This document shows positions 1 through 64,000 of a stretch of DNA of 64,000 bases, one piece after another. This stretch comes from a virus, in the IMG/VR virus record IMGVR_UViG_3300021518_000005, positions 1 to 64,000 of that record. One strand, 5' to 3'. The notes beneath the pieces were generated by a model. That model was not told the DNA's origin, did not search any database, and worked only from the letters and a program-made list of their open reading frames with translations. Within the stretch, counting starts at the first letter, position 1. The number at the start of each line of letters is the position of its first letter. Made by a program: the position numbers and the translations under genes.

Positions 1-3000
1 GAACCGGCCTTCTGCTATCCAGTGCAGAAGGCCGGTTCAACAGCGCAGCGGGCGCGATGGGCAATGCCACCGGCTTTCTAAGCAACATGCTTAGCACGGC
101 TGGTGGCTTTGTTGTGGGCGGGATTATTGAGAATCTTGCCGGGCAATTTGCGAATCTTGCAGGCGGAATGATCAGCGGGAATGCACAATTCGAGACCCTT
201 GAGGCATCATTTGCGACGCTTATGGGGTCTACAGATCGTGCGCGTGAACATCTCGCAATGCTGGCTGAGTTTGCCGCTACAACTCCATTTGAATTACCTG
301 AAGTGGCTCAAGCATCAAAACTACTCCTGACATTTGGCGGCGACGCACTCAACACATCTGAGAATCTGTCAATGGTTGGTAATGCCGCTGCCGCAACAGG
401 TAATGACATAGAAGGCGTCGCGTTTTGGGTAGGTCGCGCATACTCGGCCATTTCAGGCGGCCAGCCATTCGGGGAGGCTGCTTCTGAACTCCAAACGATG
501 GGTATTATGTCGGCCCAGACCCGACAGAAACTAGAGGAGTTGCAAGCAGCAGGGGCATCAAATGAAGAGGTCTGGCAAGCATTTACTGAACAAATTACCG
601 CGCCATCCGATGCCATGCAGAAGCTTGGTGAAACATTCACCGGGCGCATGTCTACACTACAAGATAATCTGTCGTTATTTTCGAGAACAGCCGGTGAATC
701 GTTATTTGCTTTTGCAGGTCAAGCTGTCGCCGCATTTAATAGTCCTGAAATTCAAGCAGCCCTGCAAGCATTTGCAACTAATGTTAACACCTTCATTGGT
801 GGGGTGATTACATGGTTAGTTGAGACCGCAATTCCGTGGCTTGTGGCGGCGTGGGCATTATTTGCACCTGTTGTTGCAAGTGCCATGACGGTACTGACAA
901 CAGCATTTGCATCTGTTCAAACAGCTGTGTTGGGTATGTCCGAAATAGTTTCAGGTGTGTTGGCAACCTTCGCCGAAACAATCATAGGGCCTCTGGGAAG
1001 TATAGAAGGTCTATTGGGCGCATTAGGTGGTGGACTTCTTGCGTTTGGCGCTCTATGGGCAGCACCAATCCTCATTGGTGCTATATCTTCTTTTGGTGTA
1101 TTAGTGTCGGGTGTTTTGGCTGCACTTCTTTCGCCCGTCGCGGCATTAATAGCCATTGGCGCGGTATTCGGCTCGATGTGGGCAACCAATTTTATGGGCG
1201 TGCGTGATAACACGACCGCCATGTTAAGTGCTATTGGCGATGCCATTTCAACCACCATAGGATTCTTAGGGCAGGTCATTGCCGATCTTGCACCTGCATT
1301 CCAAGCATTCATTGGCAACATGCAGGGCTTGGCACCAGCAGCAGCAGGTATCTTCAATTCTATCCTAAGCATTGTGCAATCGGTGTTTTCGGGCATTGCT
1401 AACACCATTGGCTGGTTCGGGCCGACAATGAGCAACGATCTTGGTACCTGGTTCATGGCTGCACAGGAAATTGTCAGTGGTGTTCTTGCAATCATTTTGT
1501 CAGTTGTGCAATCGGTGCTGTCGGTGGTACAGGGCTTTATTAGTGAACATGGTGCAAGTATCGCAAATTTGTTTATGCTCGCCTGGAATACCATTAGTGA
1601 TGTTATCAATGTAGCACTTGCCATTATCAATGGCGGCATTCAGAGTCTTTCTTTTGTTGCCGCATTCATAGCAAATCACACTGATACAATTACAGCGCTG
1701 TTCAGTGGTGCTTGGCTTGTGATTCAAGGGGTTATTACTGGCGCATTAAACATCATCCAAGGACTCATTAAAACCTTTACGGGAGTTCTTACGGGTGACT
1801 GGAATACTGCATGGGAGGGCATTAAACAGGCAACAAGCGGCGTCTTGGAAGCGCTTCATGGTGTAGTCGGGGGCGCTCTTACAGCGCTTGGCGGGGCAAT
1901 TAACCTTGCTATTGGCGGTATTGCGTTAATTGCCAATAGCCTCGGTGCGAATATTTCCGATGGTATTGTACAGGGCATTCAGAATGGTGTACAAGCCATT
2001 GTCGATGCTGCTGTAAGTGCTGCTAGTTCCGCGTTAGAAGCGGCTAAGAACTTTTTAGGCATTAAATCGCCGTCGCGTGAAGCTGCTGCACAAATCGGCG
2101 AGCCATTTGTGATGGGTATTGTAGGTGGCTTAGAAGCCATGACCCCATTACTCATTGACTCTGTTCGCACACTCGGCGATGAAATGCTTGAGGAACTGCA
2201 AGCTATTAGCGATCTTGCTACTGAGATCATGATGGACTCGGCGCGATCTACGCTCAGTGGCAACAAAAGCATGGCATCGCGCAACAGTCAAAACACAAAA
2301 GCCTTGCAAGCCATGACCGTTGATATTGAAAAATATCAAGATGCGCTCGAAAAAGCAACAGTAGACATGGAAGCATTTGCCGATGAGACGGCTGCCGGAA
2401 TTGATAAAATTCGCGATAAATATAAAGAAAAGCTTAATGGCTTTGATGCGGCGGCATTTGCACAGGAAACAAGCACGGGTGTTGCAGATATTGAATCGGA
2501 AAACCGCGCTAAAACCGCCGATATTCAAGCAGATAATCCTATTGAGGCAATTGATCAATCGGCATACGATGCTGAAACACTTAAAGAAATTGAGGCTATC
2601 AAGCTACGAATAACGGATAAAGCAGCAGAAGAACTAGCGATTGAAGAGTATAAAATTAGCCGTGCTGAAGAATGGGCCAAGACAGCAGAAGAACATGCCA
2701 ATCAAAAGGCAACACTCGAAAAGAAACTAACCAATCAGCAAGTCAAATATGAGAAAGAACTAGCCGATTATCGAGCAAAGCGTGAGGCAGAATACCTCAA
2801 GCAAACGCAAGATGTAGCCGATCAGCGCGCCAAGATGGAACAGGAGATCGCCGCATACCAGGCAGATCGCAATGCTGATTTAGCCGATGCCAAAGCCGAT
2901 GAAAAGGCTGCTCGTGACGAACTAGCAGAACAAACAGCACTTAAGAATACGGTTGATCAGATCGCGGCAAGTGCGCGACAGGAGCTTGATACAGCGCGTA

Positions 3001-3722
3001 AGCAGGCTGAAGAGATGCGAAAGTACGACGCTGATCTTGCTGCCGATTATTACAATATGCGCTCGAAAGACATTCTTGACTTGGCTGATCTGCAAAAGTC
3101 GATTGCAGAAGCGCAACAAGAAGGCGATATGCAGCGTGTAGGCGATCTCAGCGCGCAACTCGAATTATTACGGCAAGAACAAGATGCCAATGCAAAGCTC
3201 TTTTTCTTTGATGCGCAAGCAGAAACCGACACAATAGGCGACGATTCAACGGCACAATTGCAAGAGTTGCGCGACAAGCTACGCAAAGAATTGACAAGTG
3301 ATACGGATGATTTAACCGAGACACAACGCGATCTGGCTGAAGCGCAAAAAGAACTTGCTGCATTAAAAAAAGAGCCTCCGCCTGAAAATGACAAGGAGAA
3401 GGAGGACAGGGCTGCAAAGCGCGACGCATTACAGCAAGAAATCGATCAACTCATTGCCGATCAAGCGCGGTACCAGCAAGAGATTGCAGCGGGGAATACG
3501 GCTATTACAGAAGTGGAAAGCCAGCTAACGGCACTCTTGGCAACTATCGGCAATACACAAAATGGCCTGGGTGCCATTTTGGATACACTCCTTCAGCAGC
3601 AAATAACAGCACAAAATACCCCAACAAACCAGATCGTGTATAACATTCAGGCCAATTACGCATATCAAGAAGAGCGCACATTACGCGATGACATTCTTCT
3701 TCTTGGTATGCTGAACGGGTAA
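1..3722 (+). CDS. Tape measure protein (likely 5'-truncated by the window edge)
   Basis: Frame is open from position 3 into the 57..3722 ORF. It has a TMP-like N-terminal region (FAATTPFELPEV), long Ala/Gly/Trp amphipathic repeats (TGDWNTAWEGIK), a GIKSPSR motif and an acidic coiled-coil C-terminus; tail genes follow. Confidence 0.9.
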   Translation, partial: TGLLLSSAEGRFNSAAGAMGNATGFLSNMLSTAGGFVVGGIIENLAGQFANLAGGMISGNAQFETLEASFATLMGSTDRAREHLAMLAEFAATTPFELPEVAQASKLLLTFGGDALNTSENLSMVGNAAAATGNDIEGVAFWVGRAYSAISGGQPFGEAASELQTMGIMSAQTRQKLEELQAAGASNEEVWQAFTEQITAPSDAMQKLGETFTGRMSTLQDNLSLFSRTAGESLFAFAGQAVAAFNSPEIQAALQAFATNVNTFIGGVITWLVETAIPWLVAAWALFAPVVASAMTVLTTAFASVQTAVLGMSEIVSGVLATFAETIIGPLGSIEGLLGALGGGLLAFGALWAAPILIGAISSFGVLVSGVLAALLSPVAALIAIGAVFGSMWATNFMGVRDNTTAMLSAIGDAISTTIGFLGQVIADLAPAFQAFIGNMQGLAPAAAGIFNSILSIVQSVFSGIANTIGWFGPTMSNDLGTWFMAAQEIVSGVLAIILSVVQSVLSVVQGFISEHGASIANLFMLAWNTISDVINVALAIINGGIQSLSFVAAFIANHTDTITALFSGAWLVIQGVITGALNIIQGLIKTFTGVLTGDWNTAWEGIKQATSGVLEALHGVVGGALTALGGAINLAIGGIALIANSLGANISDGIVQGIQNGVQAIVDAAVSAASSALEAAKNFLGIKSPSREAAAQIGEPFVMGIVGGLEAMTPLLIDSVRTLGDEMLEELQAISDLATEIMMDSARSTLSGNKSMASRNSQNTKALQAMTVDIEKYQDALEKATVDMEAFADETAAGIDKIRDKYKEKLNGFDAAAFAQETSTGVADIESENRAKTADIQADNPIEAIDQSAYDAETLKEIEAIKLRITDKAAEELAIEEYKISRAEEWAKTAEEHANQKATLEKKLTNQQVKYEKELADYRAKREAEYLKQTQDVADQRAKMEQEIAAYQADRNADLADAKADEKAARDELAEQTALKNTVDQIAASARQELDTARKQAEEMRKYDADLAADYYNMRSKDILDLADLQKSIAEAQQEGDMQRVGDLSAQLELLRQEQDANAKLFFFDAQAETDTIGDDSTAQLQELRDKLRKELTSDTDDLTETQRDLAEAQKELAALKKEPPPENDKEKEDRAAKRDALQQEIDQLIADQARYQQEIAAGNTAITEVESQLTALLATIGNTQNGLGAILDTLLQQQITAQNTPTNQIVYNIQANYAYQEERTLRDDILLLGMLNG

Positions 3723-3724
3723 TA

Positions 3725-4612
3725 ATGACAACCAAACTAGAAGCTATTGTCAATAATCAAATATTCGACCTTTCTGATAAGGTTCGTGTGGCGCACATTA
3801 GTAACGACGGGTGGGGATTGCCACCAATCGAACGATTCAGCGAGCAAGGTGCATTCCAAGATGGGACTACCGATCTTGGCTTTCGGTTACGACCGCGCTC
3901 CATTCAGCTTGTATTGTTGCTGCATGCCACGGATCAAACTGACTATTTCAATCAACGCGAATGGTTGACATACATCTTTGCACCGCGATCAGAGCCGTTA
4001 GTATTGCGTTTTACGTATGGCGATAAACAACGTCTCATTAAATGTCATTATGTTGATGGATTAAGTCTGAATTCCAGTGACAGGATTGCACCATATTCAC
4101 ATAAAGTTGGTGTGCAATTACAGGCAGACAACCCGCTCTTTTATACACCAGAAGATATTTCAATACCTTTTGGTATCGCTGTAACGCTTGCATCATTCTC
4201 GATACCATGGGCTATTCCCTGGGGAATTGGTGCCAGTACCATCAATGAACGTATTTCCATTACATATACCGGCACATACAAGGCACAACCAATTATCATT
4301 ATAGATGGGCCTATTACAAACGCTATTATACGCAATGAAACAACAAATGAAAAAATATCATTTCAGGGGCATACTATTCCCGCTGATGAGATGTACACCG
4401 TTGATACGCGATACGGGTATCGCACAGTAAAAAATAAAGCAGGCACTATTGTGACGCAATTTCTTTCCGATGATAGCGATGTAGCTACGTTTCATATTGC
4501 ATCGACACTTGAACGATCTGATGGTGTAAATAGTCTTCTTGTAACAGGCTCAAATACGAATACTGCTACACAGGTATATATTCAATACACAGAACACTAT
4601 ATTAGTTTATGA
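3725..4612 (+). CDS. Distal tail protein (Dit-like, siphovirus tail family)
   Basis: Directly after the TMP; 295 aa with a DG...G.RLRPRSI motif and an ADNPLFY motif typical of Dit proteins. Confidence 0.75.
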   Translation: MTTKLEAIVNNQIFDLSDKVRVAHISNDGWGLPPIERFSEQGAFQDGTTDLGFRLRPRSIQLVLLLHATDQTDYFNQREWLTYIFAPRSEPLVLRFTYGDKQRLIKCHYVDGLSLNSSDRIAPYSHKVGVQLQADNPLFYTPEDISIPFGIAVTLASFSIPWAIPWGIGASTINERISITYTGTYKAQPIIIIDGPITNAIIRNETTNEKISFQGHTIPADEMYTVDTRYGYRTVKNKAGTIVTQFLSDDSDVATFHIASTLERSDGVNSLLVTGSNTNTATQVYIQYTEHYISL

Positions 4613-4627
4613 TGGAGCGTGATCTTT

Positions 4628-5848
4628 TTGGCACAACGTAGTATGTTTTGGACAAGCAACGGTACTGGTGATGGAAGTGCTTATACACAAGCCCAAACCG
4701 TTGAATTCTTTCGCACGATTCTATCACCAGAAAATAACTTCTCTGGTGTCTTGCCGAATACTTTGAACAAGCTAACACCTTCGGCATCAGGCTTGAATGT
4801 CACCATCCTGAGCGGTGCAGCGATTGTCTATGGCTTTTGGTTCCATAGTGATGCAAACGAGGTTATCGCGGTACCACAGCCGACTATTGGCACGACCGGC
4901 CATCGTATTGTGGTGCGTGTGAATTGGAGCACACAGCAAGCACGGCTTACTTTACTTTCATCCTCGAATGGTGTCAGTGCTATTCCTGCTGCGGTGAGTA
5001 CGCCCGGCACCACGTATGATCTTACCATTGCAACACTCACGATTGCCACGGGCGGCGTGATTACACTTACTGATGCCCGCACGTATGCCACGTTCAGCAC
5101 GAATCATGTCAGGCGTACTGGCGATGTAATGACTGGCTCGCTCACCATTGATCGTACTAACTCAGTGGCAACCCAAGGCGATGAATTGGTTATCAATTCT
5201 GATCTGCCAGACATCCATCTCATCGATGCGGATGCTGCATCGAATGAAAAACGATGGGTGTTCTCCGTAAATAGTGGCGATTTCTCGATTGCAACACGCA
5301 CCGACGCCAATGCAGCAGGTGCAACGGCGATGGATGTTGTGCGTAATGGCACCGCAATTACAGAAGTCGATTTTCCCACCGGCGGTACTCACCTTAAATC
5401 TGGCGGCAACACGGTCTGGCACGCAGGTAATGACGGTGCTGGTAGCGGGCTAGATGCTGATACACTCGATGGATTGCAGGCAAGTCAACTATGGCGCATT
5501 GGGCAGCGCCAAGGCGGAAATGCATCAGATTTTACGGTAGCAGGGTCTACAAATTACACGTTTACTGGCTTGCGCCCACAGTTTGGTATTCTCTCCTATA
5601 CAGGCTCATTAAATCCTAGCGCCTATCCATCCGTTACTTTCCCATCTGCTTTTACTTCTAAGCCGCTTGTGATTATTACGTTGTTCGCGCCTGACTTGCC
5701 AACATTCGATCTATCTTTAAGCCTCTTCTCGGTGTCGGCGTCGGGTTTCACAGCACAAATCAAGTACCAAGGCGATGGTGTTGGGGGTACGATAACGAGT
5801 AGCGAGCCTGTATACATCGAATGGCTGGCGCTTGGGGTGATGGCATGA
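4628..5848 (+). CDS. Minor tail / tail fibre protein
   Basis: Tail operon context; WHAGNDGAGSGLDADTLDG fibre motif; C-terminal VTFPSAFTSKP H-type-lectin-like segment. TTG start lies 10 nt after GGAG. Confidence 0.75.
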   Translation: MAQRSMFWTSNGTGDGSAYTQAQTVEFFRTILSPENNFSGVLPNTLNKLTPSASGLNVTILSGAAIVYGFWFHSDANEVIAVPQPTIGTTGHRIVVRVNWSTQQARLTLLSSSNGVSAIPAAVSTPGTTYDLTIATLTIATGGVITLTDARTYATFSTNHVRRTGDVMTGSLTIDRTNSVATQGDELVINSDLPDIHLIDADAASNEKRWVFSVNSGDFSIATRTDANAAGATAMDVVRNGTAITEVDFPTGGTHLKSGGNTVWHAGNDGAGSGLDADTLDGLQASQLWRIGQRQGGNASDFTVAGSTNYTFTGLRPQFGILSYTGSLNPSAYPSVTFPSAFTSKPLVIITLFAPDLPTFDLSLSLFSVSASGFTAQIKYQGDGVGGTITSSEPVYIEWLALGVMA

Positions 5849-5854
5849 GATGTC

Positions 5855-5883
5855 TTGACAACGTTATAGGAATGAAGTATATT
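5855..5883 (+). promoter_or_regulatory. Sigma70-type promoter of a moron-like gene
   Basis: TTGACA-17 nt-TATATT, followed by an AAGGAG RBS before 5925. Confidence 0.6.
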
Positions 5884-5924
5884 TTGTTATGGAATTGTGC
5901 CAAAGGTATCCATAAAGGAGTTAC

Positions 5925-6167
5925 ATGAAAGTTCTAGTCGCGATCATGGTAGTGCTGGTATTGGGGACTACGCATCAATCTGTTCAGGAACAACCCCCCC
6001 CTTGCGAATTGCCATGTAATTCGCCCATCAGCACACCAATTGCCAGTACCCCTGTCACACGGGAAACACCACCAGCGCGCCCAACAAGTAGTGCGCCAGT
6101 GCCCAAGCTTACAAACACGCCCGATCCCGAAGTCCCATATTATATGTATTTGCCCATCATCCGATAG
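5925..6167 (+). CDS. Small secreted Pro/Thr-rich protein with C-terminal YLPIIR motif
   Basis: Signal peptide, P/T-rich body, and a terminal Y-L-P-I-I-R like the C-terminal motif common on Chloroflexota secreted proteins; strong RBS. Confidence 0.65.
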   Translation: MKVLVAIMVVLVLGTTHQSVQEQPPPCELPCNSPISTPIASTPVTRETPPARPTSSAPVPKLTNTPDPEVPYYMYLPIIR

Positions 6168-6181
6168 GATTGTGATGCCTT

Positions 6182-7258
6182 CTGTCATACTCCGAGTATG
6201 TTCTAATCCTCCGCAATAGTGCCGGTGCCAAGAAGGGCCTCATTGACAATTATCTGAGCATGCAATACAGCATGACGGTCAATGAGCCGGGCCTACTTGA
6301 ATTTAACGTTCTTGGCACACATTCCCTATTGTCTGGCTTGCAATATGGTGACTATATCGAGGTTCGTAGGCGTAATCGCGCCCACGGCCTCGATTGGTAT
6401 ACCGAATTCTATGCACTCTTTCAAAACATTGAATACCGCGCTAAACCGTATGATGTAGCTAAGATAACATGCCCTGGTATTTTACACCTTCTTACACATC
6501 GAACCGTATTGTATCCAAAATACATTGCTAATCTGTCTGCGTTTGATGTGGTAAAAGGCGAAACGGTGATGAAGCGCATTGTCAATTTTAACGCGGGCGC
6601 TTCAGCCACGACGGGTAATGGGCGACTACGCAACGGTGCTATCAGTACATTCAGTGTTGAAACTGATTTAGCGCGTGGCAACACCATTGATTACGAATGT
6701 GCATACAAGAATGTATTGAGCGCCGTCCAAGAAGTAGCTGTACTTGCTGGTGCTGATTTCAACATTGTTTCTACTACGCCTGGACAATGGCAATTTCGGT
6801 ATTATCCTGGACAACTAGGAACTGATCGTACCAGCACAGTATTATTTTCATTGGAACGCGATAATATCATTAATCCCGTGTTGACGGTTGATCGCTCAAC
6901 GCTTGCAACGGTTGCGGTTGCGGTTGGCGAAGGCGTTGGTTCAGATCGTATTAGTCGCGTTGAGACATCAAGCGAATTTCCTGGCATTGACATTGAACTA
7001 TATGTGGATGCGGGCGACAGGAATACGCAAACATCTTTACAAAACAAAGCCAAATCTGCGCTTGATACTACCAAGACATCCACGACGTTACAATTCAAGC
7101 CTCGGCAAGTACCATCCTCCATATACGGTGTGCATTATAAGCTAGGCGATAAAGTGAAAGCACGATATAAAGGCTTTACCATTACACCTAAAGTACAATC
7201 CATTACGGTGCGAATCAGTGAGAATGGTGAAGAAACGATAGATGGTGAGATCTACTAA
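6182..7258 (+). CDS. Tail protein (ReqiPepy6 Gp37-like / Tal-like)
   Basis: HYKLGDKV C-terminal motif, IELYVDA motif and tail context. The frame is open upstream of ATG 6260 back to a CTG at 6182. Confidence 0.7.
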   Translation: MSYSEYVLILRNSAGAKKGLIDNYLSMQYSMTVNEPGLLEFNVLGTHSLLSGLQYGDYIEVRRRNRAHGLDWYTEFYALFQNIEYRAKPYDVAKITCPGILHLLTHRTVLYPKYIANLSAFDVVKGETVMKRIVNFNAGASATTGNGRLRNGAISTFSVETDLARGNTIDYECAYKNVLSAVQEVAVLAGADFNIVSTTPGQWQFRYYPGQLGTDRTSTVLFSLERDNIINPVLTVDRSTLATVAVAVGEGVGSDRISRVETSSEFPGIDIELYVDAGDRNTQTSLQNKAKSALDTTKTSTTLQFKPRQVPSSIYGVHYKLGDKVKARYKGFTITPKVQSITVRISENGEETIDGEIY

Positions 7259-8055
7259 TGGCTCTTGACAATGTACTGCGTACACTGACGGAAAAATTTG
7301 TTCAGCTCCGAAATGAATTTGACGAGTACAAACGGCGTGATACAATAGCTATAGATCGTACAACACGAACGCCGGTACTTCCCTCTCAGGCTACAGGTAT
7401 TGTATCGCTCAACGCTGACAAAGCACTCGTTAGTTCAGCCGCGTTTGCACATGATTCTGCTAATACAGCACTACTTCTAAATGCTGCTCGACTACAGCAT
7501 CTTATTACATCTGGCACATCATTTGCTCGTGTGTTTGTCGGCTACAACGCAACATGGAATTACACCACGAATGTATGGGATATTGGCGCTATTGGTGCTA
7601 ATGATTGTGGCGGATTATTGTTTGACAACAATTCGATCAATGTGCGATTGATTATACATCCAAGTACAGGTGCCACTGCTCGAACGATGACACATGCGCA
7701 GTTCCTTGATGGCACCGTTGCAATATTTAAGACAGCTGGACTACAGGATGAAGCATGGATTAATCCAACACTTCTCAACAGCTGGACTAATTACGGAAGC
7801 GGCTTTTATGATGTGCAATACCGAAAAACTGCTAATGGCCATGTGCAATTACGTGGCCTTGTCGGTGGCGGGTCTGTAAACACAACGATATTTACATTGC
7901 CAACAGGGTATCGACCTCTAAAACGCGCATTATTATCAACCATTAGCAATACAGGCGTTGCGCGTGTTGATGTTCACACAACCGGAAATGTTGATTTAAT
8001 CAGTGGCGGTACCACATTTGTAAGCCTCGACACACTTTTCGTTAATACTGATTAA
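7258..8055 (+). CDS. Minor tail / receptor-binding-like protein
   Basis: LLNSWTNYG...QYRK...VQLRG...IFTLPTGYRP motif typical of phage tail-tip C-termini. Confidence 0.7.
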   Translation: MALDNVLRTLTEKFVQLRNEFDEYKRRDTIAIDRTTRTPVLPSQATGIVSLNADKALVSSAAFAHDSANTALLLNAARLQHLITSGTSFARVFVGYNATWNYTTNVWDIGAIGANDCGGLLFDNNSINVRLIIHPSTGATARTMTHAQFLDGTVAIFKTAGLQDEAWINPTLLNSWTNYGSGFYDVQYRKTANGHVQLRGLVGGGSVNTTIFTLPTGYRPLKRALLSTISNTGVARVDVHTTGNVDLISGGTTFVSLDTLFVNTD

Positions 8056-8057
8056 TT

Positions 8058-8417
8058 ATGGCGCGTCTCGACATATCTATTCATACAGGATACACATGGG
8101 CGCGTACATTTGTCTGGAAGGACAAAAATAATCAGCGCGTGCCACTGGCAGGGATGCGCGGCATTTTTATCTGTCGTCTCCATCCGCGTGGTGACATATT
8201 GTTTCAGGTGATAGCGCCCAACTTGCAATTGCAGCAAGAATCAGTGGATGGTGATGCAACGGGTGTTATCAGCCTTGTTATTCCTGGAAGTATTACAGTA
8301 CCCGTCCGGCATACATTTGGCTATCACGAATTGCGTTTAGAAATGGCCGATGATAGCGAGCCAAGTTTTCCCCTGTTGTATGGCGATGTGTATTTTCGAT
8401 TAGGTACTACCCCATGA
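8058..8417 (+). CDS. Putative baseplate/fibre adaptor protein
   Basis: Beta-rich 119 aa protein translationally coupled to the collagen-like fibre gene. Confidence 0.45.
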   Translation: MARLDISIHTGYTWARTFVWKDKNNQRVPLAGMRGIFICRLHPRGDILFQVIAPNLQLQQESVDGDATGVISLVIPGSITVPVRHTFGYHELRLEMADDSEPSFPLLYGDVYFRLGTTP

Positions 8418-9889
8418 GCGATCCAATTATTATTACAGATGAAGAACAGGGGAGCATTACCGTTGTCTCTGCTGCCATCACACTGAACACTGGATCAGGC
8501 GGTGGTACTGGCCCTGTTGGGCCGCAAGGCCCGCAAGGTGTACCAGGCCCTAAAGGGGATAAGGGGGATACTGGTAATGTTGGCCCCCAAGGGGTACAGG
8601 GTATCCAAGGCAATGTAGGACTAACAGGGCCTCAAGGCGCGCAAGGTCTTAAAGGTGATACTGGTGATATTGGCCCACAAGGGCCTGTTGGAGCACAAGG
8701 TATTCAGGGTCTTAAAGGTGACACGGGCGATACAGGCGCTCAAGGGCCACAAGGCATACCAGGCCCACAGGGGTTGAAGGGTGACACGGGCGCATCGGGT
8801 GCAATCGGCCCTCAAGGATTAAAGGGTGACACGGGCGATATTGGGCCACAAGGTATACAGGGCGATATTGGCCCTCAAGGTATACCAGGGCCTCAAGGAG
8901 TCAAGGGGGATACCGGCGATCCAGGCCCGCAAGGCCCTGCTGGCTCAACAGGCCCACAAGGTGATACCGGCCCACAAGGTCTACAGGGAGTTCAGGGTCT
9001 TAAAGGTGATACGGGTGATGTAGGCCCTGCTGGTTCACAGGGGCCGCAGGGATTGCAAGGCCCGCAAGGCCCTGCTGGTACCACGAACTACAACGACCTA
9101 ACGAATAAGCCCGATCTCTCGATTTACTCGCAGATCGGGCATACACATAATGCCGATGCCATTACCACAGGTGTTCTGGGCGTTGATCGATTGCCTTTTC
9201 GCGGGCCATCCGCTTCCCGTATTTATGTGTTTGATCACTTCATGGCAGGTGTTAACTCTGGTGATCTTGGCTGGAATATTCTTCTTTCTGGTACTGGCGC
9301 TACTGGCTCAACAGCTGTGTTTACAGACTACAATGCCACAAACAAAGTTATCGGGGCGATGGGCGTGCGAACAGGTACCGCAGCGCCTGTTACGCGCTCA
9401 GGCGCTGCGCTTCGTGCCAATAGTCCTGGTGTAGATAATATTCCGCTAGCTTTTGGTGCGCTCGACATGACATGGCGCTGTGCGGTATCAGCATTATCCA
9501 CATCGGCAGAAGAGTATTTTGCTGCGTTTGGCCTCTATGATGTTGTACATCTTTCAAACACTGATGCAACCGATGGATTGTATTTCATCTACAATCGAGC
9601 GAGTCATGGAGATTTTTGGGTATGCTCCGTAGCGGATAATGGTACCGTTGTCAACACAGTTACATCTGTTGCAGTCAATGCGAATTTTCGCACATTCCGT
9701 ATTGTAGCAAATGCAACTTGGACATCTATTCAATTTTATATTGATGGTACTCTGGTGCATACACAAACAAGTGGTATTCCGGGAAATGCCCGCAATAGTT
9801 ATCTTGGCATGAAGGTGCAAAAAACGGTTGGTACAGGCCAGCGCGATCTCTATGCTGATTATATGGAATTCGTGTATGATATTACATGA
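8414..9889 (+). CDS. Collagen-like repeat tail fibre protein with C-terminal LamG/ConA-like domain
   Basis: Long Gly-X-Y run (GPQG, GLKGDTG) at about 8510-9080, YNDLTNKP linker, and a C-terminal IQFYIDG beta-sandwich. Confidence 0.85.
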   Translation: MSDPIIITDEEQGSITVVSAAITLNTGSGGGTGPVGPQGPQGVPGPKGDKGDTGNVGPQGVQGIQGNVGLTGPQGAQGLKGDTGDIGPQGPVGAQGIQGLKGDTGDTGAQGPQGIPGPQGLKGDTGASGAIGPQGLKGDTGDIGPQGIQGDIGPQGIPGPQGVKGDTGDPGPQGPAGSTGPQGDTGPQGLQGVQGLKGDTGDVGPAGSQGPQGLQGPQGPAGTTNYNDLTNKPDLSIYSQIGHTHNADAITTGVLGVDRLPFRGPSASRIYVFDHFMAGVNSGDLGWNILLSGTGATGSTAVFTDYNATNKVIGAMGVRTGTAAPVTRSGAALRANSPGVDNIPLAFGALDMTWRCAVSALSTSAEEYFAAFGLYDVVHLSNTDATDGLYFIYNRASHGDFWVCSVADNGTVVNTVTSVAVNANFRTFRIVANATWTSIQFYIDGTLVHTQTSGIPGNARNSYLGMKVQKTVGTGQRDLYADYMEFVYDIT

Positions 9890-10113
9890 CCATGGATGAG
9901 TATATGAATGCACAACGTAAATTACAATTTATTAGTGAATATCTGTACGAACGATTAGCAACACTTGAGCGAGAATTAGTGCGCCGTGAGCAAGGGGATT
10001 TAGCCTACAGCATTGAAGCACTTAATACGGATACCCGCGCATATTTTACGGAAATATTTACGCTATTGGAATGCCATCAATGTCGCAATCATTATACACA
10101 AGCAAGCAAATGA
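9886..10113 (+). CDS. Hypothetical protein
   Basis: ATGA overlaps with both neighbouring genes. Confidence 0.5.
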   Translation: MTMDEYMNAQRKLQFISEYLYERLATLERELVRREQGDLAYSIEALNTDTRAYFTEIFTLLECHQCRNHYTQASK

Positions 10114-10544
10114 ACACACTTGAACGTACATTGGATAAACTACAACGCTTTCGCGTGACAAATATCACACTTATGCATCATTTGTTACACCATGCCGATC
10201 CTCGACCATCCGAGCTGTTCATTGGCTTACTCAGTATCATTTGGGGCATCGTATTTATTCTCCCCGCTAATACATTTGAAACGTCACAATCGTTCACGGC
10301 AATGGCCGAAACGATGCCTGAAGTGGCATGGGGTATTCTTTTTCTTACTATTGGCCTTAAAAGCATTCTTGTAGGCCGATCTACCTATTGGCGCAGCATA
10401 TCCGCATTGAGCATGTTTGTCTTATGGCTGTTCATGGCAATTATGTTTATGCGCAGTAATCCTATTGCTACCGGCCCGTTCACATCAATGCTGTATGCTC
10501 TTCTTGCCTATTGGCAATATGCTCGTATTAAATTCTATGAATGA
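10110..10544 (+). CDS. Four-TM membrane protein (lysis cassette)
   Basis: Four hydrophobic segments; start refined to MNTLERT. Confidence 0.6.
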   Translation: MNTLERTLDKLQRFRVTNITLMHHLLHHADPRPSELFIGLLSIIWGIVFILPANTFETSQSFTAMAETMPEVAWGILFLTIGLKSILVGRSTYWRSISALSMFVLWLFMAIMFMRSNPIATGPFTSMLYALLAYWQYARIKFYE

Positions 10545-10977
10545 GGCATCCATTGTTAGCATTATCACTGCCATCCTCACACTGACAGGCGTCATTGTTG
10601 CGAATTTGTATACGCTGCGTGCCAAGCGGGTTGAAATTGGTGGCAAAACATCAGAAGTAAGTGTCACGGACAAGATCGATGAGCGTACAAAATTGTGGGG
10701 ACGCATCGAGCGCCTAGAGGATGTTGTGCATAAGATCGGCCTTGAAAACGACACGCTTGTTATTAAAAATGCCGATCTTACCGCGCAACTGAGCCATGCA
10801 CAGGCTCAAATTGCCATGTTACAACGCGACGTGTCACAGTATCGAGACATCGGAAAGGAGCGCGATCAGTTACGTGATGAGCTGCATGCAGCTCGCCTAG
10901 AAGTGGCTCGTTTATCACAAGAAGTTGATCGATTGCGTGCCGAAATTGCGGTTTTACGACAATCAACATCAGAATAG
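10537..10977 (+). CDS. Single-TM coiled-coil protein (lysis cassette)
   Basis: N-terminal TM (SIVSIITAILTLTGVIVA) followed by a heptad coiled coil. Confidence 0.6.
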   Translation: MNEASIVSIITAILTLTGVIVANLYTLRAKRVEIGGKTSEVSVTDKIDERTKLWGRIERLEDVVHKIGLENDTLVIKNADLTAQLSHAQAQIAMLQRDVSQYRDIGKERDQLRDELHAARLEVARLSQEVDRLRAEIAVLRQSTSE

Positions 10978-10992
10978 AAAAGGAGAACATTC

Positions 10993-11310
10993 ATGGACAT
11001 TGCCTATACATTTCTTCCGAGTGACGCCGGTTTGCTGTTGACTATGCTTGCAAGTTACGCCCTGCCCTTCATTGTGTCGTTTTTAAAGAAAGCCAGCTGG
11101 ACGCCATCGGCTAAGGTTGCACTCACTGTCTTTGTCTCGCTCGTGTTGGGCCTTTTGAGCGCGTATGCCGATGGTAAGCTAACAGAAGCACCGATGAGCG
11201 CATTGACGGCTGCCGCAATTGTTTTTACGGCGGCTCAGGCTAATTACGCAACCTGGTTCAAATCCCTTGGCCTTGACGATTACTTTAATCCTCCTGTGAA
11301 AGAGGGGTGA
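10993..11310 (+). CDS. Holin
   Basis: Three TM segments, AAGGAG RBS, immediately upstream of the endolysin. Confidence 0.7.
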   Translation: MDIAYTFLPSDAGLLLTMLASYALPFIVSFLKKASWTPSAKVALTVFVSLVLGLLSAYADGKLTEAPMSALTAAAIVFTAAQANYATWFKSLGLDDYFNPPVKEG

Positions 11311-11317
11311 CACGTTT

Positions 11318-12115
11318 TTGGATATTGTGCATGCTGAAAGCCCGAACCATGCAGCCCGCCCTGCCGGTGTAAAACCAGACATGATCGTACTCCATGCTAC
11401 GGCGTCTGGACTAACATCGGCGCTGAACTGGCTTCGCAATCCTCAGCGCGACAATCCAAGTCGCCGTGTATCGAGCCACGATCTTATTGCCAAAAATGGC
11501 ACGGTCTACGTATTAGTCGATGATGCACGAGAGGCATGGCATGCGGGCGCAAGCTTCTGGCGCGGTCGTAGTAATATCAATCGGTTCTCTATTGGCGTCG
11601 AGATCGTCAACCTGAATAACGGCAAAGACCCGTATCCAGAGGCGCAATACGAAAGTACCTTGCAGCGTGTTGTACAGCGCTGTAAGGTATGGACAATCGA
11701 GCCAACACGCGATACCGTTGTCGCGCATTACGACATCTCACCAGGCCGTAAAACCGATCCTGTTAGCTTTCCAATCGATCAGTTTGTACAGGATGTGCGC
11801 CACACGCTGAACCTAACGACAAGCGGCATTGTCGATGGCAACACAATTGACGCCTATTATGTGGTGCCTCAGAAGGCAAATATTCGACAGGCACCATATA
11901 CGGTATGGCCTACCGACTCGGATAAAGCAGGGGAGACGGTAGCCATTGCAGGCCAACTAGAGCGCGGCCACATGGTCTATATCGACGCTGTAGTAACAGG
12001 CGAACATGTCCTTGGCTCTGATCAGTGGATGCACATGGCCCATGTTACCGATCTGCAAGGTAAAACTGTGCAATACGATGCCGGATTTATTCACAGCAAG
12101 TTGCTAAGAAAGTAA
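11318..12115 (+). CDS. Endolysin, N-acetylmuramoyl-L-alanine amidase (Amidase_2)
   Basis: IVLHAT, VSSH, AWHAG, SIGVE, AH...SPGRKTDP motifs; possible SH3-like C-terminus. Confidence 0.92.
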   Translation: MDIVHAESPNHAARPAGVKPDMIVLHATASGLTSALNWLRNPQRDNPSRRVSSHDLIAKNGTVYVLVDDAREAWHAGASFWRGRSNINRFSIGVEIVNLNNGKDPYPEAQYESTLQRVVQRCKVWTIEPTRDTVVAHYDISPGRKTDPVSFPIDQFVQDVRHTLNLTTSGIVDGNTIDAYYVVPQKANIRQAPYTVWPTDSDKAGETVAIAGQLERGHMVYIDAVVTGEHVLGSDQWMHMAHVTDLQGKTVQYDAGFIHSKLLRK

Positions 12116-12129
12116 CGCACATCGCACAG

Positions 12130-12167
12130 CAAAGCCCCTCGTTAGATTGTCCTAACGAGGGGCTTTG
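12130..12167. terminator. Bidirectional intrinsic terminator between late and early units
   Basis: 16-bp inverted repeat caaagcccctcgttag / ctaacgaggggctttg between convergent genes. Confidence 0.75.
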
Positions 12168-12183
12168 TCGTGTCAAGTTGCAT

Positions 12184-12711
12184 TCACACCGACCGCGTGA
12201 GTACGCGCAAGCAGTCACCGACCGTGATGAGCTTGAGTATCTTCAACTCGTTATACAATTGTTCAACCCATTCCGGCATGTGTGCTACCATCATATGCCA
12301 CGTTCCAACCATCCATGTAGCGACGTGCCATGATGCGAGCGACACTTGTTCACCAAAGGCCGATGCACGCCAAATGCTAATCGGGTTGTTATTGTGATGT
12401 CCAAAAAAACCAAGCACCGCTGTATGCTCAAACCGCTTGAGCCACGAGACAAACAGAGACTCTTGATAATCGACATCAGTATATTCAATTTTCAATCGTG
12501 GCTCAAAGCGCATCTTTGTAATCACCCAACCGCCGCGTAGTCTCGATTCAAGCTCTTGATATGGCTCCTTCTTGCGTGTATTCGCGTATGCCAGCTGTGA
12601 CATACGCATAAACACGTCATAGGATACGCGCCGCGATTGTCCATCAATCTCCTTGACAAGCGCGTATCCTGATTCAAACACAATACCGTCCCGAGTCACA
12701 ATACAATCCAT
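12184..12711 (-). CDS. Hypothetical protein
   Basis: GGAGG RBS; C-terminal half resembles the protein at 15236..15595. Confidence 0.6.
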   Translation of the reverse strand: MDCIVTRDGIVFESGYALVKEIDGQSRRVSYDVFMRMSQLAYANTRKKEPYQELESRLRGGWVITKMRFEPRLKIEYTDVDYQESLFVSWLKRFEHTAVLGFFGHHNNNPISIWRASAFGEQVSLASWHVATWMVGTWHMMVAHMPEWVEQLYNELKILKLITVGDCLRVLTRSV

Positions 12712-12739
12712 AAAAACCTCCGCAGGGGAATGCGGTCAA

Positions 12740-13997
12740 TGCCACGACGTTGACCGCCGCGACTTGCTTAGTGGCTATCTCTGTGGTACAATAGAACATA
12801 TGAACGTACAACGCACGATAACGATATGCATTGCTGATGACCCTGACCTGCGGGCAACGCTTGCAGGGTTCCAGGGCATTCAGCAGCGCATCTCTCAGGC
12901 GTGCTACAACGACGGCAGCCCGCTGTCCGCGCTGGCGTTGCATCGTGCGGTGTACGCACAGATCAAAGGCACGATCAGCAGTCAGCTGACCTGTACGGCC
13001 ATCCGGCTGGTTGCCGGAGCGTACGCTAGTGCCAAAGCGAACAAGAAGCCCGCGCAACGCCCGTTTGCGTTCAAGCGGCCTACGGCGCTGTTTCTGGTTG
13101 GCGAGCGCGGGCGCGATGCGCGCTTGTGTGATGATGGCACGCTCTCGATCTGGACGGTCGCAGGGCGCAAGCGCATTGCCTACAGCGTGCCGGATGCCTT
13201 CAAGCAGACGCTTGCCGACGCCGTCGAGATCGACAGTATGACCGTGATCGAACGCGACGGACGCCTGCTTGGTCGCGTGGTTGTCACGCTGCGCGTCCCT
13301 GATCCGAAGGGCATTCATCCGGTTGGGATTGACCTGAACGAAACGAACGCCCTGGTTGCCGTCGATCCTGATGGCACCACCCTGTTCGTGAGCGGGCGGG
13401 CGTTTAAGGTGCGGAACACCCGCACCCGCAAAACCCGCCGCCGTCTTCAAGCACAGCTTGCGACCCACAAGGCACAGAAACACGATACCCGGTCGATCCG
13501 GCGCGTGTTGAAACGGCTTGGTCGCAAACAGCGCAACCGCACGCGCACCTTCTGTCAACAAACCGCTGCCAAGCTGGTTGCCTGGGCGCACACCGACTCG
13601 GTGTTGGTGTTCGAGCGTCTGACACTGCCGCAGACCTCTAAAAAGCTGCGGGTGCGCAAGGGTACCCGCCGACGACTCAGCCAGTGGCAGCGCCGCTTGA
13701 TGCGTCAAAGTGTCACGAACACTGCCGAGCGGCGCGGGCTGCTGGTGGATGATGTCAATCCAGCCTACACCAGCCAGGATTGCTCGCGGTGTGGGTTGCG
13801 TGGTATCCGAAAGCGTCACGCTTTCTCCTGTCCTCACTGTGGGCACGAAGCCCACGCGGATGTGAATGCTGCAATCAACATCCGTCATCGCTATACCGTC
13901 CTACGGGGCGGTGGGCCGCTGTCAACCGGCCCTGAAGCCCTGTCGTCCGTTGCGGACAATGAGGGCAAGCTTTCGTCTTTAGGCGACAGTCGTTGAC
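12740..13997 (+). mobile_element. Non-autonomous IS200/IS605-family element (tnpB only)
   Basis: Clearly more GC-rich than its flanks; subterminal hairpin ends (left gccacgacgttgaccgccgcgacttgc, right gcaagctttcgtctttaggcgacagtcgttgac); no tnpA. The left boundary is uncertain by about 5 nt. Confidence 0.8.
12800..13996 (+). CDS. tnpB: TnpB RNA-guided endonuclease
   Basis: RuvC triad GIDLN / VFERL / HADVNAAINI; Zn ribbon CSRC...CPHC; NPAYTSQ. ATG lies 7 nt after TGGTACAAT (leaderless). Confidence 0.92.
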   Translation: MNVQRTITICIADDPDLRATLAGFQGIQQRISQACYNDGSPLSALALHRAVYAQIKGTISSQLTCTAIRLVAGAYASAKANKKPAQRPFAFKRPTALFLVGERGRDARLCDDGTLSIWTVAGRKRIAYSVPDAFKQTLADAVEIDSMTVIERDGRLLGRVVVTLRVPDPKGIHPVGIDLNETNALVAVDPDGTTLFVSGRAFKVRNTRTRKTRRRLQAQLATHKAQKHDTRSIRRVLKRLGRKQRNRTRTFCQQTAAKLVAWAHTDSVLVFERLTLPQTSKKLRVRKGTRRRLSQWQRRLMRQSVTNTAERRGLLVDDVNPAYTSQDCSRCGLRGIRKRHAFSCPHCGHEAHADVNAAINIRHRYTVLRGGGPLSTGPEALSSVADNEGKLSSLGDSR

Positions 13998-15235
13998 TAC
14001 GCTACTTCCTCGGTGTCTACATAATCCGCTTTATCCTTAATGTAACCCTCTAGGACTCCAAATTCCCAACTTTTTGCTTTGATGAATTGTGTGCCCTGAG
14101 TACTTTCGACACGCAAACAAACACCTTCTCGAATATGACGGCTATCAAGTTCGCTTGAGCCACTGATATGCGAATCGATAATCGTATCGACAATACTCAT
14201 CGTTTCTGTGTCATACACACACAACATGTCAATGTGCGGCACGGTCTGTAATCCAAGTTCTTGACAGCGCTGGTGCATCTGAAAATGAGACAATTCAGTA
14301 CCGTGTTGTGTGATGCGATAGACATACATACGACACGTTCCAGGCTCACAACCATAGGTGTAGCGCATGACCGGCCCATACTGCTCTAGTCCTGCTTTTT
14401 TGGTGTCGCCCTGCTCACCCATGATGAACTTCTCATCTGTCGTATAGCCGACGACCTCAAAATACAGAATCTCACCTGGCTTGAGTGTTATCCCGCTAAC
14501 GACATCGCGACGAAATTGCTCACTGCCATAATATCCGGCCTTGCCGTCTTCTAAGATCGTGCGTCGCGTCCCAATCACATACTGATATGTTTTAGCCTCG
14601 ACAGGGACACCGAGCCGCTGTAGCCAGCGCTCGTACCACTTTAGCGGGCGCTCCACTTCTACTAACCCATAACGCTGCGATGTGCCGTGCAACTTCTCGG
14701 AAACATACACTACGCTACCAGGCTGGATTGCATGCCGCGCATACTTGTACGGCTCTGTTTCGACATGCTCAGGAAAGGAGCTAATCACACGCTTCTGTAC
14801 GCGCTGGTGCTGTGCTTGCAGTGTCGCCGGTGTCATATATTTATTACAAATAGCAACACCCCCAAGACTATCGAGCGTGTCACCTTCTCGTAGCGTTTCG
14901 ATGGCGCTTGTATCAATTTCGGCAGCCGCAAGATACGACAACGGACACCAAAAGCCATCAGATTTGACGCCGCGCAATGACTGCGCTCGTACACGCCGGT
15001 TCTGCTCGAACATGCCACCGGCCTTATTGCCTTGCGCATCGACACGACGTACAAGATCGTTTGCTGCTGCAAATGCCTCCGATAGCTGTCCGTCTGTCGG
15101 AAAGAACAATCCGAGATCACCATCCTCTGCTGTCAATCCTACAACAACTTGATGGCCGTAAGCACTGGCAATTTTCAATCGATCTGCATTAGGATGAGGC
15201 CGCGTTGTAATACGGCACACAATAGCTTTATACAT
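13997..15235 (-). CDS. RNA ligase (DRB0094-like, with N-terminal OB domain)
   Basis: HPNADRL OB-fold start, nucleotidyltransferase motif I EKLHGTS, ILYFEVVG, REGVCL and KAKS motifs. Confidence 0.85.
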   Translation of the reverse strand: MYKAIVCRITTRPHPNADRLKIASAYGHQVVVGLTAEDGDLGLFFPTDGQLSEAFAAANDLVRRVDAQGNKAGGMFEQNRRVRAQSLRGVKSDGFWCPLSYLAAAEIDTSAIETLREGDTLDSLGGVAICNKYMTPATLQAQHQRVQKRVISSFPEHVETEPYKYARHAIQPGSVVYVSEKLHGTSQRYGLVEVERPLKWYERWLQRLGVPVEAKTYQYVIGTRRTILEDGKAGYYGSEQFRRDVVSGITLKPGEILYFEVVGYTTDEKFIMGEQGDTKKAGLEQYGPVMRYTYGCEPGTCRMYVYRITQHGTELSHFQMHQRCQELGLQTVPHIDMLCVYDTETMSIVDTIIDSHISGSSELDSRHIREGVCLRVESTQGTQFIKAKSWEFGVLEGYIKDKADYVDTEEVA

Positions 15236-15595
15236 TTATGTTTCTCGTACTACCTCCATACATTGCGCTACGGTCACATGCCGTAACCGCCAAATACCAC
15301 GCAAGAACGACCTTGCCCAAAGTGGCAAGGGAGACCAATTGGAGCTATCATCGTTGTAATAGCGTGTCGCGTAGACAGTAACATACTCATCGCAACGTAA
15401 GCGCCAGATCGACAACGGGTTGAAATCCGGTGTATTTTTGATAGAAATAACATCACATAGCTGCATTGTTTCAAGCCATGTGATAAAATCATCTTTACTC
15501 CAATTCATCGTCATCCAGTATGCTATCAACGGCTTCAATACCAGCTTGAATGTACTCCATGTTTCGAGCCATCGCCACAAGATCGGCAACGGCAT
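15236..15595 (-). CDS. Hypothetical protein (true start probably internal, MNWSKDD)
   Basis: ORF in a tightly packed operon; resembles the C-terminus of 12184..12711. Confidence 0.5.
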   Translation of the reverse strand: MPLPILWRWLETWSTFKLVLKPLIAYWMTMNWSKDDFITWLETMQLCDVISIKNTPDFNPLSIWRLRCDEYVTVYATRYYNDDSSNWSPLPLWARSFLRGIWRLRHVTVAQCMEVVRET

Positions 15596-15684
15596 CTAGT
15601 TGATCTTCCGTAACATCGTTAATACTGGTAAAATCTTCGACAATTCCCGACACGAGGAGTACTGCTTGTAATACATCACTCATT

Positions 15685-16032
15685 TTACAGTTGCTCCTCA
15701 ATTAATGTAGCAATTTCCTGAAATGACAAGTAAATCACGTCATTTAAGTGGATAAGCGAATTATTAGAGCTGGTGCCATATTTTAGTGTCGTTTGTATGG
15801 GTATTCCAGCCCATACAGCTACGTCATAGGGAAGATCATTCCAAGAACCACCAAACTCGCCATCTTCCTTAAACAATATATTGCCCACCTCTTGACTATA
15901 TAATTCACACAACACTCCAAGGCAGCAGTGCATATACCCATTGTCTGTCTTTTGGCGCAATGTTCCCATGCCTTGAACAAAATCGCCAGATCGCAGCATC
16001 CCAACCCATTTACGCTTAACTTCCTGGTTCAT
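15685..16032 (-). CDS. Conserved phage protein (CCLGVLC family)
   Basis: W..LRSG...QG.G.L...CCLGVLCELY; paralogous to 42818..43186. Confidence 0.65.
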   Translation of the reverse strand: MNQEVKRKWVGMLRSGDFVQGMGTLRQKTDNGYMHCCLGVLCELYSQEVGNILFKEDGEFGGSWNDLPYDVAVWAGIPIQTTLKYGTSSNNSLIHLNDVIYLSFQEIATLIEEQL

Positions 16033-16038
16033 TGTGTA

Positions 16039-16407
16039 TTACAGCTCCTTACCGATCATATCCGCCGAGGGAATGATAGCATAAAAATCCTTATATACCG
16101 TGCGCCATGATTTCATAGGCTTATCATCCACAAAGCGCGTATAGCGCACGACTTGATTATATCCATGATCTTTAAGCTCGATCCACTTGATGCTCGTAAC
16201 ACGCGCCAGAACCTTATTCATCTCGATAATATCACCAACGTTACAGGTGGCAAGCGTCGCCGTGGGCGTTATTTTTGGCTGGCCTTTAGGAGTAACAATC
16301 TGCTTTCCAGCTCCACCACATCCATAACACACGTCACCGTCCCTCAAATTAAATGAGTGCTTTCCCGTTCCATCGCAGCGAGTGCAAATGCGTGTGTTGA
16401 TGTTCAT
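16039..16407 (-). CDS. Zn-finger (CxxCxGxG) hypothetical protein
   Basis: CTRCDGTG and CYGCGGAG motifs; first gene after the promoter at 16448-16476. Confidence 0.6.
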   Translation of the reverse strand: MNINTRICTRCDGTGKHSFNLRDGDVCYGCGGAGKQIVTPKGQPKITPTATLATCNVGDIIEMNKVLARVTSIKWIELKDHGYNQVVRYTRFVDDKPMKSWRTVYKDFYAIIPSADMIGKEL

Positions 16408-16447
16408 TGGTGTGATGCCTTTCTTTGAAGTTTACGAACCTGTACAC

Positions 16448-16476
16448 ATCTTACCATGGCGGTAAGAACTTGTCAA
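16448..16476 (-). promoter_or_regulatory. Early promoter with palindromic operator
   Basis: TTGACA-17 nt-TAAGAT containing CTTACC-N5-GGTAAG. Confidence 0.8.
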
Positions 16477-16851
16477 GCCCTCACGAGTATTATTTTTGAT
16501 ACTCGTGAGGGGTTGCTAATACGTAAATCTTACCAAGATTACAATGCCTCTCGCAGCCTCTCCTTCGCCGCCTTGTTAGCTGGTACCAATTGCCATGTGT
16601 GTATGCGGATACTATCAAGCGGTTCTCGTGTATACAAGTAGTCTCTTCCTGGATTAGTCGATTGCACAACAATGCCAACATTCCCAATCCAGTTTAACGG
16701 ACGGTAGAATGAGAAATAGCAATAATCGTATTCATTGTCAGCCAAATAGCGCTCTAGACCTTCCTGGAACTTTGGCTTATCTTGTATCTCTGCCTGCAAT
16801 GCCCAATCAAGATATTCTCGTTGTGATCGTGAAAGGCTCATGATTCATTCC

Positions 16852-17721
16852 TCATTTTCCACACAATAACCCACAGCTTACCACATGTAACATATCCGGC
16901 TTGTCTTCCTCGAATAAGTGTTGCTGCGTGCGCTGTACAATAAAATCGGCCACCTTTTTAGCCCGCTTTTGTTTTACCTCTGATGCTCTTGCTGCCAGTT
17001 CTCGCAAGCTTTCGCCTTGACGCCATGTGTAGTCTTGAGCACCGATCTGCTCTTCCATTTCAACCGAGCGCCAAAATAAATCGGGATGATGTTCTAATAA
17101 ACCCACCCACTCATAGGTGCGCTGGTAAAAGCAGTAATAGCAATTTGCGCGTGAACGCCATGCAAAAAGCTGCTGATATAGTGGTGAAGGCAACTCCTGC
17201 ACAAGATGCGCTTGTTCACCAAGTAACGAACAAACCTCATTGTAAAGCCAAATCCAATGAAATTGGGGGGGGGCAATGCCGTAATCGTGTACACCCTGCC
17301 AAACATGGGCAAGTGTCTGTTGCGCCTCCCGCAGTGGGTACACTGGTGTAATATTGTTGCGCCTACCACGTTGCGTATATCCAACACGATTTTCATCAGC
17401 ACGAATGCCAAGATAGAGCAACGCTGGATCGTCGCCTAGCCAATCTTCCATCGGATATATTTTCGCCATCCTTGTGCAATAGCGTGCCTTTATCGATGGA
17501 AGCATGCCCTGATCGTAAATGATTTCCGTCAAATCAGCGCCGATACGAGTAATTGATATATGAAGACGCTGCTCTACAGTACTGAGCCAGTCAAATACTT
17601 CTGGTGTTTCGGTACCAGTTGAATTAAAGATATACTCATAGGGTAGTTCTGGTTGGCGTTGCTTCTGAATAACTGCCGTCCATGCCGAGTCTTTCCCCGA
17701 AATTGGTATAATGTGTCGCAT
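16852..17721 (-). CDS. PAPS-reductase-like (PP-loop) protein
   Basis: ISGKDS PP-loop, TGTE, RYCTRMAKI, GIRADE and CYYCFY motifs. Confidence 0.8.
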   Translation of the reverse strand: MRHIIPISGKDSAWTAVIQKQRQPELPYEYIFNSTGTETPEVFDWLSTVEQRLHISITRIGADLTEIIYDQGMLPSIKARYCTRMAKIYPMEDWLGDDPALLYLGIRADENRVGYTQRGRRNNITPVYPLREAQQTLAHVWQGVHDYGIAPPQFHWIWLYNEVCSLLGEQAHLVQELPSPLYQQLFAWRSRANCYYCFYQRTYEWVGLLEHHPDLFWRSVEMEEQIGAQDYTWRQGESLRELAARASEVKQKRAKKVADFIVQRTQQHLFEEDKPDMLHVVSCGLLCGK

Positions 17722-18123
17722 TATCTACTTTCTGTGATCCTGTCGCACCGATTCGATTTTTGAAATATCCCCATCAGCACGAAAATCAACAGCTCCATTC
17801 CATCCGACAACATAGCAGATGTAACCCGTAATGATAGAAATTATAACAGCGCCTAACACCATCATTGGATTGCCTGCAAAAAAATACGTAATGAATTCTA
17901 GGAATGCTGTCCCCAATTCAGGCACGATTACCATGAGAATGATGATTATCAGTGTTATCAAACCACATCCACGCATGATTGTTCCTCTCGTGTGCTAATC
18001 AAAATACACATCTGTATATATATCATTCCCGCGCTGTACTGCCATTCAGAATTATTAGCTCACGGCGCTGATTGTGCAGTTCGGGTATGTTCGGACAATA
18101 CGCGGTGTAACTCACAATAAACA

Positions 18124-18843
18124 TCAGTATGTTACCTCCAATGGTAATCGATCCTGTTGTAACACCATATGCGGCACAGCATCAGGATCGGCTAGTAACG
18201 GTATTGGCCTGAACGGTGCATCTTCAGCAATCTTTGCACCATACTGCCATCGTAGCCAGCCGCCGCTATAACGAGATGGATACACACCTTTCTGCCAGAG
18301 GAATGTACTGTAACTCGTGGCATCGGTCTTACCATTCCCTGTAAAACTAGGCCGACGTGAGCATGTGTCTACCGCAATCGGTGTATGCTTTTGCCAGAAA
18401 TGATCGCCGCGCTCTTGGCCTTCTAGGAACGCTGTACGCAGCAGTTGCAACAAATACCCACCAGGCGCTAACATTGCCAGCGAGAGCCGTACAAACGCTT
18501 CTGTGTACTTGTATGGCGGGTTCCCCGGTATAAAATCGGGCTGCCGGAATTTGTGCCGCAAGGCATACGCAGCATAATGTTGAAAGCTCATGCCGCCGTA
18601 CCACGCATCATATGCAGCTGGCTTAGATGACGGCTGTAGCTCGACACCGATAATATACGCATGCGGCCATCGTTCACGAGCTACAGCACCCCACACGCCA
18701 GTACCGGCGCTATGATCTAAGATCACCTCTGGCATGTAATCGGCTGGCAGCAGATCTGTATGCGCAGCACGTACAAGCTCAGAAGGTGTAGGATAATGAT
18801 CATTGCGATCTCGCTGGCGCATGGTTTTGGATGTGACAATCAT
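18124..18843 (-). CDS. DNA adenine methyltransferase-like protein
   Basis: DHYPTP, ILDHSAGTG SAM-binding motif, GNPPY, RPSF. Confidence 0.8.
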   Translation of the reverse strand: MIVTSKTMRQRDRNDHYPTPSELVRAAHTDLLPADYMPEVILDHSAGTGVWGAVARERWPHAYIIGVELQPSSKPAAYDAWYGGMSFQHYAAYALRHKFRQPDFIPGNPPYKYTEAFVRLSLAMLAPGGYLLQLLRTAFLEGQERGDHFWQKHTPIAVDTCSRRPSFTGNGKTDATSYSTFLWQKGVYPSRYSGGWLRWQYGAKIAEDAPFRPIPLLADPDAVPHMVLQQDRLPLEVTY

Positions 18844-19327
18844 ATGCCCAATGAGTTATTACGAAATAGGATAATCAAAACAACAAACAAGGCAAAACTA
18901 CACACAACACCGATCACACACACATATACAAGGTGATAAATGTTTGATGCCAATTCTGGCACCTTCCTAACTCTTTGCAGTAAAACAATCAGTACAACCA
19001 AAAGAACGCTAAACAAAAAAGATATGCCGCCTATGAGGAATGGAAGTAACAACGTAATCAACATTTTCTCATGCTCCTTTATTGATTACAACTACACTAC
19101 CACGCGCATTTCGACAATTTCATCACATATCACATCAAACACGGTTCGCCCGTTGACTTGATACTCCTTGACGCTGTATTCAAAATCAGGCACCGCGTCG
19201 ATGAATTCTTTAATTTTCGCTTGCGCCATCTCGACAGTAGTAACGCGGAATATAAAAGCAATCATGAACTGTTTCCCCTCGACTCGGCTAGGCATTAGTG
19301 TCACGCCTAGCCGAGTCGAAATGCGTA

Positions 19328-19816
19328 TCACGCTAATGCCATTCGAGTTTTACCAGCTACCTTCCTGCTGCCGTGCTTATCACGAATATCATCCATATCC
19401 ATGGTGCCACGGCGCTTTTTGCGCTCACCCCCACCAGTGTGATACCACATCTTCTTTTGCCCGCTGAACAGGAAGCCAGCTGCCTTAAGCCGATCCTTGA
19501 CGGGATAGGTGTCACCACTTACCCATATCCAAGTACCACAAATTTCAATCTCGACACCAGGAAGCGCAATGATCTGATCGAGAATAGCCTGCAAGTTGAG
19601 AATGGATTCTTCTGTTTCACGGCTGTACTTCTCACCACTTTCAGCACGATATGCGCCTGTTACCAGCCATTCAAACTCATTGTTAATTCGCTTCATGTGT
19701 TCGGTATACACATCCTCTTCTCCACGATGTAAGTCAGGATGGTATTCCTTCACAAGCTTGCGATACTCGACTTTGATGTCCTCGACGGTGGTAGCGGCAA
19801 AGTATTGGCGTTGCAT
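19328..19816 (-). CDS. DnaJ (J-domain) protein
   Basis: YRKLVKEYHPD (HPD motif); C-terminal IEICGTWIWV...LKAAGF domain; start refined to MQRQYF. Confidence 0.85.
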   Translation of the reverse strand: MQRQYFAATTVEDIKVEYRKLVKEYHPDLHRGEEDVYTEHMKRINNEFEWLVTGAYRAESGEKYSRETEESILNLQAILDQIIALPGVEIEICGTWIWVSGDTYPVKDRLKAAGFLFSGQKKMWYHTGGGERKKRRGTMDMDDIRDKHGSRKVAGKTRMALA

Positions 19817-19856
19817 GGTGGTATCCTCGTGACTAGTGCATCTATCAACTGATAGT

Positions 19857-19885
19857 ATCTTACCATATCGGTAAGAACTTGTCAA
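19857..19885 (-). promoter_or_regulatory. Early promoter with palindromic operator
   Basis: TTGACA AGTT CTTACC GATAT GGTAAG AT on the minus strand. Confidence 0.8.
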
Positions 19886-20780
19886 GCACCAAAATACGAC
19901 ACGGCGGATGGGGTTTCGTCCATCCGCCGTGTCGTATTTACCATGTCATTAGCGTGTTATCATCACTTCACGATACTCGCAACTGCCAACCAAATTCCCG
20001 CTTTCAACCTCCTGGATGTAGACCACATAATCATTTGCATAATGCACTGATGCAGTACGTGCATTATGGATCGCCCACTCCCGATCTGAGTTGATGTAAG
20101 GCGGGCAAGCCGGAAGAGACTGGACAACACCCTCACCGATTGTAGCGCAGTTACGCACCTTCTCAATTTTGAGCTGATACATTATCTTGGCGTCCTTTCG
20201 CTGTAATGATAGACGCAAAACATGTCGGGACGTGTGCGATCAATGCCGAATTCACTCTCAGCAATGCTTAGGGACAATTTACCGTCTGAGGATTCAAGCC
20301 AAGCATCGCGCCGATTCACGCAATCGGCTATGTTTTTACCCTGAAACGTAATGCGGGCAATTTCTAAATCGATATGATCCCCATACTTACCGGAAAGAAG
20401 ATAAGCAACTGCATGGTCTCTAGTCACAACTTGGCCGTCGATTACACTGTACGATGCCTTGTGTACATAATCTAATTTGTACGCCATGAGCTTACTCCTC
20501 ATCCTGTGCTACATAATCCACAGACATAATGATGCCATCGCTGTCGTAGATCCATCCCTGCGCATTAGTGGCCTTGAAGTTCACGTCTACTAAGCCAGCC
20601 CCACAATCAACGGCCATGCTTCCCTCACAAGATACGGCACATGCACCTTGCACGAAACGCATATGCCCCTGCAATGTGTGATGAACTTCATAAGCAGATC
20701 GAGTAGTAAGCGTGTCGCGGTTGATGCGGATTGTCATGATTTTTCTCCCTAAACAGGATGCGGCGGATGCAACTGACAGT

Positions 20781-20809
20781 ATCTTACCACGTCGGTAAGA
20801 TACTGTCAA
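20781..20809 (-). promoter_or_regulatory. Early promoter with palindromic operator
   Basis: Same TTGACA-17-TAAGAT plus CTTACC-N5-GGTAAG architecture. Confidence 0.8.
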
Positions 20810-21428
20810 GCACCAAAATAGCCCATTGGAAATGTTTTTCCAATGGGCTAAAAAGAAGCCAGTACGACTAATTTCCTTGAAGGATATTCAGTTCCTCTGC
20901 TGTTATAGTGTACAGGGTGAATGAACGATCTTTGTTTCAGCTACTTGCTCTATACCGCTTCGGTAGTACTTTCGCCACACGTCGCCATTTTCCTCACCAT
21001 AACCTGTTACCTGAAATGTGACACCAGGAAACAGGTACGACAATTTGATCATGCTCTCACTATGATCGTACCATTTGACTTTGACAGAGACGCAATCAAT
21101 GTATCCTGATATATCGGCAAGACGATCCCGCCACATTGCAGGCTCATTCCCTGCAATCACTTCGATTTTGTATGAGGTGTAGTATCCCATCATTTCTCCT
21201 TGTGGCCTGACGCATACGATCACTTCTCGATATACAACTGTGGCCGTGCTGGTGGATTTACAAGATCAACAGTCAATGTGTCGTACCGCTCCCCGAATGT
21301 CGGCAACCTATAGGAACCATCATTGATCGCATCCTGCACCACATCATCAAAGTCAGGAAAGGCATATCCGTGTTCGACATACCAGTTATCAGCCTCGATT
21401 TTATTAGCCTCGTAATCAGGTCGCATGA

Positions 21429-21878
21429 TCAGTTATCCTCCATCATAACTAGAATTGGTAATTTTGGCGGCGTAGATACACGCCATGTTTGCGGGTGTTC
21501 TGGTGGGCCAATGGGTTGCAATGCCTTTTTAGCCTCATATAGACCTTCTTCATAATCAAATGTACGCGCAGAAGGGTATTTTGTATAATATCCATTTACA
21601 TCCTCCGCCACTCTTTGATTGTGTAATGCGATTGATTCCGCCCAGGAAGATAACGACAAGTCAGGAGTTATTTCCTTGCCTGTTTCATCAAACACAGTAA
21701 CAAGACCAACCTCCAACTCATCATACTCGTCGTTATATACTAATTCGCTAGACACCTTAAACGAATGCGCCTTGTCGCCGTAGTATTCTCGTACAAAATC
21801 AGCATATGATTGCCAATGCAATGATGCACGCATAGCATACAATGCTGTTTCGATCTCTTGCTCCGTTAGTGTTTTCAT
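21429..21878 (-). CDS. Hypothetical protein
   Basis: Translationally coupled to the upstream DUF6915-like gene. Confidence 0.55.
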   Translation of the reverse strand: MKTLTEQEIETALYAMRASLHWQSYADFVREYYGDKAHSFKVSSELVYNDEYDELEVGLVTVFDETGKEITPDLSLSSWAESIALHNQRVAEDVNGYYTKYPSARTFDYEEGLYEAKKALQPIGPPEHPQTWRVSTPPKLPILVMMEDN

Positions 21879-22276
21879 ACTTGGTCATCTTCTTCCGCGC
21901 TCAACTGCCGAGCGCCTTTCATCATCCATGGCTCGATTGCGATCGTTCCTAAACACTTCTCTAACGTTGGGATAAACCCGTAATCTTCCAGTACATGCTG
22001 CTCCGCAATTAATCGTGTTGGCACCTCCTTTGTATCTGATACTCGTGTTAGTGTGACACCAAAGATCTGCTCACACAGAAAAATACCAAATGAGTTGTGG
22101 AGCAATAACCGATGCCGACAATCAGCAAGATGCGCTTTTGTTTGATCGAACCAGTTGTGAATGTGTATGTAATCCTCTGGTTGACCACCGAACTTCCGCG
22201 CCGATGATTTTGCATGATAATATGGATGGCTCACGAAAGACTCTCCGTAATAAATGTAATTGTGTATGTGTACCAC
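21875..22276 (-). CDS. DUF6915-like protein (true start probably near VSHPYYH)
   Basis: HPYYHAKSSARKFGG...IHNWFD.TK...RHR..LH...EQHVLED motif. Confidence 0.7.
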   Translation of the reverse strand: MVHIHNYIYYGESFVSHPYYHAKSSARKFGGQPEDYIHIHNWFDQTKAHLADCRHRLLLHNSFGIFLCEQIFGVTLTRVSDTKEVPTRLIAEQHVLEDYGFIPTLEKCLGTIAIEPWMMKGARQLSAEEDDQV

Positions 22277-22663
22277 AACCGACCGTATTCAGTTAATGTT
22301 ACAATCGTTTGCGGATGTACGCTAATAAGCCTCGTATTGTATTGCCAGTCATCATCTTCATGAACTAATTCCATAGCCTGCCCGATAGCTTCGTCCAGTT
22401 CTAGCCCTTCACCTGAAAATGCCCATGGAAGTATCATGTTTAACCCTCCCTTGATTCGAGCACCATCATAAATTGATCCTCGGTCACAATACACACTGAA
22501 ATCTTGTGGTCTGTCCAGTTTTCATACGGGGAATATACGTCTAATGCTATCTCAATACCCCTGCGATGTGCCAGGAATTCACTTTCTGCTACAACAGTTG
22601 CGGCGCAACACCCCACCACTTGATCGCCTTTACGTGCCGATAACGCCAATCCATAAATATTCA

Positions 22664-23644
22664 TCATACATCCTTATGAATACAGACAAGATACGTTGAT
22701 ACGCCAGTGGGTCTATCACTCTCCAAGAATGCCCCATCTGGTAGCTTTTCAGCGATACCACCAACCGCATCAAGCCATGTACGAAATGCCACCGCTTTTT
22801 TTGTCGCCTGGAAGAATGGCGATGCGCTCATGACACTTACCATTTTTCCGCCATGCTTAAGTAGATCATACATATGCTGGACATGGGCAACATCTTGTAA
22901 TTGCTCGAATGGCGGATTAGCAATGATTCGATTATAGATACCAGGCTGATCGAATTCCATAAAATCATCAGCAATCAGCACATGGCCTTTCAGCTCAAGG
23001 ATTTCGCGCAATCGCCAATTACACTCGATAACATCAAGCCGCGCATCAGGATAGGTAGATCGCACCTGATCGGCAATACTTCCTTTGCCTGCACTTGGTT
23101 CCAACACACGCATACCTGACTGAATATCTGCAAGCCACAACATCCGCGTAATAACCGATTGCGGCGTTGGGAAATAGCCTGGAATATCTAGGCCGACTAA
23201 GGCGCGCTCCCGTTGCACAATCTCACGTTCACGATCTGGCACCTGCGGCACATCCTGGGCTAACGCTAGGAGCATGACACGAGCAGCATCATACGTATGC
23301 TCATTCAGGCCCAACGCAAGCACTTTTGAATACGAATCATAGTGCGGCTTTGGACATTCTCCGTAGGTGCAAAGTAATTCCACGGCTGCCTTGGTTTTGA
23401 CTTCTGCCAGCAACGACGGCACAATACCAATGTCGTGCGCCCGTGCTAGCCCGCGTAGCAATGCTTGCAGCTGCTCCAATATATCAGCTTCGCGCTCCAT
23501 AGCATCAATGATACGCATGCGTCGCGCCGTAGGCCGCTGCTGCGCTGTGCTGCTATTTCGTTTCTGCTGAATGGTTTTGTCAAGTGTCTGAGCAGCTTTG
23601 TATAGCCGCTCAGACACCATTGACGTGCGTTGTGTTGTGGTCAT
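22664..23644 (-). CDS. Class I SAM-dependent DNA methyltransferase
   Basis: YFPTP, VLEPSAGKG and ANPPF motifs. Confidence 0.85.
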   Translation of the reverse strand: MTTTQRTSMVSERLYKAAQTLDKTIQQKRNSSTAQQRPTARRMRIIDAMEREADILEQLQALLRGLARAHDIGIVPSLLAEVKTKAAVELLCTYGECPKPHYDSYSKVLALGLNEHTYDAARVMLLALAQDVPQVPDREREIVQRERALVGLDIPGYFPTPQSVITRMLWLADIQSGMRVLEPSAGKGSIADQVRSTYPDARLDVIECNWRLREILELKGHVLIADDFMEFDQPGIYNRIIANPPFEQLQDVAHVQHMYDLLKHGGKMVSVMSASPFFQATKKAVAFRTWLDAVGGIAEKLPDGAFLESDRPTGVSTYLVCIHKDV

Positions 23645-24732
23645 CGTAAACTCATCGGCATAATCACATGGACATAATCGCTCATGTTACCAACAGGACG
23701 CACAACAAGCGGCTGTGTGCTACTTTGCGTCTCAATAGACACTGTTTGCGTATCAAGTCGTGCTAGCACTTCCAGGAAGTAGAGTACGTTAATGGCAATA
23801 ACCCCAACACCAGTAACGACAGCATCAACATCACCTTGATTATCGCCCACCTCAGCAGCATTAGCACTCAACGTAATACCATCCGATGCCATTTCGAGCT
23901 TGATAACGTTTTGCGCATTGACTGCAAACAACTTCGCAAGATTGACCGCTCGAATGAGTGCAAGCCGATCAACTACTGCCCGCGCCGTATACGAATCCGG
24001 CAGAATACGGCGGAAATCGGGATATTTTCCCTCGATTAGCCGAGACATGACTTGTGTCTCGTTGTCACTAAAAAAGACCTGATTAGCTGTCATGGCAACA
24101 TGGCACGTATCGCCATGTAAGACTGATGCAACGAGGGCCACGGTGCGCGCCGGAATAATGATCGGCGCATCCTCTTCGCCCTCAACTGCCAGCGTCTCTA
24201 CGGCCATGCGAAAACCGTCTGCTGCTGCAATACTCAGTGCATTGTTGCGGCGCTCTAAAAGCACGCCAGCGAGCACGGGGCGGCTATCATCAGTTGCCGC
24301 TGCAATACCGACGCGCTCAAATGCATGCAGCAGTAACGCGCTAGGAAATGTATCTACAAAATCAGTCGGCATCGCGGGAACGGATGGAAACTCATCAGCA
24401 TCAATACCCCTAATGCTTGTCTTAAATCTTGATGCCTGTACCTGCAATGTTGCTTTTGTATTATCCCATGCCAGTGTCACGTCACCCTCTGGCAGCGCAG
24501 ACACGACATCGGAGAGAAGTTTGAACGGAACAGTACCAGACCAATCCATAGTACTACGCGCCTGTAGTTTTGTGGTAATAGCCGTGTCGAGATTAGTACT
24601 ACTCAGCGTTAACGTACTATCCTCGACGCGCATGAGTACATTTGAGAGTACCGGCAACGTCGTTTTACCTGCGACCGACCGACCGACCAAGTTCAATTTT
24701 TTCTTAAACTCACCTTGTTGCACCGTTGTCAT
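23641..24732 (-). CDS. dnaN: DNA polymerase III beta sliding clamp
   Basis: TLPVLSNVL, STNLD, DDSRPVLAGV, AADGFR, SRLIEGKYPDF and C-terminal VIMPM motifs. Confidence 0.95.
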   Translation of the reverse strand: MTTVQQGEFKKKLNLVGRSVAGKTTLPVLSNVLMRVEDSTLTLSSTNLDTAITTKLQARSTMDWSGTVPFKLLSDVVSALPEGDVTLAWDNTKATLQVQASRFKTSIRGIDADEFPSVPAMPTDFVDTFPSALLLHAFERVGIAAATDDSRPVLAGVLLERRNNALSIAAADGFRMAVETLAVEGEEDAPIIIPARTVALVASVLHGDTCHVAMTANQVFFSDNETQVMSRLIEGKYPDFRRILPDSYTARAVVDRLALIRAVNLAKLFAVNAQNVIKLEMASDGITLSANAAEVGDNQGDVDAVVTGVGVIAINVLYFLEVLARLDTQTVSIETQSSTQPLVVRPVGNMSDYVHVIMPMSLR

Positions 24733-25107
24733 TTTTGCTTCTCCGCAAGTGTTGCAAGACCGAAAAGTGTTGCGATTGCTAATGTAATAATAAGATGGCG
24801 TGATGTATCCGGAAAATCCAAAGCGTATGCCAGTAAGATGATAAAGACGAATCCGCCAATAAATCGCCGAATTTGACTACTGGCTGCCATGTACTTCCTC
24901 GTATGCTAGCGCTGCATCCACAATGGATGCATAAATACGGCTAGCAGAGGCCAGCAACAAATCACGAACAGCCTGTTCAATACGATCCTTCCAGGCGTTG
25001 TAATCGCCCGACTGAATAGCATCACGAATAGTGGTGTCAAAGGACATTTCAGCTTCAATCATTGTTAATACCTTTCCCATATCACTCCTTTCTGTTTACC
25101 TGAGAAC

Positions 25108-25136
25108 ATCTTACCATGTCGGTAAGAAAATGTCAA
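25108..25136 (-). promoter_or_regulatory. Early promoter with palindromic operator
   Basis: Same motif as the other operator-promoters. Confidence 0.8.
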
Positions 25137-25744
25137 ACAAAAAAGCGCGCAATCGTTATTTCACGAAAACGCGCTTTTCTATAATTACGCTGGTTGCTGG
25201 ATGACCTCCTCCAAAATCTCTCCTATATCCTCGTGGCTCATGCCCAGAAACTGAGCACGCTTCACGAGAAACGCTAGCTCTGTCATGAGCCAGTAGCGAC
25301 ACTCTTCCGGCCCAACATCCATCAGCGTGTGCCTATAAAACGTTTGAAATTCCCCTTCAGCGGTCTCCACAATACTTAATTCACGATGCTTGATGTCCTC
25401 TGGCTTTGGCACGCTCCCCACAAGATACCCCAATGTCCGATGCGAACGAACCAGCTGTCTCATCGCAGCCCCCTTAATCGAGCCTCGTACAATAATCCCT
25501 TGGCATATTGTACCATGTCATCACCATGCGGCTTGCCAGTAATACGGCATAGTTCCAAATGTGTAGACTGTCGCTCTGAGTCCAGCACTCGCAGCTCTTC
25601 TAGGCTGTATTGGCCGCTTCCAATTTGCTGGACAAGATCGACATACTCTTGGCACATATCCAACAAATGAGTATCCATAAAAAGAGATTCCTTTGCAGCT
25701 AGAACAGCATCGCCATAGCGTGCAACTCTACCTACTTGCGAACT

Positions 25745-26680
25745 TCATCCATCGCTTGCTTGCGCTCCATATCCACGAGGAAACTCCTGTATCTGTAAAT
25801 CAGCTGGAATGTCATGCTCACCTTTGCCCGAAAATACAAAACTTCCCATTTGCTTCATAAAAAACGCAGTGCCTGCTAATTCACACTGGTTACGTATCGA
25901 GCGCGCCCATTGTGCTTCCATACGGCGCGCTTTGGTACCGCTCTCCCCGCCAACAATTACCCAATGAATTGGCCGTTCACACGCCAACTCTTTTTCAAAT
26001 CCGTCTTTCATCCAACGATAGCCAGAAAGCATATCCCAATATATTGCGCCATCACCGTATTCGTCGCCCTGGTGTTCTGTTACCGTGAAATCTATCGGCC
26101 CTAGCAGCGGCTCACAACTCAAAAATCGAACCTTTGCAGGAATTTGCACCAGATATGAGATGCGTTCCTCCGCCACGGACTGACTTTCAACAGATGTACC
26201 AACCCATACATTTGATGGCATCGTAGGACTGTTGTCTGCTGTAAACACAAACATATCAGCTCCCCAACGCGCTGGCATATAGCGCGCAATGTTTTGTGGT
26301 CGCTTAGTCAGCAACAACCAATCGAGATGTGGTGTTTCCTCAATAAGCGCCCATAAACGCACACGAGCGGCCTGTACAAGCGGCCATGCCTCTTCTGGCA
26401 TTGTTTCAGGCCCCTCAAAGACATCGGCCAATGAAGCACAAAAGACTCTGTGCCGTTCTCCTGCCTTCTCAGCGGTCTTATTCCATTTATGCGGCTGCCG
26501 CCAATAGGATTCAGACGCGATTACACGCGATCCCTGCACGCCCCAAACACCCAACACACCAGGATTACGCTTGCTCATCGCGTCAGCGTAACAGAATTTA
26601 CAGCCGTCCGATACTTTTGTACAGCCTCGCCACGGGTTGAATGTATGATGCGTCCATGAGATGTGACTGTTTTCTGCCAT
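25745..26680 (-). CDS. Phage Gp37/Gp68 (DUF5131) radical-SAM-like protein
   Basis: ISWTHHTFNPWRGCTKVSDGCKFCYA, LLTKRP, FLSCEPLLG, WVIVGGESG, FFMKQ. Confidence 0.9.
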   Translation of the reverse strand: MAENSHISWTHHTFNPWRGCTKVSDGCKFCYADAMSKRNPGVLGVWGVQGSRVIASESYWRQPHKWNKTAEKAGERHRVFCASLADVFEGPETMPEEAWPLVQAARVRLWALIEETPHLDWLLLTKRPQNIARYMPARWGADMFVFTADNSPTMPSNVWVGTSVESQSVAEERISYLVQIPAKVRFLSCEPLLGPIDFTVTEHQGDEYGDGAIYWDMLSGYRWMKDGFEKELACERPIHWVIVGGESGTKARRMEAQWARSIRNQCELAGTAFFMKQMGSFVFSGKGEHDIPADLQIQEFPRGYGAQASDG

Positions 26681-26682
26681 GG

Positions 26683-27576
26683 CTATCTGCTCCATAGAAA
26701 GTCAATAATCTGAGCCAGTCGAATAACGTCAATCGTTACCGCGTCTTCCCGTGGCGCTTTTGCTGTTCCCCTGCCAGCAAACCAGCCAGCCGGATGAAGG
26801 AACCATGTTGTTAATTCGTCGGCAATAGCACGATCCTCCTCTGACTTGTCAATGTACTGAATAGCATGCTCAATAAGCTTGCCTACGTGCGTTTCGCTCC
26901 ACTCTGTCGCACGCTGGATACCAATCGTATTTGTCTCGTAATTAACAAACATGACCATTCGAGCGCCATGCTCATAGGCCGCGCTTGTCGCAAAGGGCGG
27001 CGCATTCTCAAGTACCACAAAATACCCGTCATCACTTTGATATGTCATACTCGATACAAGTGCTTGCTGCGCCTGGTGACGCGCCAGCAACTGAGTATTA
27101 AGGGCATCGAGCACATCAAACGCCCATGTCGTCAACTGCTCATCATCCCACCTTGCGGCCTTGTGCGCGCTTAAAAGCGCATGGATGCCGATCTTTCGAG
27201 ACCAATCAGCACCATCCGCAGCAATACCAAGATCACCAGCTGTTACCATATTGATAAGCGGAATGAGATGCTGTACCGATGCTACGCCTGTCGAGATCAG
27301 GAAACTGTACACCAGTTCAGCAGCTGATGTATTAGCTTCGTGACCTGCCAACTGGTGATGATCGAATCGTAGTGTTTTGCGATCATAGACCTTTCCAGTG
27401 TCTACAACTGCCGTGGCATCTGCCAGAATAGCAGGATCAGGATTGCCCGTGTTGACAAAAATCAACTCAGCATCATTGAATTCAGGATAAAAACGAACAA
27501 GCTGCCATGCCGCTGTTAAACAATCCCAATCTGGCGACACGTGCAATACAATCGTTGTCAATTGAAGCCCCCTCAT
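26683..27576 (-). CDS. MYG1/DHH-like phosphoesterase
   Basis: H..PDWD and VVDTGKVYD....RFDHHQ motifs. Confidence 0.65.
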   Translation of the reverse strand: MRGLQLTTIVLHVSPDWDCLTAAWQLVRFYPEFNDAELIFVNTGNPDPAILADATAVVDTGKVYDRKTLRFDHHQLAGHEANTSAAELVYSFLISTGVASVQHLIPLINMVTAGDLGIAADGADWSRKIGIHALLSAHKAARWDDEQLTTWAFDVLDALNTQLLARHQAQQALVSSMTYQSDDGYFVVLENAPPFATSAAYEHGARMVMFVNYETNTIGIQRATEWSETHVGKLIEHAIQYIDKSEEDRAIADELTTWFLHPAGWFAGRGTAKAPREDAVTIDVIRLAQIIDFLWSR

Positions 27577-27807
27577 GCGAACACAGCGAGCAGTTTAACT
27601 CGCTGTGTTCGCATGGACTACTACTCTTCCGGCCAAAACACAATAACTGAAAACACAACCGCCGTTACGATCATCGCCGTGATTGCCATGATGTACACCT
27701 GGAACGACACGGTGTACACCGACACGAGAAACAGGCCTACAAGGATGAGCGCGAGTATGCTGATGATAAGAATCGGCATCCGTGTACTCCTTCACTGAAC
27801 TTGATGT

Positions 27808-27836
27808 ATCTTACCATATCGGTAAGAACTTGTCAA
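27808..27836 (-). promoter_or_regulatory. Early promoter with palindromic operator
   Basis: Same motif as the other operator-promoters. Confidence 0.8.
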
Positions 27837-28129
27837 GCCCTTTGTGAAGGCGTAAACCCTACTTGTACCGTGCAATAAGCCCGAACGCAGTAGCGATACC
27901 GACACTCATAGTTAATACAACGACCCATGCCATAGATACATCAACATAAACGCCAATAACGAGCGCCAGCATGCCAGATGCAAGTACTGCCAACAACCCG
28001 TACATCACTTTGTTTGTCATGTCCATATTTCCTGTAATAAAAAAGGAGGTATACCGCGTGCATCTTACCACAGTGGTACGAGGCATGTCAACATTGCCAC
28101 CGTCTGAGACAAACGAGTGCAAGCAAAAG

Positions 28130-28600
28130 ACCGTAACACCCCCTGCGTAAATCCACACCTACCCCTGTGCGTTTCCACACCCCCCCTGTGGATTCCCGCA
28201 CCCGCATTGCAAAGCCGTAAATCGCCAATTACACGGTATCATACGTATCTCTTCATGCCGTGAGAATGGCAGTATTCCGCGTCTCAATGCGAAGTGTGGA
28301 AACGCGCACCACCCCTGTGGAAATACACAGGTATTTCGACCATTTCGTCGGAAATTTCGACCATTTCGTCGGAAATTTCGACCATTTCGTCGGTAGAAGT
28401 AATCGGGGTTTGCGCCATTTCAAAGCCGTAAAATGCCACAAAATTTTAAGGGAATCATATACATGAATCATATACATGAATCATATACATTTTTTGCATT
28501 TTTTTTGCGCATTTTTTTTGCGCATTTTTTTTGCGGCACTAGCGCGCTGCGCTTGCTCGCTCACTGCGTTCGCGCTGCCCCAATTTCGCTTCGCTCTTTT
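28130..28600. repeat. Putative iteron-type replication origin
   Basis: CACC..CCCTG(T/C)G repeats (28135-28320); three tandem 21-mers atttcgaccatttcgtcggaa (28333-28393); three tandem AT-rich 13-mers gaatcatatacat (28452-28490); phased T-tracts (28490-28532). Confidence 0.6.
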
Positions 28601-28897
28601 TCCAGGCATTCCGGACATGCCTAGACAGGGTAATAGAGAGACTGGCAGAACGTACTTCCTTTATTTGGACGAAACGCATTTCATCCATGGGAAGAATAAA
28701 AACGATCCTCAACCTATTTGATGTACTACGCGCTTAATCTCTTACCATCTACGACAGGATCACCGGAACAGTATTCTATGTGTGTTTGTGAAATGTTTCA
28801 CCTCATAAACGTGGTGGAATTGAGCGGAATGCATAATTTGACTCTATCACCACAAGTGCTACAATAGCAACATATAGTCAGTTGAAAAACAGAGGGG

Positions 28898-29089
28898 GTG
28901 ATGATGGAAGAGAAATTGAAAACGGGTGAAGCGGCTCGATTGATCGGAGTCCACATTCAAACGATACGACGATGGGCAGCTGCGGGACTGATTAAGACAT
29001 TGACATTACCAAGCGGGCAACGGTTGGTCTATCGTTCGGAGGTGGAACGCATTGTAGGAAAACGTGAGCATGTGGAGAAGGCATTGTGA
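28898..29089 (+). CDS. MerR-like/excisionase HTH protein
   Basis: LKTGEAARLIGVHIQTIRRWAAAGLI...LPSGQR. Confidence 0.8.
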   Translation: MMMEEKLKTGEAARLIGVHIQTIRRWAAAGLIKTLTLPSGQRLVYRSEVERIVGKREHVEKAL

Positions 29090-29874
29090 ACGCCATTCGA
29101 CAAGACTATGCACAAATTGAACGCATTATGCTCCTTACGCGCAAGTTAGGGCCGGTTGAGAAAATTGTATGGAATGCCATGCGGTTATACGATTGGAGTG
29201 TGGGAAGTGTACATCCTTCGCTTGAAACGCTTTGTGAGGATATTAATGCCTGCAATCCTGACGATCTGGTTGATATTGAAACGGTTCGCCGAGCGACCAA
29301 GAAACTTGAAAAAGTAGGACTTATCACACAAGAAACGATCAAGCGCAGCGGCCAGCGATCATTTACGCGCTACATCATGAACGATATTCCCGCAAGTATC
29401 ACAGGCGGCGAACCTATTCCGCTGGTGTATCGAGAAGGTGGATGGTCTAATACCTCAAATAAACAAAAGCAGGAGCAACAGCAACCACGAGCGCAAGAGG
29501 CATCGCAGCAGAGCGTTACTGCTGTACCTGCCGCAAAAGAAGACTCGCTATGTGTAAGAACGTTCCGTGAAAGCTTGCAAGACATCGGTCTACCACGTCA
29601 TCTACATGACGATCAGAAGCGCCTCATTGACTCGGTAGAACCCGACGAAGTCCTGGCGTACACTATTCCACAGATCTGCGATGCATATGACGTTACTGAT
29701 GTGGATGTATTCATCGATCTGTATGTCGGTGGCAAGGATGCAGTAGATTGGTTTCTGGCTACTCGTTCGCAAAGAAAAAGCCCGGATGCTGCCAACATCC
29801 AGGCTTCCAAGTACTACCACGCTGCACAAGCACAAACACAAGCACACTCTTTAGACGATGAGCCTCCATTTTAA
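29086..29874 (+). CDS. HTH replication-initiator-like protein
   Basis: HPSLETLC...TVRRATKKLEKVGLI winged HTH; acidic DDEPPF tail; adjacent to the iteron region. Confidence 0.6.
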   Translation: MNAIRQDYAQIERIMLLTRKLGPVEKIVWNAMRLYDWSVGSVHPSLETLCEDINACNPDDLVDIETVRRATKKLEKVGLITQETIKRSGQRSFTRYIMNDIPASITGGEPIPLVYREGGWSNTSNKQKQEQQQPRAQEASQQSVTAVPAAKEDSLCVRTFRESLQDIGLPRHLHDDQKRLIDSVEPDEVLAYTIPQICDAYDVTDVDVFIDLYVGGKDAVDWFLATRSQRKSPDAANIQASKYYHAAQAQTQAHSLDDEPPF

Positions 29875-29950
29875 CGTACATTGGTATACGTGTCAAACAG
29901 AATAGTTGCGGTTGCCGGAAAATAAAATATCAGCCCCTCAGCGGGCTTGT

Positions 29951-30006
29951 GACGCACGAAAAGAGCACGAACGAGGAAATACCTGTTCGTGCTCTTTTCG
30001 TGCGTC
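29951..30006. repeat. Perfect 22-bp inverted repeat
   Basis: gacgcacgaaaagagcacgaac-12 nt-gttcgtgctcttttcgtgcgtc. Confidence 0.9.
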
Positions 30007-30133
30007 CTGAGCCTTCCTGTGACGTTCTAGGCGGTCTTGCAGGCGTGTATCGTGTAGATGTTCTCTGAATCGGCGAACTCTTACGCTTAAAAGTCGGTGT
30101 TTGCACCTCAATACAAACATTACAAAACGGTCA

Positions 30134-30162
30134 TTGACATTATCTTACCGATATGGTAAGAT
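30134..30162 (+). promoter_or_regulatory. Promoter with palindromic operator
   Basis: TTGACA TTAT CTTACC GATAT GGTAAG AT on the plus strand. Confidence 0.8.
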
Positions 30163-31218
30163 GTTTGTGTAAGAACAAGCGCACACGAAAGGACACGGCA
30201 ATGTACACGAAAGAAATCAAGTACGACAACATCACCAAGGACTTTGCCGCCTATCTCAATGGCTCACTTGTCGGCTTCTATCCTGATTACCAATCAGCCG
30301 AACAAGCACTTGACGCTCTCGTATATAAGGCGCTAACCGTGGAGGTGCTGTAATGAGCAAGGAACTGTGCAATTGGTACTACGACTTCACCGAGGATAAG
30401 CAGTACACCAGCGATGATGAAGGCTGCTTAGTGCAGCTCTGCTGCAAACATGCACGCGATCCATTAGCTGCTGGTGACATTCAGTGGGCTTCACGCGGCG
30501 ATGAGAGTACCAGCTGTGAGCATCACGGCTGTACGGCACACAATAACCCACAGGGGCGATGAACTTAGCGAGCGCGGTAGTTGCGGCTGCCGCGCTTGAT
30601 ACCAAACAGGAAAAACAGCAATGTACAAAATTGGCGACTCACTCCTGACATGGGACGGTGTTGTATTCACAGTCAAAGGCGTGCAACGCGCTGAACAGGT
30701 ATATCGCGGCGATAGTGGTATCTGGTGCCACGAAAGCGATATTGTGTGCAAACTGGACATGCCAGCTTCACAGCATCGCGAAGCACTTGAAAGAGAAATG
30801 CGGATGGCTCTGGGCTGGCTGTGGGCAAAAGGGCAGCACGGTCTAGTCAAGCGCATTGAGAGTAACAAAGGTGTAGAGTTTCTTCGCCAAGTTGATCACC
30901 TGATTGATATTCTTGATCACGTTCCTGCTCAGTGGAACATGCCGATTAATTGGCCGAAGTCGTTACGCAAGCTCATTATGATGGAGGAACCTGTATGTAC
31001 GCCGTAGGTGATCATGTCCTTGGTATCGACTACACCGCGTTTACCATTAGCCGCGTCGAGAGCGACGACAAGGAGGTAACGTATCATCGCATGGGATCGC
31101 GCATGCGGTATACGGCGAATGTACACAAAGGGCATTTTGACTATGCTTGAGCAGATTCGGCATCCCACAGCTAGGATGCACTATAACTGGATACAAGCAC
31201 TTTGGGGGGATGTGCAGC

Positions 31219-31737
31219 GTGCCTAGCACGCCAACGCACGACAGAATAACGATTATCGCCGGGGCGCTCCTTGCTCCGGCGTATTCGTTTGCGCAGCAGC
31301 ATGCAGGCAATGAACATGCTGCAACATTGGGCCTTATCGCTGGCACCAGTTGTATTGTTTCAGGACTATGGTTCAGTCCTGATCTTGACCTTGACAGCTG
31401 GATACATCATCGTTGGGGCGCGCTAGCAGCACTATGGAAGCCATACAAACAGCTTGTACCGCATCGCCACTGGGTAAGTCATGGCTTTGTTATCGGCGCG
31501 CTGCTCCGGCTTGTGTATATTGCGTGCATCCTGTTGATTGTAGGGTGCCTGTACAGCCTTGCTGTAACACGAGGTCTTGCATTGGCGGGGATGTGGGTAC
31601 ACGAAATTGCAGCCGCCGCTGTACGGCACTCTGATGCGTTTTCCGCTGCGCTTTTTGGCTTCATTATTGGCAGTGACGCACATATTGCAGCCGACGTTAT
31701 TAGTTCCTCGTGGAAGCGCCGTAAGCGATTGACATGA
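31219..31737 (+). CDS. DUF2227-like metal-binding membrane protein
   Basis: PS..THDRIT, FSPDLD, RWG....LW.PY....HR..VSHG and H..AD motifs. Confidence 0.75.
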   Translation: MPSTPTHDRITIIAGALLAPAYSFAQQHAGNEHAATLGLIAGTSCIVSGLWFSPDLDLDSWIHHRWGALAALWKPYKQLVPHRHWVSHGFVIGALLRLVYIACILLIVGCLYSLAVTRGLALAGMWVHEIAAAAVRHSDAFSAALFGFIIGSDAHIAADVISSSWKRRKRLT

Positions 31738-31791
31738 TGCTTCGTGTTGTGATATGATGTCTAGAAATGATGTCAGCAAGGGAGGTGATAC

Positions 31792-32790
31792 ATGGCAGCA
31801 TCGCAATCGAGTCAAGCACTCAGTCTGTTCACGTTCGACACAAGCATTTTATCGACGGCAGAAGCACAGCACGCGCATAAGATCGGACTATTGACAGCCA
31901 AAAGTGAGGCCCTACACAGCGCACAGCGCCTTGTAGGGGTGGGTCGGCCTTTGCTCTTTGGCGTCCTTCTCGTAAGTTTTGTCCATCTCTGGCACACAGT
32001 AGCATCAATTAAGCCAGGAGAAGTGCAGGATTTAGAACTGTGGGGATGGATCTATCACGTTGCAGCTGCGCTTCTTATCCTCTCGATTGATGCGACTGCT
32101 GCCTATCTGGTATCGGTTCGTGGTACAGCTCGTTATGCTGGTGACACGCGCCCTAATCATGTGGTCATCTTTTTTTACGTGCTTACAGGCATGCTCAATT
32201 TGCTGTTTGTGATGCGCTACAGTCCAGGACTGCCCGATATGGTTGGGGATTTTTTGCCGTTCCTGTCATTTGCAACAGGATTGTTACTTGCTCCACTTAT
32301 TCCGGTGAGCGTGTGGGCCATCGAGCACGCACGGCAAACAGCGGATGCGGCTCGACTTGCGTTACTCGTTGAAGTGACAACATTGAAAGGCATCATCCAA
32401 GCATCGAAAAACAAGGAGAAAGAGCAACACGAGATGAGTGTAAACGAACTTGAGGCATTGCGCGCTGAATTGCAGGCTGCACGGGAAAATGCAGCGCAAC
32501 TGAATCGTGAGAAGCAGCAGATTATGATCGAGTTACAGGCAGAGCATAATCGTGTTGTAGCGCAACAGCAACACGCACCGCTGATTACAACACGCTTACC
32601 AGTGGAGCGCGGGAAGCCATCCAAGCGCGATGCCGTGATTGCACTATTCGAGCGATACAATCATCAAGGCATATGGGTTGATGGATGGAGCGCAAAGCGC
32701 ATCGCCGATGAAGTATCGACCGATGCGGAGCCGGTAACAGCGCAGCGTGTCAGTGAGTACATTAGCAAATATAAGAAAGTGAGCGGATAA
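31792..32790 (+). CDS. Spd-like membrane protein (4 TM + coiled coil + C-terminal HTH)
   Basis: Four hydrophobic helices, a coiled coil (ELEALRAELQAARENAAQLNRE) and a terminal HTH (WSAKRIADEV...TAQRVSEYISKYKK); GGAGG RBS. Confidence 0.55.
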   Translation: MAASQSSQALSLFTFDTSILSTAEAQHAHKIGLLTAKSEALHSAQRLVGVGRPLLFGVLLVSFVHLWHTVASIKPGEVQDLELWGWIYHVAAALLILSIDATAAYLVSVRGTARYAGDTRPNHVVIFFYVLTGMLNLLFVMRYSPGLPDMVGDFLPFLSFATGLLLAPLIPVSVWAIEHARQTADAARLALLVEVTTLKGIIQASKNKEKEQHEMSVNELEALRAELQAARENAAQLNREKQQIMIELQAEHNRVVAQQQHAPLITTRLPVERGKPSKRDAVIALFERYNHQGIWVDGWSAKRIADEVSTDAEPVTAQRVSEYISKYKKVSG

Positions 32791-32990
32791 TGAGACATAT
32801 CGTATTCTGGTTTGTTGTCGTGACATTGTGCCTCATCACACATGTGTTTGGTATCGAATTAACACATACATATCTCTTAGGTGATCGGCAGGATATGTAC
32901 ATGCTGGCAGTTACGATATGGTTTACGCTTTTTGTGTGTATCATTGTACCGTTGTATGTATGGAGTGCTCATGAACGCACCAGAGAATAA
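32790..32990 (+). CDS. Small two-TM membrane protein
   Basis: Two hydrophobic helices; coupled to the upstream gene. Confidence 0.55.
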   Translation: MRHIVFWFVVVTLCLITHVFGIELTHTYLLGDRQDMYMLAVTIWFTLFVCIIVPLYVWSAHERTRE

Positions 32991-33609
32991 GGTTCAAACG
33001 CCCCCACATGGTTCAGGATCGCCAGTCATGCATGGCCCACGGGTTGCGCCTGTACGGGGCCACCAAGGGCAGCAGGCAACAAAACAGGCAGTAAAGCAGC
33101 AACCTGCTACCGCAGCGCCGCCTATACCGAATATGGATATTGCGAAGTGGAGCGGCGCGGTATTCTGGCTGTTTGGATTGACGCTCACGACCGCATTCAT
33201 ACACGGTCTTGCATTCGATATTCTTGTTAATCAATGGTATCGCTGGCCTGTAGAGATTGTGGTATCACTTGCACTTCAAGTGGCACTGACAAAGTTGGAG
33301 AGCCCGATCTGGCGCGGCTATGTGATTCACTTGCCCGGATTACTAGGGCTTGGCATTGACGTGTATATCAATCTGGCTGGTGCTTTTGCAATTGCCGATG
33401 GCATTGCAACATCTGAATCAACACGAGTGCTAGCGGGCTGGTACGGCTGGAATATGAATGAAATCAAGGCTGGAAACGGCTTTATGCTCACCACGGTATG
33501 TATTGCGGTGTTGATCGCCGCTCTGCCCGAGCTGTTATGGACACTGGATAAACGAGTAGCACAGTTTAAGCATGCGGTTCGTGGAAGGATGTATCAGAAG
33601 GAGGACTAA
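32971..33609 (+). CDS. Four-TM membrane protein
   Basis: GGAG RBS, Pro/Gln-rich N-terminus, four TM segments. Confidence 0.65.
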   Translation: MNAPENKVQTPPHGSGSPVMHGPRVAPVRGHQGQQATKQAVKQQPATAAPPIPNMDIAKWSGAVFWLFGLTLTTAFIHGLAFDILVNQWYRWPVEIVVSLALQVALTKLESPIWRGYVIHLPGLLGLGIDVYINLAGAFAIADGIATSESTRVLAGWYGWNMNEIKAGNGFMLTTVCIAVLIAALPELLWTLDKRVAQFKHAVRGRMYQKED

Positions 33610-33631
33610 TACACAAGCGACACGGCAACAT

Positions 33632-33663
33632 CGAGACGGGCATTATCGCCCGTCTCTTTTTTT
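33632..33663 (+). terminator. Intrinsic terminator
   Basis: gagacgggc-attatc-gcccgtctc followed by a T run. Confidence 0.7.
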
Positions 33664-33745
33664 GTGTGTACTCTTGACAAAAATGGGAATATGCTTACAC
33701 TAAAAAGAGCGATTTGTCAAGTGGATATATTGAAAGGGATGTTGT

Positions 33746-35431
33746 ATGGGCCTAGAAGGATTTGTTGTTATATTTTTCTTTGTACTGTTTATTGTGCTGG
33801 TTATTCGCTCGCTTTTGCGGCCTGAGACCGCACACAGCGAATACAGCCGTGTAACGCCTACTACAATGCCTGTAGAGCGCGTTGACGTGGCTGAATATGG
33901 CAATCCAGCACTAGCCATCCTTGCATGGCTTTGGGCTGTATTTCGTATCGGTCTGTTCCATCTACAGCGGCGTCGGGAGAGGCCAGCACCAGCGATTACA
34001 AGCCAGGAATCTGTGTATGTTGTACAAGAGCGTGAATCTATGCCACGAGAGCGTGAGGCTGCATCAGAAATCCGGCAGCCGCAGGAAGTAAAGCAACCAG
34101 CACATCAGGCATCAGAAGGCCGTGTAAAGGACGTAGATACACGCGCAAACACCAAGGATCGCATGGCGCAGTTGCCAGCACATGCGCCCGATCCTGTTGA
34201 TGACACGCGGGATCGCTTGAATATTCCTGTGCTGTTTGACGGCACACAGTATCTCTATCATCGCATGGGCAGCGGCCACAAAGCTGTTCTTGGCACCACA
34301 AATGGAGGGAAGGGTAACTTTCTTCGCTACTATGCGCTTATGTCGCTCCTAGCAGGGCCTGAGAACATGCGGCTTGTCGTGTTCGATGCAAAGGGCGGTG
34401 CTGATTACTGGTGGATTCATCAGATCGATCATGCCGAACTGTATTTTACAGGCCCTGAAATACTCGATGAAGAAAAACCGATTGATGCACTTGAGGAAGG
34501 TCTCAAGGTGTATGTGCGTTTGATGTTGGAGCGCGGCCAAGCATTACAAGCCGCGCACGTAGAGAAAATTGATCTGTATAATGAAAAAGTAAGAAATGGA
34601 AGTGTAAATGGTTTTGAATGGCCGTACATTGTGGTTATTGTTGATGAAATTGCAGACTTCAGTAAAGAGGCAAAGAGTCTTGTCTCGACACTGACACGCA
34701 TGGGCCGCGCTACTGGTTTTGATATTCTCGTAGCAACGCAGCATGCTACTGTTGAGGCGATGAGCACACAGATCAGTCGCAACCTGACAAACCGTTTTGC
34801 TTTCCGCCTGAACAGCTCCGAGGGTACAGCCGTCGCCCTAGCGCGCACCAGCAATGATTACGGCAAGTATGAACCGAGCGTAATTGATCGGCCTGGTGTC
34901 GCCGTGTGGCGCGGCATGGGCGGCAATGAACAAATGGGTCTTGTTCCATTTGTTGATCCGCTGATGGATGGCTTGCTTGCACAGTTGACAAGCAAGTATG
35001 GCAAGTCAAGTCAAGCAAGTATGGCAAGTCAAGTACTTGCACAAGCAAGTGCAAAAACAAGTGTCGTGGCAAGTCGAAAACAAGTACTTGACTTGCACGG
35101 GCAAGGCGAAGCAAGTGACACACTTGACGACGATGCAAGTGCATACTTGTCTGAAGTACTTACCATACAAACGACTGATGCAAGTCAAGCAATCAGTCAA
35201 GGCAAGTCAAGGCAAGCTCCAGGCAAGTCAGAAGGAAATACAAAAACAAGTCGATGGCAAGGACTTGTTAACCAAGAAACACTTGCACAAGCAAGAGAGA
35301 CTGTGCAAGAGATGGGTGATAAGGTAGGCGTCGTGGAACTGGCTCAGGCATTGTATGGTAAAAGCACGGGTATCTATTTTTATGCAGCACAAGAACTTCT
35401 TGCATTGTTGGAAGGAGAAAAATTAACTTAA
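33746..35431 (+). CDS. FtsK/SpoIIIE (TraB-like) membrane-anchored DNA translocase
   Basis: N-terminal TM segments; Walker A GTTNGGKG; FDAKGG; Walker B IVVIVDE; RMGRATG..ILVATQ; RFAF; C-terminal gamma/wHTH-like helices. Confidence 0.85.
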   Translation: MGLEGFVVIFFFVLFIVLVIRSLLRPETAHSEYSRVTPTTMPVERVDVAEYGNPALAILAWLWAVFRIGLFHLQRRRERPAPAITSQESVYVVQERESMPREREAASEIRQPQEVKQPAHQASEGRVKDVDTRANTKDRMAQLPAHAPDPVDDTRDRLNIPVLFDGTQYLYHRMGSGHKAVLGTTNGGKGNFLRYYALMSLLAGPENMRLVVFDAKGGADYWWIHQIDHAELYFTGPEILDEEKPIDALEEGLKVYVRLMLERGQALQAAHVEKIDLYNEKVRNGSVNGFEWPYIVVIVDEIADFSKEAKSLVSTLTRMGRATGFDILVATQHATVEAMSTQISRNLTNRFAFRLNSSEGTAVALARTSNDYGKYEPSVIDRPGVAVWRGMGGNEQMGLVPFVDPLMDGLLAQLTSKYGKSSQASMASQVLAQASAKTSVVASRKQVLDLHGQGEASDTLDDDASAYLSEVLTIQTTDASQAISQGKSRQAPGKSEGNTKTSRWQGLVNQETLAQARETVQEMGDKVGVVELAQALYGKSTGIYFYAAQELLALLEGEKLT

Positions 35432-35930
35432 GTTTTTTCTGGAATGCTCAAAAAGGCCCTGAAATAGCCCATTTTGGGCGACTTAAGCCCCGCGAGATGA
35501 AACTTAAGTTTTTCTTTCGGGGCTTTCTTTTGGCTTTGTAGTCATTAAAATCGAGGCTTAAGTTTTTTATTAGGCGACTTAAGTTTTCCATGCGCTTTTC
35601 AAAAACTTAAGTCGCTTGTGGGCAAAAACTTAAGTTTTTGCAGACCATTTCAATCGGGCATAATCGTGTGCAGCAGACAAGAATCTCATGCTTGTACTTG
35701 ACTTGGCAAAAAACAAGTAGGGCAATGACTTGCACACTTGATACGCAATGCAAGTCAAACATTCTACTGGAACACTTGACTTGTTTTTCATCGAGCAATT
35801 CAGGCAAGTCAACTACTCATAAAGGCAAGTACAAAAACAAGTGAGGTGGCAAGTCCGGGCAAATCAAGTAGACAAGTCAAGCCTTGTTTCTTGACTTGCC
35901 AAAACAAGTACTTGACTTGTCTACTTGTCT
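34974..35930. repeat. Dense tripartite array of CAAGT/ACTTG and CTTAAG motifs
   Basis: More than 20 CAAGT/ACTTG copies at about 34980-35290, seven CTTAAG palindromes at about 35425-35640, and about 20 more CAAGT/ACTTG copies at about 35690-35930 (counted by eye). Confidence 0.85.
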
Positions 35931-36252
35931 AACGAGACAAGGCGCGTAACCTGCACAAGCGATATACTTTGTACTCCATGTCGCGCTTGCCTCGATTGCA
36001 ACTTGCACAGCACGCTACCACATTGGCCTCAGTATATCCGTGTCGATTATTCACACGATCAATACCTTGATATACAACGGTGTTGATTTTGTATTGCGGC
36101 TGGCAGTACACGCCAGATGGAGCACAGCCGCAGTAGTGGCACAGCTGCTGAATGAGTGTATCGAACACATCCATATCAAGCTCGAATGACAGATCACGGC
36201 GCTTTGCGTCATACTTGTAACGGCGGAAAAGATGTTTGACGACTGGCAGCAT
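35929..36252 (-). CDS. HNH-like endonuclease
   Basis: CHYCG...GIDRVNN..GY...NVVACCASCN..K. Confidence 0.75.
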   Translation of the reverse strand: MLPVVKHLFRRYKYDAKRRDLSFELDMDVFDTLIQQLCHYCGCAPSGVYCQPQYKINTVVYQGIDRVNNRHGYTEANVVACCASCNRGKRDMEYKVYRLCRLRALSR

Positions 36253-36291
36253 GGTAATTGTCCTTGCTCGATATGTATGTTCCCTGACACA

Positions 36292-36409
36292 ATCTTACCA
36301 TATCGGTAAGATACTTGTCTAGTGACAAAATACTCACATGATCAACCAAAACTCTTTACACTTGGCATTTCCTGAAGAAGTTTGACATTTCTTACCGCTA
36401 TGGTATACT
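36292..36409. promoter_or_regulatory. Divergent operator-bearing promoters
   Basis: Minus strand: CTTACC-N5-GGTAAG at 36294-36310. Plus strand: TTGACA(36382)-16 nt-TATACT(36404) containing CTTACC-N5-GGTATA, upstream of the ncRNA cluster. Confidence 0.75.
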
Positions 36410-36477
36410 GTGGGTGAGCCGAACGCAAGACTAGTCCCGAGGGTGCAGCGAGGTCATACGTTGATTAGTAGGCCCAT

Positions 36478-36567
36478 GGGAGCGCAGTAGGTTTCGATAG
36501 GGCGCGATGAGCACGAAAGCGCACAGCTCCGCTCTAGACGCGAGTGCAACTCTCGCCGCTTCCACCA
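36478..36567 (+). ncRNA. tmRNA-like RNA consisting of the tRNA-like domain only
   Basis: Acceptor stem GGGAGCG/CGCTTCC with G3.U70; encoded ACCA end; stemless D-loop (GGTTTCGA); P2a TAGGGCG/CGCTCTA; GAC linker; T-arm GCGAG-TGCAACT-CTCGC. Confidence 0.75.
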
Positions 36568-36573
36568 GTTAGG

Positions 36574-37007
36574 GCATACTAGGCATGTCTAGGTTAACCG
36601 CTTTGAATGGCACCGTGCCTCTCTGTCATTCAACCTGTATGGAGTAAGCAGGAACAAAGGGATGTAAACGCCTTGCTGTAGGTTCCTTGTGGGCCATGAG
36701 TAGAACGGATAAGACCGCCGTTGGAATGACGGCGCGGGATCGGTAATCCGCACTCGTAATCTCTGCCGATCTGCTGACAAGTGGAGAACTTGTCACTGTA
36801 CAGGTAATGATCGGTGCAGCGCGGTAAAAAAACAGCTATGTGTGCATGTGGGTGAGGCTGTCGGTGTTGGGCCGTAGGGAGTACTATATAACGATAGCGT
36901 TGTATAACCTGATCGTATCCGTCGCTAATCCAACTAGGCGAGGCGCATGCACACACCGCGCATTCACGGCGACACCTGCCAAGCATTCTAGATACTGCAA
37001 GTGGTGC
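36574..37007 (+). ncRNA. Putative large structured ncRNA (~430 nt)
   Basis: No credible ORF; many hairpins plus long-range pairings that close the 5' and 3' ends; lies between the tmRNA-like RNA and a tRNA. Confidence 0.55.
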
Positions 37008-37036
37008 GACACGTAGCGGAGAGACGCTACTCTTGC

Positions 37037-37126
37037 GGGCTTAAAGCGTAGTAGGTAAACTGCGTGCCGACTGATCAGCGGCCCTGTGTAAGACACGGGT
37101 AGAGGGTTCGAGTCCTTCAAAGCCCA
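37037..37126 (+). tRNA. Atypical tRNA-like gene (GAT anticodon, long variable arm)
   Basis: Acceptor GGGCTT/AAGCCC; extended D-stem; anticodon arm GCCG..CTGATCA..CGGC; variable arm CCTGTG/CACGGG; T-arm GAGGG-TTCGAGT-CCTTC. Confidence 0.6.
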
Positions 37127-37169
37127 ACAATATTGTTATTATAAAAATCAAAGGAGTGACTGTATACGT

Positions 37170-37475
37170 ATGGCTGATGTGGTGGCTGCATTTGGGGATT
37201 TTGGTGTTTTTAGCCATGCCGCGCCAAATATGGCCGGTACTGTTCGTGAGCGTGATCTGGAATTTGTCGATGCAACGGTGTCGTTATCGAATGTCTCCCC
37301 GTCAAGTTCGATTGATCTTACTAATCCTGAGCTACTGACTTTCAAGGTTGCCAAAGATGAAGTGTTTGGTACGCTTTCTGCACAGTTGACGGTGCTGCTC
37401 ACGGGAGAGGAACAAAGAGAATTGAAGGCGATTGCAGAACGCATTGAGCGGCGTGTGAAGGCGCTTATCAGGTAA
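37170..37475 (+). CDS. Hypothetical protein
   Basis: AAGGAG RBS upstream; plausible amino-acid composition. Confidence 0.55.
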   Translation: MADVVAAFGDFGVFSHAAPNMAGTVRERDLEFVDATVSLSNVSPSSSIDLTNPELLTFKVAKDEVFGTLSAQLTVLLTGEEQRELKAIAERIERRVKALIR

Positions 37476-37567
37476 CATGTTTCCTCTTTGTTGGGATGGT
37501 TGACGATAACGCTAGCCATCCCAACTATTGAAATAATCCTAGAATATCTCCAAGGAGTTGATGATCT

Positions 37568-39142
37568 CTGAATCGCACTGGGATTGCTGGTGCTGTCGCC
37601 GCCGTTATTGTTACTGTTGTTATTGTTCTCCCGCATGGTTCCTCGACTGATGCGCCTCCGCCTGTATTTGTGACAGCTCACGTCATAACGGCTACAGCAG
37701 AATTGACCACTACACATCACGAAGATCCTACAAACACGCCAGAAGCGCCTACAGCCACCGAAACAGCTACGCTAGAGCCAACACACACCACTGAACCTAC
37801 AATCCCTCCTGGGCCGTCTGAGAAACCTACGGAAGTCGTTACAAGCACTGCTACGACCACGACAACAAATACCGTAGATTCGACAGCAACATCTACGGCT
37901 GCCGCAACTTTTACACCCACGTCAGAAGCCTCTATAACGCCCACAGAAACACCTACAGCGAGCGCCACGGCCACTACGACGCCCACGCCTACGGCGGTTC
38001 CTACAGCCACTCCTGTGGTGTTCCTGGAAACGTTTGACGGATTGCCATCACAACCATTAGCCTTCTCAAGCAGCCAATGGGATATTATGGCGCACAGCCG
38101 TGATCCGTTGTATCGACAAGTTCCTGAGCCAATGGATGCGCAACATGACGGTGCAACATGCGATGTCCATGGCGCGCACACGATCACAACCTACACACAA
38201 ACCGCGTTCATCTGCCGTAATCATCTCATGACGGCTATTAAGGGAACTGACTACGCGATTGTGTACCTTGCGCCTAATGCCATGCTCGATTGGTCGCAAA
38301 ACACAGCTACACTGCGTTTTGACGTTTCAACCATGCGAACGACAAGCCGCGATTGGTGGGATATTTGGATCACGCCATGGGGCGATGTGTTGTCGTATCC
38401 CTCTGATGGATCGTTTCCCGATGGGAATGGCGAGCCGCGCAACGCCATCCACATTCGCATGAATCAGTTCAACGGCAAGACCACGTTTAACGTCAATCAA
38501 GTCGTGAATTATGTCTCATCGCCGGTGCCTGGTTCCATTGTCGGTGGCCGCGTCTACGAGAATGTATTAACACCGGATTATGTGCGGCGCGACACGTTTG
38601 AGCTACGCCTATCGAGCACACACATCTCGTTTTGCATGCCCGACTATACTCACTGTTGGGCTGATAATCTACCGTTGGCTACGTCGCTCGACTGGAATAG
38701 CGGCGTGGTACAGATCGGTCATCACTCCTACAATCCGCTGAAGGGCTGCATCGCGGGGCGTACACCATGTCAGCCAAATACCTGGCATTGGGATAATGTC
38801 CGCATGGAGCCAGCATTGCCATTCCAAATCATTCGCAGCGCGCCGCGTGCCGCATCGCTCACAATTACGAACGACACATTGACACTTGAGCGGCCTGCAC
38901 CAGCAGGCGCTATCGTTCGATTTTTGGCTATCGGGAATGCTATCGAGGTGTCATTCGACGGTGGCAATACATGGCAACCAGCCGTCAAGCGTGAGCAGGA
39001 AAACAATCAGCCGGAACGGTTCAGCTCGTATTGGATGCCGATACCGGAAGGCACCACAGCAATCAAGGTTCGCGGCCAACGTTGGACAAGCAGCAGCGCA
39101 GGTGATTGGTGGGTTCACTCGCTCAGTGTGTGGGCGCGCTAG
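37568..39142 (+). CDS. Secreted or membrane-anchored protein with Thr/Pro linker and beta-rich C-terminal domain
   Basis: Frame is open from CTG 37568, 10 nt after AAGGAG, giving an N-terminal hydrophobic segment (NRTGIAGAVAAVIVTVVIVL); long PT/TA linker; FLETFDG...HWDNV domain. Confidence 0.7.
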   Translation: MNRTGIAGAVAAVIVTVVIVLPHGSSTDAPPPVFVTAHVITATAELTTTHHEDPTNTPEAPTATETATLEPTHTTEPTIPPGPSEKPTEVVTSTATTTTTNTVDSTATSTAAATFTPTSEASITPTETPTASATATTTPTPTAVPTATPVVFLETFDGLPSQPLAFSSSQWDIMAHSRDPLYRQVPEPMDAQHDGATCDVHGAHTITTYTQTAFICRNHLMTAIKGTDYAIVYLAPNAMLDWSQNTATLRFDVSTMRTTSRDWWDIWITPWGDVLSYPSDGSFPDGNGEPRNAIHIRMNQFNGKTTFNVNQVVNYVSSPVPGSIVGGRVYENVLTPDYVRRDTFELRLSSTHISFCMPDYTHCWADNLPLATSLDWNSGVVQIGHHSYNPLKGCIAGRTPCQPNTWHWDNVRMEPALPFQIIRSAPRAASLTITNDTLTLERPAPAGAIVRFLAIGNAIEVSFDGGNTWQPAVKREQENNQPERFSSYWMPIPEGTTAIKVRGQRWTSSSAGDWWVHSLSVWAR

Positions 39143-39143
39143 T

Positions 39144-39382
<239 letters not shown>

Positions 39383-40022
39383 CAAGACCTTACTTGCAGG
39401 CTAACACATGCCACCCGTTAGGGCTGCAATGCCAGTCCACAATCTCATTTTGCTCGTTTCGGAGCCGAAATCCATGCTCAGGATCTAACGCAATTGCATT
39501 GCCAGCAAGTGCATGCCATTCAACCCGTACATCACCATGGTCTTCATGCCAAATTGCAACTACATAGAAGTTCAGAAACGACCACGCGATGAGTTCACCT
39601 CCGAGCGTGTCCTCTCTTGGCATTCCGTGATTACCCGGCAATATCCATTCCCCGCGCTCAAAATGTTGTAGTCTCATAGTGCTTTCTCACAAGTATATGC
39701 AAGTTGCTCACGCATTGACTCTTCAACATAAGCCATGGCAAAGCTCAAATCTACATTTTCCCCGTATGTGTCCATGTCGTTGATCGTGTCCTGATCAAAC
39801 TGAGGGATACTCAGCAGGATACCAGGACTATAATACTGATTTCCAATCATACCATCCCATAGCACCCTGAACGTTCCATCCTCACACAATTCAACCGTGT
39901 AACCACTACCGTTAAACCCTGCCGTTGTTGAGGATTTTACCGCTTCCTCAAATGTCTTCCCACCATCATCGGCAATAAAGTGCTCAAACGCCTGTTGGAC
40001 AGTCATAGTATTCTCCCATGTA

Positions 40023-40102
40023 CAATTGCTTCGACCTGAACACAGTATAAATCAAACAGCTTGGTTGTTGAATGATAAATACCTGATAAAGAGGTGATAA
40101 TT
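40023..40102. repeat. Direct repeat copy 1 (promoter cassette)
   Basis: Near-identical to 41313-41392; contains a minus-strand TATACT. Confidence 0.85.
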
Positions 40103-40587
40103 CACTTCATTCGCCCGTTTGGTGGCTTAATTTTGCCATCCAAATACGCTTGCCAGTTATCAATGCATTGCTGCCAATACACAGCACGACGGGCATAGCG
40201 CGGTTTATCTCCGAGTTTCAAAAGATTTCGATGCATGCCCGACAGAGCTAGCGCACGTTGATAGCGCTGCCTGTCAGGTTTGGGCGACGGCACAGCTACC
40301 CGCCATGGCTCGTGCTCGTGCTTGCCTTGTGGTCTGCCAGCGCCAGATCGTATGCCGCCACGGTCTACTGCCGCGCTCGTGTGTACTGCAACGAGATGAC
40401 GGCGTGCTGTGGTTGGATGGCAATTGATACGCGCTGCCAATTCACTGGCAAGATGACGTATTACTTCAACAGGCAATGCATCACCTTGCTGAATATTGTG
40501 CTCGACAAGCAGCAAGCGCGCAGCGACTCGGATAGAGTCGCTGCGCGCCTTTGTGTTTATACTTTCACTCATTGATTGCATTACCAC
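40102..40587 (-). CDS. Putative DNA-binding protein
   Basis: HTH-like segment (ELAARINCHPTTARRHL) and an RGG.R.GAGRP motif. Confidence 0.55.
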   Translation of the reverse strand: MVMQSMSESINTKARSDSIRVAARLLLVEHNIQQGDALPVEVIRHLASELAARINCHPTTARRHLVAVHTSAAVDRGGIRSGAGRPQGKHEHEPWRVAVPSPKPDRQRYQRALALSGMHRNLLKLGDKPRYARRAVYWQQCIDNWQAYLDGKIKPPNGRMK

Positions 40588-41312
40588 CCGTGCCCTGTTG
40601 GGCCGTCTAGATCTTCCTCTTCCTGTATTGCCTTGGCATGTGCTGCAAGGCGTGCATTGGTCGCCGCTTTCGCCGCTTCCTTGTCGGCTTGCACCTCTTG
40701 CTCCATGGCGATGACGCGACGACGATGAATTATTAGCTCGATTGCACGCTCACCTTGTTCATAAGCCGAAATATCAAAATGCGAATCGCCGTAATCAAAT
40801 TGCGTTTTGGGTTGAACGCCATACGTCGCGCACAACTCCTCGTAGCGCTTGCGGTTTGGTGTTTCGCGCTTGATTACCTCCATGATCTCGACAATACGCC
40901 AATACGCTTTTTGCGCCCCTGCTTCGGTGCTGAATACCTCGTTGGATTCTGGCTGTACGTGTGGTGCCGTGTACGTGTATCCGCTTTCACATAGTCTAAT
41001 ATCACCAAACATGATCGTGTTTACTCCTTGATATTGGTTCCCATTGTTCCACCACAGCAGTTGCTGTAGCCACCAGCACCGTTGCCTCCGTCGCATCCGC
41101 ATACAGAACAATCGGTGCCATTATCATAGGCACACGTTGAGCAAAAGAATTTACCAATTGCGTATCCGTCTCCACGAATGTCCTCACCGCAGGATGCACA
41201 GAATGCATCCATATAATTTTCGTAACCTTTAACTGCGATACGTTGGGCTGCCGACAATTGGGAAAGCTCTTGAAAACGATTGGCGTCCATGTCTTTTACT
41301 CCTTGATGAGTT

Positions 41313-41392
41313 CAATTGCTTCGACCTGAACACAGTATAAATCAAACAACTTGATTGTTGAATGATAAATACCTGATATTTAGGTGATAATT
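41313..41392. repeat. Direct repeat copy 2 (promoter cassette)
   Basis: Near-identical to 40023-40102. Confidence 0.85.
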
Positions 41393-42497
41393 ACTCAGAT
41401 GTGTCCTGCAACTTCCTAGCCACATCCTCCAATGCGGCGCGCTCATCAGCGCTGTACGAATGGATGTACACGCGCTCCGTGATGCTGGTAGTGCTATGGC
41501 CGAGTACATCACGCGCCACTGTCGAGGCATACCCGCTTTGGGCGATAAGCGATGCTACCGCATGGCGAAGATCATGTAATCGGATCGATTGCGGCAGCCC
41601 GATTCGCTTCAAGTCGGCCTTGAACGACCGCCAGAGATTATGCGGGTTGTACGGTGTGCCAACTTCAGATGGAAATACAAGTTGATGATCTTTCCATCCT
41701 GGTGCATCGCGCTCCTCATTTTGCACAGCCCTATGCACCTCAAGTGTTTGTACAAGCCACGGCGCAAGCGGAAGCGTTCTAACACCGCTCTCGGTTTTTG
41801 CATCAGCAATATGCAGCGTGCCAGCTTGCATATCAACATCGGCCCACTTCAGCGCGATTAATTCGCCACGTCGAAGGCCGAGTGATGCGCCAATGACATA
41901 GAGTGCATAGCGCCGTGTACCGCGTGCGCCATCGAGTAGTTGTCGGATATGCTCAATGGATACCGGCTGCACTTTGTACTTTCTTGGTTTTGGCACATCA
42001 ACATGTTCAGCCACGTTCCGTTGCACCATTTCGAGACGTACACCGTCGTTGAGTGCTCGACTCAAAACACCATGCGCGTATTCGATGGTACGAGTACTCA
42101 AGAGTGCGTCACGTTTCTTAGAACGCTTGTCACGCAGTTCTGAGAGCCAATGCTGTATATCTTGTGGCCGGAGCTTTACAAGTTTGATATGGCCGATATG
42201 CGGCTCGATATGCAGTCGAGACATATCACGGTAGCTTTCGTAGGTTCGCGCCTTGCCTGGTTTGACCGTATGCTCTAGCCAATACGCCATGTACTGCGTG
42301 ACTGTCATTTTATTGTCGATTGGCTCAGAGCCACGATTAAGTTCAGCCAAGATATTCGCTTGCCAGGTTGCAACTTCCTTGCGTGTCTTGCCGTATTTCC
42401 ACTTGCGTTTCCCATTGCCAAGTGATACAGCTGCGTACCATGTCCCGTCTTTGCGCTGCCCAATAGTGCCTTCATTTTGACCGCGTTTCTTAGGCAT
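41391..42497 (-). CDS. int: Tyrosine integrase
   Basis: N-terminal RGQNEGTI arm-binding domain; GLRRGE, KT, HDLRH, LGHS and catalytic Tyr (TERVY). Confidence 0.95.
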   Translation of the reverse strand: MPKKRGQNEGTIGQRKDGTWYAAVSLGNGKRKWKYGKTRKEVATWQANILAELNRGSEPIDNKMTVTQYMAYWLEHTVKPGKARTYESYRDMSRLHIEPHIGHIKLVKLRPQDIQHWLSELRDKRSKKRDALLSTRTIEYAHGVLSRALNDGVRLEMVQRNVAEHVDVPKPRKYKVQPVSIEHIRQLLDGARGTRRYALYVIGASLGLRRGELIALKWADVDMQAGTLHIADAKTESGVRTLPLAPWLVQTLEVHRAVQNEERDAPGWKDHQLVFPSEVGTPYNPHNLWRSFKADLKRIGLPQSIRLHDLRHAVASLIAQSGYASTVARDVLGHSTTSITERVYIHSYSADERAALEDVARKLQDTSE

Positions 42498-42817
42498 AAA
42501 AAATCCTCCAAGAACGTTCTTGGAGGATTATAGCATTTTTTTGTGTATCTGTTTGAATGTACCTTAAAATCCAGTTACCCTGACACCAGTAAGATCGAAC
42601 GCATGATTAAACCGTTCCCGATCCTGGCCTTTGAATACCAAATAGATGGGCTGTCCATCTTCATCTGTTGTGTTCAAATACACGGCTACATAGGGCTTAA
42701 TTTCACCCCCAGCCCGTGCTTCATCAGGATTTAACCACATCGGCCATTCCTCTAGCTCTTCAATGTGCGTTACGTGTTCTAGATTGATACGTATATTTCC
42801 AACACGAATCCAATTCA

Positions 42818-43186
42818 TTACAAATACTCCTTAATAAATGCGATAGCAGGGCCGTAGTCCCGAGCACTGTCATTGATTTCTGTCAATACGCCTCCATCAT
42901 AACTTATTGGGCTGGAAGACAATTCGGCCCATTCAGCAACAGGAAGTGGTAAAACACTTCCTTCCGGATCGTCATCAATATCTACACCAAAAGCATATAT
43001 TTCAACGCCGTAATCATCACTGTACATGCGTTCCCATCGCAAATTTCCCGTTTCTTGCTGATACAAATCACAGAGTACACCTAAACAACAGTAAGTGTCA
43101 TTACTCCAATGCAGTGCGTTAATACCATGTTTGTATTTGCCACTTTCCAGCGCGTCTAGCCACAACTGCTTAATGCGTGCATTCAT
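42818..43186 (-). CDS. Conserved phage protein (CCLGVLC family)
   Basis: WLDALESGKY...CCLGVLCDLY; paralogous to 15685..16032. Confidence 0.65.
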   Translation of the reverse strand: MNARIKQLWLDALESGKYKHGINALHWSNDTYCCLGVLCDLYQQETGNLRWERMYSDDYGVEIYAFGVDIDDDPEGSVLPLPVAEWAELSSSPISYDGGVLTEINDSARDYGPAIAFIKEYL

Positions 43187-43349
43187 TTTCCATACTCCTA
43201 AGCCATTGCTCTAATGCCTCGTGTCGAATAAAACGCCGTCGCCCACACTTGCCATAGCGCAACAGGCCACGGTTCATAGCCTCGTAGAGTGTAGTGCGAC
43301 AGAAGCCAGTTAGGATACTGGCTTCTGTGATCGTGTACGATAGTTTCAT
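43170..43349 (-). CDS. xis: Excisionase-like HTH protein (59 aa, below the ORF track cut-off)
   Basis: Translated by hand as MKLSYTITEASILTGFCRTTLYEAMNRGLLRYGKCGRRRFIRHEALEQWL...; ATGA-coupled to 43346..43933 and upstream of the integrase. Confidence 0.75.
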   Translation of the reverse strand: MKLSYTITEASILTGFCRTTLYEAMNRGLLRYGKCGRRRFIRHEALEQWLRSMENECTH

Positions 43350-43933
43350 GCGGCTTCACTGAGGATTTTTAACAGTGTATCGCGCTGCCATATTCGAGCA
43401 TCAGCAGCAGCAGCAGCATCAGCATCAGCACGCCACTCACTGTTAGACGGCTGATCGCCATCAATATACCGCTGATACAGATTAGCCACATGCTGTACCG
43501 CTTCTTTGTCGCGTGCATACCGGATAACGCCGTGTTGCGAATCAGTCAGCATGGCCACGACAAAGCGCTGCCACACATATCGAAGATCAACTCCAACCGG
43601 CATGGCTTCCCAAAATTGTACCGGCCAGTTTTTGGCCTCATGATTAGGCAGGCGCTCAAAAATACCATCTTGTAATCGCGCAATAACACGCGGAATACCA
43701 ATATATTCATATGCGGCATGATCGCTGTAATCGAACGATATACCAAGTACGTCGTTCATGTCGTACAGACTACACCCCACTGCGCAACCACGAAAACGAT
43801 TGTAATCAAAGTTTCCATAGGAACCTTGAACGTAATCATCCTGTGCTCGATGCTGCTTTGCCCGTGCAACCAGTTGTGCCTTGAGATTATAATCATCATT
43901 AAACGTTGTCGTGGACAGTTCCCATGTGTACAT
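43346..43933 (-). CDS. Conserved hypothetical phage protein with Ala/Asp low-complexity tract
   Basis: GCAVGC, GIP..IA.L.D.IFE and ADADAAAAADA segments. Confidence 0.6.
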   Translation of the reverse strand: MYTWELSTTTFNDDYNLKAQLVARAKQHRAQDDYVQGSYGNFDYNRFRGCAVGCSLYDMNDVLGISFDYSDHAAYEYIGIPRVIARLQDGIFERLPNHEAKNWPVQFWEAMPVGVDLRYVWQRFVVAMLTDSQHGVIRYARDKEAVQHVANLYQRYIDGDQPSNSEWRADADAAAAADARIWQRDTLLKILSEAA

Positions 43934-44144
43934 TGATTACTTTCCCTTGCTAAATACGTATACCGTTTCCGATGTTTACTTGCTTTCCTTTTCTGGCTCT
44001 GGCTCTGGCTCTGGCTGAATGTAAGGATACAGCCGATCAAAGCAATAGTTACAAAATGCACCCACCTCTGGATGCAGCTCGCCACAATTAATACAGTTAC
44101 TCCACATAGTAGATGCCTTCCCAGGTACGTTGTTACCTGACAAC

Positions 44145-44173
44145 ACATTACCACATCGGTAAGATATTGTCAA
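44145..44173 (-). promoter_or_regulatory. Promoter with operator variant
   Basis: TTGACA ATAT CTTACC GATGT GGTAAT GT; would drive the xis/int unit. Confidence 0.7.
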
Positions 44174-44241
44174 TACCCCCATTTTAAGCAAAAAAAACAC
44201 GCCCATGGTGATTGTGCCATGGGCGTGTCCGGTGATTAAAG

Positions 44242-44835
44242 TTACTTTTGTTTAATCATTGCGCGAATGGTGTTTGCAAGAGCGCCCTGTGTGTCAGCAG
44301 TTAAATCCCAAAAGATTCGACGGTTACTCCATGTCCAAACATAATCTTTTACGGCCTGCTCCGTCATGACCGGCCTACGTTTCAGTACATCGATTTCGTT
44401 GCGCAATGCCTTGACTTCTCGCTCCATTTGCGCTCTCAACTCGCTTATCTGTTGCCGTGCTGTGGCATCTACGGTGCTGGCTGGCTGACTCGGTGCAGGC
44501 GGAAGTGGTGCAACTTGTTGCCCGTTTGACGGATAGCCAGGTGTTACATAGCCAGGTACTTTGTAACGCACAAGTGCCTTTGCATCAGCAGACGGCCACG
44601 ACACATACAAGCCATCTGGCTCCACCGCGCAACCAGCGCGCCCCTCAAAAAACGAAGGAAGGTCGATATACTCAGCCCTATTAGGAGTAAAACACCGTAC
44701 AATATGCGTACCGAATTTGTGTCCAGTTCGTTCACCGCAATACACAATAAATACCGTGTTATCATCTGAACGAAACGACATGAGATCAGCACCACCGTAA
44801 ATTTCACTACCACCAGGAAGATTGTAGACCGTCAA
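44242..44835 (-). CDS. Hypothetical protein
   Basis: 197 aa ORF with a Pro-rich linker and coiled coil. Confidence 0.55.
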   Translation of the reverse strand: MTVYNLPGGSEIYGGADLMSFRSDDNTVFIVYCGERTGHKFGTHIVRCFTPNRAEYIDLPSFFEGRAGCAVEPDGLYVSWPSADAKALVRYKVPGYVTPGYPSNGQQVAPLPPAPSQPASTVDATARQQISELRAQMEREVKALRNEIDVLKRRPVMTEQAVKDYVWTWSNRRIFWDLTADTQGALANTIRAMIKQK

Positions 44836-45258
44836 TCACACATCACACTCCTTAATATTAATACCTGATTGTTCCAACATTTCAGTAGCTAACGGATGGA
44901 TACGATAGCCCTCTCGATACACAATGCGCTGTATGCCTGCATTGATCAGCGCCTTGGTACAGCTCAGGCATGGAAAATGAGTCACATACAACACGGCTCC
45001 ATCTGTTGCCCGACCGACATACGCGGCTTGAATAATGGCGTTGATTTCTGCATGTACCGACCGCACACAATGCCCATGTTCCAAGATGTGCCCAACATGA
45101 TCGCAATCGGCAAGACCACGCGGCGCACCATTATAGCCCGTCGAAAGGATAATATGTTGACACACAAGTACCGCGCCGACATGCGCCCGATCACACGTTG
45201 CGCGCTGACTTACTGCCTGAGCAATCGTCATAAAATACGAGTCCCAATTTTGCCGCAT
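44836..45258 (-). CDS. dCMP deaminase
   Basis: WDSYFM, RATC, GYNG, HAEINA, PCLSC. Confidence 0.93.
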   Translation of the reverse strand: MRQNWDSYFMTIAQAVSQRATCDRAHVGAVLVCQHIILSTGYNGAPRGLADCDHVGHILEHGHCVRSVHAEINAIIQAAYVGRATDGAVLYVTHFPCLSCTKALINAGIQRIVYREGYRIHPLATEMLEQSGINIKECDV

Positions 45259-46073
45259 TAGCGCACCGCAAATACCTGCACATCTGTATGTGCAATATGA
45301 TATTCTGGATAGTTCTTATCCTGTGCAGCGCCGTAGTTAACATGGAAAAACGTAGCGCCAATGACATTACCGCGTGCATATTGGCGTGTCCACTCGATAT
45401 ACTCTCGTATCTTTTGCGCCGTAGGGATCTTTGGATTGTTAATCCCATACTCACTCAGCACCCATGGCTTATCAGCAAAGTACTTCAGGTGCAGTGCCAG
45501 CGCGTCATCGGCCTGTCGTGTTCGTGGCCCTGGATAGTTTACAACAAGGCTGTCATACTCGTACACATGTACGCCAACCGCATCACAACGCCGTATTGCG
45601 GCTGCCGCAATTTCGAGCCACAACGCCTCTCGATACGTAGTACGAACGCCGTGTGAAGTCATGAGCATAGCCGGTGAGATGATGCGGGCATACGGCATCT
45701 GCTTACGTATTTCGGTGATTGTCCTGTCAAGATGCCATGCCCATCCATGAATTTCACTCTCACTCAAGGAGCGTACATTTGGCTCATTCCCTAGTTCAAT
45801 CCAAATATGCGGCTTAATCGCGTACCACGGTGCTATTTCCTGTACTACTTCCTCCGTATGTAGGAACACCGACCGACCGGATGCGGGATCGCCCACAGCT
45901 GTACGCACAATTGTATGGTCTGTTGCTGCACATACACGCGCTCGTGTTGTCGAGTTCCAACCCTCAACGAGTCCCCATGCCGTTACTACCTTAATACAAT
46001 CAAGTTTACCGATCTGTGTCATGGCATACAGATCGTCTAGTCTTGCATGTGTTAAAACAGGCCCATGAAACAC
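45258..46073 (-). CDS. Glycoside-hydrolase-like protein (GH-A TIM barrel)
   Basis: IELGNEPN acid/base motif, GVHVY, and WVLSEYG nucleophile motif. Confidence 0.65.
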   Translation of the reverse strand: MFHGPVLTHARLDDLYAMTQIGKLDCIKVVTAWGLVEGWNSTTRARVCAATDHTIVRTAVGDPASGRSVFLHTEEVVQEIAPWYAIKPHIWIELGNEPNVRSLSESEIHGWAWHLDRTITEIRKQMPYARIISPAMLMTSHGVRTTYREALWLEIAAAAIRRCDAVGVHVYEYDSLVVNYPGPRTRQADDALALHLKYFADKPWVLSEYGINNPKIPTAQKIREYIEWTRQYARGNVIGATFFHVNYGAAQDKNYPEYHIAHTDVQVFAVR

Positions 46074-46559
46074 TTACAAAACACCCCTCTCTACCATGAT
46101 GCGGATAATATCCAGCCAATACTCAACGCGCACTCGTGTACGCTCGTGAAGCATATAGTGCGTTGCTTTGCTGTAGTACCAATCAGACGGATCGAATCCT
46201 TGCCCTTGTGCCATGCTTGCACCCGCCCAATCTGCTACCATCTCCTTGATATATTTCTCTGGCATGTCTAGCGCTTTTGTTTCGCCGCGATCAAACGGCA
46301 AAAGCCAGTATTGCCAGTGATGTGGTTGACGTTTGACATGTGCATTCCAAGCATGTTGAAATGTGTCGGTCTCGACATAGTGCCTTGAACCATCTGGCTG
46401 ATAAAATGTTTGTGCATATGGAATGAGTTCAGATGGCAGAAACTTACTCCAATCATGCGTAAGTGCTTGCCACCAATGCACGCCAATTGCCATGCAAGCC
46501 CGCCATACATAGTATTTATGCGTAATGACGTAGCGCAAATAGGCAGTATATCGCTTCAT
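46074..46559 (-). CDS. DUF5662-like HD protein
   Basis: HK..V, HDWSKF.P.E, HHWQYW, EMVADW. Confidence 0.75.
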   Translation of the reverse strand: MKRYTAYLRYVITHKYYVWRACMAIGVHWWQALTHDWSKFLPSELIPYAQTFYQPDGSRHYVETDTFQHAWNAHVKRQPHHWQYWLLPFDRGETKALDMPEKYIKEMVADWAGASMAQGQGFDPSDWYYSKATHYMLHERTRVRVEYWLDIIRIMVERGVL

Positions 46560-46781
46560 GTAGTATCCTCGGCCAATGCTTCATTCACAATATCGACTAC
46601 GTGTTCAATGGGGGTCGATGTGATAAACCAACTGACAGCACCATTTGGTTCGTCATAATACACTTTCGTATTCCCGTTTTCCACTACTTCACAATACCGA
46701 ATGACATCAGACCGAATTGCATGCGTGCGATCTCGATCATTAGTTCCAGGGAAATGAAGTAATTTCATTAGTGCCTCCTAA

Positions 46782-47576
46782 TTACATAAAACAATATCCC
46801 GAATCACACACATCGTCATCTAATTCCGTCATTATTGCTTGACCACCCACAACCCGATCAAGTGGTCTTGATGTTCGCGTAAGATACACGTTCTTCCCAT
46901 GTAGTCGCTGTGCTTTTGCTTGAACCGCCTTTTCAAACACAACAGCTTTCTGAAATGTATCTGGATCTTCCGAGGCAAGGCGTTGCCACTCACTCAAGCG
47001 CGTAAATGGACAAAAGTAGCAAGCACTTTTAGGTGGCACGGGCAATCCAGCTTGAACAATAATATTAATACAATCCTGTCGTGTTAGACGCAGATCGAGT
47101 AACGGATACACATTTACCGTATATTGGTTCTGTGTGTTCGAGTTGGCCCGCATGAACTCATCCATACTGATTCCTAAGCCGATAGAGGCGGGCTTTTTCT
47201 TTGTTGCACCGCGCTCCCGTGCCACATATGAAACAACTCGTATTTTCCACTTTGCGGTGCAGCTGCGCTGCCAAGGCCCGCCCGTGCCAGGGAAAACGGG
47301 GATCGGTATCGATTGTGTATCGCCCAATGTTTCCTCGGCAACAGTTGGGGCGACTTGTCCATTGTGTGTCACTTTCACACGTTCAATAAACTCAATACCG
47401 TGTTTGTGTGCATACGGCATGGCAATATCACGTACATATGCTAGCGTTTTTGGTGCTTCGCTGTCGTCACCCGTATTAGCAAATACATGCAGTGGGAAAT
47501 CGATAACTCGTTGCGCGCTCAGGACAAGTGCCGCGATACTTTGTACACCCCCCCCACTACTAAACAATCGTATCAT
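46782..47576 (-). CDS. PAPS-reductase-like (PP-loop) protein, second copy
   Basis: SGGGVQS, FANTG, CTAKWKI, GIS.DE, KSACYFCPF, terminal CDSGYCF. Confidence 0.75.
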   Translation of the reverse strand: MIRLFSSGGGVQSIAALVLSAQRVIDFPLHVFANTGDDSEAPKTLAYVRDIAMPYAHKHGIEFIERVKVTHNGQVAPTVAEETLGDTQSIPIPVFPGTGGPWQRSCTAKWKIRVVSYVARERGATKKKPASIGLGISMDEFMRANSNTQNQYTVNVYPLLDLRLTRQDCINIIVQAGLPVPPKSACYFCPFTRLSEWQRLASEDPDTFQKAVVFEKAVQAKAQRLHGKNVYLTRTSRPLDRVVGGQAIMTELDDDVCDSGYCFM

Positions 47577-47611
47577 TTTTCATTCCTTTGTATCAAATTC
47601 GGCAGCCGCCA

Positions 47612-48067
47612 TTACGGTAATACATACACACATACATGTACACTCGATAAATACTGATCAATCATTGGTTCAATCTTGCGCCAGTCACCACCGGCAAGAC
47701 CTGTACCAATCTTCGGCATATGCACATCAAGGCCGCGTTCCGTTGCTTCTCGTTCGAGAAACATAAGACATGTACGCAATGCCTCATACCTCAATGGTAC
47801 TTTATTTTGAGGCGAACGCAAACCGGATTGTGCAATCATATTGCAGACCCATATCTCGTTATGAATATGTACCATTTGTATATCACCAAGATATAGTCCA
47901 TGTTGTTTTCGCGCTTGATGATAGTCCAATTCAGGTTTTTTCCACTGTCTTGAGAGAGCAGTAACAAAACCTTTTCCCCACGCCCCTTGATCGTTGCATA
48001 CATGCGCCACAATTGCGCGTTCACTACCAATATGTTGAAAAAGGTCGCCTGTAATATATGTGATCAT
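47612..48067 (-). CDS. Macro domain protein
   Basis: ITYITGDLF, HVCND.GAWGKGF, MPKIGTGLAGGDW. Confidence 0.88.
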   Translation of the reverse strand: MITYITGDLFQHIGSERAIVAHVCNDQGAWGKGFVTALSRQWKKPELDYHQARKQHGLYLGDIQMVHIHNEIWVCNMIAQSGLRSPQNKVPLRYEALRTCLMFLEREATERGLDVHMPKIGTGLAGGDWRKIEPMIDQYLSSVHVCVYVLP

Positions 48068-48117
48068 GATTGTATGGAAGTGTAAGATAGTCTTACACTT
48101 CCACTACTTTTATACTC

Positions 48118-50826
48118 CTAGCACGCGGTATACTCACAGGCTGTACACTTTGTACAGCCCTCCGATTTCATGAGACTAAATTGCTTGCGCGGGCATGGGC
48201 ATAGCATCCCCGTAGCCTTGTGTGGCGTTTTAGCTACTGGTGTCTCTGCCTCGACTGCCCGATATGTGGTGCTGTACTCCGCTAGCACCTTGCCTATTGC
48301 ATCCGGCACACTAGCTACCCGATTCAGCCCAAAACCAATGCTAGTACTTCCGCCGATTCCACGCAATTGCTCGCTAATCAAGTCAACACCAATGCCACAA
48401 CGCAGCGCAAGCGACACGAGACGGCCTAGCGCCTCGGTGAAAGCACTCAAGTCACTTCCTGCTCTTCCGATAACTGCAAACGTCTCGACGGGCGCTCCAT
48501 CCATCTCTGTCACAAACAGATGGAGATCACCTAATGGTGTTCTTACGCGATGCGCGGTCGCTGGTAGCTCATCAGGCACATCAATCGGCCATGACCGTAG
48601 CTCCTGTACCTCGACAATTTCCGGCCATTCTGCTGATTCAGTACTGCTTGTTGTGTTGCCTGTTGATAACACCTGCCCTGAGCGTGAGCCGTCTCGATAG
48701 ACCGTAATACCCTTACATCCGAGCCGATATGCTAGCTCGTATGCCTGTACAACATCCTCAATGGTAGCTGATTGCGGCGCGTTAATTGTTTTACTGATGG
48801 CACTATCAACATGGCGCTGAAATGCGGCCTGCATGCGTACATGCCACGACGGATCAATCTCGTTTGCTGTTCGGAATAGGCGTTGCACGGCTGCCGGAAT
48901 TTCAGGATGTTGAATACTTCCCGTGGCTGCAATGCGCTCCATTAACTCATCAGTGTACCATCCCTCCCGTTGAGCGCGTGCCACAAAATCAGCATGCACA
49001 TCAGGAAGCTGCATACCGGCCTGGTTACGCATAAACGCCACGGCAAATAATGGTTCGACACCACCTGAGCAGCCAGCAATGATACTGATACTGCCAGTCG
49101 GTGCAACAGTCGTCACATTACAATGCCGCATCTCGATATGTGGGTGAATGCGCCGCCCTTGACTATCTCTTGCACATGTCTCATCCGGCCCCCAGGTGCT
49201 TTCGATCCATTCAGGAAACACGTTGCGTTCATCGGCAAGATCGCTACTGGCGGCATGTGCTATAGTCTGAATACGACTCATCACATAATCAGCAAGTTCA
49301 AGCGCATCCTCACTATCATACGGAATATTGAGTTTAATCAAGGCGTCGGCCCAACCCATCACACCAAGGCCAATGCGCCGAATGCTCTGTGCCAAACTTG
49401 TAATAGCTGGCAGTGGATAGGTATTTGCGTCAATGACATTATCGAGGAAGCGAACGGCAATACGTACTGTATCCTCCAATCCTGTCACGTCTATCGAGCG
49501 CGTATCCTCGTCAACAAATGCACTGATATTGATACTGCCAAGATTACATACATCATTTGCAAGAAGCGCTTGCTCACCGCAATTATGTACCAAAAACCCT
49601 GTCACCAAGGAGCCATTATGGGCTTTCTTGTCACATATAAAGAAATTATGCGCCTCCTCCACAGTGCCATCATAAACATCGGCGCAACCATCAGGAATGA
49701 CCGACATAACAACATGGTTGCTATTGCATTGCTCAATAAAAGATCTTTCACTGCCAAATAAACGCGCTAAAACCTTACGACCGGGCAGGTTTTCTTTACG
49801 TGCGTGCGCAAGCCATTCGGTTAATGTAATAGGCCGACCAAGAACATTTGATAGTTTCACGCCCTGATGTAGTACATCATCGGCCTGAACATCCTTGTAT
49901 TGGCTATTCATTGCACCTAACGCATGAAACTGCTTGTGTTCCTTGCTTCCCATAACCGTCAAATTATCCAGTCTGTTGTCTGTAAAGTCACCATTGACGT
50001 GATGAACAACCTGATCAATTGATAGAGTTTCCCCTGTAACGTACTCCATGAGTAAACGATAATGGGGACGGAACACGCTCAAGCCATTGCGCACCATCAT
50101 ATCTCCACGACGTGCGCCTTGCTTAATGAAATGAGGGTAGAGTCGATCACCAACGCAAAGATCACTCGCCTTCTTCCATGTACCATCACGCAACATAAAC
50201 AAATGATCGGGCGTACATTGTACAAAATCTAAATCACGACCAACAGTAGTGCCTCCGCGTTTGTCATACGTTACACGTACAAGTGGCTTGTTTTTGCCTG
50301 TTTTGTGAATATTGTACATGCGTCGAACAACAGTTTTGTCGTTCAACAGACAGTACACCAAAGGTTCTGTGCCAACAAGATCAACAAATGGCTTTGGCCC
50401 TTCCACAGTTGAAACAAGTGTGTCGCCCGTAAAGCAAGGATTACACGCCTCGTAACGTCCGAGATGCGGCACGGGATTGTAGTAGTTTACTCTATCAATA
50501 AAGAATAATCCTGGTTCACCCGTTTCCCATGCACATTGTGCAATAAGACTAAATACAAGACGCGCTTGAATGATAGCAGGATAGCCCGCTTGAACCAAGA
50601 CATCACCTGTAAGTGGATGAGTCATTGTCTCGTTTGGTACATGCACATCGCCTGTACGCGGATTCATTAGCATGTACGGCGCATCATCATATACGGCCTG
50701 CATAAAATCATCAGTGATAGCCACTGAAATGTTGAAATTCGTCAGCTTTGTTGTGTCGCGCTTGCATGTGATAAACCTCAGAATATCAGGATGTGTACAA
50801 TGCAGGATCGCCATGTTCGCCCCACG
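48118..50826 (-). CDS. nrdJ: Class II (B12-dependent) ribonucleotide reductase, exon 2 (contains an intein)
   Basis: RGANM, WETGEPGL, NP[intein]CGEQ, CNLGSIN, RRIGLGVMG, VAPTGS, ISKTIN, KGITVYRDGSR; C-terminal TSCPD-like domain and Zn-finger-like tail. Confidence 0.92.
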   Translation of the reverse strand, partial: RGANMAILHCTHPDILRFITCKRDTTKLTNFNISVAITDDFMQAVYDDAPYMLMNPRTGDVHVPNETMTHPLTGDVLVQAGYPAIIQARLVFSLIAQCAWETGEPGLFFIDRVNYYNPVPHLGRYEACNPCFTGDTLVSTVEGPKPFVDLVGTEPLVYCLLNDKTVVRRMYNIHKTGKNKPLVRVTYDKRGGTTVGRDLDFVQCTPDHLFMLRDGTWKKASDLCVGDRLYPHFIKQGARRGDMMVRNGLSVFRPHYRLLMEYVTGETLSIDQVVHHVNGDFTDNRLDNLTVMGSKEHKQFHALGAMNSQYKDVQADDVLHQGVKLSNVLGRPITLTEWLAHARKENLPGRKVLARLFGSERSFIEQCNSNHVVMSVIPDGCADVYDGTVEEAHNFFICDKKAHNGSLVTGFLVHNCGEQALLANDVCNLGSINISAFVDEDTRSIDVTGLEDTVRIAVRFLDNVIDANTYPLPAITSLAQSIRRIGLGVMGWADALIKLNIPYDSEDALELADYVMSRIQTIAHAASSDLADERNVFPEWIESTWGPDETCARDSQGRRIHPHIEMRHCNVTTVAPTGSISIIAGCSGGVEPLFAVAFMRNQAGMQLPDVHADFVARAQREGWYTDELMERIAATGSIQHPEIPAAVQRLFRTANEIDPSWHVRMQAAFQRHVDSAISKTINAPQSATIEDVVQAYELAYRLGCKGITVYRDGSRSGQVLSTGNTTSSTESAEWPEIVEVQELRSWPIDVPDELPATAHRVRTPLGDLHLFVTEMDGAPVETFAVIGRAGSDLSAFTEALGRLVSLALRCGIGVDLISEQLRGIGGSTSIGFGLNRVASVPDAIGKVLAEYSTTYRAVEAETPVAKTPHKATGMLCPCPRKQFSLMKSEGCTKCTACEYTAC
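49582..50436 (-). mobile_element. Intein (285 aa) with HNH endonuclease, at the RNR active-site NP|CGE
   Basis: Starts CFTGDT; block B CTPDHLF; HNH motif VHHVNGDFTDNRLDNL; block F VYDGTV..AHNF; ends VHN followed by +1 Cys. Confidence 0.93.
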
Positions 50827-52058
50827 CATATGTGTTACACTGCATAAGCAGGACTAGATCATTTCTGTCTAGTTCTTGCGTTTTCACGCAAGATCGGATC
50901 ATATCATCAGGTTACACTAGTAAATTTTGCCCTTTTGCGCTCTAAGTGTATACTTGAACACCTATACATCATTGAACCAATTGCGTCGATAGTCTTGGGA
51001 TTGGAAAATTCTATTAGGCTGGTACCCTTTTTGGGTTGGATACCACCCCGTAACACCAGAATGCCCTGCTCTGTCAGGAATTGGGCTAAACCACTTACAA
51101 ATGGTTGACCACATGTAAAGGATAGTTTACATTTCTGATATGGCCCATATGTTTTATCTCTAACAGTATGAAAGCGCTTGTATATCGACAAACACCCATC
51201 GGCATCAAAAACACCCCGAATATAAGCCCAAGAAAGTATATGATCTGAAAATGCAATAAATGGTTCATTGCCGGATTTACGACCGCATGGCATGCCAGCA
51301 CTGATTAAGTCGTTGCAAATTTGCGTATTATTTACGCTTAATCTCCACTTTGCTTGCTCTGTGGGATGGCCTAATGAAGACACAACAAGTCGCACCGCAT
51401 CTGAATCCCCCAAGCATGTGGCAATGCGCTGAAGATGAGGCGCATCAACATCGGCCACTTGCAAAGACAGCCGTTTGGAAGTTTTTCGATCTGTTATATG
51501 CCCATCGGCTGTAAGAAAACCCAAAAGATAGGCTTGTTCGTCATTGGTAATGTCGTGGAAATAGTGCGTATTAAATGTTCTGACAACCGATTTTAATCTA
51601 CCCGCAATGCTTGGTTGTCGTCTAGGTAGGCCATACAGTTCCATGTATGATACCACTGTATTGCGTCCTACGCCATAAAAACGGGCTATATCCACCGTAG
51701 ACCACTGTTCAATGATATATAGTTGTTCAAGTACATCTCGCGTAAGCACATGAGCCAATTTTCGTGCAATCCCGTCGCGTGCCAACTGACCTTGAATATT
51801 GTCAGCCCCTACTTTCAACTGTTTCATATCCCCCCTTTACGGTTTGTATTTTGTATTATACCGTATCGGTAAGAAATGATCAAGTTGATTTTGGTGATCT
51901 CTGAACGTTTTACCGTGTCACCACGGCAACTTCGCTGCTGATTGTCCAATCCCCATATTTTTCAAACAATCACGCTTGCCATTACTAGCTACGTTGTTGC
52001 AATGAGGCTCTAAGGATGTTCCAGCAATTCACGCGATTTATCGTGCGCCAGTAGGTTA
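50827..52058 (-). mobile_element. Group I intron in nrdJ
   Basis: Splicing restores KQGGVR|RGANM. P1 GTGCGT/GCGCAC has a U.G pair at the 5' site; terminal G; P element AATTGCTGGAA; R TCAGAGATCA pairs with S GATATGATCC (P7). Confidence 0.92.
50907..51827 (-). CDS. Intron-encoded LAGLIDADG homing endonuclease
   Basis: Two motifs, YLLGFLTADG and YIRGVFDADG, plus an N-terminal HTH. Confidence 0.9.
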   Translation of the reverse strand: MKQLKVGADNIQGQLARDGIARKLAHVLTRDVLEQLYIIEQWSTVDIARFYGVGRNTVVSYMELYGLPRRQPSIAGRLKSVVRTFNTHYFHDITNDEQAYLLGFLTADGHITDRKTSKRLSLQVADVDAPHLQRIATCLGDSDAVRLVVSSLGHPTEQAKWRLSVNNTQICNDLISAGMPCGRKSGNEPFIAFSDHILSWAYIRGVFDADGCLSIYKRFHTVRDKTYGPYQKCKLSFTCGQPFVSGLAQFLTEQGILVLRGGIQPKKGTSLIEFSNPKTIDAIGSMMYRCSSIHLERKRAKFTSVT

Positions 52059-52553
52059 ACGCACTCCGCCTTGTTTCACCGCTTCTGTTGCGGCATTAAA
52101 CACTTCCAGGAAGCTTATCGGCCCTGATGCAACTCCACCTGTTGAGCCAACAGGATCACCGGCAGGACGCAACTTGCTGAAACTGTAGCCAACACCCCCG
52201 CCCGATTTGTGAATAAGTGCAGCGTTTTTCATGGTCTCGAAAATACCAGACATATCATCAGGAATATCCAACACATAGCAGGCGCTCATCTGAACCCCTG
52301 GCTTGCCTGCATTTGTCAGTGTTGGGCTGTTGGGCAGAAACTTGCGCGTTGCCATGATCTCGTAAAATGTGTTACGCCAGCGTAGTTTGTCTTGCTCACT
52401 TGCGCCATATACATCACGTTCAACATCACTTATTGCTGTAGCTACCCGTGCTAGCATATCCTCTGGCGTTTCCTGCGTGCCATCTTCATGCTTCCACAGA
52501 TAGCGCTTTGCCAAAATCTGCTCTGCGACATCCGTTAGTTCGATTCGTTGCAC
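52059..52553 (-). CDS. nrdJ: Class II ribonucleotide reductase, exon 1
   Basis: ILAKRYL, FLPNSPTLTNAG, SACYV, HKSGGGVG, GVASGPISF, VKQGG; GTG start after a GGGG RBS. Confidence 0.92.
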
Positions 52554-52740
52554 ACGTTCCCCCACTGTTCTTGTTTCATGCGCGCCCGATGGCGCTGGTA
52601 CCACTTGCGGCGTTCTTCTCGATGTGACTCGTAATAGCGTTTGTTTTTACATTGCGTGTATGCCGATGTACCTGCTAGTGCGCCACATCCGCATACGCAC
52701 AGACGGCGTTTATTCTTGATAGGTCTTCCCGTCGAATAGC

Positions 52741-53262
52741 TTAGATAAGATCCCACACTTCCAGAAGAGTCGCATGTTTCCATGGTAAATCCTTCTGCTT
52801 TTCTAGCTTCACCAACCATTCTAATTGCTCCGTATTATCATTCCAACACAACTTTGCTCGTTGACACGCATCTTTTGCTACTTTGTCAAATGCATCAGCA
52901 TCATGCTTGCGCGTTCCTTTCCCGTACAATACCGTCATCGAGATGCGGCGCTTTTGCGGTGCTGCTAGTGGTTTATATGCTATTTCAGTGCCGTAGACCT
53001 TAATCAGTACCTCCATATTTCGCTTACCTTCCTCACAGATGTATCGTGCGCCCTGACTGCCAACCCACTCATTTGCTGCCAATGGCCGAAAATCAGGAAT
53101 AAAGATACGCTGATAGGAATTTGGTACACACTGCAAGGACGTTGCATATTCTACGATAGTAGTAACATGTTGCGGCTGAAACAGCGCGTCAAGTACCGCA
53201 TTTGGTGTCAATGCCGGTATCGACTGTAGAATACGCTCTAATTGTGTGCGATGTGTATGCAT
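52741..53262 (-). CDS. RusA-like Holliday junction resolvase
   Basis: D.D...K...D......ND acidic motif resembling RusA. Confidence 0.5.
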   Translation of the reverse strand: MHTHRTQLERILQSIPALTPNAVLDALFQPQHVTTIVEYATSLQCVPNSYQRIFIPDFRPLAANEWVGSQGARYICEEGKRNMEVLIKVYGTEIAYKPLAAPQKRRISMTVLYGKGTRKHDADAFDKVAKDACQRAKLCWNDNTEQLEWLVKLEKQKDLPWKHATLLEVWDLI

Positions 53263-53564
53263 TACTCATTTTCACGACGAAGGCAAACAAGGATAAGCGC
53301 ATACGCAGCAAGATCCATGAGCGTATCGTCAATACTTTCCCCAACTTGCTCATTACGCGGATTCTTCCAGAGATTTGTTAGTCGCGCCCATTTATCAGAC
53401 ATGCGCGTAAGTACACCTGCTTGAGCAGAAACACCAAAGACCTCGCAGTTGCGGAAATTTGCCCACGAATCGGGATTATCACCGCTGTAACCTGCATTTT
53501 TGCGCTGATGCAGATCGGCCATATCCTCTAGGAGCTTCAAATACTCAGTTGAGACCATAACCAT
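53262..53564 (-). CDS. DUF1599 / nucleotide-modification-associated domain protein
   Basis: KNAGYSG...ANF, RMSDKWAR, ESIDDTLMDLAAY. Confidence 0.7.
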   Translation of the reverse strand: MVMVSTEYLKLLEDMADLHQRKNAGYSGDNPDSWANFRNCEVFGVSAQAGVLTRMSDKWARLTNLWKNPRNEQVGESIDDTLMDLAAYALILVCLRRENE

Positions 53565-53774
53565 CCTCTTGATCGATACCGTATTTACGCACAATACTAA
53601 AAACGACCGGCGCAATGTAGTCGAGTTGAAACGTAAGAATACCAATTGCTAATGGTGGACATATAGTACGAAACATATGCGCTAGGCCATGACCGATACG
53701 AAGAACAAGCCCACAACCCTGTAATAGCATGGAATCAGAGACAATACGTACAATCTGGATGTGTTTACACATAC

Positions 53775-54224
53775 CTACTCGCTCTCCAATCGAATACTTG
53801 CGCTTGGCTGATTACCTATCCCGTCAATGGTGCCAGCTTTGCGTAAATACTTCTTCACTCGTGTTGTGTTGATCTTGAGATCAACTAACAGTTGCCCATC
53901 AATAGCATACCCGTCTTGAATTAACTGTAACGCCAGATCAATGTACTCCCGTGTCCCCTCATCTGGCAATACAAGCTCACCGACACGATCCTCGACAAGT
54001 GTTACACCACCAAAAGCTTTAACACCACCTGCCTGCATGTCTTGTGTAAGTGTTGCACGCAAGGCGCGTTCTTCCGCCTTTAACTCATTGACTCGTGCTT
54101 TATACGGTGCTATTTCTTCCTCTACATCAGCTTTGATGTGTTTGATGTATTGCTCACTGTCCTTAATCGTTTTTACAACATCGCGCAAGCGTGCTACCTT
54201 TTGATGGAACACAAACTCACTCAT
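53775..54224 (-). CDS. Hypothetical coiled-coil protein (Gam/Gp157-like)
   Basis: N-terminal coiled coil; C-terminal KIN...VKKYL...G.IDG. Confidence 0.4.
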   Translation of the reverse strand: MSEFVFHQKVARLRDVVKTIKDSEQYIKHIKADVEEEIAPYKARVNELKAEERALRATLTQDMQAGGVKAFGGVTLVEDRVGELVLPDEGTREYIDLALQLIQDGYAIDGQLLVDLKINTTRVKKYLRKAGTIDGIGNQPSASIRLESE

Positions 54225-54440
54225 CGGTTTTAACCTGGAACTTTAATGCCTTATCGCCATAGAATACATCGTTTGCAAGCGCGGGCAGCTTCCAATTTCC
54301 TTGATGCTTCACGGGACGGCATGGTGCAGGACGCCCATGCACTTGCTCGAAAAATGCCATGACTTCTTCTGCTGAATACTCTCGCTTTGTCGTTACATAC
54401 GTGTGACAATAACTTTGCACCCATGCCGGTGTGTCTTCCA

Positions 54441-55235
54441 TTATGCAACCATCTCCTGTAGCATACGTTGACGCATCATGTCAACGTATTCCATATTACT
54501 ATCCCCGAGAAACATAGATCCATGCAGCCCTGGCACGCGCCATGCTGCTACACCCGTCGAACCAGAACCCGCAAACGGATCAACAATAAGCACACTCGTT
54601 TCTTTTGGTGTATACGCATCAATCAAAATTTGCAATAAGCTAATCGGCTTTCTACTTGGATGTTTCCATGTGGCACCGACCCATGTTTCAGCCGGTAGCA
54701 CGAAATAGTCACGAAGGTTCTTCAACGGCTCGCCTGTTACACCGATAAGTGGGTACCGTTCAGCGACTGTTTTATCGTAGTAACTCGATTGCTTCTTGCT
54801 ACCACGAATAACTAGCACGCTCTCTGTTGAAGCCGTGAATTGTGTTCCTGCCATGTTGGGATATGGATTGCTCTTGCACCAGTGCAGCGCCTGCACACAC
54901 CACATGCCAAGCTCATCTACAGCCCGTCGAATATGGTGCAGATTATGGATAAATGTCCCGAATACAAGAAGGTTGCCCCTCGTGGCAAGTACGCGCTGCG
55001 CTTCACGCATCCAATCCAGCGTGAATGCATAATAATCAGGAATAACATCCCATGCAGCGCGGAAATTCTGCCAATTCTTTGCCTTCATGACCTCACTGAA
55101 TGTATATTGCGCTGTTCTATCACCGTCGCCAATACCATACGGCGGATCGGTAATAATCAGATCAACACTTGTATCGACAAGACCGCGCAACAGATCGTCA
55201 GCTGTCGTACACTGAATATTACAAGCCAAACTCAT
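54441..55235 (-). CDS. N4/N6 DNA methyltransferase (beta class)
   Basis: ITDPPY, HPSRKP, VDPFAGSGST. Confidence 0.9.
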   Translation of the reverse strand: MSLACNIQCTTADDLLRGLVDTSVDLIITDPPYGIGDGDRTAQYTFSEVMKAKNWQNFRAAWDVIPDYYAFTLDWMREAQRVLATRGNLLVFGTFIHNLHHIRRAVDELGMWCVQALHWCKSNPYPNMAGTQFTASTESVLVIRGSKKQSSYYDKTVAERYPLIGVTGEPLKNLRDYFVLPAETWVGATWKHPSRKPISLLQILIDAYTPKETSVLIVDPFAGSGSTGVAAWRVPGLHGSMFLGDSNMEYVDMMRQRMLQEMVA

Positions 55236-55860
55236 GACGCACCTGCTCAGGAAGAATAAAACGTTGATCTTCTGGAATGGCTTGCACCATCAGGCCAGCA
55301 ACATGACGAATCTCAAAATGGGCATGACTTTCGGTGCGTAGCGCAGCAAAGTTAGCAAACGACCGCGCATTCATATGTACCACTGCGTTTGTTCGCCACG
55401 ACTCAGGAAGCAGATACTTTATTTCATCTTGCTTATACGACTGCTCTAGCAATTCATGCGCATGCGCCATAAAAGATACTGCCGTTTGATATACATACGC
55501 GGCAAGGGCATCATCGACAGTTCCATTGCGCATAGGTGTCACAAAGAACTCGTGAAGGTCTGCACCTTCCTGATGCTTCTGTAGTGCCTTGCGCAGTGTG
55601 TAGCGCGTGCTCTCAACTGAATAACTCGCGATGCGATGCCGTGTCATTTCCATCAAACACAGACGCGACATACCCCGAATGTCAAACCAGTACCCAAGAA
55701 ACTCCGCCTCACTCGTATGCTTTTTGACGGCAATAACCCGTTCAGCGCGCCCCTCAACTGGTTCGTGCTGATATGGCTTGGAGACAGCACGCTCGACAAC
55801 CCATGTGGGCGTGTGATGAAACAATTCGACTTCAATGTGCTGCATACAGGATATTTCCAC
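55219..55860 (-). CDS. thyX: FAD-dependent thymidylate synthase
   Basis: H.S..E, SR....EMTRHRIASYSVESTRY, MNARS, HAHFEIR. Confidence 0.92.
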   Translation of the reverse strand: MEISCMQHIEVELFHHTPTWVVERAVSKPYQHEPVEGRAERVIAVKKHTSEAEFLGYWFDIRGMSRLCLMEMTRHRIASYSVESTRYTLRKALQKHQEGADLHEFFVTPMRNGTVDDALAAYVYQTAVSFMAHAHELLEQSYKQDEIKYLLPESWRTNAVVHMNARSFANFAALRTESHAHFEIRHVAGLMVQAIPEDQRFILPEQVRHEFGL

Positions 55861-56229
55861 TCATCAATTCAATAAACAGTGTCTTTACAGTCTTGCCCTG
55901 CTCTGCAATTGTCCTTTTTGCTGCTTTATCGTGCGCTTGCTGGTACCGTTCCCGTAATGGTTGCTCGATAACAAGCCACAGCTCACAAATGACAGCACAA
56001 TGATCGACAATGGCACGATAGAGTTTGTTCTGAGCTGATTCCTCGCTTGTTGCCTCCAACTCACGTACACGCTTACGGCGCTCGTTATCACGCCACGATA
56101 TGATCTGTAATGCCTCCTGTAACTCATCTGATAATACCGGATCTTTGGCTTTGTGTTGCCGTGACATCATCCCCACAGCCATAGTATACCACCTTTTCTT
56201 CGTATCGTCAATTGATATTATAGTATGGA

Positions 56230-57654
56230 CTAATATCCTTCAGCTGCTCGATACGTATTAACACGATAATCATAACGATTCGGGATAATCGGCAATGTCC
56301 AGGAACCAAGACGGCCACCCATGCGATTTTTGAGTACCTGCCCGTGGATGGCCTTTTCCCATCCCTCTGGTACCGTGTCGTCATTACCGTCATGATGCCG
56401 TACTTCGGCTGTGCGCGGGTTGTACAACACCGTTTGCAGTGCTGTAATACCCCATGCATCTTGCTCAAGATGTCCTGATCCGCGCAACATTTCCTTGGTG
56501 TACTGTAACGGCCCACCTCCCTCGGATGTCGCATCCTTGCGACTACGATTTAACTGAAGATTGGCCCATATTGGCGTACCCGTGTCAGCAGCAATCTGCA
56601 TACACCATTTTGATGCAGCACTCGGTAGTTCAAATTCCCCAACAATACGACGCCCGCGTTCATCATCTACCTTAGCAATATTAAGATGATCAATTACTAG
56701 AAGATCAATCTCTCCCTTGACACGCAATTGTCGAACGTAGCTATAGACCTCGTTCAGGGTTCCAGCATCTTGGCCGGTAAGAAACCGAATATTGCCTATC
56801 CAGTCAGCAATCGACTCAAGTGCTGCCTTGACTGCTGCCGTCTCTGCTGCTGCAAGTGCAAAGTCTTCTGGCAGCATGCGTGCCATCACAAGTGATTTAT
56901 AGTCAATGCCGGTAATGCGGGTGATCAGCATATCAAGAAGATCTGTGGCGGTCATCTCCCATCCAAGCCACAAAATCCTACCACCAGCCTTCGCAAACTC
57001 ACACGCATACCACCAGGCAGCAACCGTTTTACCCGTAAATGGCGCAGCTGGAAAGAGATTGACAACACCCGGCAAAAATGGCGTTGCCGTAAACTCAGAC
57101 CCACCGCTCCATACAAAGAGCTTCGGGTACCGATCCCATGGCCCGGCCTTGCCATACTGCGAAACAATATCCGATCCCGACAAACCAGGATCTTTGGAGA
57201 CCACCGCAATACCAGCAATACGACTCAGGCCATCGCTAATAAGTGACTCAATAGAGCGCTCTGGTAACTGTACTTTCGCAATGAGGCTGTTGCAATGTTT
57301 TTGATATGATCGTCGCTGCGCGGCCTCAATAATACGATCTACGGCTGCCTGAATTTCGTGGACGGGAAGATTAAAGCATTGAAAATAGGGCTGTAGATCA
57401 CTTCTCGGCACACTGAGATAATCACTCATAGCGGCGGTTGACGCATATAGATACCGATTACCCTGACGAATCAGACCGGCGCGATAGATGCGCTCACTCA
57501 GGCTTTCACCGTCCTCGCTTGGTGCGAAACATCGAGCAATGGTATCGTTCAGGAACTGATCACGCTCATCATCAAACCTTGGACGCATCGCAACAGACGC
57601 AACAATCAACTCGGCTTCGGGCGCATAGAGAGGCGAAAGTATTTCGTTGCTCAT
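56230..57654 (-). CDS. DnaB-like (SF4) replicative helicase
   Basis: APEAE, Walker A APFTGKT, WEM, VIDHL, QLNR, LRGSGHLEQDA, KNRMG. Confidence 0.88.
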   Translation of the reverse strand: MSNEILSPLYAPEAELIVASVAMRPRFDDERDQFLNDTIARCFAPSEDGESLSERIYRAGLIRQGNRYLYASTAAMSDYLSVPRSDLQPYFQCFNLPVHEIQAAVDRIIEAAQRRSYQKHCNSLIAKVQLPERSIESLISDGLSRIAGIAVVSKDPGLSGSDIVSQYGKAGPWDRYPKLFVWSGGSEFTATPFLPGVVNLFPAAPFTGKTVAAWWYACEFAKAGGRILWLGWEMTATDLLDMLITRITGIDYKSLVMARMLPEDFALAAAETAAVKAALESIADWIGNIRFLTGQDAGTLNEVYSYVRQLRVKGEIDLLVIDHLNIAKVDDERGRRIVGEFELPSAASKWCMQIAADTGTPIWANLQLNRSRKDATSEGGGPLQYTKEMLRGSGHLEQDAWGITALQTVLYNPRTAEVRHHDGNDDTVPEGWEKAIHGQVLKNRMGGRLGSWTLPIIPNRYDYRVNTYRAAEGY

Positions 57655-57698
57655 AGCTGTATCTTACCATATCGGTATACAACATGCAAAAAAAAGAG

Positions 57699-58541
57699 CT
57701 AGAACGTGATCCCGTATCCTGGTAGTGGATCACCATGCCGTCGCGTGTTCATTTTCCGATAGTGTGCTTCACGATCCCAAATGTATGGCTTATGTTCCTC
57801 TTGCTTTTTCTCAGACTCAACTGCGCCATTCACGCGCCATCCACCAGCTTGATAGGCTTGAAGAAAATTATCAACATTGCCCGCGAAATATCCTTTGAGT
57901 GCTCCCTTTTTGACAATAGCCTTCCACAACTCAATATCGGTCACTGTCTCCGTAATAGCCCTCCGTTGCGGCCCGCTCACCTTGTAATACTCGGTTTCAT
58001 CATAAAACACCTGGACAGCAGGCGATACATCCTCACGCGGCTTACGCACCTTTTTAGACTTAGACGGTTCTTGCGCCTTTGGTTCCGGCTGTGCGTCTAG
58101 CTCCATCTGCACATCAGGTGCTGGCTCAGGTTGTGGCGGATGAGATGGCGCATCCATCACCTCAAACCAAAGCGCCATGAACACATCCCAATTGATACGA
58201 TAATGGTTTACGCGATGGCCGTTCTCAAGCATTCGAGCTTCGACTTCAACCCCTACCGCCTTGGCCTTCTCGATGCAGGCACGAACTTGCGACTCTGAAA
58301 GCTCCGTCGCTTCGGCCCATTGCTCATGTGAGTTGTAAACCCAACCCTCTTTATTTTTTGTAACACCAGACCAGAAGATGAGCTGCCAGAGCCAGACCGC
58401 CGTATCGTAATCTGCTCGATAGACGGGCTTATCAGCGTTTCGTTGCTCAAGTGCCTTCAAAAAGCGTACAATAGGCCGTGGCACCGTGAGCGTATTACCC
58501 TGTCCACCTAGTTGCTGAAATAATCTCACTGCCTGATTCAT
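57699..58541 (-). CDS. Phage replication initiator-like wHTH protein
   Basis: QLIFWS...GWVYNSHEQWAEATELS..QVR...HYRIN; located between primase and helicase. Confidence 0.6.
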   Translation of the reverse strand: MNQAVRLFQQLGGQGNTLTVPRPIVRFLKALEQRNADKPVYRADYDTAVWLWQLIFWSGVTKNKEGWVYNSHEQWAEATELSESQVRACIEKAKAVGVEVEARMLENGHRVNHYRINWDVFMALWFEVMDAPSHPPQPEPAPDVQMELDAQPEPKAQEPSKSKKVRKPREDVSPAVQVFYDETEYYKVSGPQRRAITETVTDIELWKAIVKKGALKGYFAGNVDNFLQAYQAGGWRVNGAVESEKKQEEHKPYIWDREAHYRKMNTRRHGDPLPGYGITF

Positions 58542-59555
58542 TTATAATCCCCTTTTTAACTTTAATGCTTTTGCCATATCCCAACCGGCATTCAGTGCGT
58601 CGTCAATCTTTAGTCCAGCCTGTACCATGGCATCAGGAAGATGGATAACCCTGGCATACCAGCCAACCGACTCCATAACACGCTGTACGAATTGCGCGCC
58701 AGCAGCATCAGGATCGGCAGCAATAAAGACATCGCCCGTAATGTATTCCGCCCATTCCGGCTTCCATTGCCCCTCACCTGTCGTTGGAGAGAGCACACAC
58801 ACATCGTAGTCTAAAAGTGCTTGTGCGACTCGAATCGCTTTAATCTCCCCACCAACAATAAAAAACAGCTTTGGCGAAGGACTTGTATAGATGCTGTACG
58901 GCACAGCAACAGCCCTCCCATCATCAGCGGGCTTCCAGGGCCGATACGCACGCTTGCCCTGTGTTGATCGCTTTCGAGCGCCCACATAGCCTTGTACGTC
59001 ATAATCCATCGGCGGCGTAATGGGAATTGTAGCCCAAGAGCGCCCATTCACATAGCCGCCCAACTTCAGATCATCCATTGTTGAGCGATGAATGCCACGA
59101 GACGCCCACCACGTCGATAACCATTCCTCATGCCCGTGCTCGTAGGTATGCGCAATGAAATCATCCAGATCTCGTGGCTCATAGCCACACACAGAGCAAA
59201 AGGCTGGTGAGTGCTCGTATTCTTCTTGTTGCTTTTTGGCCCTACCCGCACGATTTGGCTTTGGTAGTTCGCATCGCTCTATCGCGCCATTACTCAAGCG
59301 ATCAAGTACCTGCTTAAACGTCTCGCTATACTTCCACTGCGCAAAGTCAAATATATCGCCGTGTGCGCCGCAACCAAAACAATGATAGTGATCGCCATAG
59401 ATAGCAAGCGCCTCCGTGCGCGTGTTCTCGTGAAACGGACAAAAGGCCATAGCCGTTTTGCCTGTCATTTTTCCGAACTGCACACCATGCGCGGCCATAA
59501 AATCGGCTAAATCATAGCGGCGCTTCACATCATCTCGAATGTCGTTTGTGCTCAT
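58542..59555 (-). CDS. DNA primase (CHC2 zinc finger + TOPRIM)
   Basis: CPFH...HCFGCGAHGD; GGE..A; DPDAAG. Confidence 0.85.
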   Translation of the reverse strand: MSTNDIRDDVKRRYDLADFMAAHGVQFGKMTGKTAMAFCPFHENTRTEALAIYGDHYHCFGCGAHGDIFDFAQWKYSETFKQVLDRLSNGAIERCELPKPNRAGRAKKQQEEYEHSPAFCSVCGYEPRDLDDFIAHTYEHGHEEWLSTWWASRGIHRSTMDDLKLGGYVNGRSWATIPITPPMDYDVQGYVGARKRSTQGKRAYRPWKPADDGRAVAVPYSIYTSPSPKLFFIVGGEIKAIRVAQALLDYDVCVLSPTTGEGQWKPEWAEYITGDVFIAADPDAAGAQFVQRVMESVGWYARVIHLPDAMVQAGLKIDDALNAGWDMAKALKLKRGL

Positions 59556-59679
59556 GGATCATGCTCAATACATACACAGAAGAATGAGTAATCGGGGCGC
59601 GAAGTGAATGCGCCCCCACTTCTTACTATGCTACCATGTCCTGCTACTTGATCAACTGCAAGCCTCGTTATTTGGCTCT

Positions 59680-60096
59680 CTAAAAGGGAATATTTTCGTC
59701 TTCCACTTCCTCTACGGGCTTCGACTGATTACGCGGTGCAGGCCGATTTGCTGGTGCTTGTGGAGCAATAGCACCCTGTTCTTTAGAGTCCAGCAGTACC
59801 AACTTCGTTACACGCCACTTGATAGCGCTGCGATCCTGCCCTGTCTGCTTGTCGTTCCAAGTTTCTGTTTTCGGTTCAGCCTCAAAATAGATTTTTGAGC
59901 CTTTCTTCGTGTACTTGGACAGTACTTCTGCTAACTTATCCCACGCGACAATCGATAGCCATTCGGTGTATTTATTGTCACCATAGCCCAAATTTGCGGC
60001 GACGCTCACTGATGCCACCGCGTTCCCGTTTGCTGTATGTCGCAGCTCAGGATCGCTACCAAGATTCCCAATAGCCGATAGACTTGCGTATGACAT
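59680..60096 (-). CDS. ssb: Single-stranded DNA-binding protein
   Basis: IGNLGSDPELR, TEW, KKGSKIY, acidic DENIPF tail. Confidence 0.93.
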   Translation of the reverse strand: MSYASLSAIGNLGSDPELRHTANGNAVASVSVAANLGYGDNKYTEWLSIVAWDKLAEVLSKYTKKGSKIYFEAEPKTETWNDKQTGQDRSAIKWRVTKLVLLDSKEQGAIAPQAPANRPAPRNQSKPVEEVEDENIPF

Positions 60097-60306
60097 TCGT
60101 ATTTCTCCTGTTTGTGATGCGGCACATGCCGCGCTTATCTGTACGTCAACATCATATCATAACGTGATATTATTTGTCAAATAATTGCTCGATACAAAAA
60201 TACTCAGCATTACAAAGCCATGCACTCAAAGCGGAATATCATTTGACAACGTGAATTTCATGGATACAATACATATGGACATTTGTTTTTCTCACGAAAG
60301 GAACGT

Positions 60307-61332
60307 ATGGACGTATCGAGTAAACGTGCGCAATTTCGTAAGTTTTACGATTCACTTTCTGGTGCAGGGCTGCCGGAACATGAAATTCAGCGCATTATCA
60401 CCACACAAATGGATATTGCCGTGGGACGCTACCATGGCTACAAAACAGAACTCGGATTATCAAACGGTGGGCATGGCTATCATCGAGAGCCACAAGAGCG
60501 TATTGCTATCCCTCAGCCTGCACCGCGCCGATTTCCCGATCCCATTCGATTGCCAGATGAAAACGCGCTGATTGTTGGCGATCTCCATTGCCCGTATCAT
60601 CACTCACGACTGCTTGAAATTGCATTCCGCGTTGCACAGGCCATGGATATGGAGCGTATCGTATTCCAGGGTGACAGCCTGAATGCTGATGAGGTCTCAA
60701 CACACGAAAAAGATTTTTGGGTTGAAGATTTAGAGTTTGAAATGGCAACAAGCGGCGATGTACTGAAAGCTGCTGCACATCGTTTTAAGCAAGTCGTGAT
60801 CCTTCCTGGCAATCACGATCAGCGCATTGCAAAGCGCATGGATGCACATTTCCAGTTCAAGCGGCTGGTGCGTTCAATGATTGACGATGACTTGCCAGCT
60901 GAAATTTTAGTCAGTGAACACGATTGGATTAGCCTTGGAGAAACCTGGGATGTGGGGCATTTATCGCAATACAGCCGCATGGCTGGCAAGAAGGCTAGCA
61001 GTATCGGGAATACACGAAAACGCCACGTCGCAGTGGGGCATGATCACATGCAGGGCGCGGTGCTGACAAACGAAGGGTATTTAGGGGTTTCGGTAGGATG
61101 TATGCTTCATCCTGAGAAGTTTTTCTACAAAGAGCGGCGGCTAAACGATTATCCTGAATGGCAGAATGGTTTTTTGATTATCCGCGATGGAGCGCCGTAT
61201 TTGTTTAGTGAGTATGGTAGTTCGGTCTTGAACGGCTACGGCAAAAAGCCTTGGGCGTGGTGGGAAAGCATGTTAGGAATTGAACTTATGGAAGTGATGG
61301 AGGATGCCAAAGACGTACACCAAGCGGCGTAG
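60307..61332 (+). CDS. Calcineurin-like metallophosphoesterase
   Basis: GDLH, GD, GNHD and GHDH motifs. Confidence 0.85.
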   Translation: MDVSSKRAQFRKFYDSLSGAGLPEHEIQRIITTQMDIAVGRYHGYKTELGLSNGGHGYHREPQERIAIPQPAPRRFPDPIRLPDENALIVGDLHCPYHHSRLLEIAFRVAQAMDMERIVFQGDSLNADEVSTHEKDFWVEDLEFEMATSGDVLKAAAHRFKQVVILPGNHDQRIAKRMDAHFQFKRLVRSMIDDDLPAEILVSEHDWISLGETWDVGHLSQYSRMAGKKASSIGNTRKRHVAVGHDHMQGAVLTNEGYLGVSVGCMLHPEKFFYKERRLNDYPEWQNGFLIIRDGAPYLFSEYGSSVLNGYGKKPWAWWESMLGIELMEVMEDAKDVHQAA

Positions 61333-61606
61333 GCCGATACATCCCGATGCGCAATTACAACAATTAGCCTGGAATATGATTGTAGTCGCCATTAAAGATA
61401 TTGCCAAGCCGAAATTAACAAAATTTTATACAAACGCTGACTACGAACAAACAGTCGATGAAATTCTCGACTGGATAGGAACTAAGCATTTTTATGCCGT
61501 GTGTCTCGTAGCCGGACTTAATCCTGGCAAGGTTCGCGGCATTATCGAACAAGCAAGCGGTATCACGCCAGATTTTATACATAATGGCATGCCGTATTCA
61601 GTATAA
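61304..61606 (+). CDS. Hypothetical protein
   Basis: GGAGG RBS; followed by a hairpin terminator at 61609-61638. Confidence 0.55.
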   Translation: MPKTYTKRRRPIHPDAQLQQLAWNMIVVAIKDIAKPKLTKFYTNADYEQTVDEILDWIGTKHFYAVCLVAGLNPGKVRGIIEQASGITPDFIHNGMPYSV

Positions 61607-61640
61607 AACAAGGCCGGTAGATAATCCTACCGGCCTTGCT

Positions 61641-62024
61641 TTACTCTTCTGGCTTTTTGCGCGGGCGATACTGGCGATAGCATCGCACAAGATCATCGAC
61701 AAACACAAGCCGATCTCTATCGGTTAGTCCTTCAAGTACCGGCAAATGAATACGTCCCTTCCCTGGCTTGCCTTTTGTCCAGCTATCGATAGTCGCTGCC
61801 GGAACCTTCAACAAGCGGGCTGCACGCGGGATACTGATGATGTACGCCCCAAGCGTGCCAGCCTGGTATAACTGCTTCAAAAATCCAACAATCGGATCGC
61901 GATCAGGATCGTACTGATCAATATCGTACAATGGCCCTGATGGTTTCACATCATCACTGCTCATTACCGCACCCACATGCAGCACAACGCGGGGCTGCAC
62001 ACTAGACACTCGTTTTTGTTTCAT
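61641..62024 (-). CDS. HTH DNA-binding protein
   Basis: SIPRAARLLKVPAATIDSW. Confidence 0.55.
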   Translation of the reverse strand: MKQKRVSSVQPRVVLHVGAVMSSDDVKPSGPLYDIDQYDPDRDPIVGFLKQLYQAGTLGAYIISIPRAARLLKVPAATIDSWTKGKPGKGRIHLPVLEGLTDRDRLVFVDDLVRCYRQYRPRKKPEE

Positions 62025-62286
62025 ATTGTCTTATCAAGCCTGTATATGATACGCGGTCTTGCGCACCTTGTCAACGACCAATTAGCGCCGCTTGCCCTGT
62101 GGAGCCGCGTGCTTGAGTTCACGCCAGACATAAAACGAGATAAAGCCTACATCGGACTCGCTTAAATCTGCGGTGCTGTCGTCTCGAATAAGTCGATCAA
62201 TATCCACGAGTGCTAACTCAGCAGCAGCATCACCGATACTGGCGTACAATTCCAGAGCAAACAAATCACCAGCCTGAACAAGGACT

Positions 62287-63264
62287 TCATCTCGTGTCGT
62301 TCGCACCGTCTACCTCCTGGACATTCAGTAATCGTGTAATTGTCTGCTGATCGCGTGCTTCCTGGGCGCGCTGTTGCCGTTTCGAGACCGTTACCGGCCC
62401 CTGCTGCTCCATTTTTTTGCCAATCTTCATCAGCGCTTGCCCGCGTGCTGTGCTATACTGCTCTTCACTCAGCAGCGGCTCTCGTGGCACATCAAGTGCA
62501 TCCTCAATACTGCCCATCCATTCCCCAAGCACATCCGAATCTTTGAGTTGAAATTTAATGGCGCTTTTTGAGACTAATTCAAACCCGCCACCAAGATCAA
62601 TAAGTGTTTTCTGGATACCTTGATACAGTGCTTTCCCAAACAACGCAATCTGCTTGCGCTCTTCGGGAAGCAGTTCAGCCCAATTTTTCATACACAACAT
62701 TTGATACTGGATAAGCTGCGCCCGAAGCGAGGCAAGATCAGCCTTAATCATCATCTCGTAGCGTGTTACTTGATGCGCTTGATCAATGTGGCTCACAAAC
62801 TCTTTCATACTCACAGGAGTCCACACCAGTGCAGGCATGCCAATAAAGCCGACAACGCCAATAACAACCATCCAGACTTCCATCTGACTAGCAACGATTG
62901 CGGGCTGTGCAAGCCAGAACGAATACGACACATGCACACTGTACCCAAGCAGGACAAAAAACATCGTTGCAGCAGCGATTTGGCCGTATGTTTTGCTGCG
63001 TGTTTTAGCGAGCAGCATACCAGCCGGACTCCATGGCAAGAAAAAACTCGCTAGTCCTGGCGTACCAAATACAATGATCGCCGTGAATGCAACAGCGAGC
63101 ACCACATTACCGCCCATCAACATCCAATGAATAGCACCCCAATATGCTGCACTTGCACAAATACCAAGCGCAGCGAGCCAATGCAACAACGTTTGACTTG
63201 TCCACCCTTCATGACTTGCGCGCTCCCGTCGCGCATACTCTAGATAGCGTTGCAATCCCCCCAT
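62287..63264 (-). CDS. Multi-TM membrane protein with helical C-terminus
   Basis: Four hydrophobic segments; GGAG RBS before MGGLQR. Confidence 0.65.
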   Translation of the reverse strand: MGGLQRYLEYARRERASHEGWTSQTLLHWLAALGICASAAYWGAIHWMLMGGNVVLAVAFTAIIVFGTPGLASFFLPWSPAGMLLAKTRSKTYGQIAAATMFFVLLGYSVHVSYSFWLAQPAIVASQMEVWMVVIGVVGFIGMPALVWTPVSMKEFVSHIDQAHQVTRYEMMIKADLASLRAQLIQYQMLCMKNWAELLPEERKQIALFGKALYQGIQKTLIDLGGGFELVSKSAIKFQLKDSDVLGEWMGSIEDALDVPREPLLSEEQYSTARGQALMKIGKKMEQQGPVTVSKRQQRAQEARDQQTITRLLNVQEVDGANDTR

Positions 63265-63396
63265 GACAACTCCATTACTAAATATCATACCTATATATGA
63301 TGGTATCATGTCTACAAATGATTGTCAAATGGTACTATAAAGCGCCCTGCAATGCGTATTACAGCATCACAAGGCGCTACAACGTGTTCAACTAAT

Positions 63397-63948
63397 CTAA
63401 TTCACGCCGTAAATACTCATGTAGTCCAGTGGATTAACATTAACCCCATTTCTCCATAGCTCGAAATGAAGATGCACGCCGGTTGACATGCCTGTAGATC
63501 CCATCAAGCCCAATACATCACCCGGCCTTACCTGTTGCCCGTCCTCTACTTTGATATGTGACAAGTGACAATACTTCGTCATCCATTCATCGCCTTGCAC
63601 GATAACGCAATTACCACCCGGCCATGTATCGTGATGCGCCGCTACTGTACCAGCATGCACGGCATACAGTGGTGCGTCAACACTTAACGCCGGTATACCA
63701 GCGACAATTACATCAATCCCGCCCCACGCCGCGCCCTGTGCCGCATGTGTCGGCCCATAGTAATCCTGTGTCATAAACGCCTGTTGTGGCCCGAGCGGGC
63801 TTTGAAATGGCGCTACGTGGCTTGAGGCTTTCACTTCGCCCATTATACCTTGTAGGCTCTGATATGGTACCGACCATCCTAGCATGTTCGGATTCGCACA
63901 GCCGTACACGAGAAAAAGTACAACTGAGATAGTAATAATGTTGCGCAT
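63397..63948 (-). CDS. M23 family peptidase (possible lipoprotein)
   Basis: GID, GGN.V, YCHL, MGSTGMSTGVHLHFE, VNP; signal peptide ending VYGC. Confidence 0.88.
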   Translation of the reverse strand: MRNIITISVVLFLVYGCANPNMLGWSVPYQSLQGIMGEVKASSHVAPFQSPLGPQQAFMTQDYYGPTHAAQGAAWGGIDVIVAGIPALSVDAPLYAVHAGTVAAHHDTWPGGNCVIVQGDEWMTKYCHLSHIKVEDGQQVRPGDVLGLMGSTGMSTGVHLHFELWRNGVNVNPLDYMSIYGVN

Positions 63949-64000
63949 AGAATAAAAAAGCGCCGGAGTGTTCCGGCGCTTTTCCTTTCTTCTCCCATTT

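Follow-up and report, generated by a model that had tools for sequence, protein, structure and literature searches.

Can a temperate phage carry a motor that moves its own double-stranded DNA from one host cell to the next? The question is raised by a group of membrane-protein genes, an ATPase gene and dense short repeats at positions 31792-35930 of the window (i.e. the whole stretch of viral DNA that was analysed, 64,000 nucleotides of an 83-kb contig with a G+C content of 48%). The initial annotation read this group as a TraB/Spd-like dsDNA transfer module inside a tailed phage, probably of a filamentous Chloroflexota.

Phage context and the plasmid-like block

The contig is that of a temperate siphovirus with its own terminase. 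Genes for tape measure, Dit, fibres, endolysin, integrase, terminase, portal and capsid were all found, which bears out the description as a tailed phage. Since the phage itself encodes a terminase large subunit and a portal, the ATPase of the module is not the packaging motor. The host probably belongs to Chloroflexota; this is plausible from one named homologue of the first membrane protein described below, a sequence of 50% identity from 'Chloroflexi bacterium AL-W'. The host is presumably filamentous. We know of no conjugation of this type in Chloroflexota.

The module lies within a plasmid-like block of the phage that comprises origin-like repeats, an Xis-like gene, a Rep-like gene, membrane genes, the motor and repeat arrays. 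A candidate replication origin (28150-28540; direct repeats D4/D5) is situated between divergent gene blocks, immediately upstream of the Xis-like and Rep-like genes. It contains perfect 21-bp iterons and a perfect 13-bp repeat, each in three copies (Tandem Repeats Finder), and a second, T-rich 13-bp repeat, also in three copies (GCATTTTTTTTGC). The next gene (28898-29089, + strand) encodes a MerR/excisionase-type helix-turn-helix (HTH) protein of 63 aa that matches Pfam MerR (38.1 bits, cut-off 28.2), HTH_17 (31.5 bits, cut-off 27) and the excisionase/regulator family phrog_66 (6.5e-8); its score against the NCBIfam BldC subfamily, 31 bits, is under the cut-off of 77. The putative replication initiator (29086-29874, +) is tentatively assigned from PHROG replication-initiation families (2e-6 to 4e-4) and a Pfam HTH_36 score of 19.2 bits that is under the cut-off of 25. 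Directly upstream of the module there is a DUF2227 membrane/metal-binding protein (31147-31737, +; Pfam 1.5e-36) with three hydrophobic segments in a Kyte-Doolittle scan. Its gene shares the transcription unit of a promoter at 30134-30162 that bears the phage-wide operator palindrome, TCTTACC-N5-GGTAAGA, in an exact copy (30143-30161). The block is native to the phage, as it carries this operator copy and a direct-repeat search found no att-like repeats at its borders.

The membrane-protein operon

The initial annotation noted three membrane proteins, and the Kyte-Doolittle scan finds 4, 2 and 3 hydrophobic segments in them, respectively. Their genes overlap start to stop. They are preceded by a candidate sigma-70-like promoter, identified by its consensus match (31729-31758, +; TTGACA-18-TATGAT, 11/12), in which a palindrome search found no copy of the operator. 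A terminator-like hairpin of 9 pairs, 7 of them G-C, followed by a T run (33633-33656, +) ends the operon.

The first protein (31792-32790, +; 332 aa) has its four transmembrane (TM) segments at residues 47-172. The AF2 model, made from a 7-row alignment with a mean pLDDT of 70.8, places after the TM helices a single helix (169-258) and three short C-terminal helices (278-331). Because the pLDDT of these last helices is only about 50-60, the coiled coil and the C-terminal HTH that had been assigned to this protein are kept as putative features, whereas its four TM segments stand. The family is defined by the N-terminal 200 aa (alignment A3; 7 proteins, 36-48% identity), and the C-terminal module differs between the relatives, some having a three-helix domain there and others a zinc ribbon. 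The protein matches no family in Pfam, PHROG, NCBIfam or PADLOC. For its family, tblastn against 72,556 plasmids and 50,697 phage records gave nothing at E<=1, and Foldseek gave nothing in BFVD at E<=0.001. Membership in SpdB2/DUF2637, a comparison that the initial annotation had suggested, does not hold: none of the 7 family members matches, and hhalign gives a probability of 0.24% against a real DUF2637 protein.

The second gene (32790-32990, +) starts within the stop of the first (ATGA) and encodes a 2-TM protein of 66 aa. The third (32971-33609, +) encodes a 3-TM protein of 212 aa in which a Pro/Gln/Ala-rich N-terminus precedes the TM segments. Its start may be at 33028; a longer alternative frame (32881-33609, 242 aa) and a 193-aa gene-caller version are also on record.

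The FtsK/SpoIIIE-type ATPase

The ATPase gene (33746-35431, +; 561 aa) follows a sigma-70-like promoter (33674-33701, +; TTGACA-16-TACACT, consensus scan) in which, again, the palindrome search found no operator. The protein is, as annotated, a membrane-anchored FtsK/SpoIIIE ATPase; its motor is single-domain. Two hydrophobic segments (6-24 and 55-73) are seen at the N-terminus, and the protein scores 39.3 bits against Pfam FtsK_SpoIIIE (cut-off 24) and 4e-24 against phrog_1358, 'FtsK/SpoIIIE-like'. The Pfam family is matched by 34/34 members of its own family, and in the 34 relatives neither Walker A (G183..GKGN191) nor Walker B (D300 E301) varies. In the AF2 model (mean pLDDT 76.9) TM helices at 3-24 and 54-78 are followed by a linker, a motor at about 130-420 with pLDDT >90, a disordered linker at 444-501 (pLDDT <50) and a confident three-helix domain at 502-560. 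The best matches of the family profile among PDB sequences are FtsK (2.2e-30), the TcpA coupling protein (9e-28) and EccC (6.6e-26), and a Foldseek search with the model retrieves the dsDNA-bound FtsK motor (1.7e-17) and TcpA (2.2e-16). In the tree the protein falls outside the protein-secretion EccC group.

The suggested membership of the ATPase in the TraB family does not hold. Against the NCBIfam plasmid_TraB model, which has a cut-off of 800 bits, it reaches 28.3 and 29 bits, and in the tree the TraB proteins are a separate long branch. No group scores lower on the core profile of the family than the bona fide TraB proteins (16-28 bits), while cellular FtsK rows (FTSK_ and CELL_) reach 92-118 bits, with two shorter CELL rows (L049 and L116) at about 80 bits. 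The family forms its own clade in the FtsK/SpoIIIE superfamily, one that had not been named before.

The terminal domain had been described as winged-HTH-like. It is indeed a small three-helix domain, but no wing strands are modelled in it, and no homology to FtsK-gamma or to the TraB winged helix was detected (probabilities of 0.25% and 0.31%, respectively). The sole family signal is Pfam wH_RNase_II (E 0.0046), which at 17.5 bits is under the cut-off of 27; 33 of the 34 members match no HTH family, and comparison with PDB gave no significant match (best E 0.058).

The repeat arrays

The dense short repeats reported at the ATPase gene are far above expectation. CAAGT/ACTTG occurs at 42 sites in 34970-35950 as compared to 2.59 expected from the rest of the contig (about 16-fold enrichment, Poisson 1.3e-35), and of the 12 CTTAAG sites on the contig 7 fall within 35420-35640, where 0.013 are expected (1.5e-17). 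Array A (34989-35295), consisting of 23 pentamers, is inside codons 415-515 of the ATPase gene and has a consensus of about RRCAAGTM; T never follows the core. The overlap with the terminal domain that had been noted holds for the first few codons of that domain only. The array falls mainly on the disordered linker, and the DNA motif can therefore be carried without harm to a fold. Array B (35425-35640) consists of 7 CTTAAG palindromes of up to AAAACTTAAGTTTT in the gap between convergent genes. Its spacings are 55, 21, 54, 21, 28 and 23 bp, and it gives z = -4.7 when folded as single-stranded DNA. Array C (35696-35927), with 19 pentamers in both orientations, extends as far as the stop codon of a convergent gene for an HNH protein (35929-36252, - strand; PHROG assignment). 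No genome-wide strand polarity of the motif was found.

Conservation of the module

Synteny was assessed at one homologous locus, L128 (contig of P0015). This locus encodes, in the same order as in the phage, a sequence homologous to the 4-TM protein's C-terminus (E 6e-5), a homologue of the 3-TM protein (L128:520-1059; BLASTP 37% identity, E 2e-29) and one of the ATPase (39% identity, 2e-58). The 66-aa protein is not seen there. The three-gene block recurs, and by sequence the 4-TM/long-helix protein, the 3-TM protein and the ATPase, together with the small 2-TM protein here, appear to be one conserved module. The repeats did not follow the same pattern, i.e. in L128 the array is absent from the ATPase gene and from the 465 nt after its end. 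Because of this absence, arrays and motor are not demonstrated to travel together. We note that TM-anchored FtsK-like ATPases with no assigned role are common in phages (256 phage records; 95 BFVD models at E<=0.001).

Comparison with known transfer systems

The arrangement resembles the TraB/clt/Spd systems for dsDNA conjugation and spreading in Streptomyces plasmids and AICEs (pSVH1, pIJ101 and pWTY27), as far as these are described in the sources cited here, in several respects. A single FtsK-type motor is anchored in the membrane and carries a small C-terminal domain; there is an adjoining operon of overlapping small membrane genes, one of them 4-TM with a coiled-coil-like part; and rep- and xis-type genes are nearby. 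Two TM segments followed by the motor and a small C-terminal helical domain is the same order as in pWTY27 TraA and in TraB (PMC3583192, PMC4447253), and TraA is described as having two TM segments and a soluble remainder that binds clt (PMC3583192). The overlapping phage genes recall the Spd genes, which are described as translationally coupled (PMC4447253). Known clt sites are reported to consist of 5- to 9-bp direct and inverted repeats, and that of pWTY27 covers 16 bp within traA and 159 bp beyond it (PMC3583192). The phage arrays likewise occupy the 3' end of the motor gene and the DNA immediately beyond it, so the proposed likeness to clt holds as regards position.

The differences are also conspicuous. 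The ATPase belongs to another clade (28 vs 800 bits), and no homology to the TraB winged helix is detected in its terminal domain. The coiled coil of SpdB2 is described as N-terminal (PMC4447253), whereas the long helix of the phage 4-TM protein comes after the TM domain. The phage arrays comprise 42+7 sites over about 950 bp as opposed to the few to nine repeats given for clt sites. No GntR-type TraR/Kor regulator was found in the phage, and the host is not an actinomycete (48% G+C).

The combination of a tailed-phage genome with a tra-type transfer function is already represented by the Streptomyces plasmid-phage pZL12 (Zhong et al. 2010, J Bacteriol 192:3747), whose transfer is said to require a major tra gene as well as two genes next to it (PMC3583192). 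According to PMC4487206 pZL12 has ParA/ParB, whereas none were found in this phage. SpdB2 homologues on phiC31 and VWB are compared here together with pZL12. No Streptomyces phage matched the ATPase at E<=1e-5, and none of the 8 phiC31 proteins scanned matches DUF2637.

The FtsK/SpoIIIE-like proteins of Bacillus, Mycobacterium and Listeria phages (phrog_1358, phrog_3551) share the ATPase core and are likewise from tailed phages, with no role in the records listed. The query shares no more than about 30% identity with these, over 36-48% of its length, and the present family branches separately, with N- and C-terminal parts and partner genes of its own. Cellular FtsK, taken together with SpoIIIE, provides the best-matching solved motor fold and the same succession of anchor, linker, motor and small C-terminal domain, but the phage protein is much shorter and shows no homology to the gamma domain, and its motifs are clustered in one array whereas KOPS are spread with strand polarity. 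TcpA of the Clostridium perfringens plasmid pCW3, also a TM-anchored FtsK-like ATPase and one of conjugation, acts with a multi-protein transfer apparatus and a relaxase. It (PDB 6O1W) was the second-best match in both sequence and fold. Among the 10 proteins scanned from the 28.9-39.1 kb region, none matches a relaxase, VirB4 or VirD4-type family (Pfam, PHROGs, NCBIfam).

Possible functions of the module

A role in segregation would account for part of these data: the motor would, in the manner of cellular FtsK, free replicating or episomal phage DNA from closing septa and share the copies among daughter cells with no intercellular transfer, and the arrays would be a centromere-like or regulatory site for another protein, such as the 63-aa MerR/BldC-like protein or the 4-TM protein acting through its C-terminal domain. 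The ATPase core is nearer to cellular FtsK than to TraB both in its profile scores and in the top Foldseek matches. The array B palindromes are about two helical turns apart, which is typical of binding by dimeric HTH proteins; BldC, to which the 63-aa protein has its sub-threshold match, is described as binding direct-repeat arrays (PMC5859096); and the C-terminal modules of the 4-TM family are swappable. Nevertheless we consider this explanation unlikely. No ParA/ParB or other partition family is found in the 10 genes of the 28.9-39.1 kb region (Pfam, PHROGs, NCBIfam) or among 30 other genes of the contig (PHROGs alone), a XerCD/dif-type partner and a polar distribution of the motif are both lacking, the phage need not persist as an episome because it has an integrase, and the conserved partner membrane proteins would be left without a role. 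It is rather less probable that the module is an exclusion or defence system of the prophage, in which membrane proteins and a pump, made by the lysogen from promoters of their own, block or expel incoming DNA from rival phages or plasmids at the membrane and the arrays are unrelated. The layout is moron-like, i.e. the promoters of both units are without the operator and the membrane operon has its own terminator; the PHROGs category of the family is 'moron, auxiliary metabolic gene and host takeover'; and PADLOC matches the core to the FtsK-like domain of SspH, a defence protein (5.4e-21). However, this match is limited to the generic ATPase core, the partner proteins match no PADLOC model, the block adjoins replication genes and not a prophage end, and the extreme arrays abutting the gene would stay unexplained.

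That the arrays are the replication origin of the phage, i.e. iterons round an easily melted centre that lie near the ATPase gene by chance, seems improbable. Two iteron-like arrays do flank a T-run-rich palindromic centre between convergent genes, and the Rep-like gene is 5 kb upstream, but the candidate at 28150-28540, directly upstream of that gene, is more conventional, and 42 copies of a 5-bp core, variably spaced and in mixed orientation, are unlike the usual iterons of 17-22 bp. Least credible of all is that the block is a separate AICE- or plasmid-like insertion or an assembly chimera, and as such uninformative on phage biology. Its plasmid-like gene order does run on the strand opposite to both flanking blocks; its G+C is the same as that of the flanks (0.47-0.51), however, and it contains the exact phage-wide operator, no bounding att-like repeats and no second integrase (Pfam, PHROG).

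We therefore return to intercellular DNA transfer. By analogy, the module may be a functional counterpart of TraB/clt/Spd that is not a member of those families, a tentative reading to which we assign a probability of roughly 0.4. In such a scheme the ATPase would assemble as a ring in the cytoplasmic membrane, load, probably through its terminal domain, onto phage dsDNA at the CAAGT/CTTAAG arrays, which cover ~950 bp within its own gene and beyond it, and pump the phage genome into the next cell of the filament across a membrane or septum, while the partner membrane proteins would build or gate the passage. The phage might then conceivably spread from cell to cell without virions. Phage-borne transfer modules are already in print, as a precedent in pZL12 and as a speculation for phiC31; what would be new here is the host phylum, the separate clade of the ATPase and the size of the array.

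Genomic context of the module

The IMG/VR record is linear, 83,227 bases long and of an estimated completeness of 85%, and its bases 1-64000 make up the window. Tail genes (tape-measure protein, Dit, fibres) are found in the window along with genes for an endolysin, for a tyrosine integrase on the minus strand (41391-42497), and for a DnaB-like helicase, a primase, a sliding clamp and a ribonucleotide reductase; the terminase large subunit, portal, head-morphogenesis protein and major head protein are encoded outside the window in the same record. The tail, integrase, terminase, portal and head genes therefore describe a temperate siphovirus-type phage with a packaging motor of its own; since it has a terminase and a portal, the ATPase discussed below was ruled out as the packaging motor. 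The closest portals of cultured phages belong to Streptomyces phages (~40% identity). The portal profile search of IMG/VR returned one locus, at 24% identity, so the phage is without close kin in that collection. At a G+C content of 45-51% the host is other than a streptomycete. The one taxonomic pointer obtained is a homologue of the 4-TM protein of the module (P0010, 50% identical) whose name assigns it to 'Chloroflexi bacterium AL-W' (phylum Chloroflexota), and on this sequence resemblance the phage is probably one of a Chloroflexota host.

The module lies in a plus-strand block (28.1-35.9 kb) that is flanked on both sides by minus-strand blocks. The order within the block is a repeat-rich region (28150-28540), a 63-aa HTH protein of the MerR/excisionase type, a weakly Rep-like protein, small genes together with a DUF2227 membrane protein, the membrane genes and finally the ATPase. 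The small genes and the DUF2227 gene have a promoter with the palindrome TCTTACC-N5-GGTAAGA, which is found phage-wide in 10 matches (0.06 expected), i.e. in exact copies at 16449, 19858, 20782, 25109, 27809, 30143 and 36293 and in copies with 1-2 mismatches at 28063, 44146 and 51856. The palindrome overlaps promoter-like sites at 30134-30162, 28091-28062 and 36284-36312. The genes of the 332-aa, 66-aa and 212-aa proteins (31792-32790, 32790-32990 and 32971-33609) overlap each other, preceded by a palindrome-free sigma-70-like promoter and followed by a terminator-like hairpin, and the ATPase gene (33746-35431) has a second, separate promoter that is likewise free of the palindrome.

The region 28150-28540 is situated between divergent gene blocks, directly upstream of the Xis-like and Rep-like genes, and consists of dense perfect tandem repeats: a CCACACCCCCCCTGTG-like unit (2.4 copies), a 21-bp unit (2.9 copies, 100%), GAATCATATACAT (3 copies, 100%) and GCATTTTTTTTGC (3.1 copies, 100%). 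Expressed by unit length, there is a 21-bp unit in three copies, a 13-bp unit in three copies and a second 13-bp set of three, T-rich. By its sequence, this arrangement of iterons and T-rich 13-mers looks like a replication origin.

A few further features of the surroundings were recorded. Two small genes on the minus strand are enclosed by an 83-nt direct repeat (40020-40102 and 41310-41392, 93% identical), which adjoins the integrase gene at its 3' end and may represent a duplicated regulatory region or be related to att. The 903-aa large subunit of the ribonucleotide reductase (48118-50829, minus strand) matches HNH endonuclease families at residues ~251-319, which hints at an intein or at the insertion of a homing endonuclease. 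A 490-aa protein (37670-39142), encoded between tRNA-like genes on one side and the integrase block on the other, has a Thr/Pro-rich N-terminal third and no match in Pfam, PHROG, NCBIfam or PADLOC. In an Rfam scan of 34800-37300 the gathering score was reached solely by a tmRNA-like gene (36478-36567).

The ATPase and its relatives

The 561-aa ATPase matches the Pfam family FtsK_SpoIIIE (PF01580) at 39.3 bits (cut-off 24), as do 34 of 34 relatives, and the Walker A (G183-GKGN191) and Walker B (D300 E301) residues are invariant. In the AF2 model, two TM helices are followed by a motor, and a disordered stretch (444-501) leads on to a three-helix terminal domain that is modelled with confidence. 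The motor is modelled with a pLDDT above 90 and has the RecA-type fold of FtsK motors; in Foldseek, FtsK is the best match of the model (1.7e-17, ~290-300 aligned columns) and TcpA ranks next.

When 1.84 billion representatives were searched completely with HMMER, 35 proteins came up at E<=1e-30. These are 400-630 aa long with motor identities of 35-45%, and they follow a common plan, i.e. an N-terminal hydrophobic helix, a linker, the motor, another linker and a small C-terminal helical segment (12 sequences read and the 10 aligned). The family profile, when compared with solved structures, matched FtsK (2e-30), TcpA of pCW3 (9e-28) and EccC (7e-26). The NCBIfam matches of the ATPase itself were weak and local (EccCa 47 bits, TraB 28, FtsK 26.5), and a word search with it retrieved, besides itself, four cellular FtsK proteins (E 4e-5 to 8e-4), close relatives being absent.

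Searches for loci with preserved gene order yielded little. IMG/VR gave no relatives with the single ATPase sequence and 46 loci with an alignment of the family, all at 20-32% identity. The 16 of these that were inspected have FtsK-like genes in low-G+C DNA, in most cases 1-2 kb from the contig end and with a gene of ~200 aa behind them. These 16 look like coupling-protein modules of the ICE/IME type at the edges of prophage calls rather than members of the present family. The profile search of genome contigs was dominated by cellular FtsK among the best 80 of 136 loci, with none useful for synteny, and that of metagenomes gave five loci, of which a single metagenome contig (L128) holds a family member; the contigs of the relatives P0013 and P0162 (27 and 46 kb) were not among the five.

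The next-best matches after the family are giant proteins of 2300-3000 aa (P0039, P0050 and similar) with 5-7 tandem FtsK-like ATPase domains; in the tree they cluster with EccC-like proteins. The core profile scored cellular FtsK rows at 92-118 bits (two shorter cellular rows at ~80), FtsK-like proteins of IMG/VR at 67-104 bits, EccC-like proteins and the multi-domain giants at 78-97 bits and TraB at 16-28 bits. A tree of the ATPase cores was calculated from 57 rows by a quick IQ-TREE run under LG+G4, the midpoint root serving for drawing only; 35 family rows had passed the core profile, and 14 of them were included. All 14 family rows are found in one clade (SH-aLRT 99), with TraB, the EccC-like proteins and the group of cellular FtsK and IMG/VR proteins all outside it; the branching order among these groups gets no support. 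The three tandem ATPase domains characteristic of EccC/EssC are not seen in the family, as all 35 rows have one domain each, and the EccC-like and giant proteins, with 2-7 domains, form a separate clade. The core-profile scores and the separate clade therefore place the ATPase, as far as sequences can tell, in the FtsK/SpoIIIE superfamily as a new clade outside TraB.

The initial annotation had described the module as TraB/Spd-like, and this does not hold for the motor in the strict sense. The NCBIfam model of plasmid TraB (NF041214) scored the ATPase at 28.3 and 29 bits against a curated cut-off of 800; true TraB reference genes reached 989-998 bits, and among the 201 actinomycete genomes sampled two had such genes above the cut-off. 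A further reference was a diverged TraB-like gene (locus L146) that has a DUF2637 gene beside it. In the tree the three TraB rows are set apart on a long branch of their own, and the hhalign match between the family and TraB (91.9%) covers the ATPase core only. In the actinomycete genome of L146 (G029), a TM protein of the Pycsar-effector type (PycTM, 5.7e-14; 3255-3788, minus strand) lies a few genes from the TraB-like/DUF2637 pair.

The terminal domain is conserved in the closest subgroup (LAxxLY...FYAA). Its likeness to the TraB C-terminus was 0.31% by hhalign, from small alignments of 4 and 3 rows, and the comparison with FtsK-gamma that the initial annotation had suggested ended in no detectable similarity (0.25%). 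There was nothing significant in the PDB (best E 0.058) and no Pfam HTH in 33 of 34 family members. Thus we infer DNA binding by this domain from its size, fold class and position only.

The membrane partners and their linkage to the ATPase

The N-terminal 200 residues of the 332-aa 4-TM protein define a small family with six relatives (36-48% identity). The C-termini of this family vary: this protein and one relative (P0012) end in a three-helix domain, and four other relatives have a CxxC...CxxC zinc ribbon instead, which suggests a membrane domain combined with an exchangeable module that may bind nucleic acid. The AF2 model has a TM bundle, a single helix (169-258) and three terminal helices of low confidence.

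Membership in SpdB2/DUF2637 was not borne out. DUF2637 (Pfam PF10935) was found in 0 of 7 members of the 4-TM family at E<=1, and hhalign between the family and the DUF2637 protein beside the TraB-like gene of L146 (113 bits) gave 0.24%. The family matched no other Pfam family, and there was no tblastn match in plasmid or phage collections, no fold match in BFVD and no locus in a profile search of IMG/VR. Like SpdB2, the protein has four TM helices, a part that resembles a coiled coil and a gene beside that of the motor; these are generic features, and the order of the parts is different. Spd proteins are described as poorly conserved between plasmids (PMC4170104); the negative results therefore exclude membership in DUF2637/SpdB2, not analogy to it.

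The nearest feature clusters in the Protein Atlas (0.83-0.87, below the 0.9 level and so no more than leads) were viral or Chloroflexota hypothetical proteins, and a word search with the 212-aa 3-TM protein found the protein itself alone. The predicted complex of the 4-TM protein (1-262) and the 3-TM protein with the ATPase N-terminus (1-130) had a score of 0.02 (mark 0.32), which speaks for neither side.

The 3.5-kb contig L128, the one relative locus compared, has the gene order of the module. The 332-aa protein has a homologue there of which the C-terminal part is present (E 6e-5), the 3-TM protein has one of 37% identity (E 2e-29), and the ATPase (P0015) is 39% identical; the 66-aa 2-TM gene is missing from the contig. 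The expectation that membrane genes and repeats accompany the ATPase was thus confirmed for the membrane genes and not for the repeats, on thin evidence in either direction as it comes from one locus.

The repeat arrays

The pentamer CAAGT/ACTTG occurs at 42 sites in 34970-35950 (2.6 expected, P ~1e-35), 23 of which are in array A within the ATPase gene (34989-35295) and 19 in the intergenic array C (35696-35927). Between the two, in array B (35425-35640), there are seven CTTAAG palindromes (0.013 expected, P ~1e-17). The pentamer core extends to ~RRCAAGTM and the next position is never T (42 of 42 sites); no KOPS-like polarity of the motif was seen outside the arrays. Array A corresponds to codons 415-515, essentially the disordered linker of the ATPase model, so the DNA motif overprints a stretch of the protein that can accommodate it. 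Its imprint on coding is an ASQ/KQV-rich peptide and a QV-rich alternative frame. In L128 a repeat array is present neither in the ATPase gene nor in the following 465 nt, where a terminator and the next promoter are all that was seen.

A 107-aa HNH/endonuclease VII-like gene (35929-36252, minus strand; phrog_3322, 1e-12) converges on the arrays, and its stop codon touches the last array pentamers.

In TraB systems, short repeats (clt) coincide with the 3' end of the gene or follow it, and the arrays (34989-35927) share this pattern, as a pattern only that is not kept in L128. Known clt sites are described as 5- to 9-bp direct and inverted repeats (PMC3583192). According to the same source, the clt of pWTY27 comprises 16 bp within traA and 159 bp after it, a position that is mirrored here, and is bound by TraA deprived of its TM segments. 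The present array is an order of magnitude bigger than the clt sites described there.

Known systems and possible functions

Coupling proteins of the TcpA/T4CP type come with a relaxase and a VirB4-type channel, whereas such families were found in none of the 10 proteins of 28.9-39.1 kb (Pfam, PHROGs, NCBIfam); the rest of the annotated contig genes are those of a phage. The idea of phage-borne transfer is already in print for actinomycetes (Thoma et al.). Transfer of the plasmid-phage pZL12 is described as experimentally characterised and as needing a tra gene and two neighbours (PMC3583192, PMC4487206), and phiC31 is cited as encoding an SpdB2 homologue (Thoma et al. 2015). In phiC31 (NC_001978), 0 of 8 proteins scanned had DUF2637; the GntR regulator gp26 adjoins gp23 and gp25, both unassigned.

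The FtsK-type membrane motor, the conserved and translationally coupled partner genes, the huge repeat array, the replication/excision-type block and the separate terminase point to a membrane DNA-translocation device that would load on the phage's own DNA. We give the TraB-like transfer reading of the module a probability of about 0.4, and we infer every functional step of the proposed role. A more ambitious version, which we consider rather unlikely, is that phages of filamentous non-actinomycetes built a TraB/clt/Spd-like apparatus independently, from another FtsK branch and unrelated membrane proteins; the pentamer array in the linker codons would be the loading site, and the genome would move along the filament from cell to cell in the form of naked dsDNA, with no need of capsids or lysis.

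The same motor and membrane genes could function in segregation or in clearing the septum, a different protein being the one that binds the arrays; we hold this reading to be unlikely. A role in exclusion or defence seems to us less probable again; none of nine other proteins matched a known anti-phage defence system of PADLOC-DB 2.0, no system was called, and the PADLOC matches were those of the ATPase core alone (SspH C-terminal domain, mad8, HerA). The arrays might also be a replication origin, but the more conventional origin-like region beside the Rep-like gene (28150-28540) weakens this view, and we think it very improbable. That the module is a foreign element or a chimera is the least credible of these explanations, close to negligible, as the shared operator inside the block, the equal G+C and the absence of bounding repeats all weaken it. 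A small remainder of the probability is given to none of these readings.

Implications

What is new is the combination: a phage of a non-actinomycete, probably of Chloroflexota, an ATPase clade apart from TraB, partners unrelated to DUF2637 and a giant array on the linker of the motor. The array clearly exemplifies how a dense DNA motif can be overprinted on the codons for a disordered linker. The 561-aa motor, the two or three membrane partners and the defined 950-bp site make up a compact testable set for the question of how FtsK-type motors gain sequence-specific loading. Should the module act in segregation or exclusion, this would still give a role to the widespread unexplained FtsK-like genes of phages. 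If, in keeping with the transfer reading, it moves phage DNA between adjoining cells, the temperate phage would have a second, capsid-independent route of spread that escapes plaque assays and receptor-based resistance, and dsDNA conjugation by a single FtsK-like motor would not be confined to Actinobacteria. If the apparatus was indeed built independently, capsid-free septal spread would be a convergent, general strategy in viruses of multicellular bacteria.

Follow-up and report, generated by a model that had tools for sequence, protein, structure and literature searches.

An FtsK/SpoIIIE-type translocase gene in a phage genome ends in, and is followed by, a field of short repeated words running for 957 bp (34974-35930), and it may be asked what this field is for and which proteins would read it. 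The genome is an IMG/VR record of 83,227 bp, whose first 64,000 nucleotides make up the window, i.e. the whole stretch of DNA analysed here. The virus is a temperate tailed phage of ordinary type, in which genes for TerL, portal, capsid, tail and tape measure are present, and its host, to which the taxa of Atlas clusters point, is probably, on weak evidence, a member of the Chloroflexota.

Two word classes in three blocks

The field was found to contain 25 copies of CAAGT and 17 of ACTTG, 42 in total, whereas the rest of the record (82,270 of the 83,227 bp) has 217, giving an expectation of 2.5 per stretch of this size. A locus of 3,008 bp that includes the array has 49 copies, as against 8.87 +/- 2.82 in 200 dinucleotide-preserving shuffles of the same locus, none of which reached 49 (0/200). 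The enrichment is real and far above the chance level. An earlier note on this DNA had put the number at about 40, in both orientations and in two blocks, had placed seven CTTAAG palindromes between these blocks, from the stop codon of the translocase gene onward, and had proposed k-mer enrichment across the genome as a check; the counts bear out this anatomy, with the 42 words divided into 23 and 19. The arrangement is as follows.

34993-35285: block 1, with 23 CAAGT/ACTTG words (16 forward, 7 reverse), within the linker-coding DNA of the translocase gene (aa 416-514)
35427-35634: central block (208 bp), with seven CTTAAG palindromes, consensus aaaaaCTTAAGttttt or gcgaCTTAAGtttt
35696-35927: block 3, with 19 CAAGT/ACTTG words (9 forward, 10 reverse), non-coding, reaching the stop of the convergent endonuclease gene

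The final 440 nt of the translocase gene include the whole of block 1, and the other blocks come directly 3' of its stop codon. The 410 bp separating block 1 from block 3 contain no CAAGT or ACTTG. Comparison of the 42 sites showed that the word exceeds the pentamer, with the consensus A-R-R-CAAGT-V: A is found at position -3 in 29 sites, C at -2 in none and at -1 in one, and T never directly follows CAAGT (0/42). The record has 27 copies of ARRCAAGTV; the array region accounts for 19 of them, and likewise for 8 of the 11 copies of GGCAAGTC (7 forward and 1 reversed) and all three of CAAGTACTTG. Orientation is mixed, with no polarity, and an 11-bp phasing of the sites was weak (power 5.1-5.4) and not significant after some 40 periods had been tested. 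Longer repeats are also present, including a 23-nt unit of block 1 in exact tandem repeat (34989-35034), a 65-nt direct repeat shared by blocks 1 and 3 (35011-35075 and 35791-35855, 80% identical), and the 19-nt sequence AAAACAAGTACTTGACTTG, with exact copies at 35077 in block 1 and 35901 in block 3.

The palindromes of the central block start at 35427, 35482, 35503, 35557, 35578, 35606 and 35629 (start-to-start spacings of 55, 21, 54, 21, 28 and 23 bp) and represent 7 of the 10 copies of CTTAAG in the window and 7 of the 12 in the record. The stop codon of the translocase gene (TAA, 35429-35431) sits within the first of them. All five copies of ACTTAAGT within the array region lie in this 208-bp core and none occurs elsewhere, and all four copies of ACTTAAGTTTT are in the array region. 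The GC content of the block is 0.40, versus 0.484 for the record. The half-sites of the core palindromes read AAGTT in 10 of 14 cases, whereas CAAGT never precedes T, and the two word classes are mutually exclusive both in space and in flanks. Such mutually exclusive flanks would fit two binders.

Two structures with the potential to form hairpins were located in the central block.

35487-35538, + strand: GC-clamped imperfect hairpin whose loop carries a CTTAAG, with a T-rich run behind it
35574-35615: palindromes 5 and 6, which together with their gcga flanks make up a perfect inverted repeat of 14 nt, with a 14-nt loop

RNA folding of 35400-35700 gave a z-score of -4.33, and the hairpin at 35487-35538 appeared in both the MFE and the centroid structures; it is probably the terminator of the translocase operon. 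It was not among the results of a simple terminator scan. Within the array no Rfam family reached its gathering score, and a known RNA family was rejected.

The translocase, its linker and its neighbours

The gene in which block 1 is written has the following product.

33746-35431, + strand: P0001, 561 aa, membrane-anchored FtsK/SpoIIIE-type translocase, with two TM helices (aa 3-24 and 54-77), a motor core (aa 130-420), a linker (aa 421-502) and a three-helix C-domain (aa 510-559)

P0001 matches PF01580 with 39.3 bits (cut-off 24), and in the fold comparison the E. coli FtsK motor ranked first (2ius, E 6.7e-17), ahead of TcpA and EssC/EccC. AlphaFold2 assigned pLDDT values of more than 90 to the core, 30-54 to the linker (aa 421-502) and 81-94 to the C-domain. 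The P-loop residues G188-K189 and the Walker B acidic pair D300-E301 are invariant in 33 of 33 family sequences; however, since Walker A in this family is the unusual GKGN instead of GK[ST], the ATPase chemistry of P0001 is not assured. Identity to pIJ101 Tra over the motor is only 26% (236 aa, E 9e-8), and P0001 is no closer to the Streptomyces Tra proteins than it is to FtsK generally. The identical protein is on record from two contigs.

The words of block 1 occupy all three reading frames and both strands, and cover the low-pLDDT linker; the earlier note had placed this block inside the coding sequence, where it dictates a Q/A/S/K-rich linker. When synonymous codons were resampled with the peptide fixed (20,000 draws), 3.09 +/- 1.51 words were obtained (maximum 10), whereas 23 are observed; in the ATPase core, which served as the control, 2 words were observed and 1.16 expected. 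Since block 1 holds 23 words against about 3 under codon resampling, selection acts here at the DNA level, as had been suspected from the letters alone, and codon choice is strongly bent toward the array word. What is overwritten is the low-confidence linker, while the conserved tail downstream remains in frame and aligns with that of the homologues P0006-P0008 across the motif LA..LY...FYAA. Two types of tail are distinguished in the family, LA..LYG...YFYAAQ and G.S.N.I...LGGNR...L..I.

This tail was described in the earlier note as a winged helix-turn-helix (wHTH), a designation that could not be established: the C-domain is modelled as three helices without a wing. Its fold matches are weak, nearly all to DNA-binding HTH or winged-helix proteins, FtsK gamma included (5dcf, Z 5.1, rmsd 1.4 A over 44 residues; 2ve8, Z 4.6), and the gamma domains are tied with many HTH proteins. 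All of these matches have Z below 8, the range usual for small helical domains. Foldseek gave no match for the C-domain at E <= 0.001, PF25255 scored 22.4 bits, under its cut-off of 27, and no Pfam match to PF09397 (FtsK gamma) was found in P0001. Judged from the model, the C-domain may be HTH-like.

The genes and gene products around the array that bear on its reading are listed below.

29086-29874: rep-like gene of the same operon; the array begins 5.1 kb downstream
31792-32790, + strand: P0158, 332 aa, same operon as P0001
32881-33609, + strand: P0159, 242 aa, membrane protein encoded between P0158 and the translocase gene, with no Pfam or PHROG family
35929-36252, - strand: HNH/endonuclease VII-like gene, convergent, at the right edge of the array (PHROG 3322, 3118 and 1035, E 1e-12 to 5e-11)
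70885-72138 of the record: TerL, ~35 kb from the array

A helix-turn-helix had been attributed in the earlier note to the gene at 31792, but no family was detectable in its product, P0158, in either Pfam or PHROG. Read by eye, the translation of P0158 shows several helices of hydrophobic character, a long heptad-like stretch rich in charged residues, and a C-terminal tail (about aa 265-332) that is basic. Its Atlas neighbours are leads only, and no similarity to pIJ101 SpdB was detected (best E 23). We infer that P0158 is a candidate for a second, dimeric binder. The earlier proposal of two binders would fit the mutually exclusive flanks of the word classes; the translocase tail and the product of 31792, which it had named as possible binders, are candidates.

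The gene order is AICE-like, with an excisionase-type HTH_17 gene, the rep-like gene, the membrane proteins, the pump, the array and a tyrosine integrase. A pac or cos packaging site was rejected, as the terminase is ~35 kb off.

Known systems and possible functions of the field

According to excerpts of two papers (PMC3583192, PMC4447253), clt sites consist of direct and inverted repeats of 5-9 bp next to a tra gene; the clt of pWTY27 overlaps traA by 16 bp and is protected by TraA in footprinting, and TraB of pSVH1 reads 8-bp repeats via helix 3 of its C-terminal wHTH. The field resembles the clt sites of these excerpts in having short direct and inverted repeats at the 3' end of an FtsK-like gene for a membrane-anchored translocase, and just beyond it. 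It differs from them in that i) it spans ~950 bp with 42 sites, whereas the clt sites given there have 50-175 bp and 3-9 repeats, ii) ~290 bp of it lie inside the gene, compared with the 16 bp given for pWTY27, iii) a further class of word occupies a central block of its own, iv) its carrier is a tailed phage and not an Actinomycetota conjugative plasmid or AICE with a translocase of the Tra/TraB clade, and v) P0001 departs from the clt translocases in its GKGN P-loop, the absence of a modelled wing and its 26% identity to pIJ101 Tra over the motor. The earlier note had spoken of a clt-like loading site or a centromere-like array; position and repeat form, set beside those excerpts, fit the former, while a centromere would here stand without partition genes among the proteins scanned.

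In pIJ101-type plasmids, as described in an excerpt of PMC4170104, sps is a repeated short palindrome in a coding region, associated with the TraB/Spd transfer-and-spread genes; it lies in the gene of its own binder, SpdA2, where it dictates a peptide motif, and these binding sites in coding DNA are linked to a stability phenotype. The field is alike in kind, but sps is given there as a 12-bp palindrome with 2-3 repeats in the binder's gene, whereas the seven palindromes of the field have a core of 6-8 bp and follow the pump gene in non-coding DNA, and a protein like SpdA was not identified.

A further likeness is to FtsK gamma/KOPS and SpoIIIE/SRS, in which a flexible linker joins an FtsK-type motor to a small C-terminal domain that reads a DNA word of ~8 bp; the model would predict the same architecture for P0001. 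Three gamma domains read one KOPS. However, KOPS and SRS are dispersed and polar along the chromosome, whereas 19 of the 27 full words of the phage record lie in one 957-bp stretch and in both orientations; guide words of the KOPS/SRS type, being neither dispersed nor polar here, were rejected. A plasmid-phage with a tra-type transfer gene, pZL12, is known from Streptomyces (Zhong et al. 2010, as reported in the excerpt of PMC3583192), but by that account it is an actinomycete plasmid-prophage, whereas the present carrier is a tailed phage, with a host assigned to the Chloroflexota only at the strength given above. Searches of the literature on phage or Chloroflexota FtsK/TraB systems retrieved no paper on a phage array of such a type.

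We consider it the most likely reading of the analysis as a whole, and somewhat more probable than not, that the field is a clt-like docking site for the tethered tail domains of the pump, with its core read by a second, dimeric binder. It would then be the cis-acting protein-docking site of the DNA-transfer module that it terminates, and a very large, two-code analogue of clt. P0001 would form a membrane-anchored FtsK-type ring, whose three-helix domains, on flexible linkers of ~80-90 residues, would each read one A-R-R-CAAGT-V copy; since the readers would be tethered independently, we propose that the sites need no fixed spacing or orientation. With 42 sites in two blocks, the phage DNA would be captured with high avidity, at the membrane or the septum, and the ring would then load and pump double-stranded DNA. 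The reader of the central AAAACTTAAGTTTT palindromes, several of which are spaced by 21-23 bp, would be another protein, acting as a dimer; P0158, with its coiled-coil-like stretch and basic tail, is the obvious candidate. The proposed pairings are those of the P0001 tail domain with AGGCAAGTC and of a P0158 dimer with AAAACTTAAGTTTT; the identity of the binders, the pumping of DNA and its destination are what we infer beyond the field itself. Several points speak against this reading: the weak fold matches of the tail, the distance of P0001 from the Streptomyces Tra proteins and of P0158 from SpdB, a size well beyond that of any published clt, the lack of polarity, the failure of distant FtsK-like loci to show comparable arrays, and the unusual Walker A. 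The sites could also be read by another of the phage's HTH proteins.

A bolder form of the docking-site reading, which we hold to be rather doubtful, is that a temperate phage of Chloroflexota filaments moves its dsDNA genome from cell to cell without virions, by means of a phage-borne FtsK-type pump of the GKGN clade that is loaded at the 950-bp two-code field, with the membrane protein P0158 reading the central palindromes and marking the entry point. In such a transfer the linker of the pump and its binding site would be one sequence, since the field partly encodes the pump's own tether. If the field is a docking site, dsDNA transfer by one protein plus one cis site, in the style of Streptomyces, would occur also in tailed phages beyond the actinomycetes, and phage genomes could spread along bacterial filaments without particles. 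The locus would in addition be a clean natural example of a protein-binding code overwriting a coding sequence, and its two word classes and three blocks provide inherent controls that make it directly testable with two small domains.

Other functions have to be weighed against docking. The field may be a positioning, stability or partition site, read by P0158, HTH_17 or the rep-like protein in the way of SpdA2/sps or a plasmid centromere, with the pump gene as a neighbour whose tolerant linker was invaded. A stability phenotype has been linked to binding sites within coding DNA (excerpt of PMC4170104), the two word classes suggest at least one reader other than the pump, and palindromes 21-23 bp apart suit dimeric binders; however, no gene of the ParA, ParM or TubZ type was found among ~45 products scanned, the phage is without an obvious need for partition since it has an integrase and an excisionase-type gene, and the tight link to the 3' end of the pump gene matches clt, all of which makes this function unlikely. 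A replication origin, with arrays of initiator sites around an AT-richer unwinding core and partly within a gene, seems more improbable still. The ori of lambda is written into gene O, and the lower GC content of the central block (0.40 vs 0.484) between repeat arrays on both sides, the strong hairpins of the field and the rep-like gene (29086-29874) in the same operon would agree with an origin. Iteron origins, however, have direct iterons of ~17-22 bp beside the initiator gene together with host DnaA boxes, whereas the words of the field measure 5-9 bp and are mixed in orientation, and the array is placed 5.1 kb downstream of the rep-like gene, between convergent genes. DnaA-box-like sites number 0 in the array and 20 in the window, as against 17 expected, the nearest being at 36047, and the GC skew merely tracks transcription.

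A purely transcriptional role, as a bidirectional terminator or attenuator region or as a decoy array titrating a regulator, would account for the position of the field between convergent genes and for the terminator-like hairpin with its T-run at 35487-35538 (fold z -4.33). We regard it as very unlikely, since termination does not call for 42 copies of a 9-bp word, of which the upstream gene contains 23, spread over its three frames, and no family reached the Rfam gathering score in the array. It is hardly credible, finally, that the field is functionless, having arisen by slippage and duplication of repeats where linker and spacer tolerate them, or that it is an artefact of assembly. The exact tandem 23-mers and the 80% identical 65-nt duplication do speak for growth by duplication, but the spacing is irregular, both orientations are used and the flanks are constrained (T at +1 in 0/42); moreover, the reading frame runs uninterrupted through 23 sites and on into a conserved domain, the codons are strongly biased toward the word, and the identical protein comes from two contigs.

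Relatives of the pump and control loci

The protein family of P0001 was found to comprise 35 members. Among the viral contigs searched with P0001, P0006 and the family alignment, no relative was found. A smaller family alignment retrieved only 5 distant FtsK loci from genome contigs and at least 26 loci from metagenome contigs, all distant among the matches listed. GenBank phages and PLSDB plasmids yielded distant motors only, with best identities below 60% and none covering 80% of the query, and a degenerate pattern of the conserved motor motifs gave 2 loci, neither encoding the P0001 family. When a 15-nt array word was searched for in IMG/VR, at least 93 stretches were retrieved, with a single match each among the matches listed. 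The densest other locus of 132 had 14 CAAGT per kb, versus 42 in the array.

Of the 31 distant FtsK-like loci from genomes and metagenomes, 2 whose ORFs ran off the locus were dropped. In the 950 nt around the gene end of the remaining 29, a comparable array, sought as a 7-mer present more than 5 times, was found in none; the sole exception to the 7-mer count, L034, has CGGCGGC 9 times, in GC-rich simple sequence. Likewise, none of 3 FtsK-like loci of GenBank phages has a comparable array. Since these control loci are not family members, the result only shows that such arrays are not general to FtsK-like genes.

Exact tandem peptide repeats of at least three units in the family proteins are only a weak lead, because P0001 itself scores nothing by this proxy. 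None was found in the N-terminal or motor parts of the 33 family proteins, whereas behind the motor they are present in 4 of the 33, namely P0021 (VTP x3), P0022 (EVR x3), P0024 (ET x3) and P0030 (GT x3).

Word arrays at the end of the pump operon

By direct count, the array at 34974–35930 contains 25 copies of CAAGT and 17 of ACTTG, compared with 217 in the remaining 82,270 bp of the 83,227-bp virus record (of which the window covers bases 1–64000), i.e. 2.5 expected per 957 bp. This agrees with the earlier note, in which about 40 such pentamers in two blocks and both orientations were described and a whole-genome k-mer count was proposed. A 3-kb locus with the array at its centre has 49 sites, while 200 dinucleotide-preserving shuffles of the locus gave 8.87 ± 2.82 and none of them reached 49. 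The elements of the array are arranged as follows:

34993–35285, both strands: block 1, 23 CAAGT/ACTTG sites, inside ORF 33746–35431
35427–35634: central block (core), seven CTTAAG palindromes
35487–35538: GC-clamped hairpin followed by a T-run, within the core
35574–35615: perfect 14-nt inverted repeat with a 14-nt loop, comprising two core palindromes and gcga flanks
35696–35927: block 3, 19 CAAGT/ACTTG sites

The pentamer proved to lie within a longer word, A-R-R-CAAGT-V: among the 42 sites, position -3 is A in 29, C never occurs at -2 and occurs only once at -1, and T never follows the pentamer. Inside the array lie 19 of the record's 27 copies of this 9-mer, the other 8 being scattered. 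The 410 bp separating blocks 1 and 3 contain no CAAGT/ACTTG, and the central block holds 7 of the 12 CTTAAG copies of the record and all five copies of ACTTAAGT. Its palindromes have the consensus aaaaaCTTAAGttttt or gcgaCTTAAGtttt and are spaced, start to start, by 55, 21, 54, 21, 28 and 23 bp. Since T follows AAGT in 10 of the 14 core half-sites but in none of the 42 flanking sites, and since the central gap is free of CAAGT, the two classes are mutually exclusive both in space and in their flanks. The stop codon of the pump gene (TAA, 35429–35431) lies inside the first of the seven palindromes, just where the central block had been said to begin.

Blocks 1 and 3 are related by duplication; a 65-nt piece of block 1 is found again in block 3 with 80% identity, and one 19-mer is common to both without mismatch. 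A 23-nt unit is also repeated exactly in tandem at 34989–35034. The hairpin is probably the operon terminator, and the inverted repeat could form a cruciform or, as single-stranded DNA or RNA, fold on itself. A known RNA was rejected, as no Rfam family reached its gathering score inside the array. The locus is distinguished by its size, its clean two-code, three-block layout and the overprinting of ~290 bp of coding DNA.

Within this coding DNA, the words of block 1 occupy all three reading frames and both strands (forward, 10, 4 and 2 in frames 1, 2 and 0; reverse, 5 and 2 in frames 2 and 1). When the 110-residue peptide was held constant and synonymous codons were redrawn from the phage's own usage, 20,000 draws gave 3.09 ± 1.51 sites with a maximum of 10, against 23 observed, whereas the motor core, used as a control, had 2 sites with 1.16 expected. 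The Q/A/S/K/V/L-rich linker peptide is thus a by-product of the DNA word, and the suggestions that selection acts on the DNA here and that block 1 dictates the linker were upheld.

The translocase P0001 and its family

P0001, the 561-aa FtsK/SpoIIIE-type pump encoded by this ORF, matches PF01580 with 39.3 bits (gathering score 24). Modelling with AlphaFold2 from 33 family sequences gave the following parts:

aa 3–24 and aa 54–77: membrane helices
aa 130–420: motor core (pLDDT > 90)
aa 421–502: low-confidence linker (pLDDT 30–54), coinciding with block 1 (aa 416–514)
aa 510–559: C-terminal three-helix domain (pLDDT 81–94)

Among solved structures, the motor is matched best by E. coli FtsK (2ius, E 6.7e-17), then by TcpA, a conjugation coupling protein, and by the type VII ATPases EssC and EccC. 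The tail had been labelled a wHTH, a label that we do not retain, as both structure models have three helices and no wing. Foldseek gave no match for the tail at E ≤ 0.001, and exhaustive structural comparison gave only Z 4–6, a range common for small helical domains, nearly all to DNA-binding HTH/winged-helix domains. The scores against FtsK gamma (5dcf, Z 5.1, rmsd 1.4 Å over 44 residues; 2ve8, Z 4.6) are both within noise, and that against the winged-helix family PF25255 (22.4 bits) is below the cut-off of 27.

An exhaustive HMMER search recovered 35 family proteins at E ≤ 1e-30 with 30–40% identity to P0001. Every one of them has the plan of P0001: membrane anchor, then motor, variable linker and small helical tail. 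Among the matches listed, searches of viral, genome and metagenome contigs gave no DNA encoding a true member of this family. In all 33 aligned sequences the P-loop reads GKGN (P0001 aa 188–191, window 34307–34318) rather than the usual GK[ST], which is mostly retained as GKS/T at distant FtsK-like loci, and the Walker B residues D300-E301 are likewise invariant. The tail motif LA..LY...FYAA is common to P0001 and its homologues P0006–P0008, while the remaining members carry a different tail, G.S.N.I...LGGNR...L..I. Exact tandem peptide repeats, a weak proxy for DNA arrays, were found behind the motor in 4 of 33 proteins (P0021, VTP x3; P0022, EVR x3; P0024, ET x3; P0030, GT x3) and in none of the N-terminal or motor parts; they may betray 6- or 9-bp DNA repeats in linkers or tails.

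A possible docking field and its alternatives

By analogy with the published clt/TraB-TraA and sps/SpdA2 arrangements, we lean slightly towards the array being a docking field, in which P0001 tails would read the CAAGT blocks and a dimeric reader, for which P0158 (332 aa, 31792–32790, + strand) is a candidate, would read the core palindromes. Flexible tethers of ~80–90 residues would let each tail domain of a P0001 ring bind a single A-R-R-CAAGT-V site, and such independent tethering would account for the irregular spacing and orientation of the sites. With two helical turns between several of them, the core palindromes would suit a dimer.

The closest published arrangement is clt, the cis-acting site of Streptomyces conjugative plasmids, with TraB/TraA. 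As described in passages of two papers (PMC3583192, PMC4447253), clt regions consist of short repeats, both direct and inverted, arrayed beside the tra gene, with words of 7 bp in pWTY27, 9 bp in pJV1, 5 bp in pIJ101 and 8 bp in pSVH1; the pWTY27 clt overlaps traA by 16 bp and shows a TraA footprint, and TraB of pSVH1, a membrane hexamer, recognises the 8-bp repeats via helix 3 of its C-terminal wHTH. A passage of a third paper (PMC4170104) describes the sps palindrome, a SpdA2-binding site within spdA2 that imposes an SRDD/E motif on the encoded peptide. The earlier interpretation, a clt-like or centromere-like array for two binders, is partly supported. Against a clt-like reading, however, the array exceeds every published clt several-fold in size, its sites are of mixed orientation, the fold matches of the tail lie within noise, and no arrays were found at 29 distant FtsK-like loci examined (31 supplied) or in 3 GenBank phages. 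P0001 shares 26% identity over 236 aa with pIJ101 Tra, being no closer to Streptomyces Tra than to FtsK generally, and P0158 is unrelated to SpdB. A literature search, covering listings and selected passages of main texts, returned no description of an array at which an FtsK-like pump docks, either in tailed phages or in Chloroflexota; its neighbouring hits were Streptomyces clt, Spd and AICE papers, Thermus TdtA and a citation of the plasmid-phage pZL12.

A replication origin is a reading of low probability, kept alive by the AT-richer core (GC 0.40 vs 0.484). The array does not fit a classical iteron origin: its short words occupy both strands, it begins 5.1 kb from the rep-like gene and contains no DnaA-box-like site, and the GC skew only tracks transcription. 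Nor is the array likely to be an assembly artefact, since the reading frame stays open across 23 sites and continues into a domain that is conserved and modelled with confidence, and since two contigs are on record with the identical protein. The array as first reported is confirmed by the site counts. A pac/cos site was rejected, the terminase being 35 kb away, as were KOPS-like guide words, the words here being neither dispersed nor polar.

Phage and operon context

The record is that of an ordinary tailed temperate phage, which also encodes a tail fibre, DnaB-like helicase, sliding clamp, ribonucleotide reductase and methyltransferase. Other genes are:

57–3722: tape-measure gene
28898–29089, + strand: excisionase-type HTH_17/MerR gene (E 2e-7 to 1e-9), overlapping the start of the next gene
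29086–29874, + strand: replication-initiator-like HTH_36 gene
31147–31737: DUF2227 "metal-binding" protein (E 1.5e-36), encoded in the pump operon immediately before the genes for the membrane proteins and pump
35929–36252, - strand: HNH / T4 endonuclease VII-like gene, ending exactly at the end of block 3
41391–42497: tyrosine integrase
70.9–82.3 kb: large terminase, portal, major head and major tail genes

The + strand operon runs from HTH_17/MerR through the initiator-like gene, DUF2227, the membrane proteins P0158 and P0159 (242 aa) to the pump, with the array at its end. The HTH_17/MerR gene, initiator-like gene, pump and integrase form an AICE-like gene order within a tailed phage. The array occupies the entire gap up to the convergent HNH gene, whose weaker PHROG matches are Srd and sigma-70 decoy families and whose product gave no Pfam match at E ≤ 0.01.

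In the Atlas, P0001 and P0158 have mostly viral clusters as neighbours, with one Chloroflexota cluster each, a weak hint of a Chloroflexota host. Among the 64 palindromic hexamers, 18 are absent from the 83-kb record (17–21 copies expected of each) and 23 occur at most twice, compared with 28 absent among 4,032 non-palindromic hexamers; such extreme avoidance suggests that the host carries many type II restriction systems. Outside the array CTTAAG shows only mild depletion, with 5 copies seen against 8.4 (Markov) and 21 (zero-order) expected.

What the first reader, a model, noticed from the sequence alone, without database searches (positions are those of the whole stretch)
36478..36567. 90-nt mini-tmRNA: tRNA-like domain with no mRNA domain
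Seen: the tmRNA TLD hallmarks are all present (7-bp acceptor with the G3.U70 alanine identity pair, A discriminator plus encoded CCA, stemless D-loop ending GGTTTCGA, P2a helix, GAC linker, T-arm). P2 is capped by a short hairpin instead of the pseudoknots and tag ORF. Known: the TLD is what SmpB, AlaRS and EF-Tu bind; TLD-only tmRNAs occur in some protist mitochondria. Inference: a phage-encoded SmpB decoy that inhibits trans-translation, a tag-free ribosome-rescue RNA, or a decoy for host ribotoxins.
Basis: partly seen in the sequence, partly recalled or inferred. Interest (0 to 1): 0.82.

Follow-up and report, generated by a model that had tools for sequence, protein, structure and literature searches.

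The report
Phage tag-less mini-tmRNA gene
This phage carries a real 90-base gene for only the alanine-accepting, tRNA-like end of the bacterial ribosome-rescue RNA (tmRNA); the type is already known from mycobacteriophage DS6A and is common in uncultivated phages, so this is a divergent new member that probably interferes with the host's rescue-and-tagging system.

Summary
Window 36478-36567 (+) is a well-formed tRNA-like-domain-only tmRNA. It has a 7-bp acceptor stem with G3·U70, A73 and an encoded CCA. It also has an unpaired GGTTTCGA loop, a 7-bp P2a helix capped by 25 nt, a GAC linker and a 5-bp T-arm.

The Rfam tmRNA model scores it 49.2 bits against a cut-off of 47. The general tRNA model finds nothing there.

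A covariance model built from 33 other phage mini-tmRNAs, without this one, hits exactly this stretch at 57.2 bits, E 2e-12. It scores the published DS6A "TLD only" tmRNA at 58.8 bits and ordinary tRNAs at 41 bits or less.

The kind is not new. DS6A is in the tmRNA literature (PMC4131195, PMC11915505), and a similar molecule inhibits E. coli tmRNA. This scan has also found such genes before on other DNA (423 notes in at least 325 genomes).

The family is large: 88 distinct sequences here, with strong covariation and G3·U70 in 88 of 88.

This copy is a singleton variant. Its T-loop is unique (TGCAACT), its P2 is longer, and its host is probably in the Chloroflexales.

Function was not tested here, and no RNA data were available.

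The parts
36382..36409 (+). Sigma-70-type promoter-like site: TTGACA, 16-nt spacer, TATACT, with TG before the -10. It would start a transcript about 60 nt upstream of the RNA's mature 5' end.
   Evidence: 11 of 12 hexamer matches, the best site in 35800-37800. This is a consensus match only; it does not show transcription.
36478..36567 (+). The whole 90-nt TLD-only (tag-less) mini-tmRNA gene.
   Evidence: RF00023 tmRNA model: 49.2 bits, cut-off 47, model positions 1-374. Family model R1: 57.2 bits, E 2.1e-12. RF00005 tRNA model: no match at E<=10.
36478..36484 (+). 5' strand of the acceptor stem. G1, G2 and G3 form G1-C72, G2-C71 and G3·U70.
   Evidence: These three pairs are invariant in 88 of 88 distinct family members.
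36485..36497 (+). Unpaired D-loop analogue ending GGTTTCGA. There is no D-stem.
   Evidence: The candidate host tmRNAs carry the same GGTTTCGA block at the same place.
36498..36504 (+). P2a helix, 5' strand.
   Evidence: 7 of 7 pairs with 36530-36536. This helix shows changes on both sides at 7 of 7 pairs across the family.
36505..36529 (+). 25-nt cap of P2. It stands in place of the pseudoknots and the tag reading frame.
   Evidence: There is no room for a tag frame. An 8-codon frame that runs into the helix is not shared by the family.
36530..36536 (+). P2a helix, 3' strand.
36537..36539 (+). GAC linker between P2a and the T-arm.
   Evidence: GAC occurs in 87 of 88 family members, but my search pattern required it in most of them.
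36540..36556 (+). T-arm: a 5-bp stem and the 7-nt loop TGCAACT.
   Evidence: The loop's second base is G only here (T 79, C 8, G 1 of 88). The same 7-nt loop is the consensus of Rfam Tymo_tRNA-like.
36557..36567 (+). 3' strand of the acceptor stem, then discriminator A and an encoded CCA.

Best explanation
Window 36478-36567 is a phage gene for a tmRNA reduced to its tRNA-like domain. It is the same kind as the 'TLD only' tmRNA of mycobacteriophage DS6A.

Inferred mechanism, none of it tested here:
1. It is transcribed from the strong promoter about 70 nt upstream.
2. RNase P trims the 5' end and the 3' end is trimmed to the encoded CCA.
3. It is recognised through G3·U70 and A73 by the host alanyl-tRNA synthetase.
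4. It is bound at its elbow by host SmpB; the phage encodes no SmpB of its own.
5. It competes with the host's 365-nt tmRNA for SmpB, and probably for EF-Tu and stalled ribosomes. Because it has no resume codon, tag frame or stop codon, SsrA tagging and normal rescue are reduced during infection.

I put the identity at about 0.9 and the inhibitory, competitive function at about 0.55.
For: Shown here:
- All helices are intact, with no non-standard pair.
- The Rfam tmRNA model gives 49.2 bits, over its cut-off. DS6A gets 43.2 bits in the same kind of search. The best ordinary tRNA in two candidate host genomes gets 39.2 bits.
- Model R1 was built from 33 IMG/VR mini-tmRNAs without the window or DS6A. 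It gives the window 57.2 bits and DS6A 58.8. tRNAs score 35.6 or less and 41.1 or less in 151 Chloroflexales-order genomes.
- The tRNA model RF00005 gives no match.
- Family covariation: 97.1% of cells are paired, 16 of 19 pairs change on both sides, and the covariation score is 0.797 against 0.122 or less for slid controls.
- The P2a helix, which played no part in my selection, covaries at 7 of 7 pairs.
- A promoter lies upstream.
- No SmpB or RF-1-domain gene was found in the 83-kb record.
- Both candidate host genomes have SmpB and a standard tmRNA.

From papers, passages only: DS6A carries little more than the TLD, and a similar molecule, chargeable or not, strongly inhibits tmRNA in E. 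coli, perhaps by titrating SmpB (PMC4131195; PMC11915505).
Against: - There are no expression or processing data.
- No close homologue of this particular variant was found, so its own conservation cannot be judged.
- It ranks 89th of 92 family hits by score.
- It is the only member with G at the second T-loop position (1 of 88). That could weaken the D-loop/T-loop contact.
- Its folding energy is not better than shuffles.
- ARAGORN and default Rfam miss it.
- G1-C72, G2-C71 and G3·U70 are invariant in 88 of 88. A pure SmpB sponge would not need this, since the published inhibition did not require charging. Titration alone may therefore not be the whole mechanism.
- The inhibition experiment is known to me only second-hand. 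Mao et al. 2009 is not held.
Confidence: 0.6

Rival explanations
1. It is a productive, tag-free rescue RNA. Charged with alanine and delivered by SmpB and EF-Tu, it accepts the stalled nascent chain. The chain then escapes the degradation tag, and another factor releases it. This would help the phage keep ribosomes free without having its proteins tagged.
For: The alanine identity pairs are invariant in 88 of 88 distinct members, while positions 4-7 of the same stem covary freely. That points to selection on charging. CDS-less mitochondrial and plastid tmRNAs are conserved together with SmpB (PMC11915505 passage). Full-length phage tmRNAs exist and can be highly expressed (PMC7474061 passage).
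Against: There is no stop codon or resume codon, so release needs another factor. No RF-1-domain (ArfB-like) gene is in the phage record. The two candidate host MAGs show only two long RF-1-domain frames of 359 and 364 aa; these genomes are incomplete, so this is weak. The only experiment in print reports inhibition, not rescue.
Confidence: 0.2
2. It is another tRNA-like RNA and not a tmRNA derivative. It could be an alanine tRNA that lost its D-stem, or a decoy or handle for enzymes that act on tRNA acceptor ends.
For: An earlier follow-up in this scan reclassified a 70-nt look-alike as a D-stem-less tRNA-Ala (e1-6042632). Ordinary tRNAs with a G3·U70 stem reach 35-41 bits with the same models. 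25 of 103 family members lie within 500 nt of tRNA genes.
Against: There is no 5-bp stem with a 7-nt anticodon loop; the middle helix is 7 bp plus 4 bp with a 13-nt loop. RF00005 gives no match at E<=10, although it finds the record's two other tRNA-like genes. ARAGORN calls no tRNA there. The GGTTTCGA loop followed directly by the P2a helix is the 5' signature of the candidate hosts' tmRNA. The window scores 16-20 bits above any tRNA.
Confidence: 0.08
3. It is a decaying ssrA remnant or an attachment-site relic picked up from a host tmRNA gene, with no function.
For: The phage is temperate; an integrase lies at 41391-42497. tmRNA genes are common integration sites (PMC10865867 passage). The T-loop is aberrant and the element is a singleton.
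Against: An attachment relic holds only the 3' part of the gene, whereas here both ends are present and pair perfectly. All 19 modelled pairs are standard. It has its own strong promoter. The likely attP is elsewhere, a tRNA-Gly 3' half at 39262-39311. Its stems differ from those of the candidate host tmRNA by paired changes, not by decay.
Confidence: 0.05

Closest known systems
'TLD only' (CDS-less, standard-form) tmRNA of Mycobacterium phage DS6A (JN698994 28478-28560; tmRNA Website tmID 11587; Mao et al. 2009 as cited in PMC4131195 and PMC11915505)
   Same: Both are phage-encoded and 83-90 nt long. Both have an acceptor stem with G3·U70, a stemless D-loop analogue, a P2a helix capped by a short hairpin and a T-arm, and no tag frame or pseudoknots. 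Their scores with model R1 are nearly equal, 58.8 and 57.2 bits. The T-stem sequence is the same in both.
   Different: DS6A does not encode CCA, and its D-loop analogue reads GGTGGTCGA. It has a canonical T-loop, the window has TGCAACT. The window's P2 cap is longer. The hosts differ: Mycobacterium for DS6A, probably Chloroflexales here. There is no detectable DNA similarity.
Standard one-piece bacterial tmRNA (Rfam RF00023), for example the 365-nt genes of the two candidate host MAGs (L034, L035)
   Same: The 5' and 3' ends have the same architecture: a G3·U70 acceptor, a GGTTTCGA loop running into P2a, a GAC linker, a T-arm and ACCA.
   Different: About 275 nt are missing, namely the resume codon, the tag frame and four pseudoknots. 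The acceptor positions 4-7 and the T-stem differ from the host's by paired changes, so this is not a recent copy of that host gene.
CDS-less mitochondrial (jakobid) and plastid tmRNAs (Rfam RF02544; PMC11915505)
   Same: They are tmRNAs without a tag reading frame, kept together with SmpB.
   Different: The organellar forms are mostly permuted and are the organelle's own rescue RNA. This one is in standard gene order and is encoded by a virus alongside a full host tmRNA. No mt-tmRNA hit was listed for 36300-36750 even at E<=10, although families of one clan may be hidden under the tmRNA hit.
Tymovirus tRNA-like 3' structure (Rfam RF00233)
   Same: The 7-nt T-loop TGCAACT is identical to that family's consensus loop, and both end in ACCA. 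A tRNA mimic can therefore carry this loop.
   Different: The score is only 15.5 bits against a cut-off of 40. Tymovirus elements have a pseudoknotted acceptor and valine identity and belong to a plant RNA virus. The two are not related.

Membership tests
TLD-only (CDS-less, standard-form) tmRNA, DS6A type | 7-bp acceptor stem with G1-C72, G2-C71, G3·U70 and discriminator A73 | tested here: met
   The same three pairs occur in 88 of 88 distinct family members.
TLD-only (CDS-less, standard-form) tmRNA, DS6A type | D-arm replaced by an unpaired loop of the GGNUUCGA type that runs straight into helix P2a | tested here: met
   The candidate host tmRNAs have the same block. The alignment to model R1 has high posterior probability.
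TLD-only (CDS-less, standard-form) tmRNA, DS6A type | P2a helix closed by a short cap, with no pseudoknots, resume codon or tag frame | tested here: met
   A 7-bp helix and a 25-nt cap. Family caps are 2-38 nt.
TLD-only (CDS-less, standard-form) tmRNA, DS6A type | T-arm with a 5-bp stem and a 7-nt loop of the T-[T/C]-C-R-A type | tested here: inconclusive
   The stem and the loop length are met. The loop's second base is G, found in 1 of 88. The same loop works in tymovirus tRNA mimics.
TLD-only (CDS-less, standard-form) tmRNA, DS6A type | Recognised by a covariance model of the family that was built without it | tested here: met
   R1 gives 57.2 bits, E 2.1e-12. DS6A scores 58.8. tRNAs score 41.1 bits or less.
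TLD-only (CDS-less, standard-form) tmRNA, DS6A type | Alanylation by AlaRS, binding of SmpB, and inhibition of SsrA tagging | not testable with these tools
   This needs bench work. The published test concerns a similar molecule in E. coli.
TLD-only (CDS-less, standard-form) tmRNA, DS6A type | Expressed and processed to a stable small RNA | not testable with these tools
   Only a promoter-like site is seen.
tmRNA (Rfam RF00023) | Score at or above the curated gathering threshold of 47 bits | tested here: inconclusive
   49.2 bits when scored as a candidate stretch. Not reported by cmscan of the whole window at gathering threshold. Only 7.8 bits as a truncated hit in a 451-nt scan.
tRNA (Rfam RF00005), including D-stem-less tRNA-Ala | Anticodon stem-loop and a fit to the tRNA cloverleaf model | tested here: not met
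   No match at E<=10, while the record's two other tRNA-like genes are found. ARAGORN makes no call. There is no 7-nt anticodon loop.
Permuted (two-piece) tmRNA (Rfam RF04321) | The 3' acceptor piece is encoded before the 5' coding piece | tested here: not met
   The gene order is standard. RF04321 gives 9.9 bits against a cut-off of 47.

The most novel reading that the evidence does not exclude
Phage mini-tmRNAs may not be passive SmpB sponges. They may be selected to be charged with alanine and to enter stalled ribosomes.

Across 88 distinct sequences the three alanine-identity pairs never change, while the rest of the same stem covaries freely. The published inhibition in E. coli did not need charging.

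If charging matters, these RNAs could add one untagged alanine and so spare phage proteins from SsrA-directed proteolysis. Alternatively they could trap rescue complexes as a host shut-off.

The window's copy has a unique G in the T-loop. It would then be a natural variant with an altered elbow, for example one that escapes a host factor or modification enzyme that reads the T-loop.
Probability: 0.3. Interest if true: 0.7.

Novelty: new member of a known kind. Interest (0 to 1): 0.4.

Why it matters
Trans-translation is the main ribosome-rescue and protein-tagging system of bacteria. A phage gene that tampers with it is a compact host-takeover tool.

The principle has been in print since DS6A. 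The tmRNA database paper lists only 9 'standard, no CDS' sequences in all.

One narrow pattern search here returned 103 well-formed copies, 74 of them unique, from uncultivated phages. A second pattern added 15 more. Standard tools miss them: ARAGORN overlaps 2 of 103.

The window adds a divergent member from a probable Chloroflexales phage, with an unusual T-loop.

The family-wide invariance of the alanine identity pairs makes 'does charging matter?' a directly testable question.

Tried and rejected
- Relatives of this phage. blastn of 35500-38500 and of the 90-nt element against 50,697 phage records found no match. The search for related loci with the FtsK-like protein and with the 490-aa neighbour found no relative in viral contigs. 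A pattern requiring this element's own T-loop found 0 other stretches. Model R1 over 151 Chloroflexales-order genomes found no close homologue. It found a 133-nt form at 59.5 bits, three 131-132-nt relatives at 42-44 bits, tRNAs, and 3' ends of standard tmRNAs.
- Expression. No RNA holder is listed for 36300-37300. The four holders are sediment-metagenome DNA contigs from two studies, and one sample may be the source of this DNA.
- Laid contigs. These are 99% or more identical, and the second study's contigs leave most of the element uncovered. They say nothing about variation or transcription.
- Tag frame. An 8-codon frame that begins with an alanine codon inside the P2 cap and ends at a stop inside the P2a 3' strand was rejected.
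- Conserved protein partner. Among 1041 ORFs within 3 kb of 103 family members, no family recurs in more than 3 of 43 RNA lineages.
- Cultured phages. A family member used as a blastn query hit Stenotrophomonas, Xanthomonas, Alcaligenes and Acinetobacter phages, but only over the 3' third. Two loci checked with R1 scored 24.8 and 31.7 bits, so they are not this kind.
- Papers. Mao et al. 2009 is not held, so I rely on passages in two papers that cite it. No paper describing a widespread phage TLD-only family turned up. Supplementary Table S2 of PMC11915505, the breakdown of the 79 phage and 9 'standard, no CDS' sequences, may hold more such forms.
- Host. The assignment is tentative. It rests on 50 nt of identity between the attP-like tRNA-Gly half and 2 of 30 genome hits.

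Full report
**What is there.** The window is the first 64 kb of an 83,227-base IMG/VR virus record, estimated 85% complete. It carries phage genes:
- ribonucleotide reductase, a DnaB-like helicase, a primase and a sliding clamp;
- collagen-like tail fibres and an RNA ligase;
- an FtsK-like ATPase and a tyrosine integrase.

- a 7-bp acceptor stem with G3·U70;
- 13 unpaired bases ending GGTTTCGA;
- a 7-bp helix (P2a) capped by 25 nt;
- GAC, then a 5-bp T-stem with a 7-nt loop;
- the 3' acceptor strand, A, then CCA.

RNAfold recovers these helices, but the energy is no better than that of shuffles, z = -0.05. A promoter-like site lies at 36382-36409: TTGACA, 16 nt, TATACT with an upstream TG, 11 of 12 matches. 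No convincing + strand ORF lies between 36253 and 37147.

**Is it a tmRNA end?** Standard tools do not call it:
- ARAGORN finds nothing there.
- Rfam cmscan of the whole window at gathering threshold reports nothing there.
- A 451-nt scan gives only weak partial hits.

Scored as a candidate stretch, however, the Rfam tmRNA model aligns end to end (positions 1-374) at exactly 36478-36567, with 49.2 bits against a cut-off of 47.

I calibrated that figure in two ways:
- The published DS6A 'TLD only' tmRNA, which the same search places at JN698994 28478-28560, gets 43.2 bits.
- In two candidate host genomes the true 365-nt tmRNAs get about 176 bits. The best ordinary tRNA, 76 nt with a G3·U70 stem, gets 39.2 bits.

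The general tRNA model finds the record's two other tRNA-like genes but nothing at this element, even at E<=10.

**A family, found independently of this element.** I searched IMG/VR with a pattern that fixes only unpaired motifs: GGTTTCGA, a gap of 20-50 nt, GAC, a T-loop skeleton and ACCA. It places no demand on base pairing. It matched 117 stretches. The results were as follows:
- 102 of 117 have a perfect 7-bp acceptor stem and a perfect 5-bp T-stem.
- 103 of 117 pass at 6 of 7 and 4 of 5 pairs or better.
- 14 of 117 fail.
- All 103 that pass have G3·U70.
- They make 74 unique sequences of 69-98 nt.

By my own arithmetic, random sequence would give 7 of 7 pairs at the best of nine offsets about 1% of the time.

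The middle helix was not part of the pattern or of my filter. It has 6 or more contiguous pairs in 60 of 74 sequences, and the window has 7. A second pattern with GGATTCGA matched 22 stretches, and 15 of those 22 loci gave family hits.

**Model test.** From 33 of the 74 sequences (those with a 4-nt spacer, minus one 98-nt outlier) I built covariance model R1. Neither the window nor DS6A was in it.
- On the window it gives one significant hit, 36478-36567: 57.2 bits, E 2.1e-12, full length, no non-standard pair. The next hit scores 10.8 bits.
- DS6A gets 58.8 bits. tRNAs in the test loci get 23.3-35.6 bits. The host's full tmRNA gets only a partial alignment of 26.6-28.2 bits.
- In 151 Chloroflexales-order genomes the 76-nt tRNAs reach at most 41.1 bits.
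- Over 98 sources the 92 hits at E<=1e-7 score 54.5-91.2 bits. The window ranks 89th.

**Covariation.**
- On the 33-sequence MAFFT alignment, 97.0% of cells pair. 15 of 19 pairs change on both sides. The covariation score is 0.720 against 0.078-0.130 when partners are slid, and 0 of 500 shuffles reach it.
- On the 92-hit alignment (88 distinct rows, fitted to the model and therefore leaning towards it), 97.1% of cells pair. 16 of 19 pairs change on both sides. The score is 0.797 against 0.122 or less.

Helices 1 and 3 were partly selected by my filter; helix 2 was not, and it covaries at 7 of 7 pairs.

G1-C72, G2-C71 and G3·U70 are invariant in 88 of 88. The motifs fixed by my patterns cannot be counted as conservation.

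**How this copy differs.**
- Its T-loop reads TGCAACT. The second base is T in 79, C in 8 and G in 1 of 88 distinct members. No other IMG/VR stretch has this loop in this setting. The same 7-nt loop is the consensus T-loop of Rfam's tymovirus tRNA-like element, so a working tRNA mimic can carry it.
- Its P2 cap of 25 nt is longer than most; family caps are 2-38 nt.
- The base of P2a is U-A where most members have C-G. Across the family this pair is C-G in 75, U-A in 11 and U-G in 2.

**Host and origin.** A degenerate tRNA-like stretch at 39238-39309 has a good 3' half and a broken 5' half, and it lies 2 kb from the integrase. Its 3' part matches tRNA-Gly(UCC) genes exactly over 33 nt in 30 genome stretches. 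The match extends to 50 nt (39262-39311) in only two, a Chloroflexaceae MAG and a Chloroflexales MAG. I read this as attP and the host as probably Chloroflexales; this is tentative.

Those two genomes have a standard 365-nt tmRNA and SmpB. The host tmRNA shares the GGTTTCGA-to-P2a layout. It differs from the phage RNA at acceptor positions 4-7 and in the T-stem, and the differences are paired changes. The phage gene is therefore not a recent copy or a decaying piece of that host gene.

The phage record has no SmpB and no RF-1-domain gene.

**Context in other phages.**
- ARAGORN overlaps only 2 of 103 members, both as a 324-nt tmRNA call.
- 33 of 103 loci hold at least one tRNA gene, and 25 members lie within 500 nt of one.
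- No neighbouring protein family recurs in more than 3 of 43 RNA lineages.

The gene therefore stands alone.

**What is known.** All of the following rests on passages only.
- PMC4131195 lists 'Mycobacterium phage DS6A (TLD only)'. It says a similar molecule, chargeable or not, strongly inhibits tmRNA, perhaps by titrating SmpB.
- PMC11915505 repeats this. It counts 79 phage sequences and 9 'standard, no CDS' sequences among 97,179, and it notes CDS-less mitochondrial and plastid forms.
- PMC5648845 suggests a phage tmRNA may counteract host tagging.

I could not read Mao et al. 2009, and supplements are closed. I found no paper on a widespread phage TLD-only family.

Within this scan the same kind has been noted many times on other DNA: 423 notes in at least 325 genomes. 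Follow-ups reached the same reading. One look-alike was reclassified as a D-stem-less tRNA-Ala. I tested that rival here and it fails.

**Mechanism.**
- Shown: the anatomy, the family membership and the family's covariation.
- Inferred: processing, alanylation, SmpB binding and competition with the host tmRNA.

The invariant alanine-identity pairs suggest that charging is under selection, which a pure sponge model does not need. I therefore keep a tag-free or ribosome-entering role as the main rival. No RNA data exist for this stretch (see Tried and rejected).

**Verdict.** This is a real RNA gene. It is a divergent new member of a known but under-annotated kind. Its function rests on analogy.

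Noticed in passing
window 37036-37126 (+): An odd 90-nt tRNA-like gene with a long variable arm, at the end of the same non-coding stretch. ARAGORN calls it tRNA-Ile(GAU). RF00005 gives 19.7 bits, below its cut-off. Rfam's best family is tRNA-Sec at 23.5 bits against a cut-off of 47. A class-II shape with an Ile anticodon is unusual.
   Followed up: partly
window 36568-37036 (+): A 469-nt stretch between the mini-tmRNA and the tRNA-like gene with no Rfam match at E<=5. It folds somewhat better than shuffles, z = -1.93, with 5 of 100 shuffles as good. A 118-aa minus-strand ORF (36630-36986) has no Pfam hit.
   Followed up: partly
window 39238-39311 (+) and 41391-42497 (-): A likely attP. It is a tRNA-Gly(UCC) 3' half with a degenerate 5' half, identical over 50 nt to tRNA-Gly genes of two Chloroflexales MAGs, and lies 2 kb from a tyrosine integrase.
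   Followed up: partly
window 13997-15235 (-): An RNA ligase gene (phrog_968, E 9e-56). It may point to repair of cleaved tRNA-type RNAs during infection.
   Followed up: no
L105 1562-1638 and 5108-5183 (IMG/VR locus): One phage contig carries two different mini-tmRNA genes about 3.5 kb apart, scoring 87.3 and 59.1 bits with R1.
   Followed up: no
L159 1501-1633 (genome G061, Chloroflexales order); also L160, L161: A 131-133-nt tmRNA-like gene in bacterial genomes, scoring 59.5, 44 and 42 bits with R1. It has a much longer P2 region than the phage forms but is far shorter than a standard tmRNA. I did not check whether these genomes also have a full tmRNA.
   Followed up: no
L171 (Stenotrophomonas phage Marzo, MZ326868 70994-71368): The record's 375-nt 'tmRNA' feature overlaps two annotated tRNA genes. 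R1 finds only a tmRNA-like 3' end there, at 24.8 bits. The annotation looks like an over-extended automatic call.
   Followed up: partly
L072 5905-6228 and L115 11650-11973: In the only 2 of 103 loci where ARAGORN overlaps a mini-tmRNA, it reports a 324-nt tmRNA that shares the mini-tmRNA's 3' end. I did not resolve whether these are longer genes or false extensions.
   Followed up: no

Follow-up and report, generated by a model that had tools for sequence, protein, structure and literature searches.

Bacteriophage T4 encodes, within its tRNA cluster, the stable non-tRNA RNAs known as species 1 and species 2 (rnaC and rnaD), which measure roughly 100-140 nt. Spacers with long processing stems are a feature of rRNA and tRNA operons; in the rRNA operon precursor such stems are cut by RNase III and the excised product is a functional RNA. 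The ends of RNase P RNA also pair. Larger RNAs such as GOLLD and ROOL lie beside tRNA genes and/or in prophages, and ROOL has an average length of 581 nt, according to the account given in PMC5737381. A tmRNA gene reduced to its tRNA-like domain (TLD) has a published precedent in phage DS6A (Hudson, Lau and Williams 2014, PMC4131195), whose tmRNA is described in that report as little more than a tRNA-like domain and is suggested there to inhibit trans-translation by titrating SmpB.

The window analysed here, the first 64 kb of an 83,227-nt IMG/VR virus record, contains between a TLD-only tmRNA mimic and a tRNA-like gene a stretch (36574-37007) that an earlier note had singled out, with correct coordinates, as an unassigned, highly structured RNA. 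The record is that of a tailed, temperate phage and includes genes for a tape measure protein, a portal, a major head protein and a terminase. From the arrangement of its surroundings, the stretch appears to occupy the middle of a single operon, placed at the attP-proximal end of the phage (Table 1). The putative operon would run from a promoter through the tmRNA-TLD mimic, the candidate RNA and a Sec-like tRNA(GAU) to two protein genes, and would be mostly non-coding.

Table 1. Features of the candidate RNA, its predicted fold and its surroundings (positions in the window)
Feature	Position	Strand	Remarks
Sigma-70-type promoter	36382-36409	+	TTGACA, 16-nt spacer, TATACT, TG before the -10 box (extended -10); 11/12 matches
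5' leader of precursor	36410-36477	+	Putative transcription start
TLD-only tmRNA mimic	36478-36567	+	90 nt; RF00023 aligned end to end
Candidate RNA	36574-37007	+	ORF-free; full inter-tRNA segment 36568-37036
Terminal stem, 5' strand	36574-36593	+	About 18 pairs with small bulges
Second helix	36599-36611 with 36958-36971	+	Predicted fold
5' arm	36612-36825	+	214 nt; long irregular helix ending in a multi-branch junction
Linker joining the arms	36826-36838	+	UAAAAAAACAGCUA; 13 nt, A-rich, predicted single-stranded
3' arm	36839-36955	+	117 nt; 12-bp stem closing a three-way junction
Terminal stem, 3' strand	36987-37007	+	Partner of 36574-36593
Small GC hairpin just before the tRNA	37013-37030	+	z -2.76; 0/200 shuffles as good
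tRNA-like gene, GAU anticodon	37037-37126	+	90 nt; ARAGORN: Ile GAT
Gene for 101-aa protein	37170-37475	+	
Gene for 490-aa protein	37670-39142	+	Thr/Pro-rich linker
attP, 3' part of tRNA-Gly(UCC)	39238-39309	+	Weak Rfam tRNA match
Hairpin and T-run after attP	39320-39356	+	Would end the operon
Tyrosine integrase gene	41391-42497		Same record as attP

The earlier note had suggested membership of a class such as GOLLD or ROOL, or of a new one. Large RNAs beside tRNA genes in phages and prophages are indeed a known kind in the account of PMC5737381, and the context is of that sort, since the TLD and the tRNA adjoin the stretch and an integrase gene and attP lie in the same record. As GOLLD and ROOL are described there, the stretch resembles them in being large, ORF-free, multi-branched, part of a prophage-type element, adjacent to tRNA-type genes and probably co-transcribed with them. 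However, it is shorter than ROOL (~430-470 nt versus the average of 581 nt given there), is known from one sequence, has a host in the phylum Chloroflexota and matches the covariance model of neither class at E<=10, which leaves the suggested membership without support.

In cmscan searches with lax filters, the 4227 models of Rfam 15 gave no match at E<=10 to the 469 nt of the inter-tRNA segment (36568-37036) alone. A search of 1.1 kb gave nothing inside the stretch, the match to RF00023 stopping at 36567. Thus, as far as these models see, the stretch lies outside every described RNA class: GOLLD, ROOL, RNase P RNA, the tmRNA families and the introns of groups I and II are all removed, as are riboswitches, known self-cleaving ribozymes and tRNA remnants. 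The previous remark that it carries no RNase P or intron core motif agrees with this, as no such model matches at E<=10; a comparison by eye found none of the conserved segments of RNase P RNA or intron cores, and the paired ends of the stretch were the only feature to resemble P1. Two other origins were rejected: derivation from the host tmRNA, with which only short words are common (7-13 nt in a blastn-short comparison), and a decayed tRNA array, no tRNA-clan match falling inside the stretch. No paralogue was found elsewhere in the 83-kb genome.

Divergence from a described large class (GOLLD, ROOL, a group I or II intron, RNase P RNA or some other) would be compatible with the size of the stretch and with its ends, which pair as those of RNase P RNA do. 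A place beside tRNA-like genes in a prophage-type element is also what is written of GOLLD and ROOL (PMC5737381). Such an origin is nevertheless extremely improbable, given that none of the 4227 models matched the segment at E<=10 or fell inside the stretch in the 1.1-kb search, and that the conserved RNase P and intron-core segments went unmatched by eye.

The stretch is non-coding. Five ORFs of 56-118 aa overlap it on the two strands, and under a codon model built from the codon usage of 26 long genes of the phage their per-codon log-likelihoods are -0.10 to -0.30. For the 26 real genes the value is 0.26 +/- 0.06, with a minimum of 0.08, and for wrong-frame controls it is -0.47 +/- 0.17. The five ORFs thus score as wrong frames, which bears out the earlier statement that no convincing ORF is present. 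One of them, a 118-aa ORF on the minus strand, is rich in Cys, His and Arg and has no Pfam or PHROGs match.

The folding of the plus strand exceeds that of shuffled sequences. Its MFE is -156.4 kcal/mol compared with -141.8 +/- 4.6 kcal/mol for 100 dinucleotide shuffles (z -3.18, 1 of 100 as good), and a separate set of 60 shuffles gave z -2.2 (2 of 60 as good). The ensemble is also unusually well defined, with a diversity (base-pair distance) of 48.7 versus 108 +/- 32 in shuffles and a positional entropy of 0.48 versus 1.05 +/- 0.30, each value being reached by 1 of 60 shuffles. All 13 coding windows examined (434 nt, sense strand of long genes) are less extreme, at z +0.43 to -1.49. The minus strand is unremarkable (z -0.27, 37 of 100 shuffles as good), and this favours an RNA read from the plus strand and disfavours DNA palindromes; 22 of the 157 predicted pairs are G.U pairs, which the opposite strand is unable to form. 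The epithet 'highly structured' has only moderate support. Against it stands a cruder comparison, in which MFE was regressed on G+C over 552 genome windows and the stretch ranks only 48th (z -1.41). Sub-domains have z scores of -0.5 to -2.8, and one of them, 36649-36698, folds no better than shuffles (z -0.50). These predictions moderately favour structure beyond chance, and the observation is real, if less striking than first described.

That the stretch is no RNA gene is improbable. It would then either act as DNA, through operator or binding sites or as an origin, or be a protein gene that is small or degraded. The hairpin GACAAGT-N5-ACTTGTC does reuse the CAAGT/ACTTG words of a repeat array ~1 kb upstream, the 118-aa minus-strand ORF exists, and an antisense promoter-like site with 10 of 12 matches (37166-37138, minus strand: TATACA, 17-nt spacer, TATAAT) points into the tRNA and the stretch. 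However, GACAAGT (36776) and ACTTGTC (36788) occur once each in the stretch, a further ACTTGTC lying at 36313, upstream of the promoter, and palindromes fold equally on both strands, whereas only the plus strand exceeds shuffles. A protein gene is opposed by the wrong-frame codon usage of all the ORFs and by their lack of family matches. The promoter, the tRNA-like flanks, the non-coding score and the strand-specific folding excess all count for an RNA made from the plus strand.

In the predicted fold the terminal stem would close a Y-shaped structure of two arms joined by the A-rich linker, and most helices have probabilities of at least 0.88. The 5' arm contains hairpins at 36717-36733 and 36776-36794, and its helices have probabilities of 0.88-1.0, except for 36657-63/36682-88 at 0.61; the z scores of its sub-domains run from -0.5 to -2.7. 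The 3' arm (z -2.24, 5 of 200 shuffles as good) has probabilities of 0.95-0.98. Seven helices had been proposed before, and all of these complementarities exist; four occur in the thermodynamic ensemble of 36568-37037, and three have probabilities of ~0 because their strands have better partners. The four are the core of the terminal stem (36586-93/36987-94, 8 bp, mean pair probability 0.90), cgccgtt/gacggcg (0.99), tgacaagt/acttgtca (1.0) and gtgtgcatg/catgcacac (0.98). The helix ttgaatggca/tgtcattcaa is displaced by a pairing of UGAAUG with CAUUCA at 36961-66 (0.93), and gcgcggt/accgcgc by one of GCGCGGU with ACCGUGC at 36612-18 (0.89); the third is ccgatc/gatcgg. Co-transcriptional folding could still favour the local alternatives, and the fold, being predicted from one sequence in which several strands have a choice of partners, is uncertain. 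Two loop-loop pairings, GUUGGA/UCCAAC (36720-25 with 36929-34) and ACGGAUA/UAUCCGU (36705-11 with 36915-21), were set aside because, on a rough estimate, chance could well produce pairings of such shortness.

The 'mini-tmRNA' named upstream of the stretch is confirmed by its RF00023 score of 49.2 bits, the cut-off being 47. With this model, ordinary host tRNAs obtain 39-47 bits, and the margin is thus small (2-10 bits). Visible in the alignment are G3.U70, the GGUUUCGA box, the T arm and the encoded CCA; the tag frame is absent, and 21 nt replace the 306 message and pseudoknot positions of RF00023. This left neighbour is the same kind of TLD-reduced phage tmRNA as that of DS6A, which was located at 28478-28560 (43.2 bits) inside a 213-nt gap. 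In DS6A, only ~120 nt separate the TLD from the next gene and neither a large RNA nor a tRNA adjoins it, whereas the ~430-nt RNA is present, as far as seen, only in the Chloroflexales phage. The idea that a large RNA is a general partner of TLD-only genes was rejected, DS6A being without one.

Three of 151 Chloroflexales genomes carry, beside their normal tmRNA, an extra mini-tmRNA of 131-134 nt, in four copies that score 55.6-69.7 bits; ARAGORN reads the 5-residue tag AFNAT in three of the four. One copy (genome G142, C14:30478-30611) has its own promoter-like site and is flanked by a Cas6e-type gene on one side and a gene for a ClpP-like protease on the other. The protease gene is overlapped by a longer frame that encodes M48 peptidase domains and extends past it. 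The sequence of these mini-tmRNAs is unrelated to that of the phage TLD.

Because the stretch adjoins a TLD without any tag, it might be the message half of a split tmRNA, with a resume codon and a tag frame, lying beside or paired with the TLD-only RNA and giving stalled ribosomes a tag specified by the phage. The earlier note had raised a tag frame supplied in trans in this way, and the frames, the host tmRNA and the tmRNA models all fail to support it. Among the peptides translated from the three plus-strand frames, none finishes with ...AA-stop or looks like the host tag ANNHTRVQPRLALAA, no tmRNA-family model matches the stretch at E<=10, and likeness to the host tmRNA is limited to chance words of 7-9 nt. 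The acceptor stem of the TLD is moreover closed on its own, with no piece missing as in two-piece tmRNAs. A split tmRNA is thus highly unlikely.

On the other side of the stretch, the flanking tRNA that had been reported is found by ARAGORN. Its body has a 6-7-bp D stem and a long variable arm, it lacks an encoded CCA, and its best Rfam alignment is to tRNA-Sec, at 23.5 bits, below the cut-off of 47. The base of its acceptor stem has an A.A mismatch. The gene is reminiscent of allo-tRNAs (PMC5389517).

The promoter is the best of six sites within 35400-37800, and the candidate RNA starts 165 nt downstream of it on the same strand. The encoded CCA end of the TLD precedes the stretch by 6 nt, and the 5' end of the tRNA follows it after 29 nt. 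The stretch is probably transcribed and processed together with these tRNA-like neighbours: release by their processing would fit a layout of strong promoter, CCA end and tRNA 5' end. The plus-strand transcript would yield a non-coding RNA of ~430-470 nt, its 5' side being freed by maturation of the CCA end of the TLD and its 3' side by an RNase P cut at the 5' end of the tRNA. Like T4 species 1 and species 2, the stretch would then be a non-tRNA RNA inside a polycistronic tRNA-type transcript that is released by tRNA-processing enzymes, whereas it is three to four times larger than they are.

Immediately upstream of the operon promoter, on the opposite strand, is a free-standing gene (35929-36252, minus strand) for a 107-aa HNH/endonuclease VII-like protein, and its codon usage is atypical for the phage (0.018 versus 0.26). 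The gene for the 101-aa protein has normal codon usage. The tetranucleotide CTAG, which the phage genome avoids, occurs seven times in the 840 nt of 36300-37140, the block holding the whole RNA unit, versus 1.36 expected at the genome rate, an enrichment of about fivefold.

The main rival explanation makes the stretch a structured spacer or leader that has no function in itself: it would separate the two tRNA-like RNAs, present them for processing and then be degraded. Its compact fold might also prevent Rho from ending transcription within the untranslated leader, 750 nt long, of the two downstream genes. A terminator scan found no terminator-like site between the tRNA and the two downstream protein genes, and the stretch is therefore part of a long 5' untranslated region. 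(The scan missed the hairpin that follows attP because its loop is long.) In the MFE structure of the whole transcript, the leader, which on its own folds no better than shuffles (z +0.30), pairs at 36416-36430 with 37031-37042 and at 36431-36438 with 36572-36582. The resulting nested leader-trailer stems enclose the TLD and the whole segment, and one partner, 37031-37042, extends into the first bases of the tRNA. In this model they look like excision stems: the ends of the stretch would pair over ~18 bp and the leader and trailer of the unit would pair too, a geometry resembling that of rRNA operons. A spacer would also suit a stretch without relatives or conserved motifs, whose genome-wide MFE rank, 48 of 552, is unexceptional. 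However, 430-470 nt is in our judgement much longer than a spacer would require, the ensemble is unusually well defined, with 1 of 60 shuffles as ordered, and the phage is otherwise densely coding. A mere spacer is thus possible, if on balance unlikely.

Searches for relatives were negative. With 11-nt words, blastn against 50,697 phage records gave no match either to 36300-37200 (E<=1e-5) or to 36568-37036 (E<=10). BLAST searches of Chloroflexota genomes, 969 in all although the three samples overlap, gave matches in 5 of 401 class genomes (E<=0.01), 1 of 167 order genomes (E<=0.001) and 1 of 401 phylum genomes. Each match consisted of a single short segment, 17-48 nt long, that no other collinear segment accompanied, and those inspected lie in coding sequence. 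Single-sequence covariance models of the 3' arm and of the 5' arm found nothing in 151 order genomes; the window itself, used as a control for the former only, was recovered at 146 bits. In the 29 of 80 viral records with portals 38-45% identical that are at least 16 kb long, only words of 14-24 nt recurred. Exact-pattern scans of IMG/VR or metagenomes were no different: 24 loci, all chance, for a 15-mer of the TLD; none for a 21-mer of the tRNA; none for a 19-mer of the candidate RNA and one chance locus for a 17-mer; and none in two metagenome scans. As no homologue was found, there is no covariation and no family is definable.

Neighbouring protein genes are orphans too: in a set of 5.8 billion proteins, neither the FtsK-like protein nor the 101-aa protein has a relative. 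The 490-aa protein belongs to a cellular Chloroflexi family with a best identity of 48%. The best portal relative is 51% identical and lies on a contig of at most 2.6 kb. Scans of IMG/VR with the integrase and the FtsK-like protein gave no relative, and a single-protein scan with the portal gave one, at 24% identity. The sequences thus indicate a phage lineage that is barely sampled, since the flanking protein genes are orphans and the nearest portal is only 51% identical. Relatives of the integrase with 35-46% identity occur in 26 of the 167 order genomes, whose whole genomes were included in the RNA search; in prophages related by their integrase, the RNA operon would lie at the far end.

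A 48-nt stretch of attP recurs unchanged in the complete tRNA-Gly(UCC) genes of two Chloroflexales MAGs, neither of which has a prophage there, and on the strength of this identity with intact genes the host of the phage is very probably a member of the Chloroflexales. These MAGs have an ordinary 365-nt tmRNA. The stretch is present in four listed sequencing runs, all of them DNA contigs, from two studies. The second, also of sediment, holds the same phage, and the parts of the stretch that it covers are identical, so that there is no sequence variation to read; the one difference, T>C at 36381, lies beside the -35 box.

Other genes of the phage include an RNA ligase of family PF09414 and a TnpB. 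The TnpB gene (12653-13996) encodes Cas12f1-like TNB, OrfB_IS605 and RuvC-like domains in a patch of raised G+C (56%), and the RNA ligase gene (13997-15235, minus strand) directly adjoins it. A second transposase gene lies at 66620-68236 of the record. The large subunit of ribonucleotide reductase (48118-50829, minus strand) is interrupted by an intein with an HNH endonuclease domain.

With these alternatives weighed, the reading we prefer, to which we give a probability of roughly 0.45, is that the stretch is a discrete, processed, stable structured RNA of a new family, of which it would be the only known member. Several points count against it: without a homologue, the single sequence offers no evidence of selection on the structure, and by analogy with DS6A, with its ~120-nt gap, a large RNA would not be a regular partner of TLD mimics. 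The rank of 48th by regressed MFE, the alternative partners of several strands and the sub-domain that does not exceed shuffles weigh in the same direction. Talk of a 'new class' is a hypothesis resting on one sequence. The likeliest function of such an RNA, once released and if stable as presumed, would be that of a protein-binding or scaffold RNA working with its two translation-related neighbours, and it may be active in the lysogen or in early infection. The attP-proximal end would be the usual place of extras expressed in the lysogen, as lysogenic-conversion genes usually sit next to attP.

A more ambitious version appears doubtful. The stretch would then found a new class of large ornate phage RNAs, and its transcript would also contain a tmRNA decoy and a Sec-shaped tRNA with an Ile anticodon. 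Expressed in the lysogen as one module, the three RNAs would re-tune how Chloroflexales hosts rescue ribosomes and decode, with the large RNA as a scaffold or sponge for the host factors engaged by its neighbours (such as SmpB, EF-Tu or a synthetase).

The present value of the stretch is that of a lead resting on one sequence without relatives, not of an established class. The kind is known, as PMC5737381 describes large RNAs that adjoin tRNA genes on prophage-type elements, and the particular company of this one is new. The setting is unusual, with a tmRNA mimic, a large RNA and a non-canonical tRNA under one strong promoter next to attP. If real, the candidate RNA would add an example from a Chloroflexota phage to the short list of large structured RNAs of bacteria and phages, and it would suggest a practice among temperate phages of grouping several RNAs that target host translation quality control.
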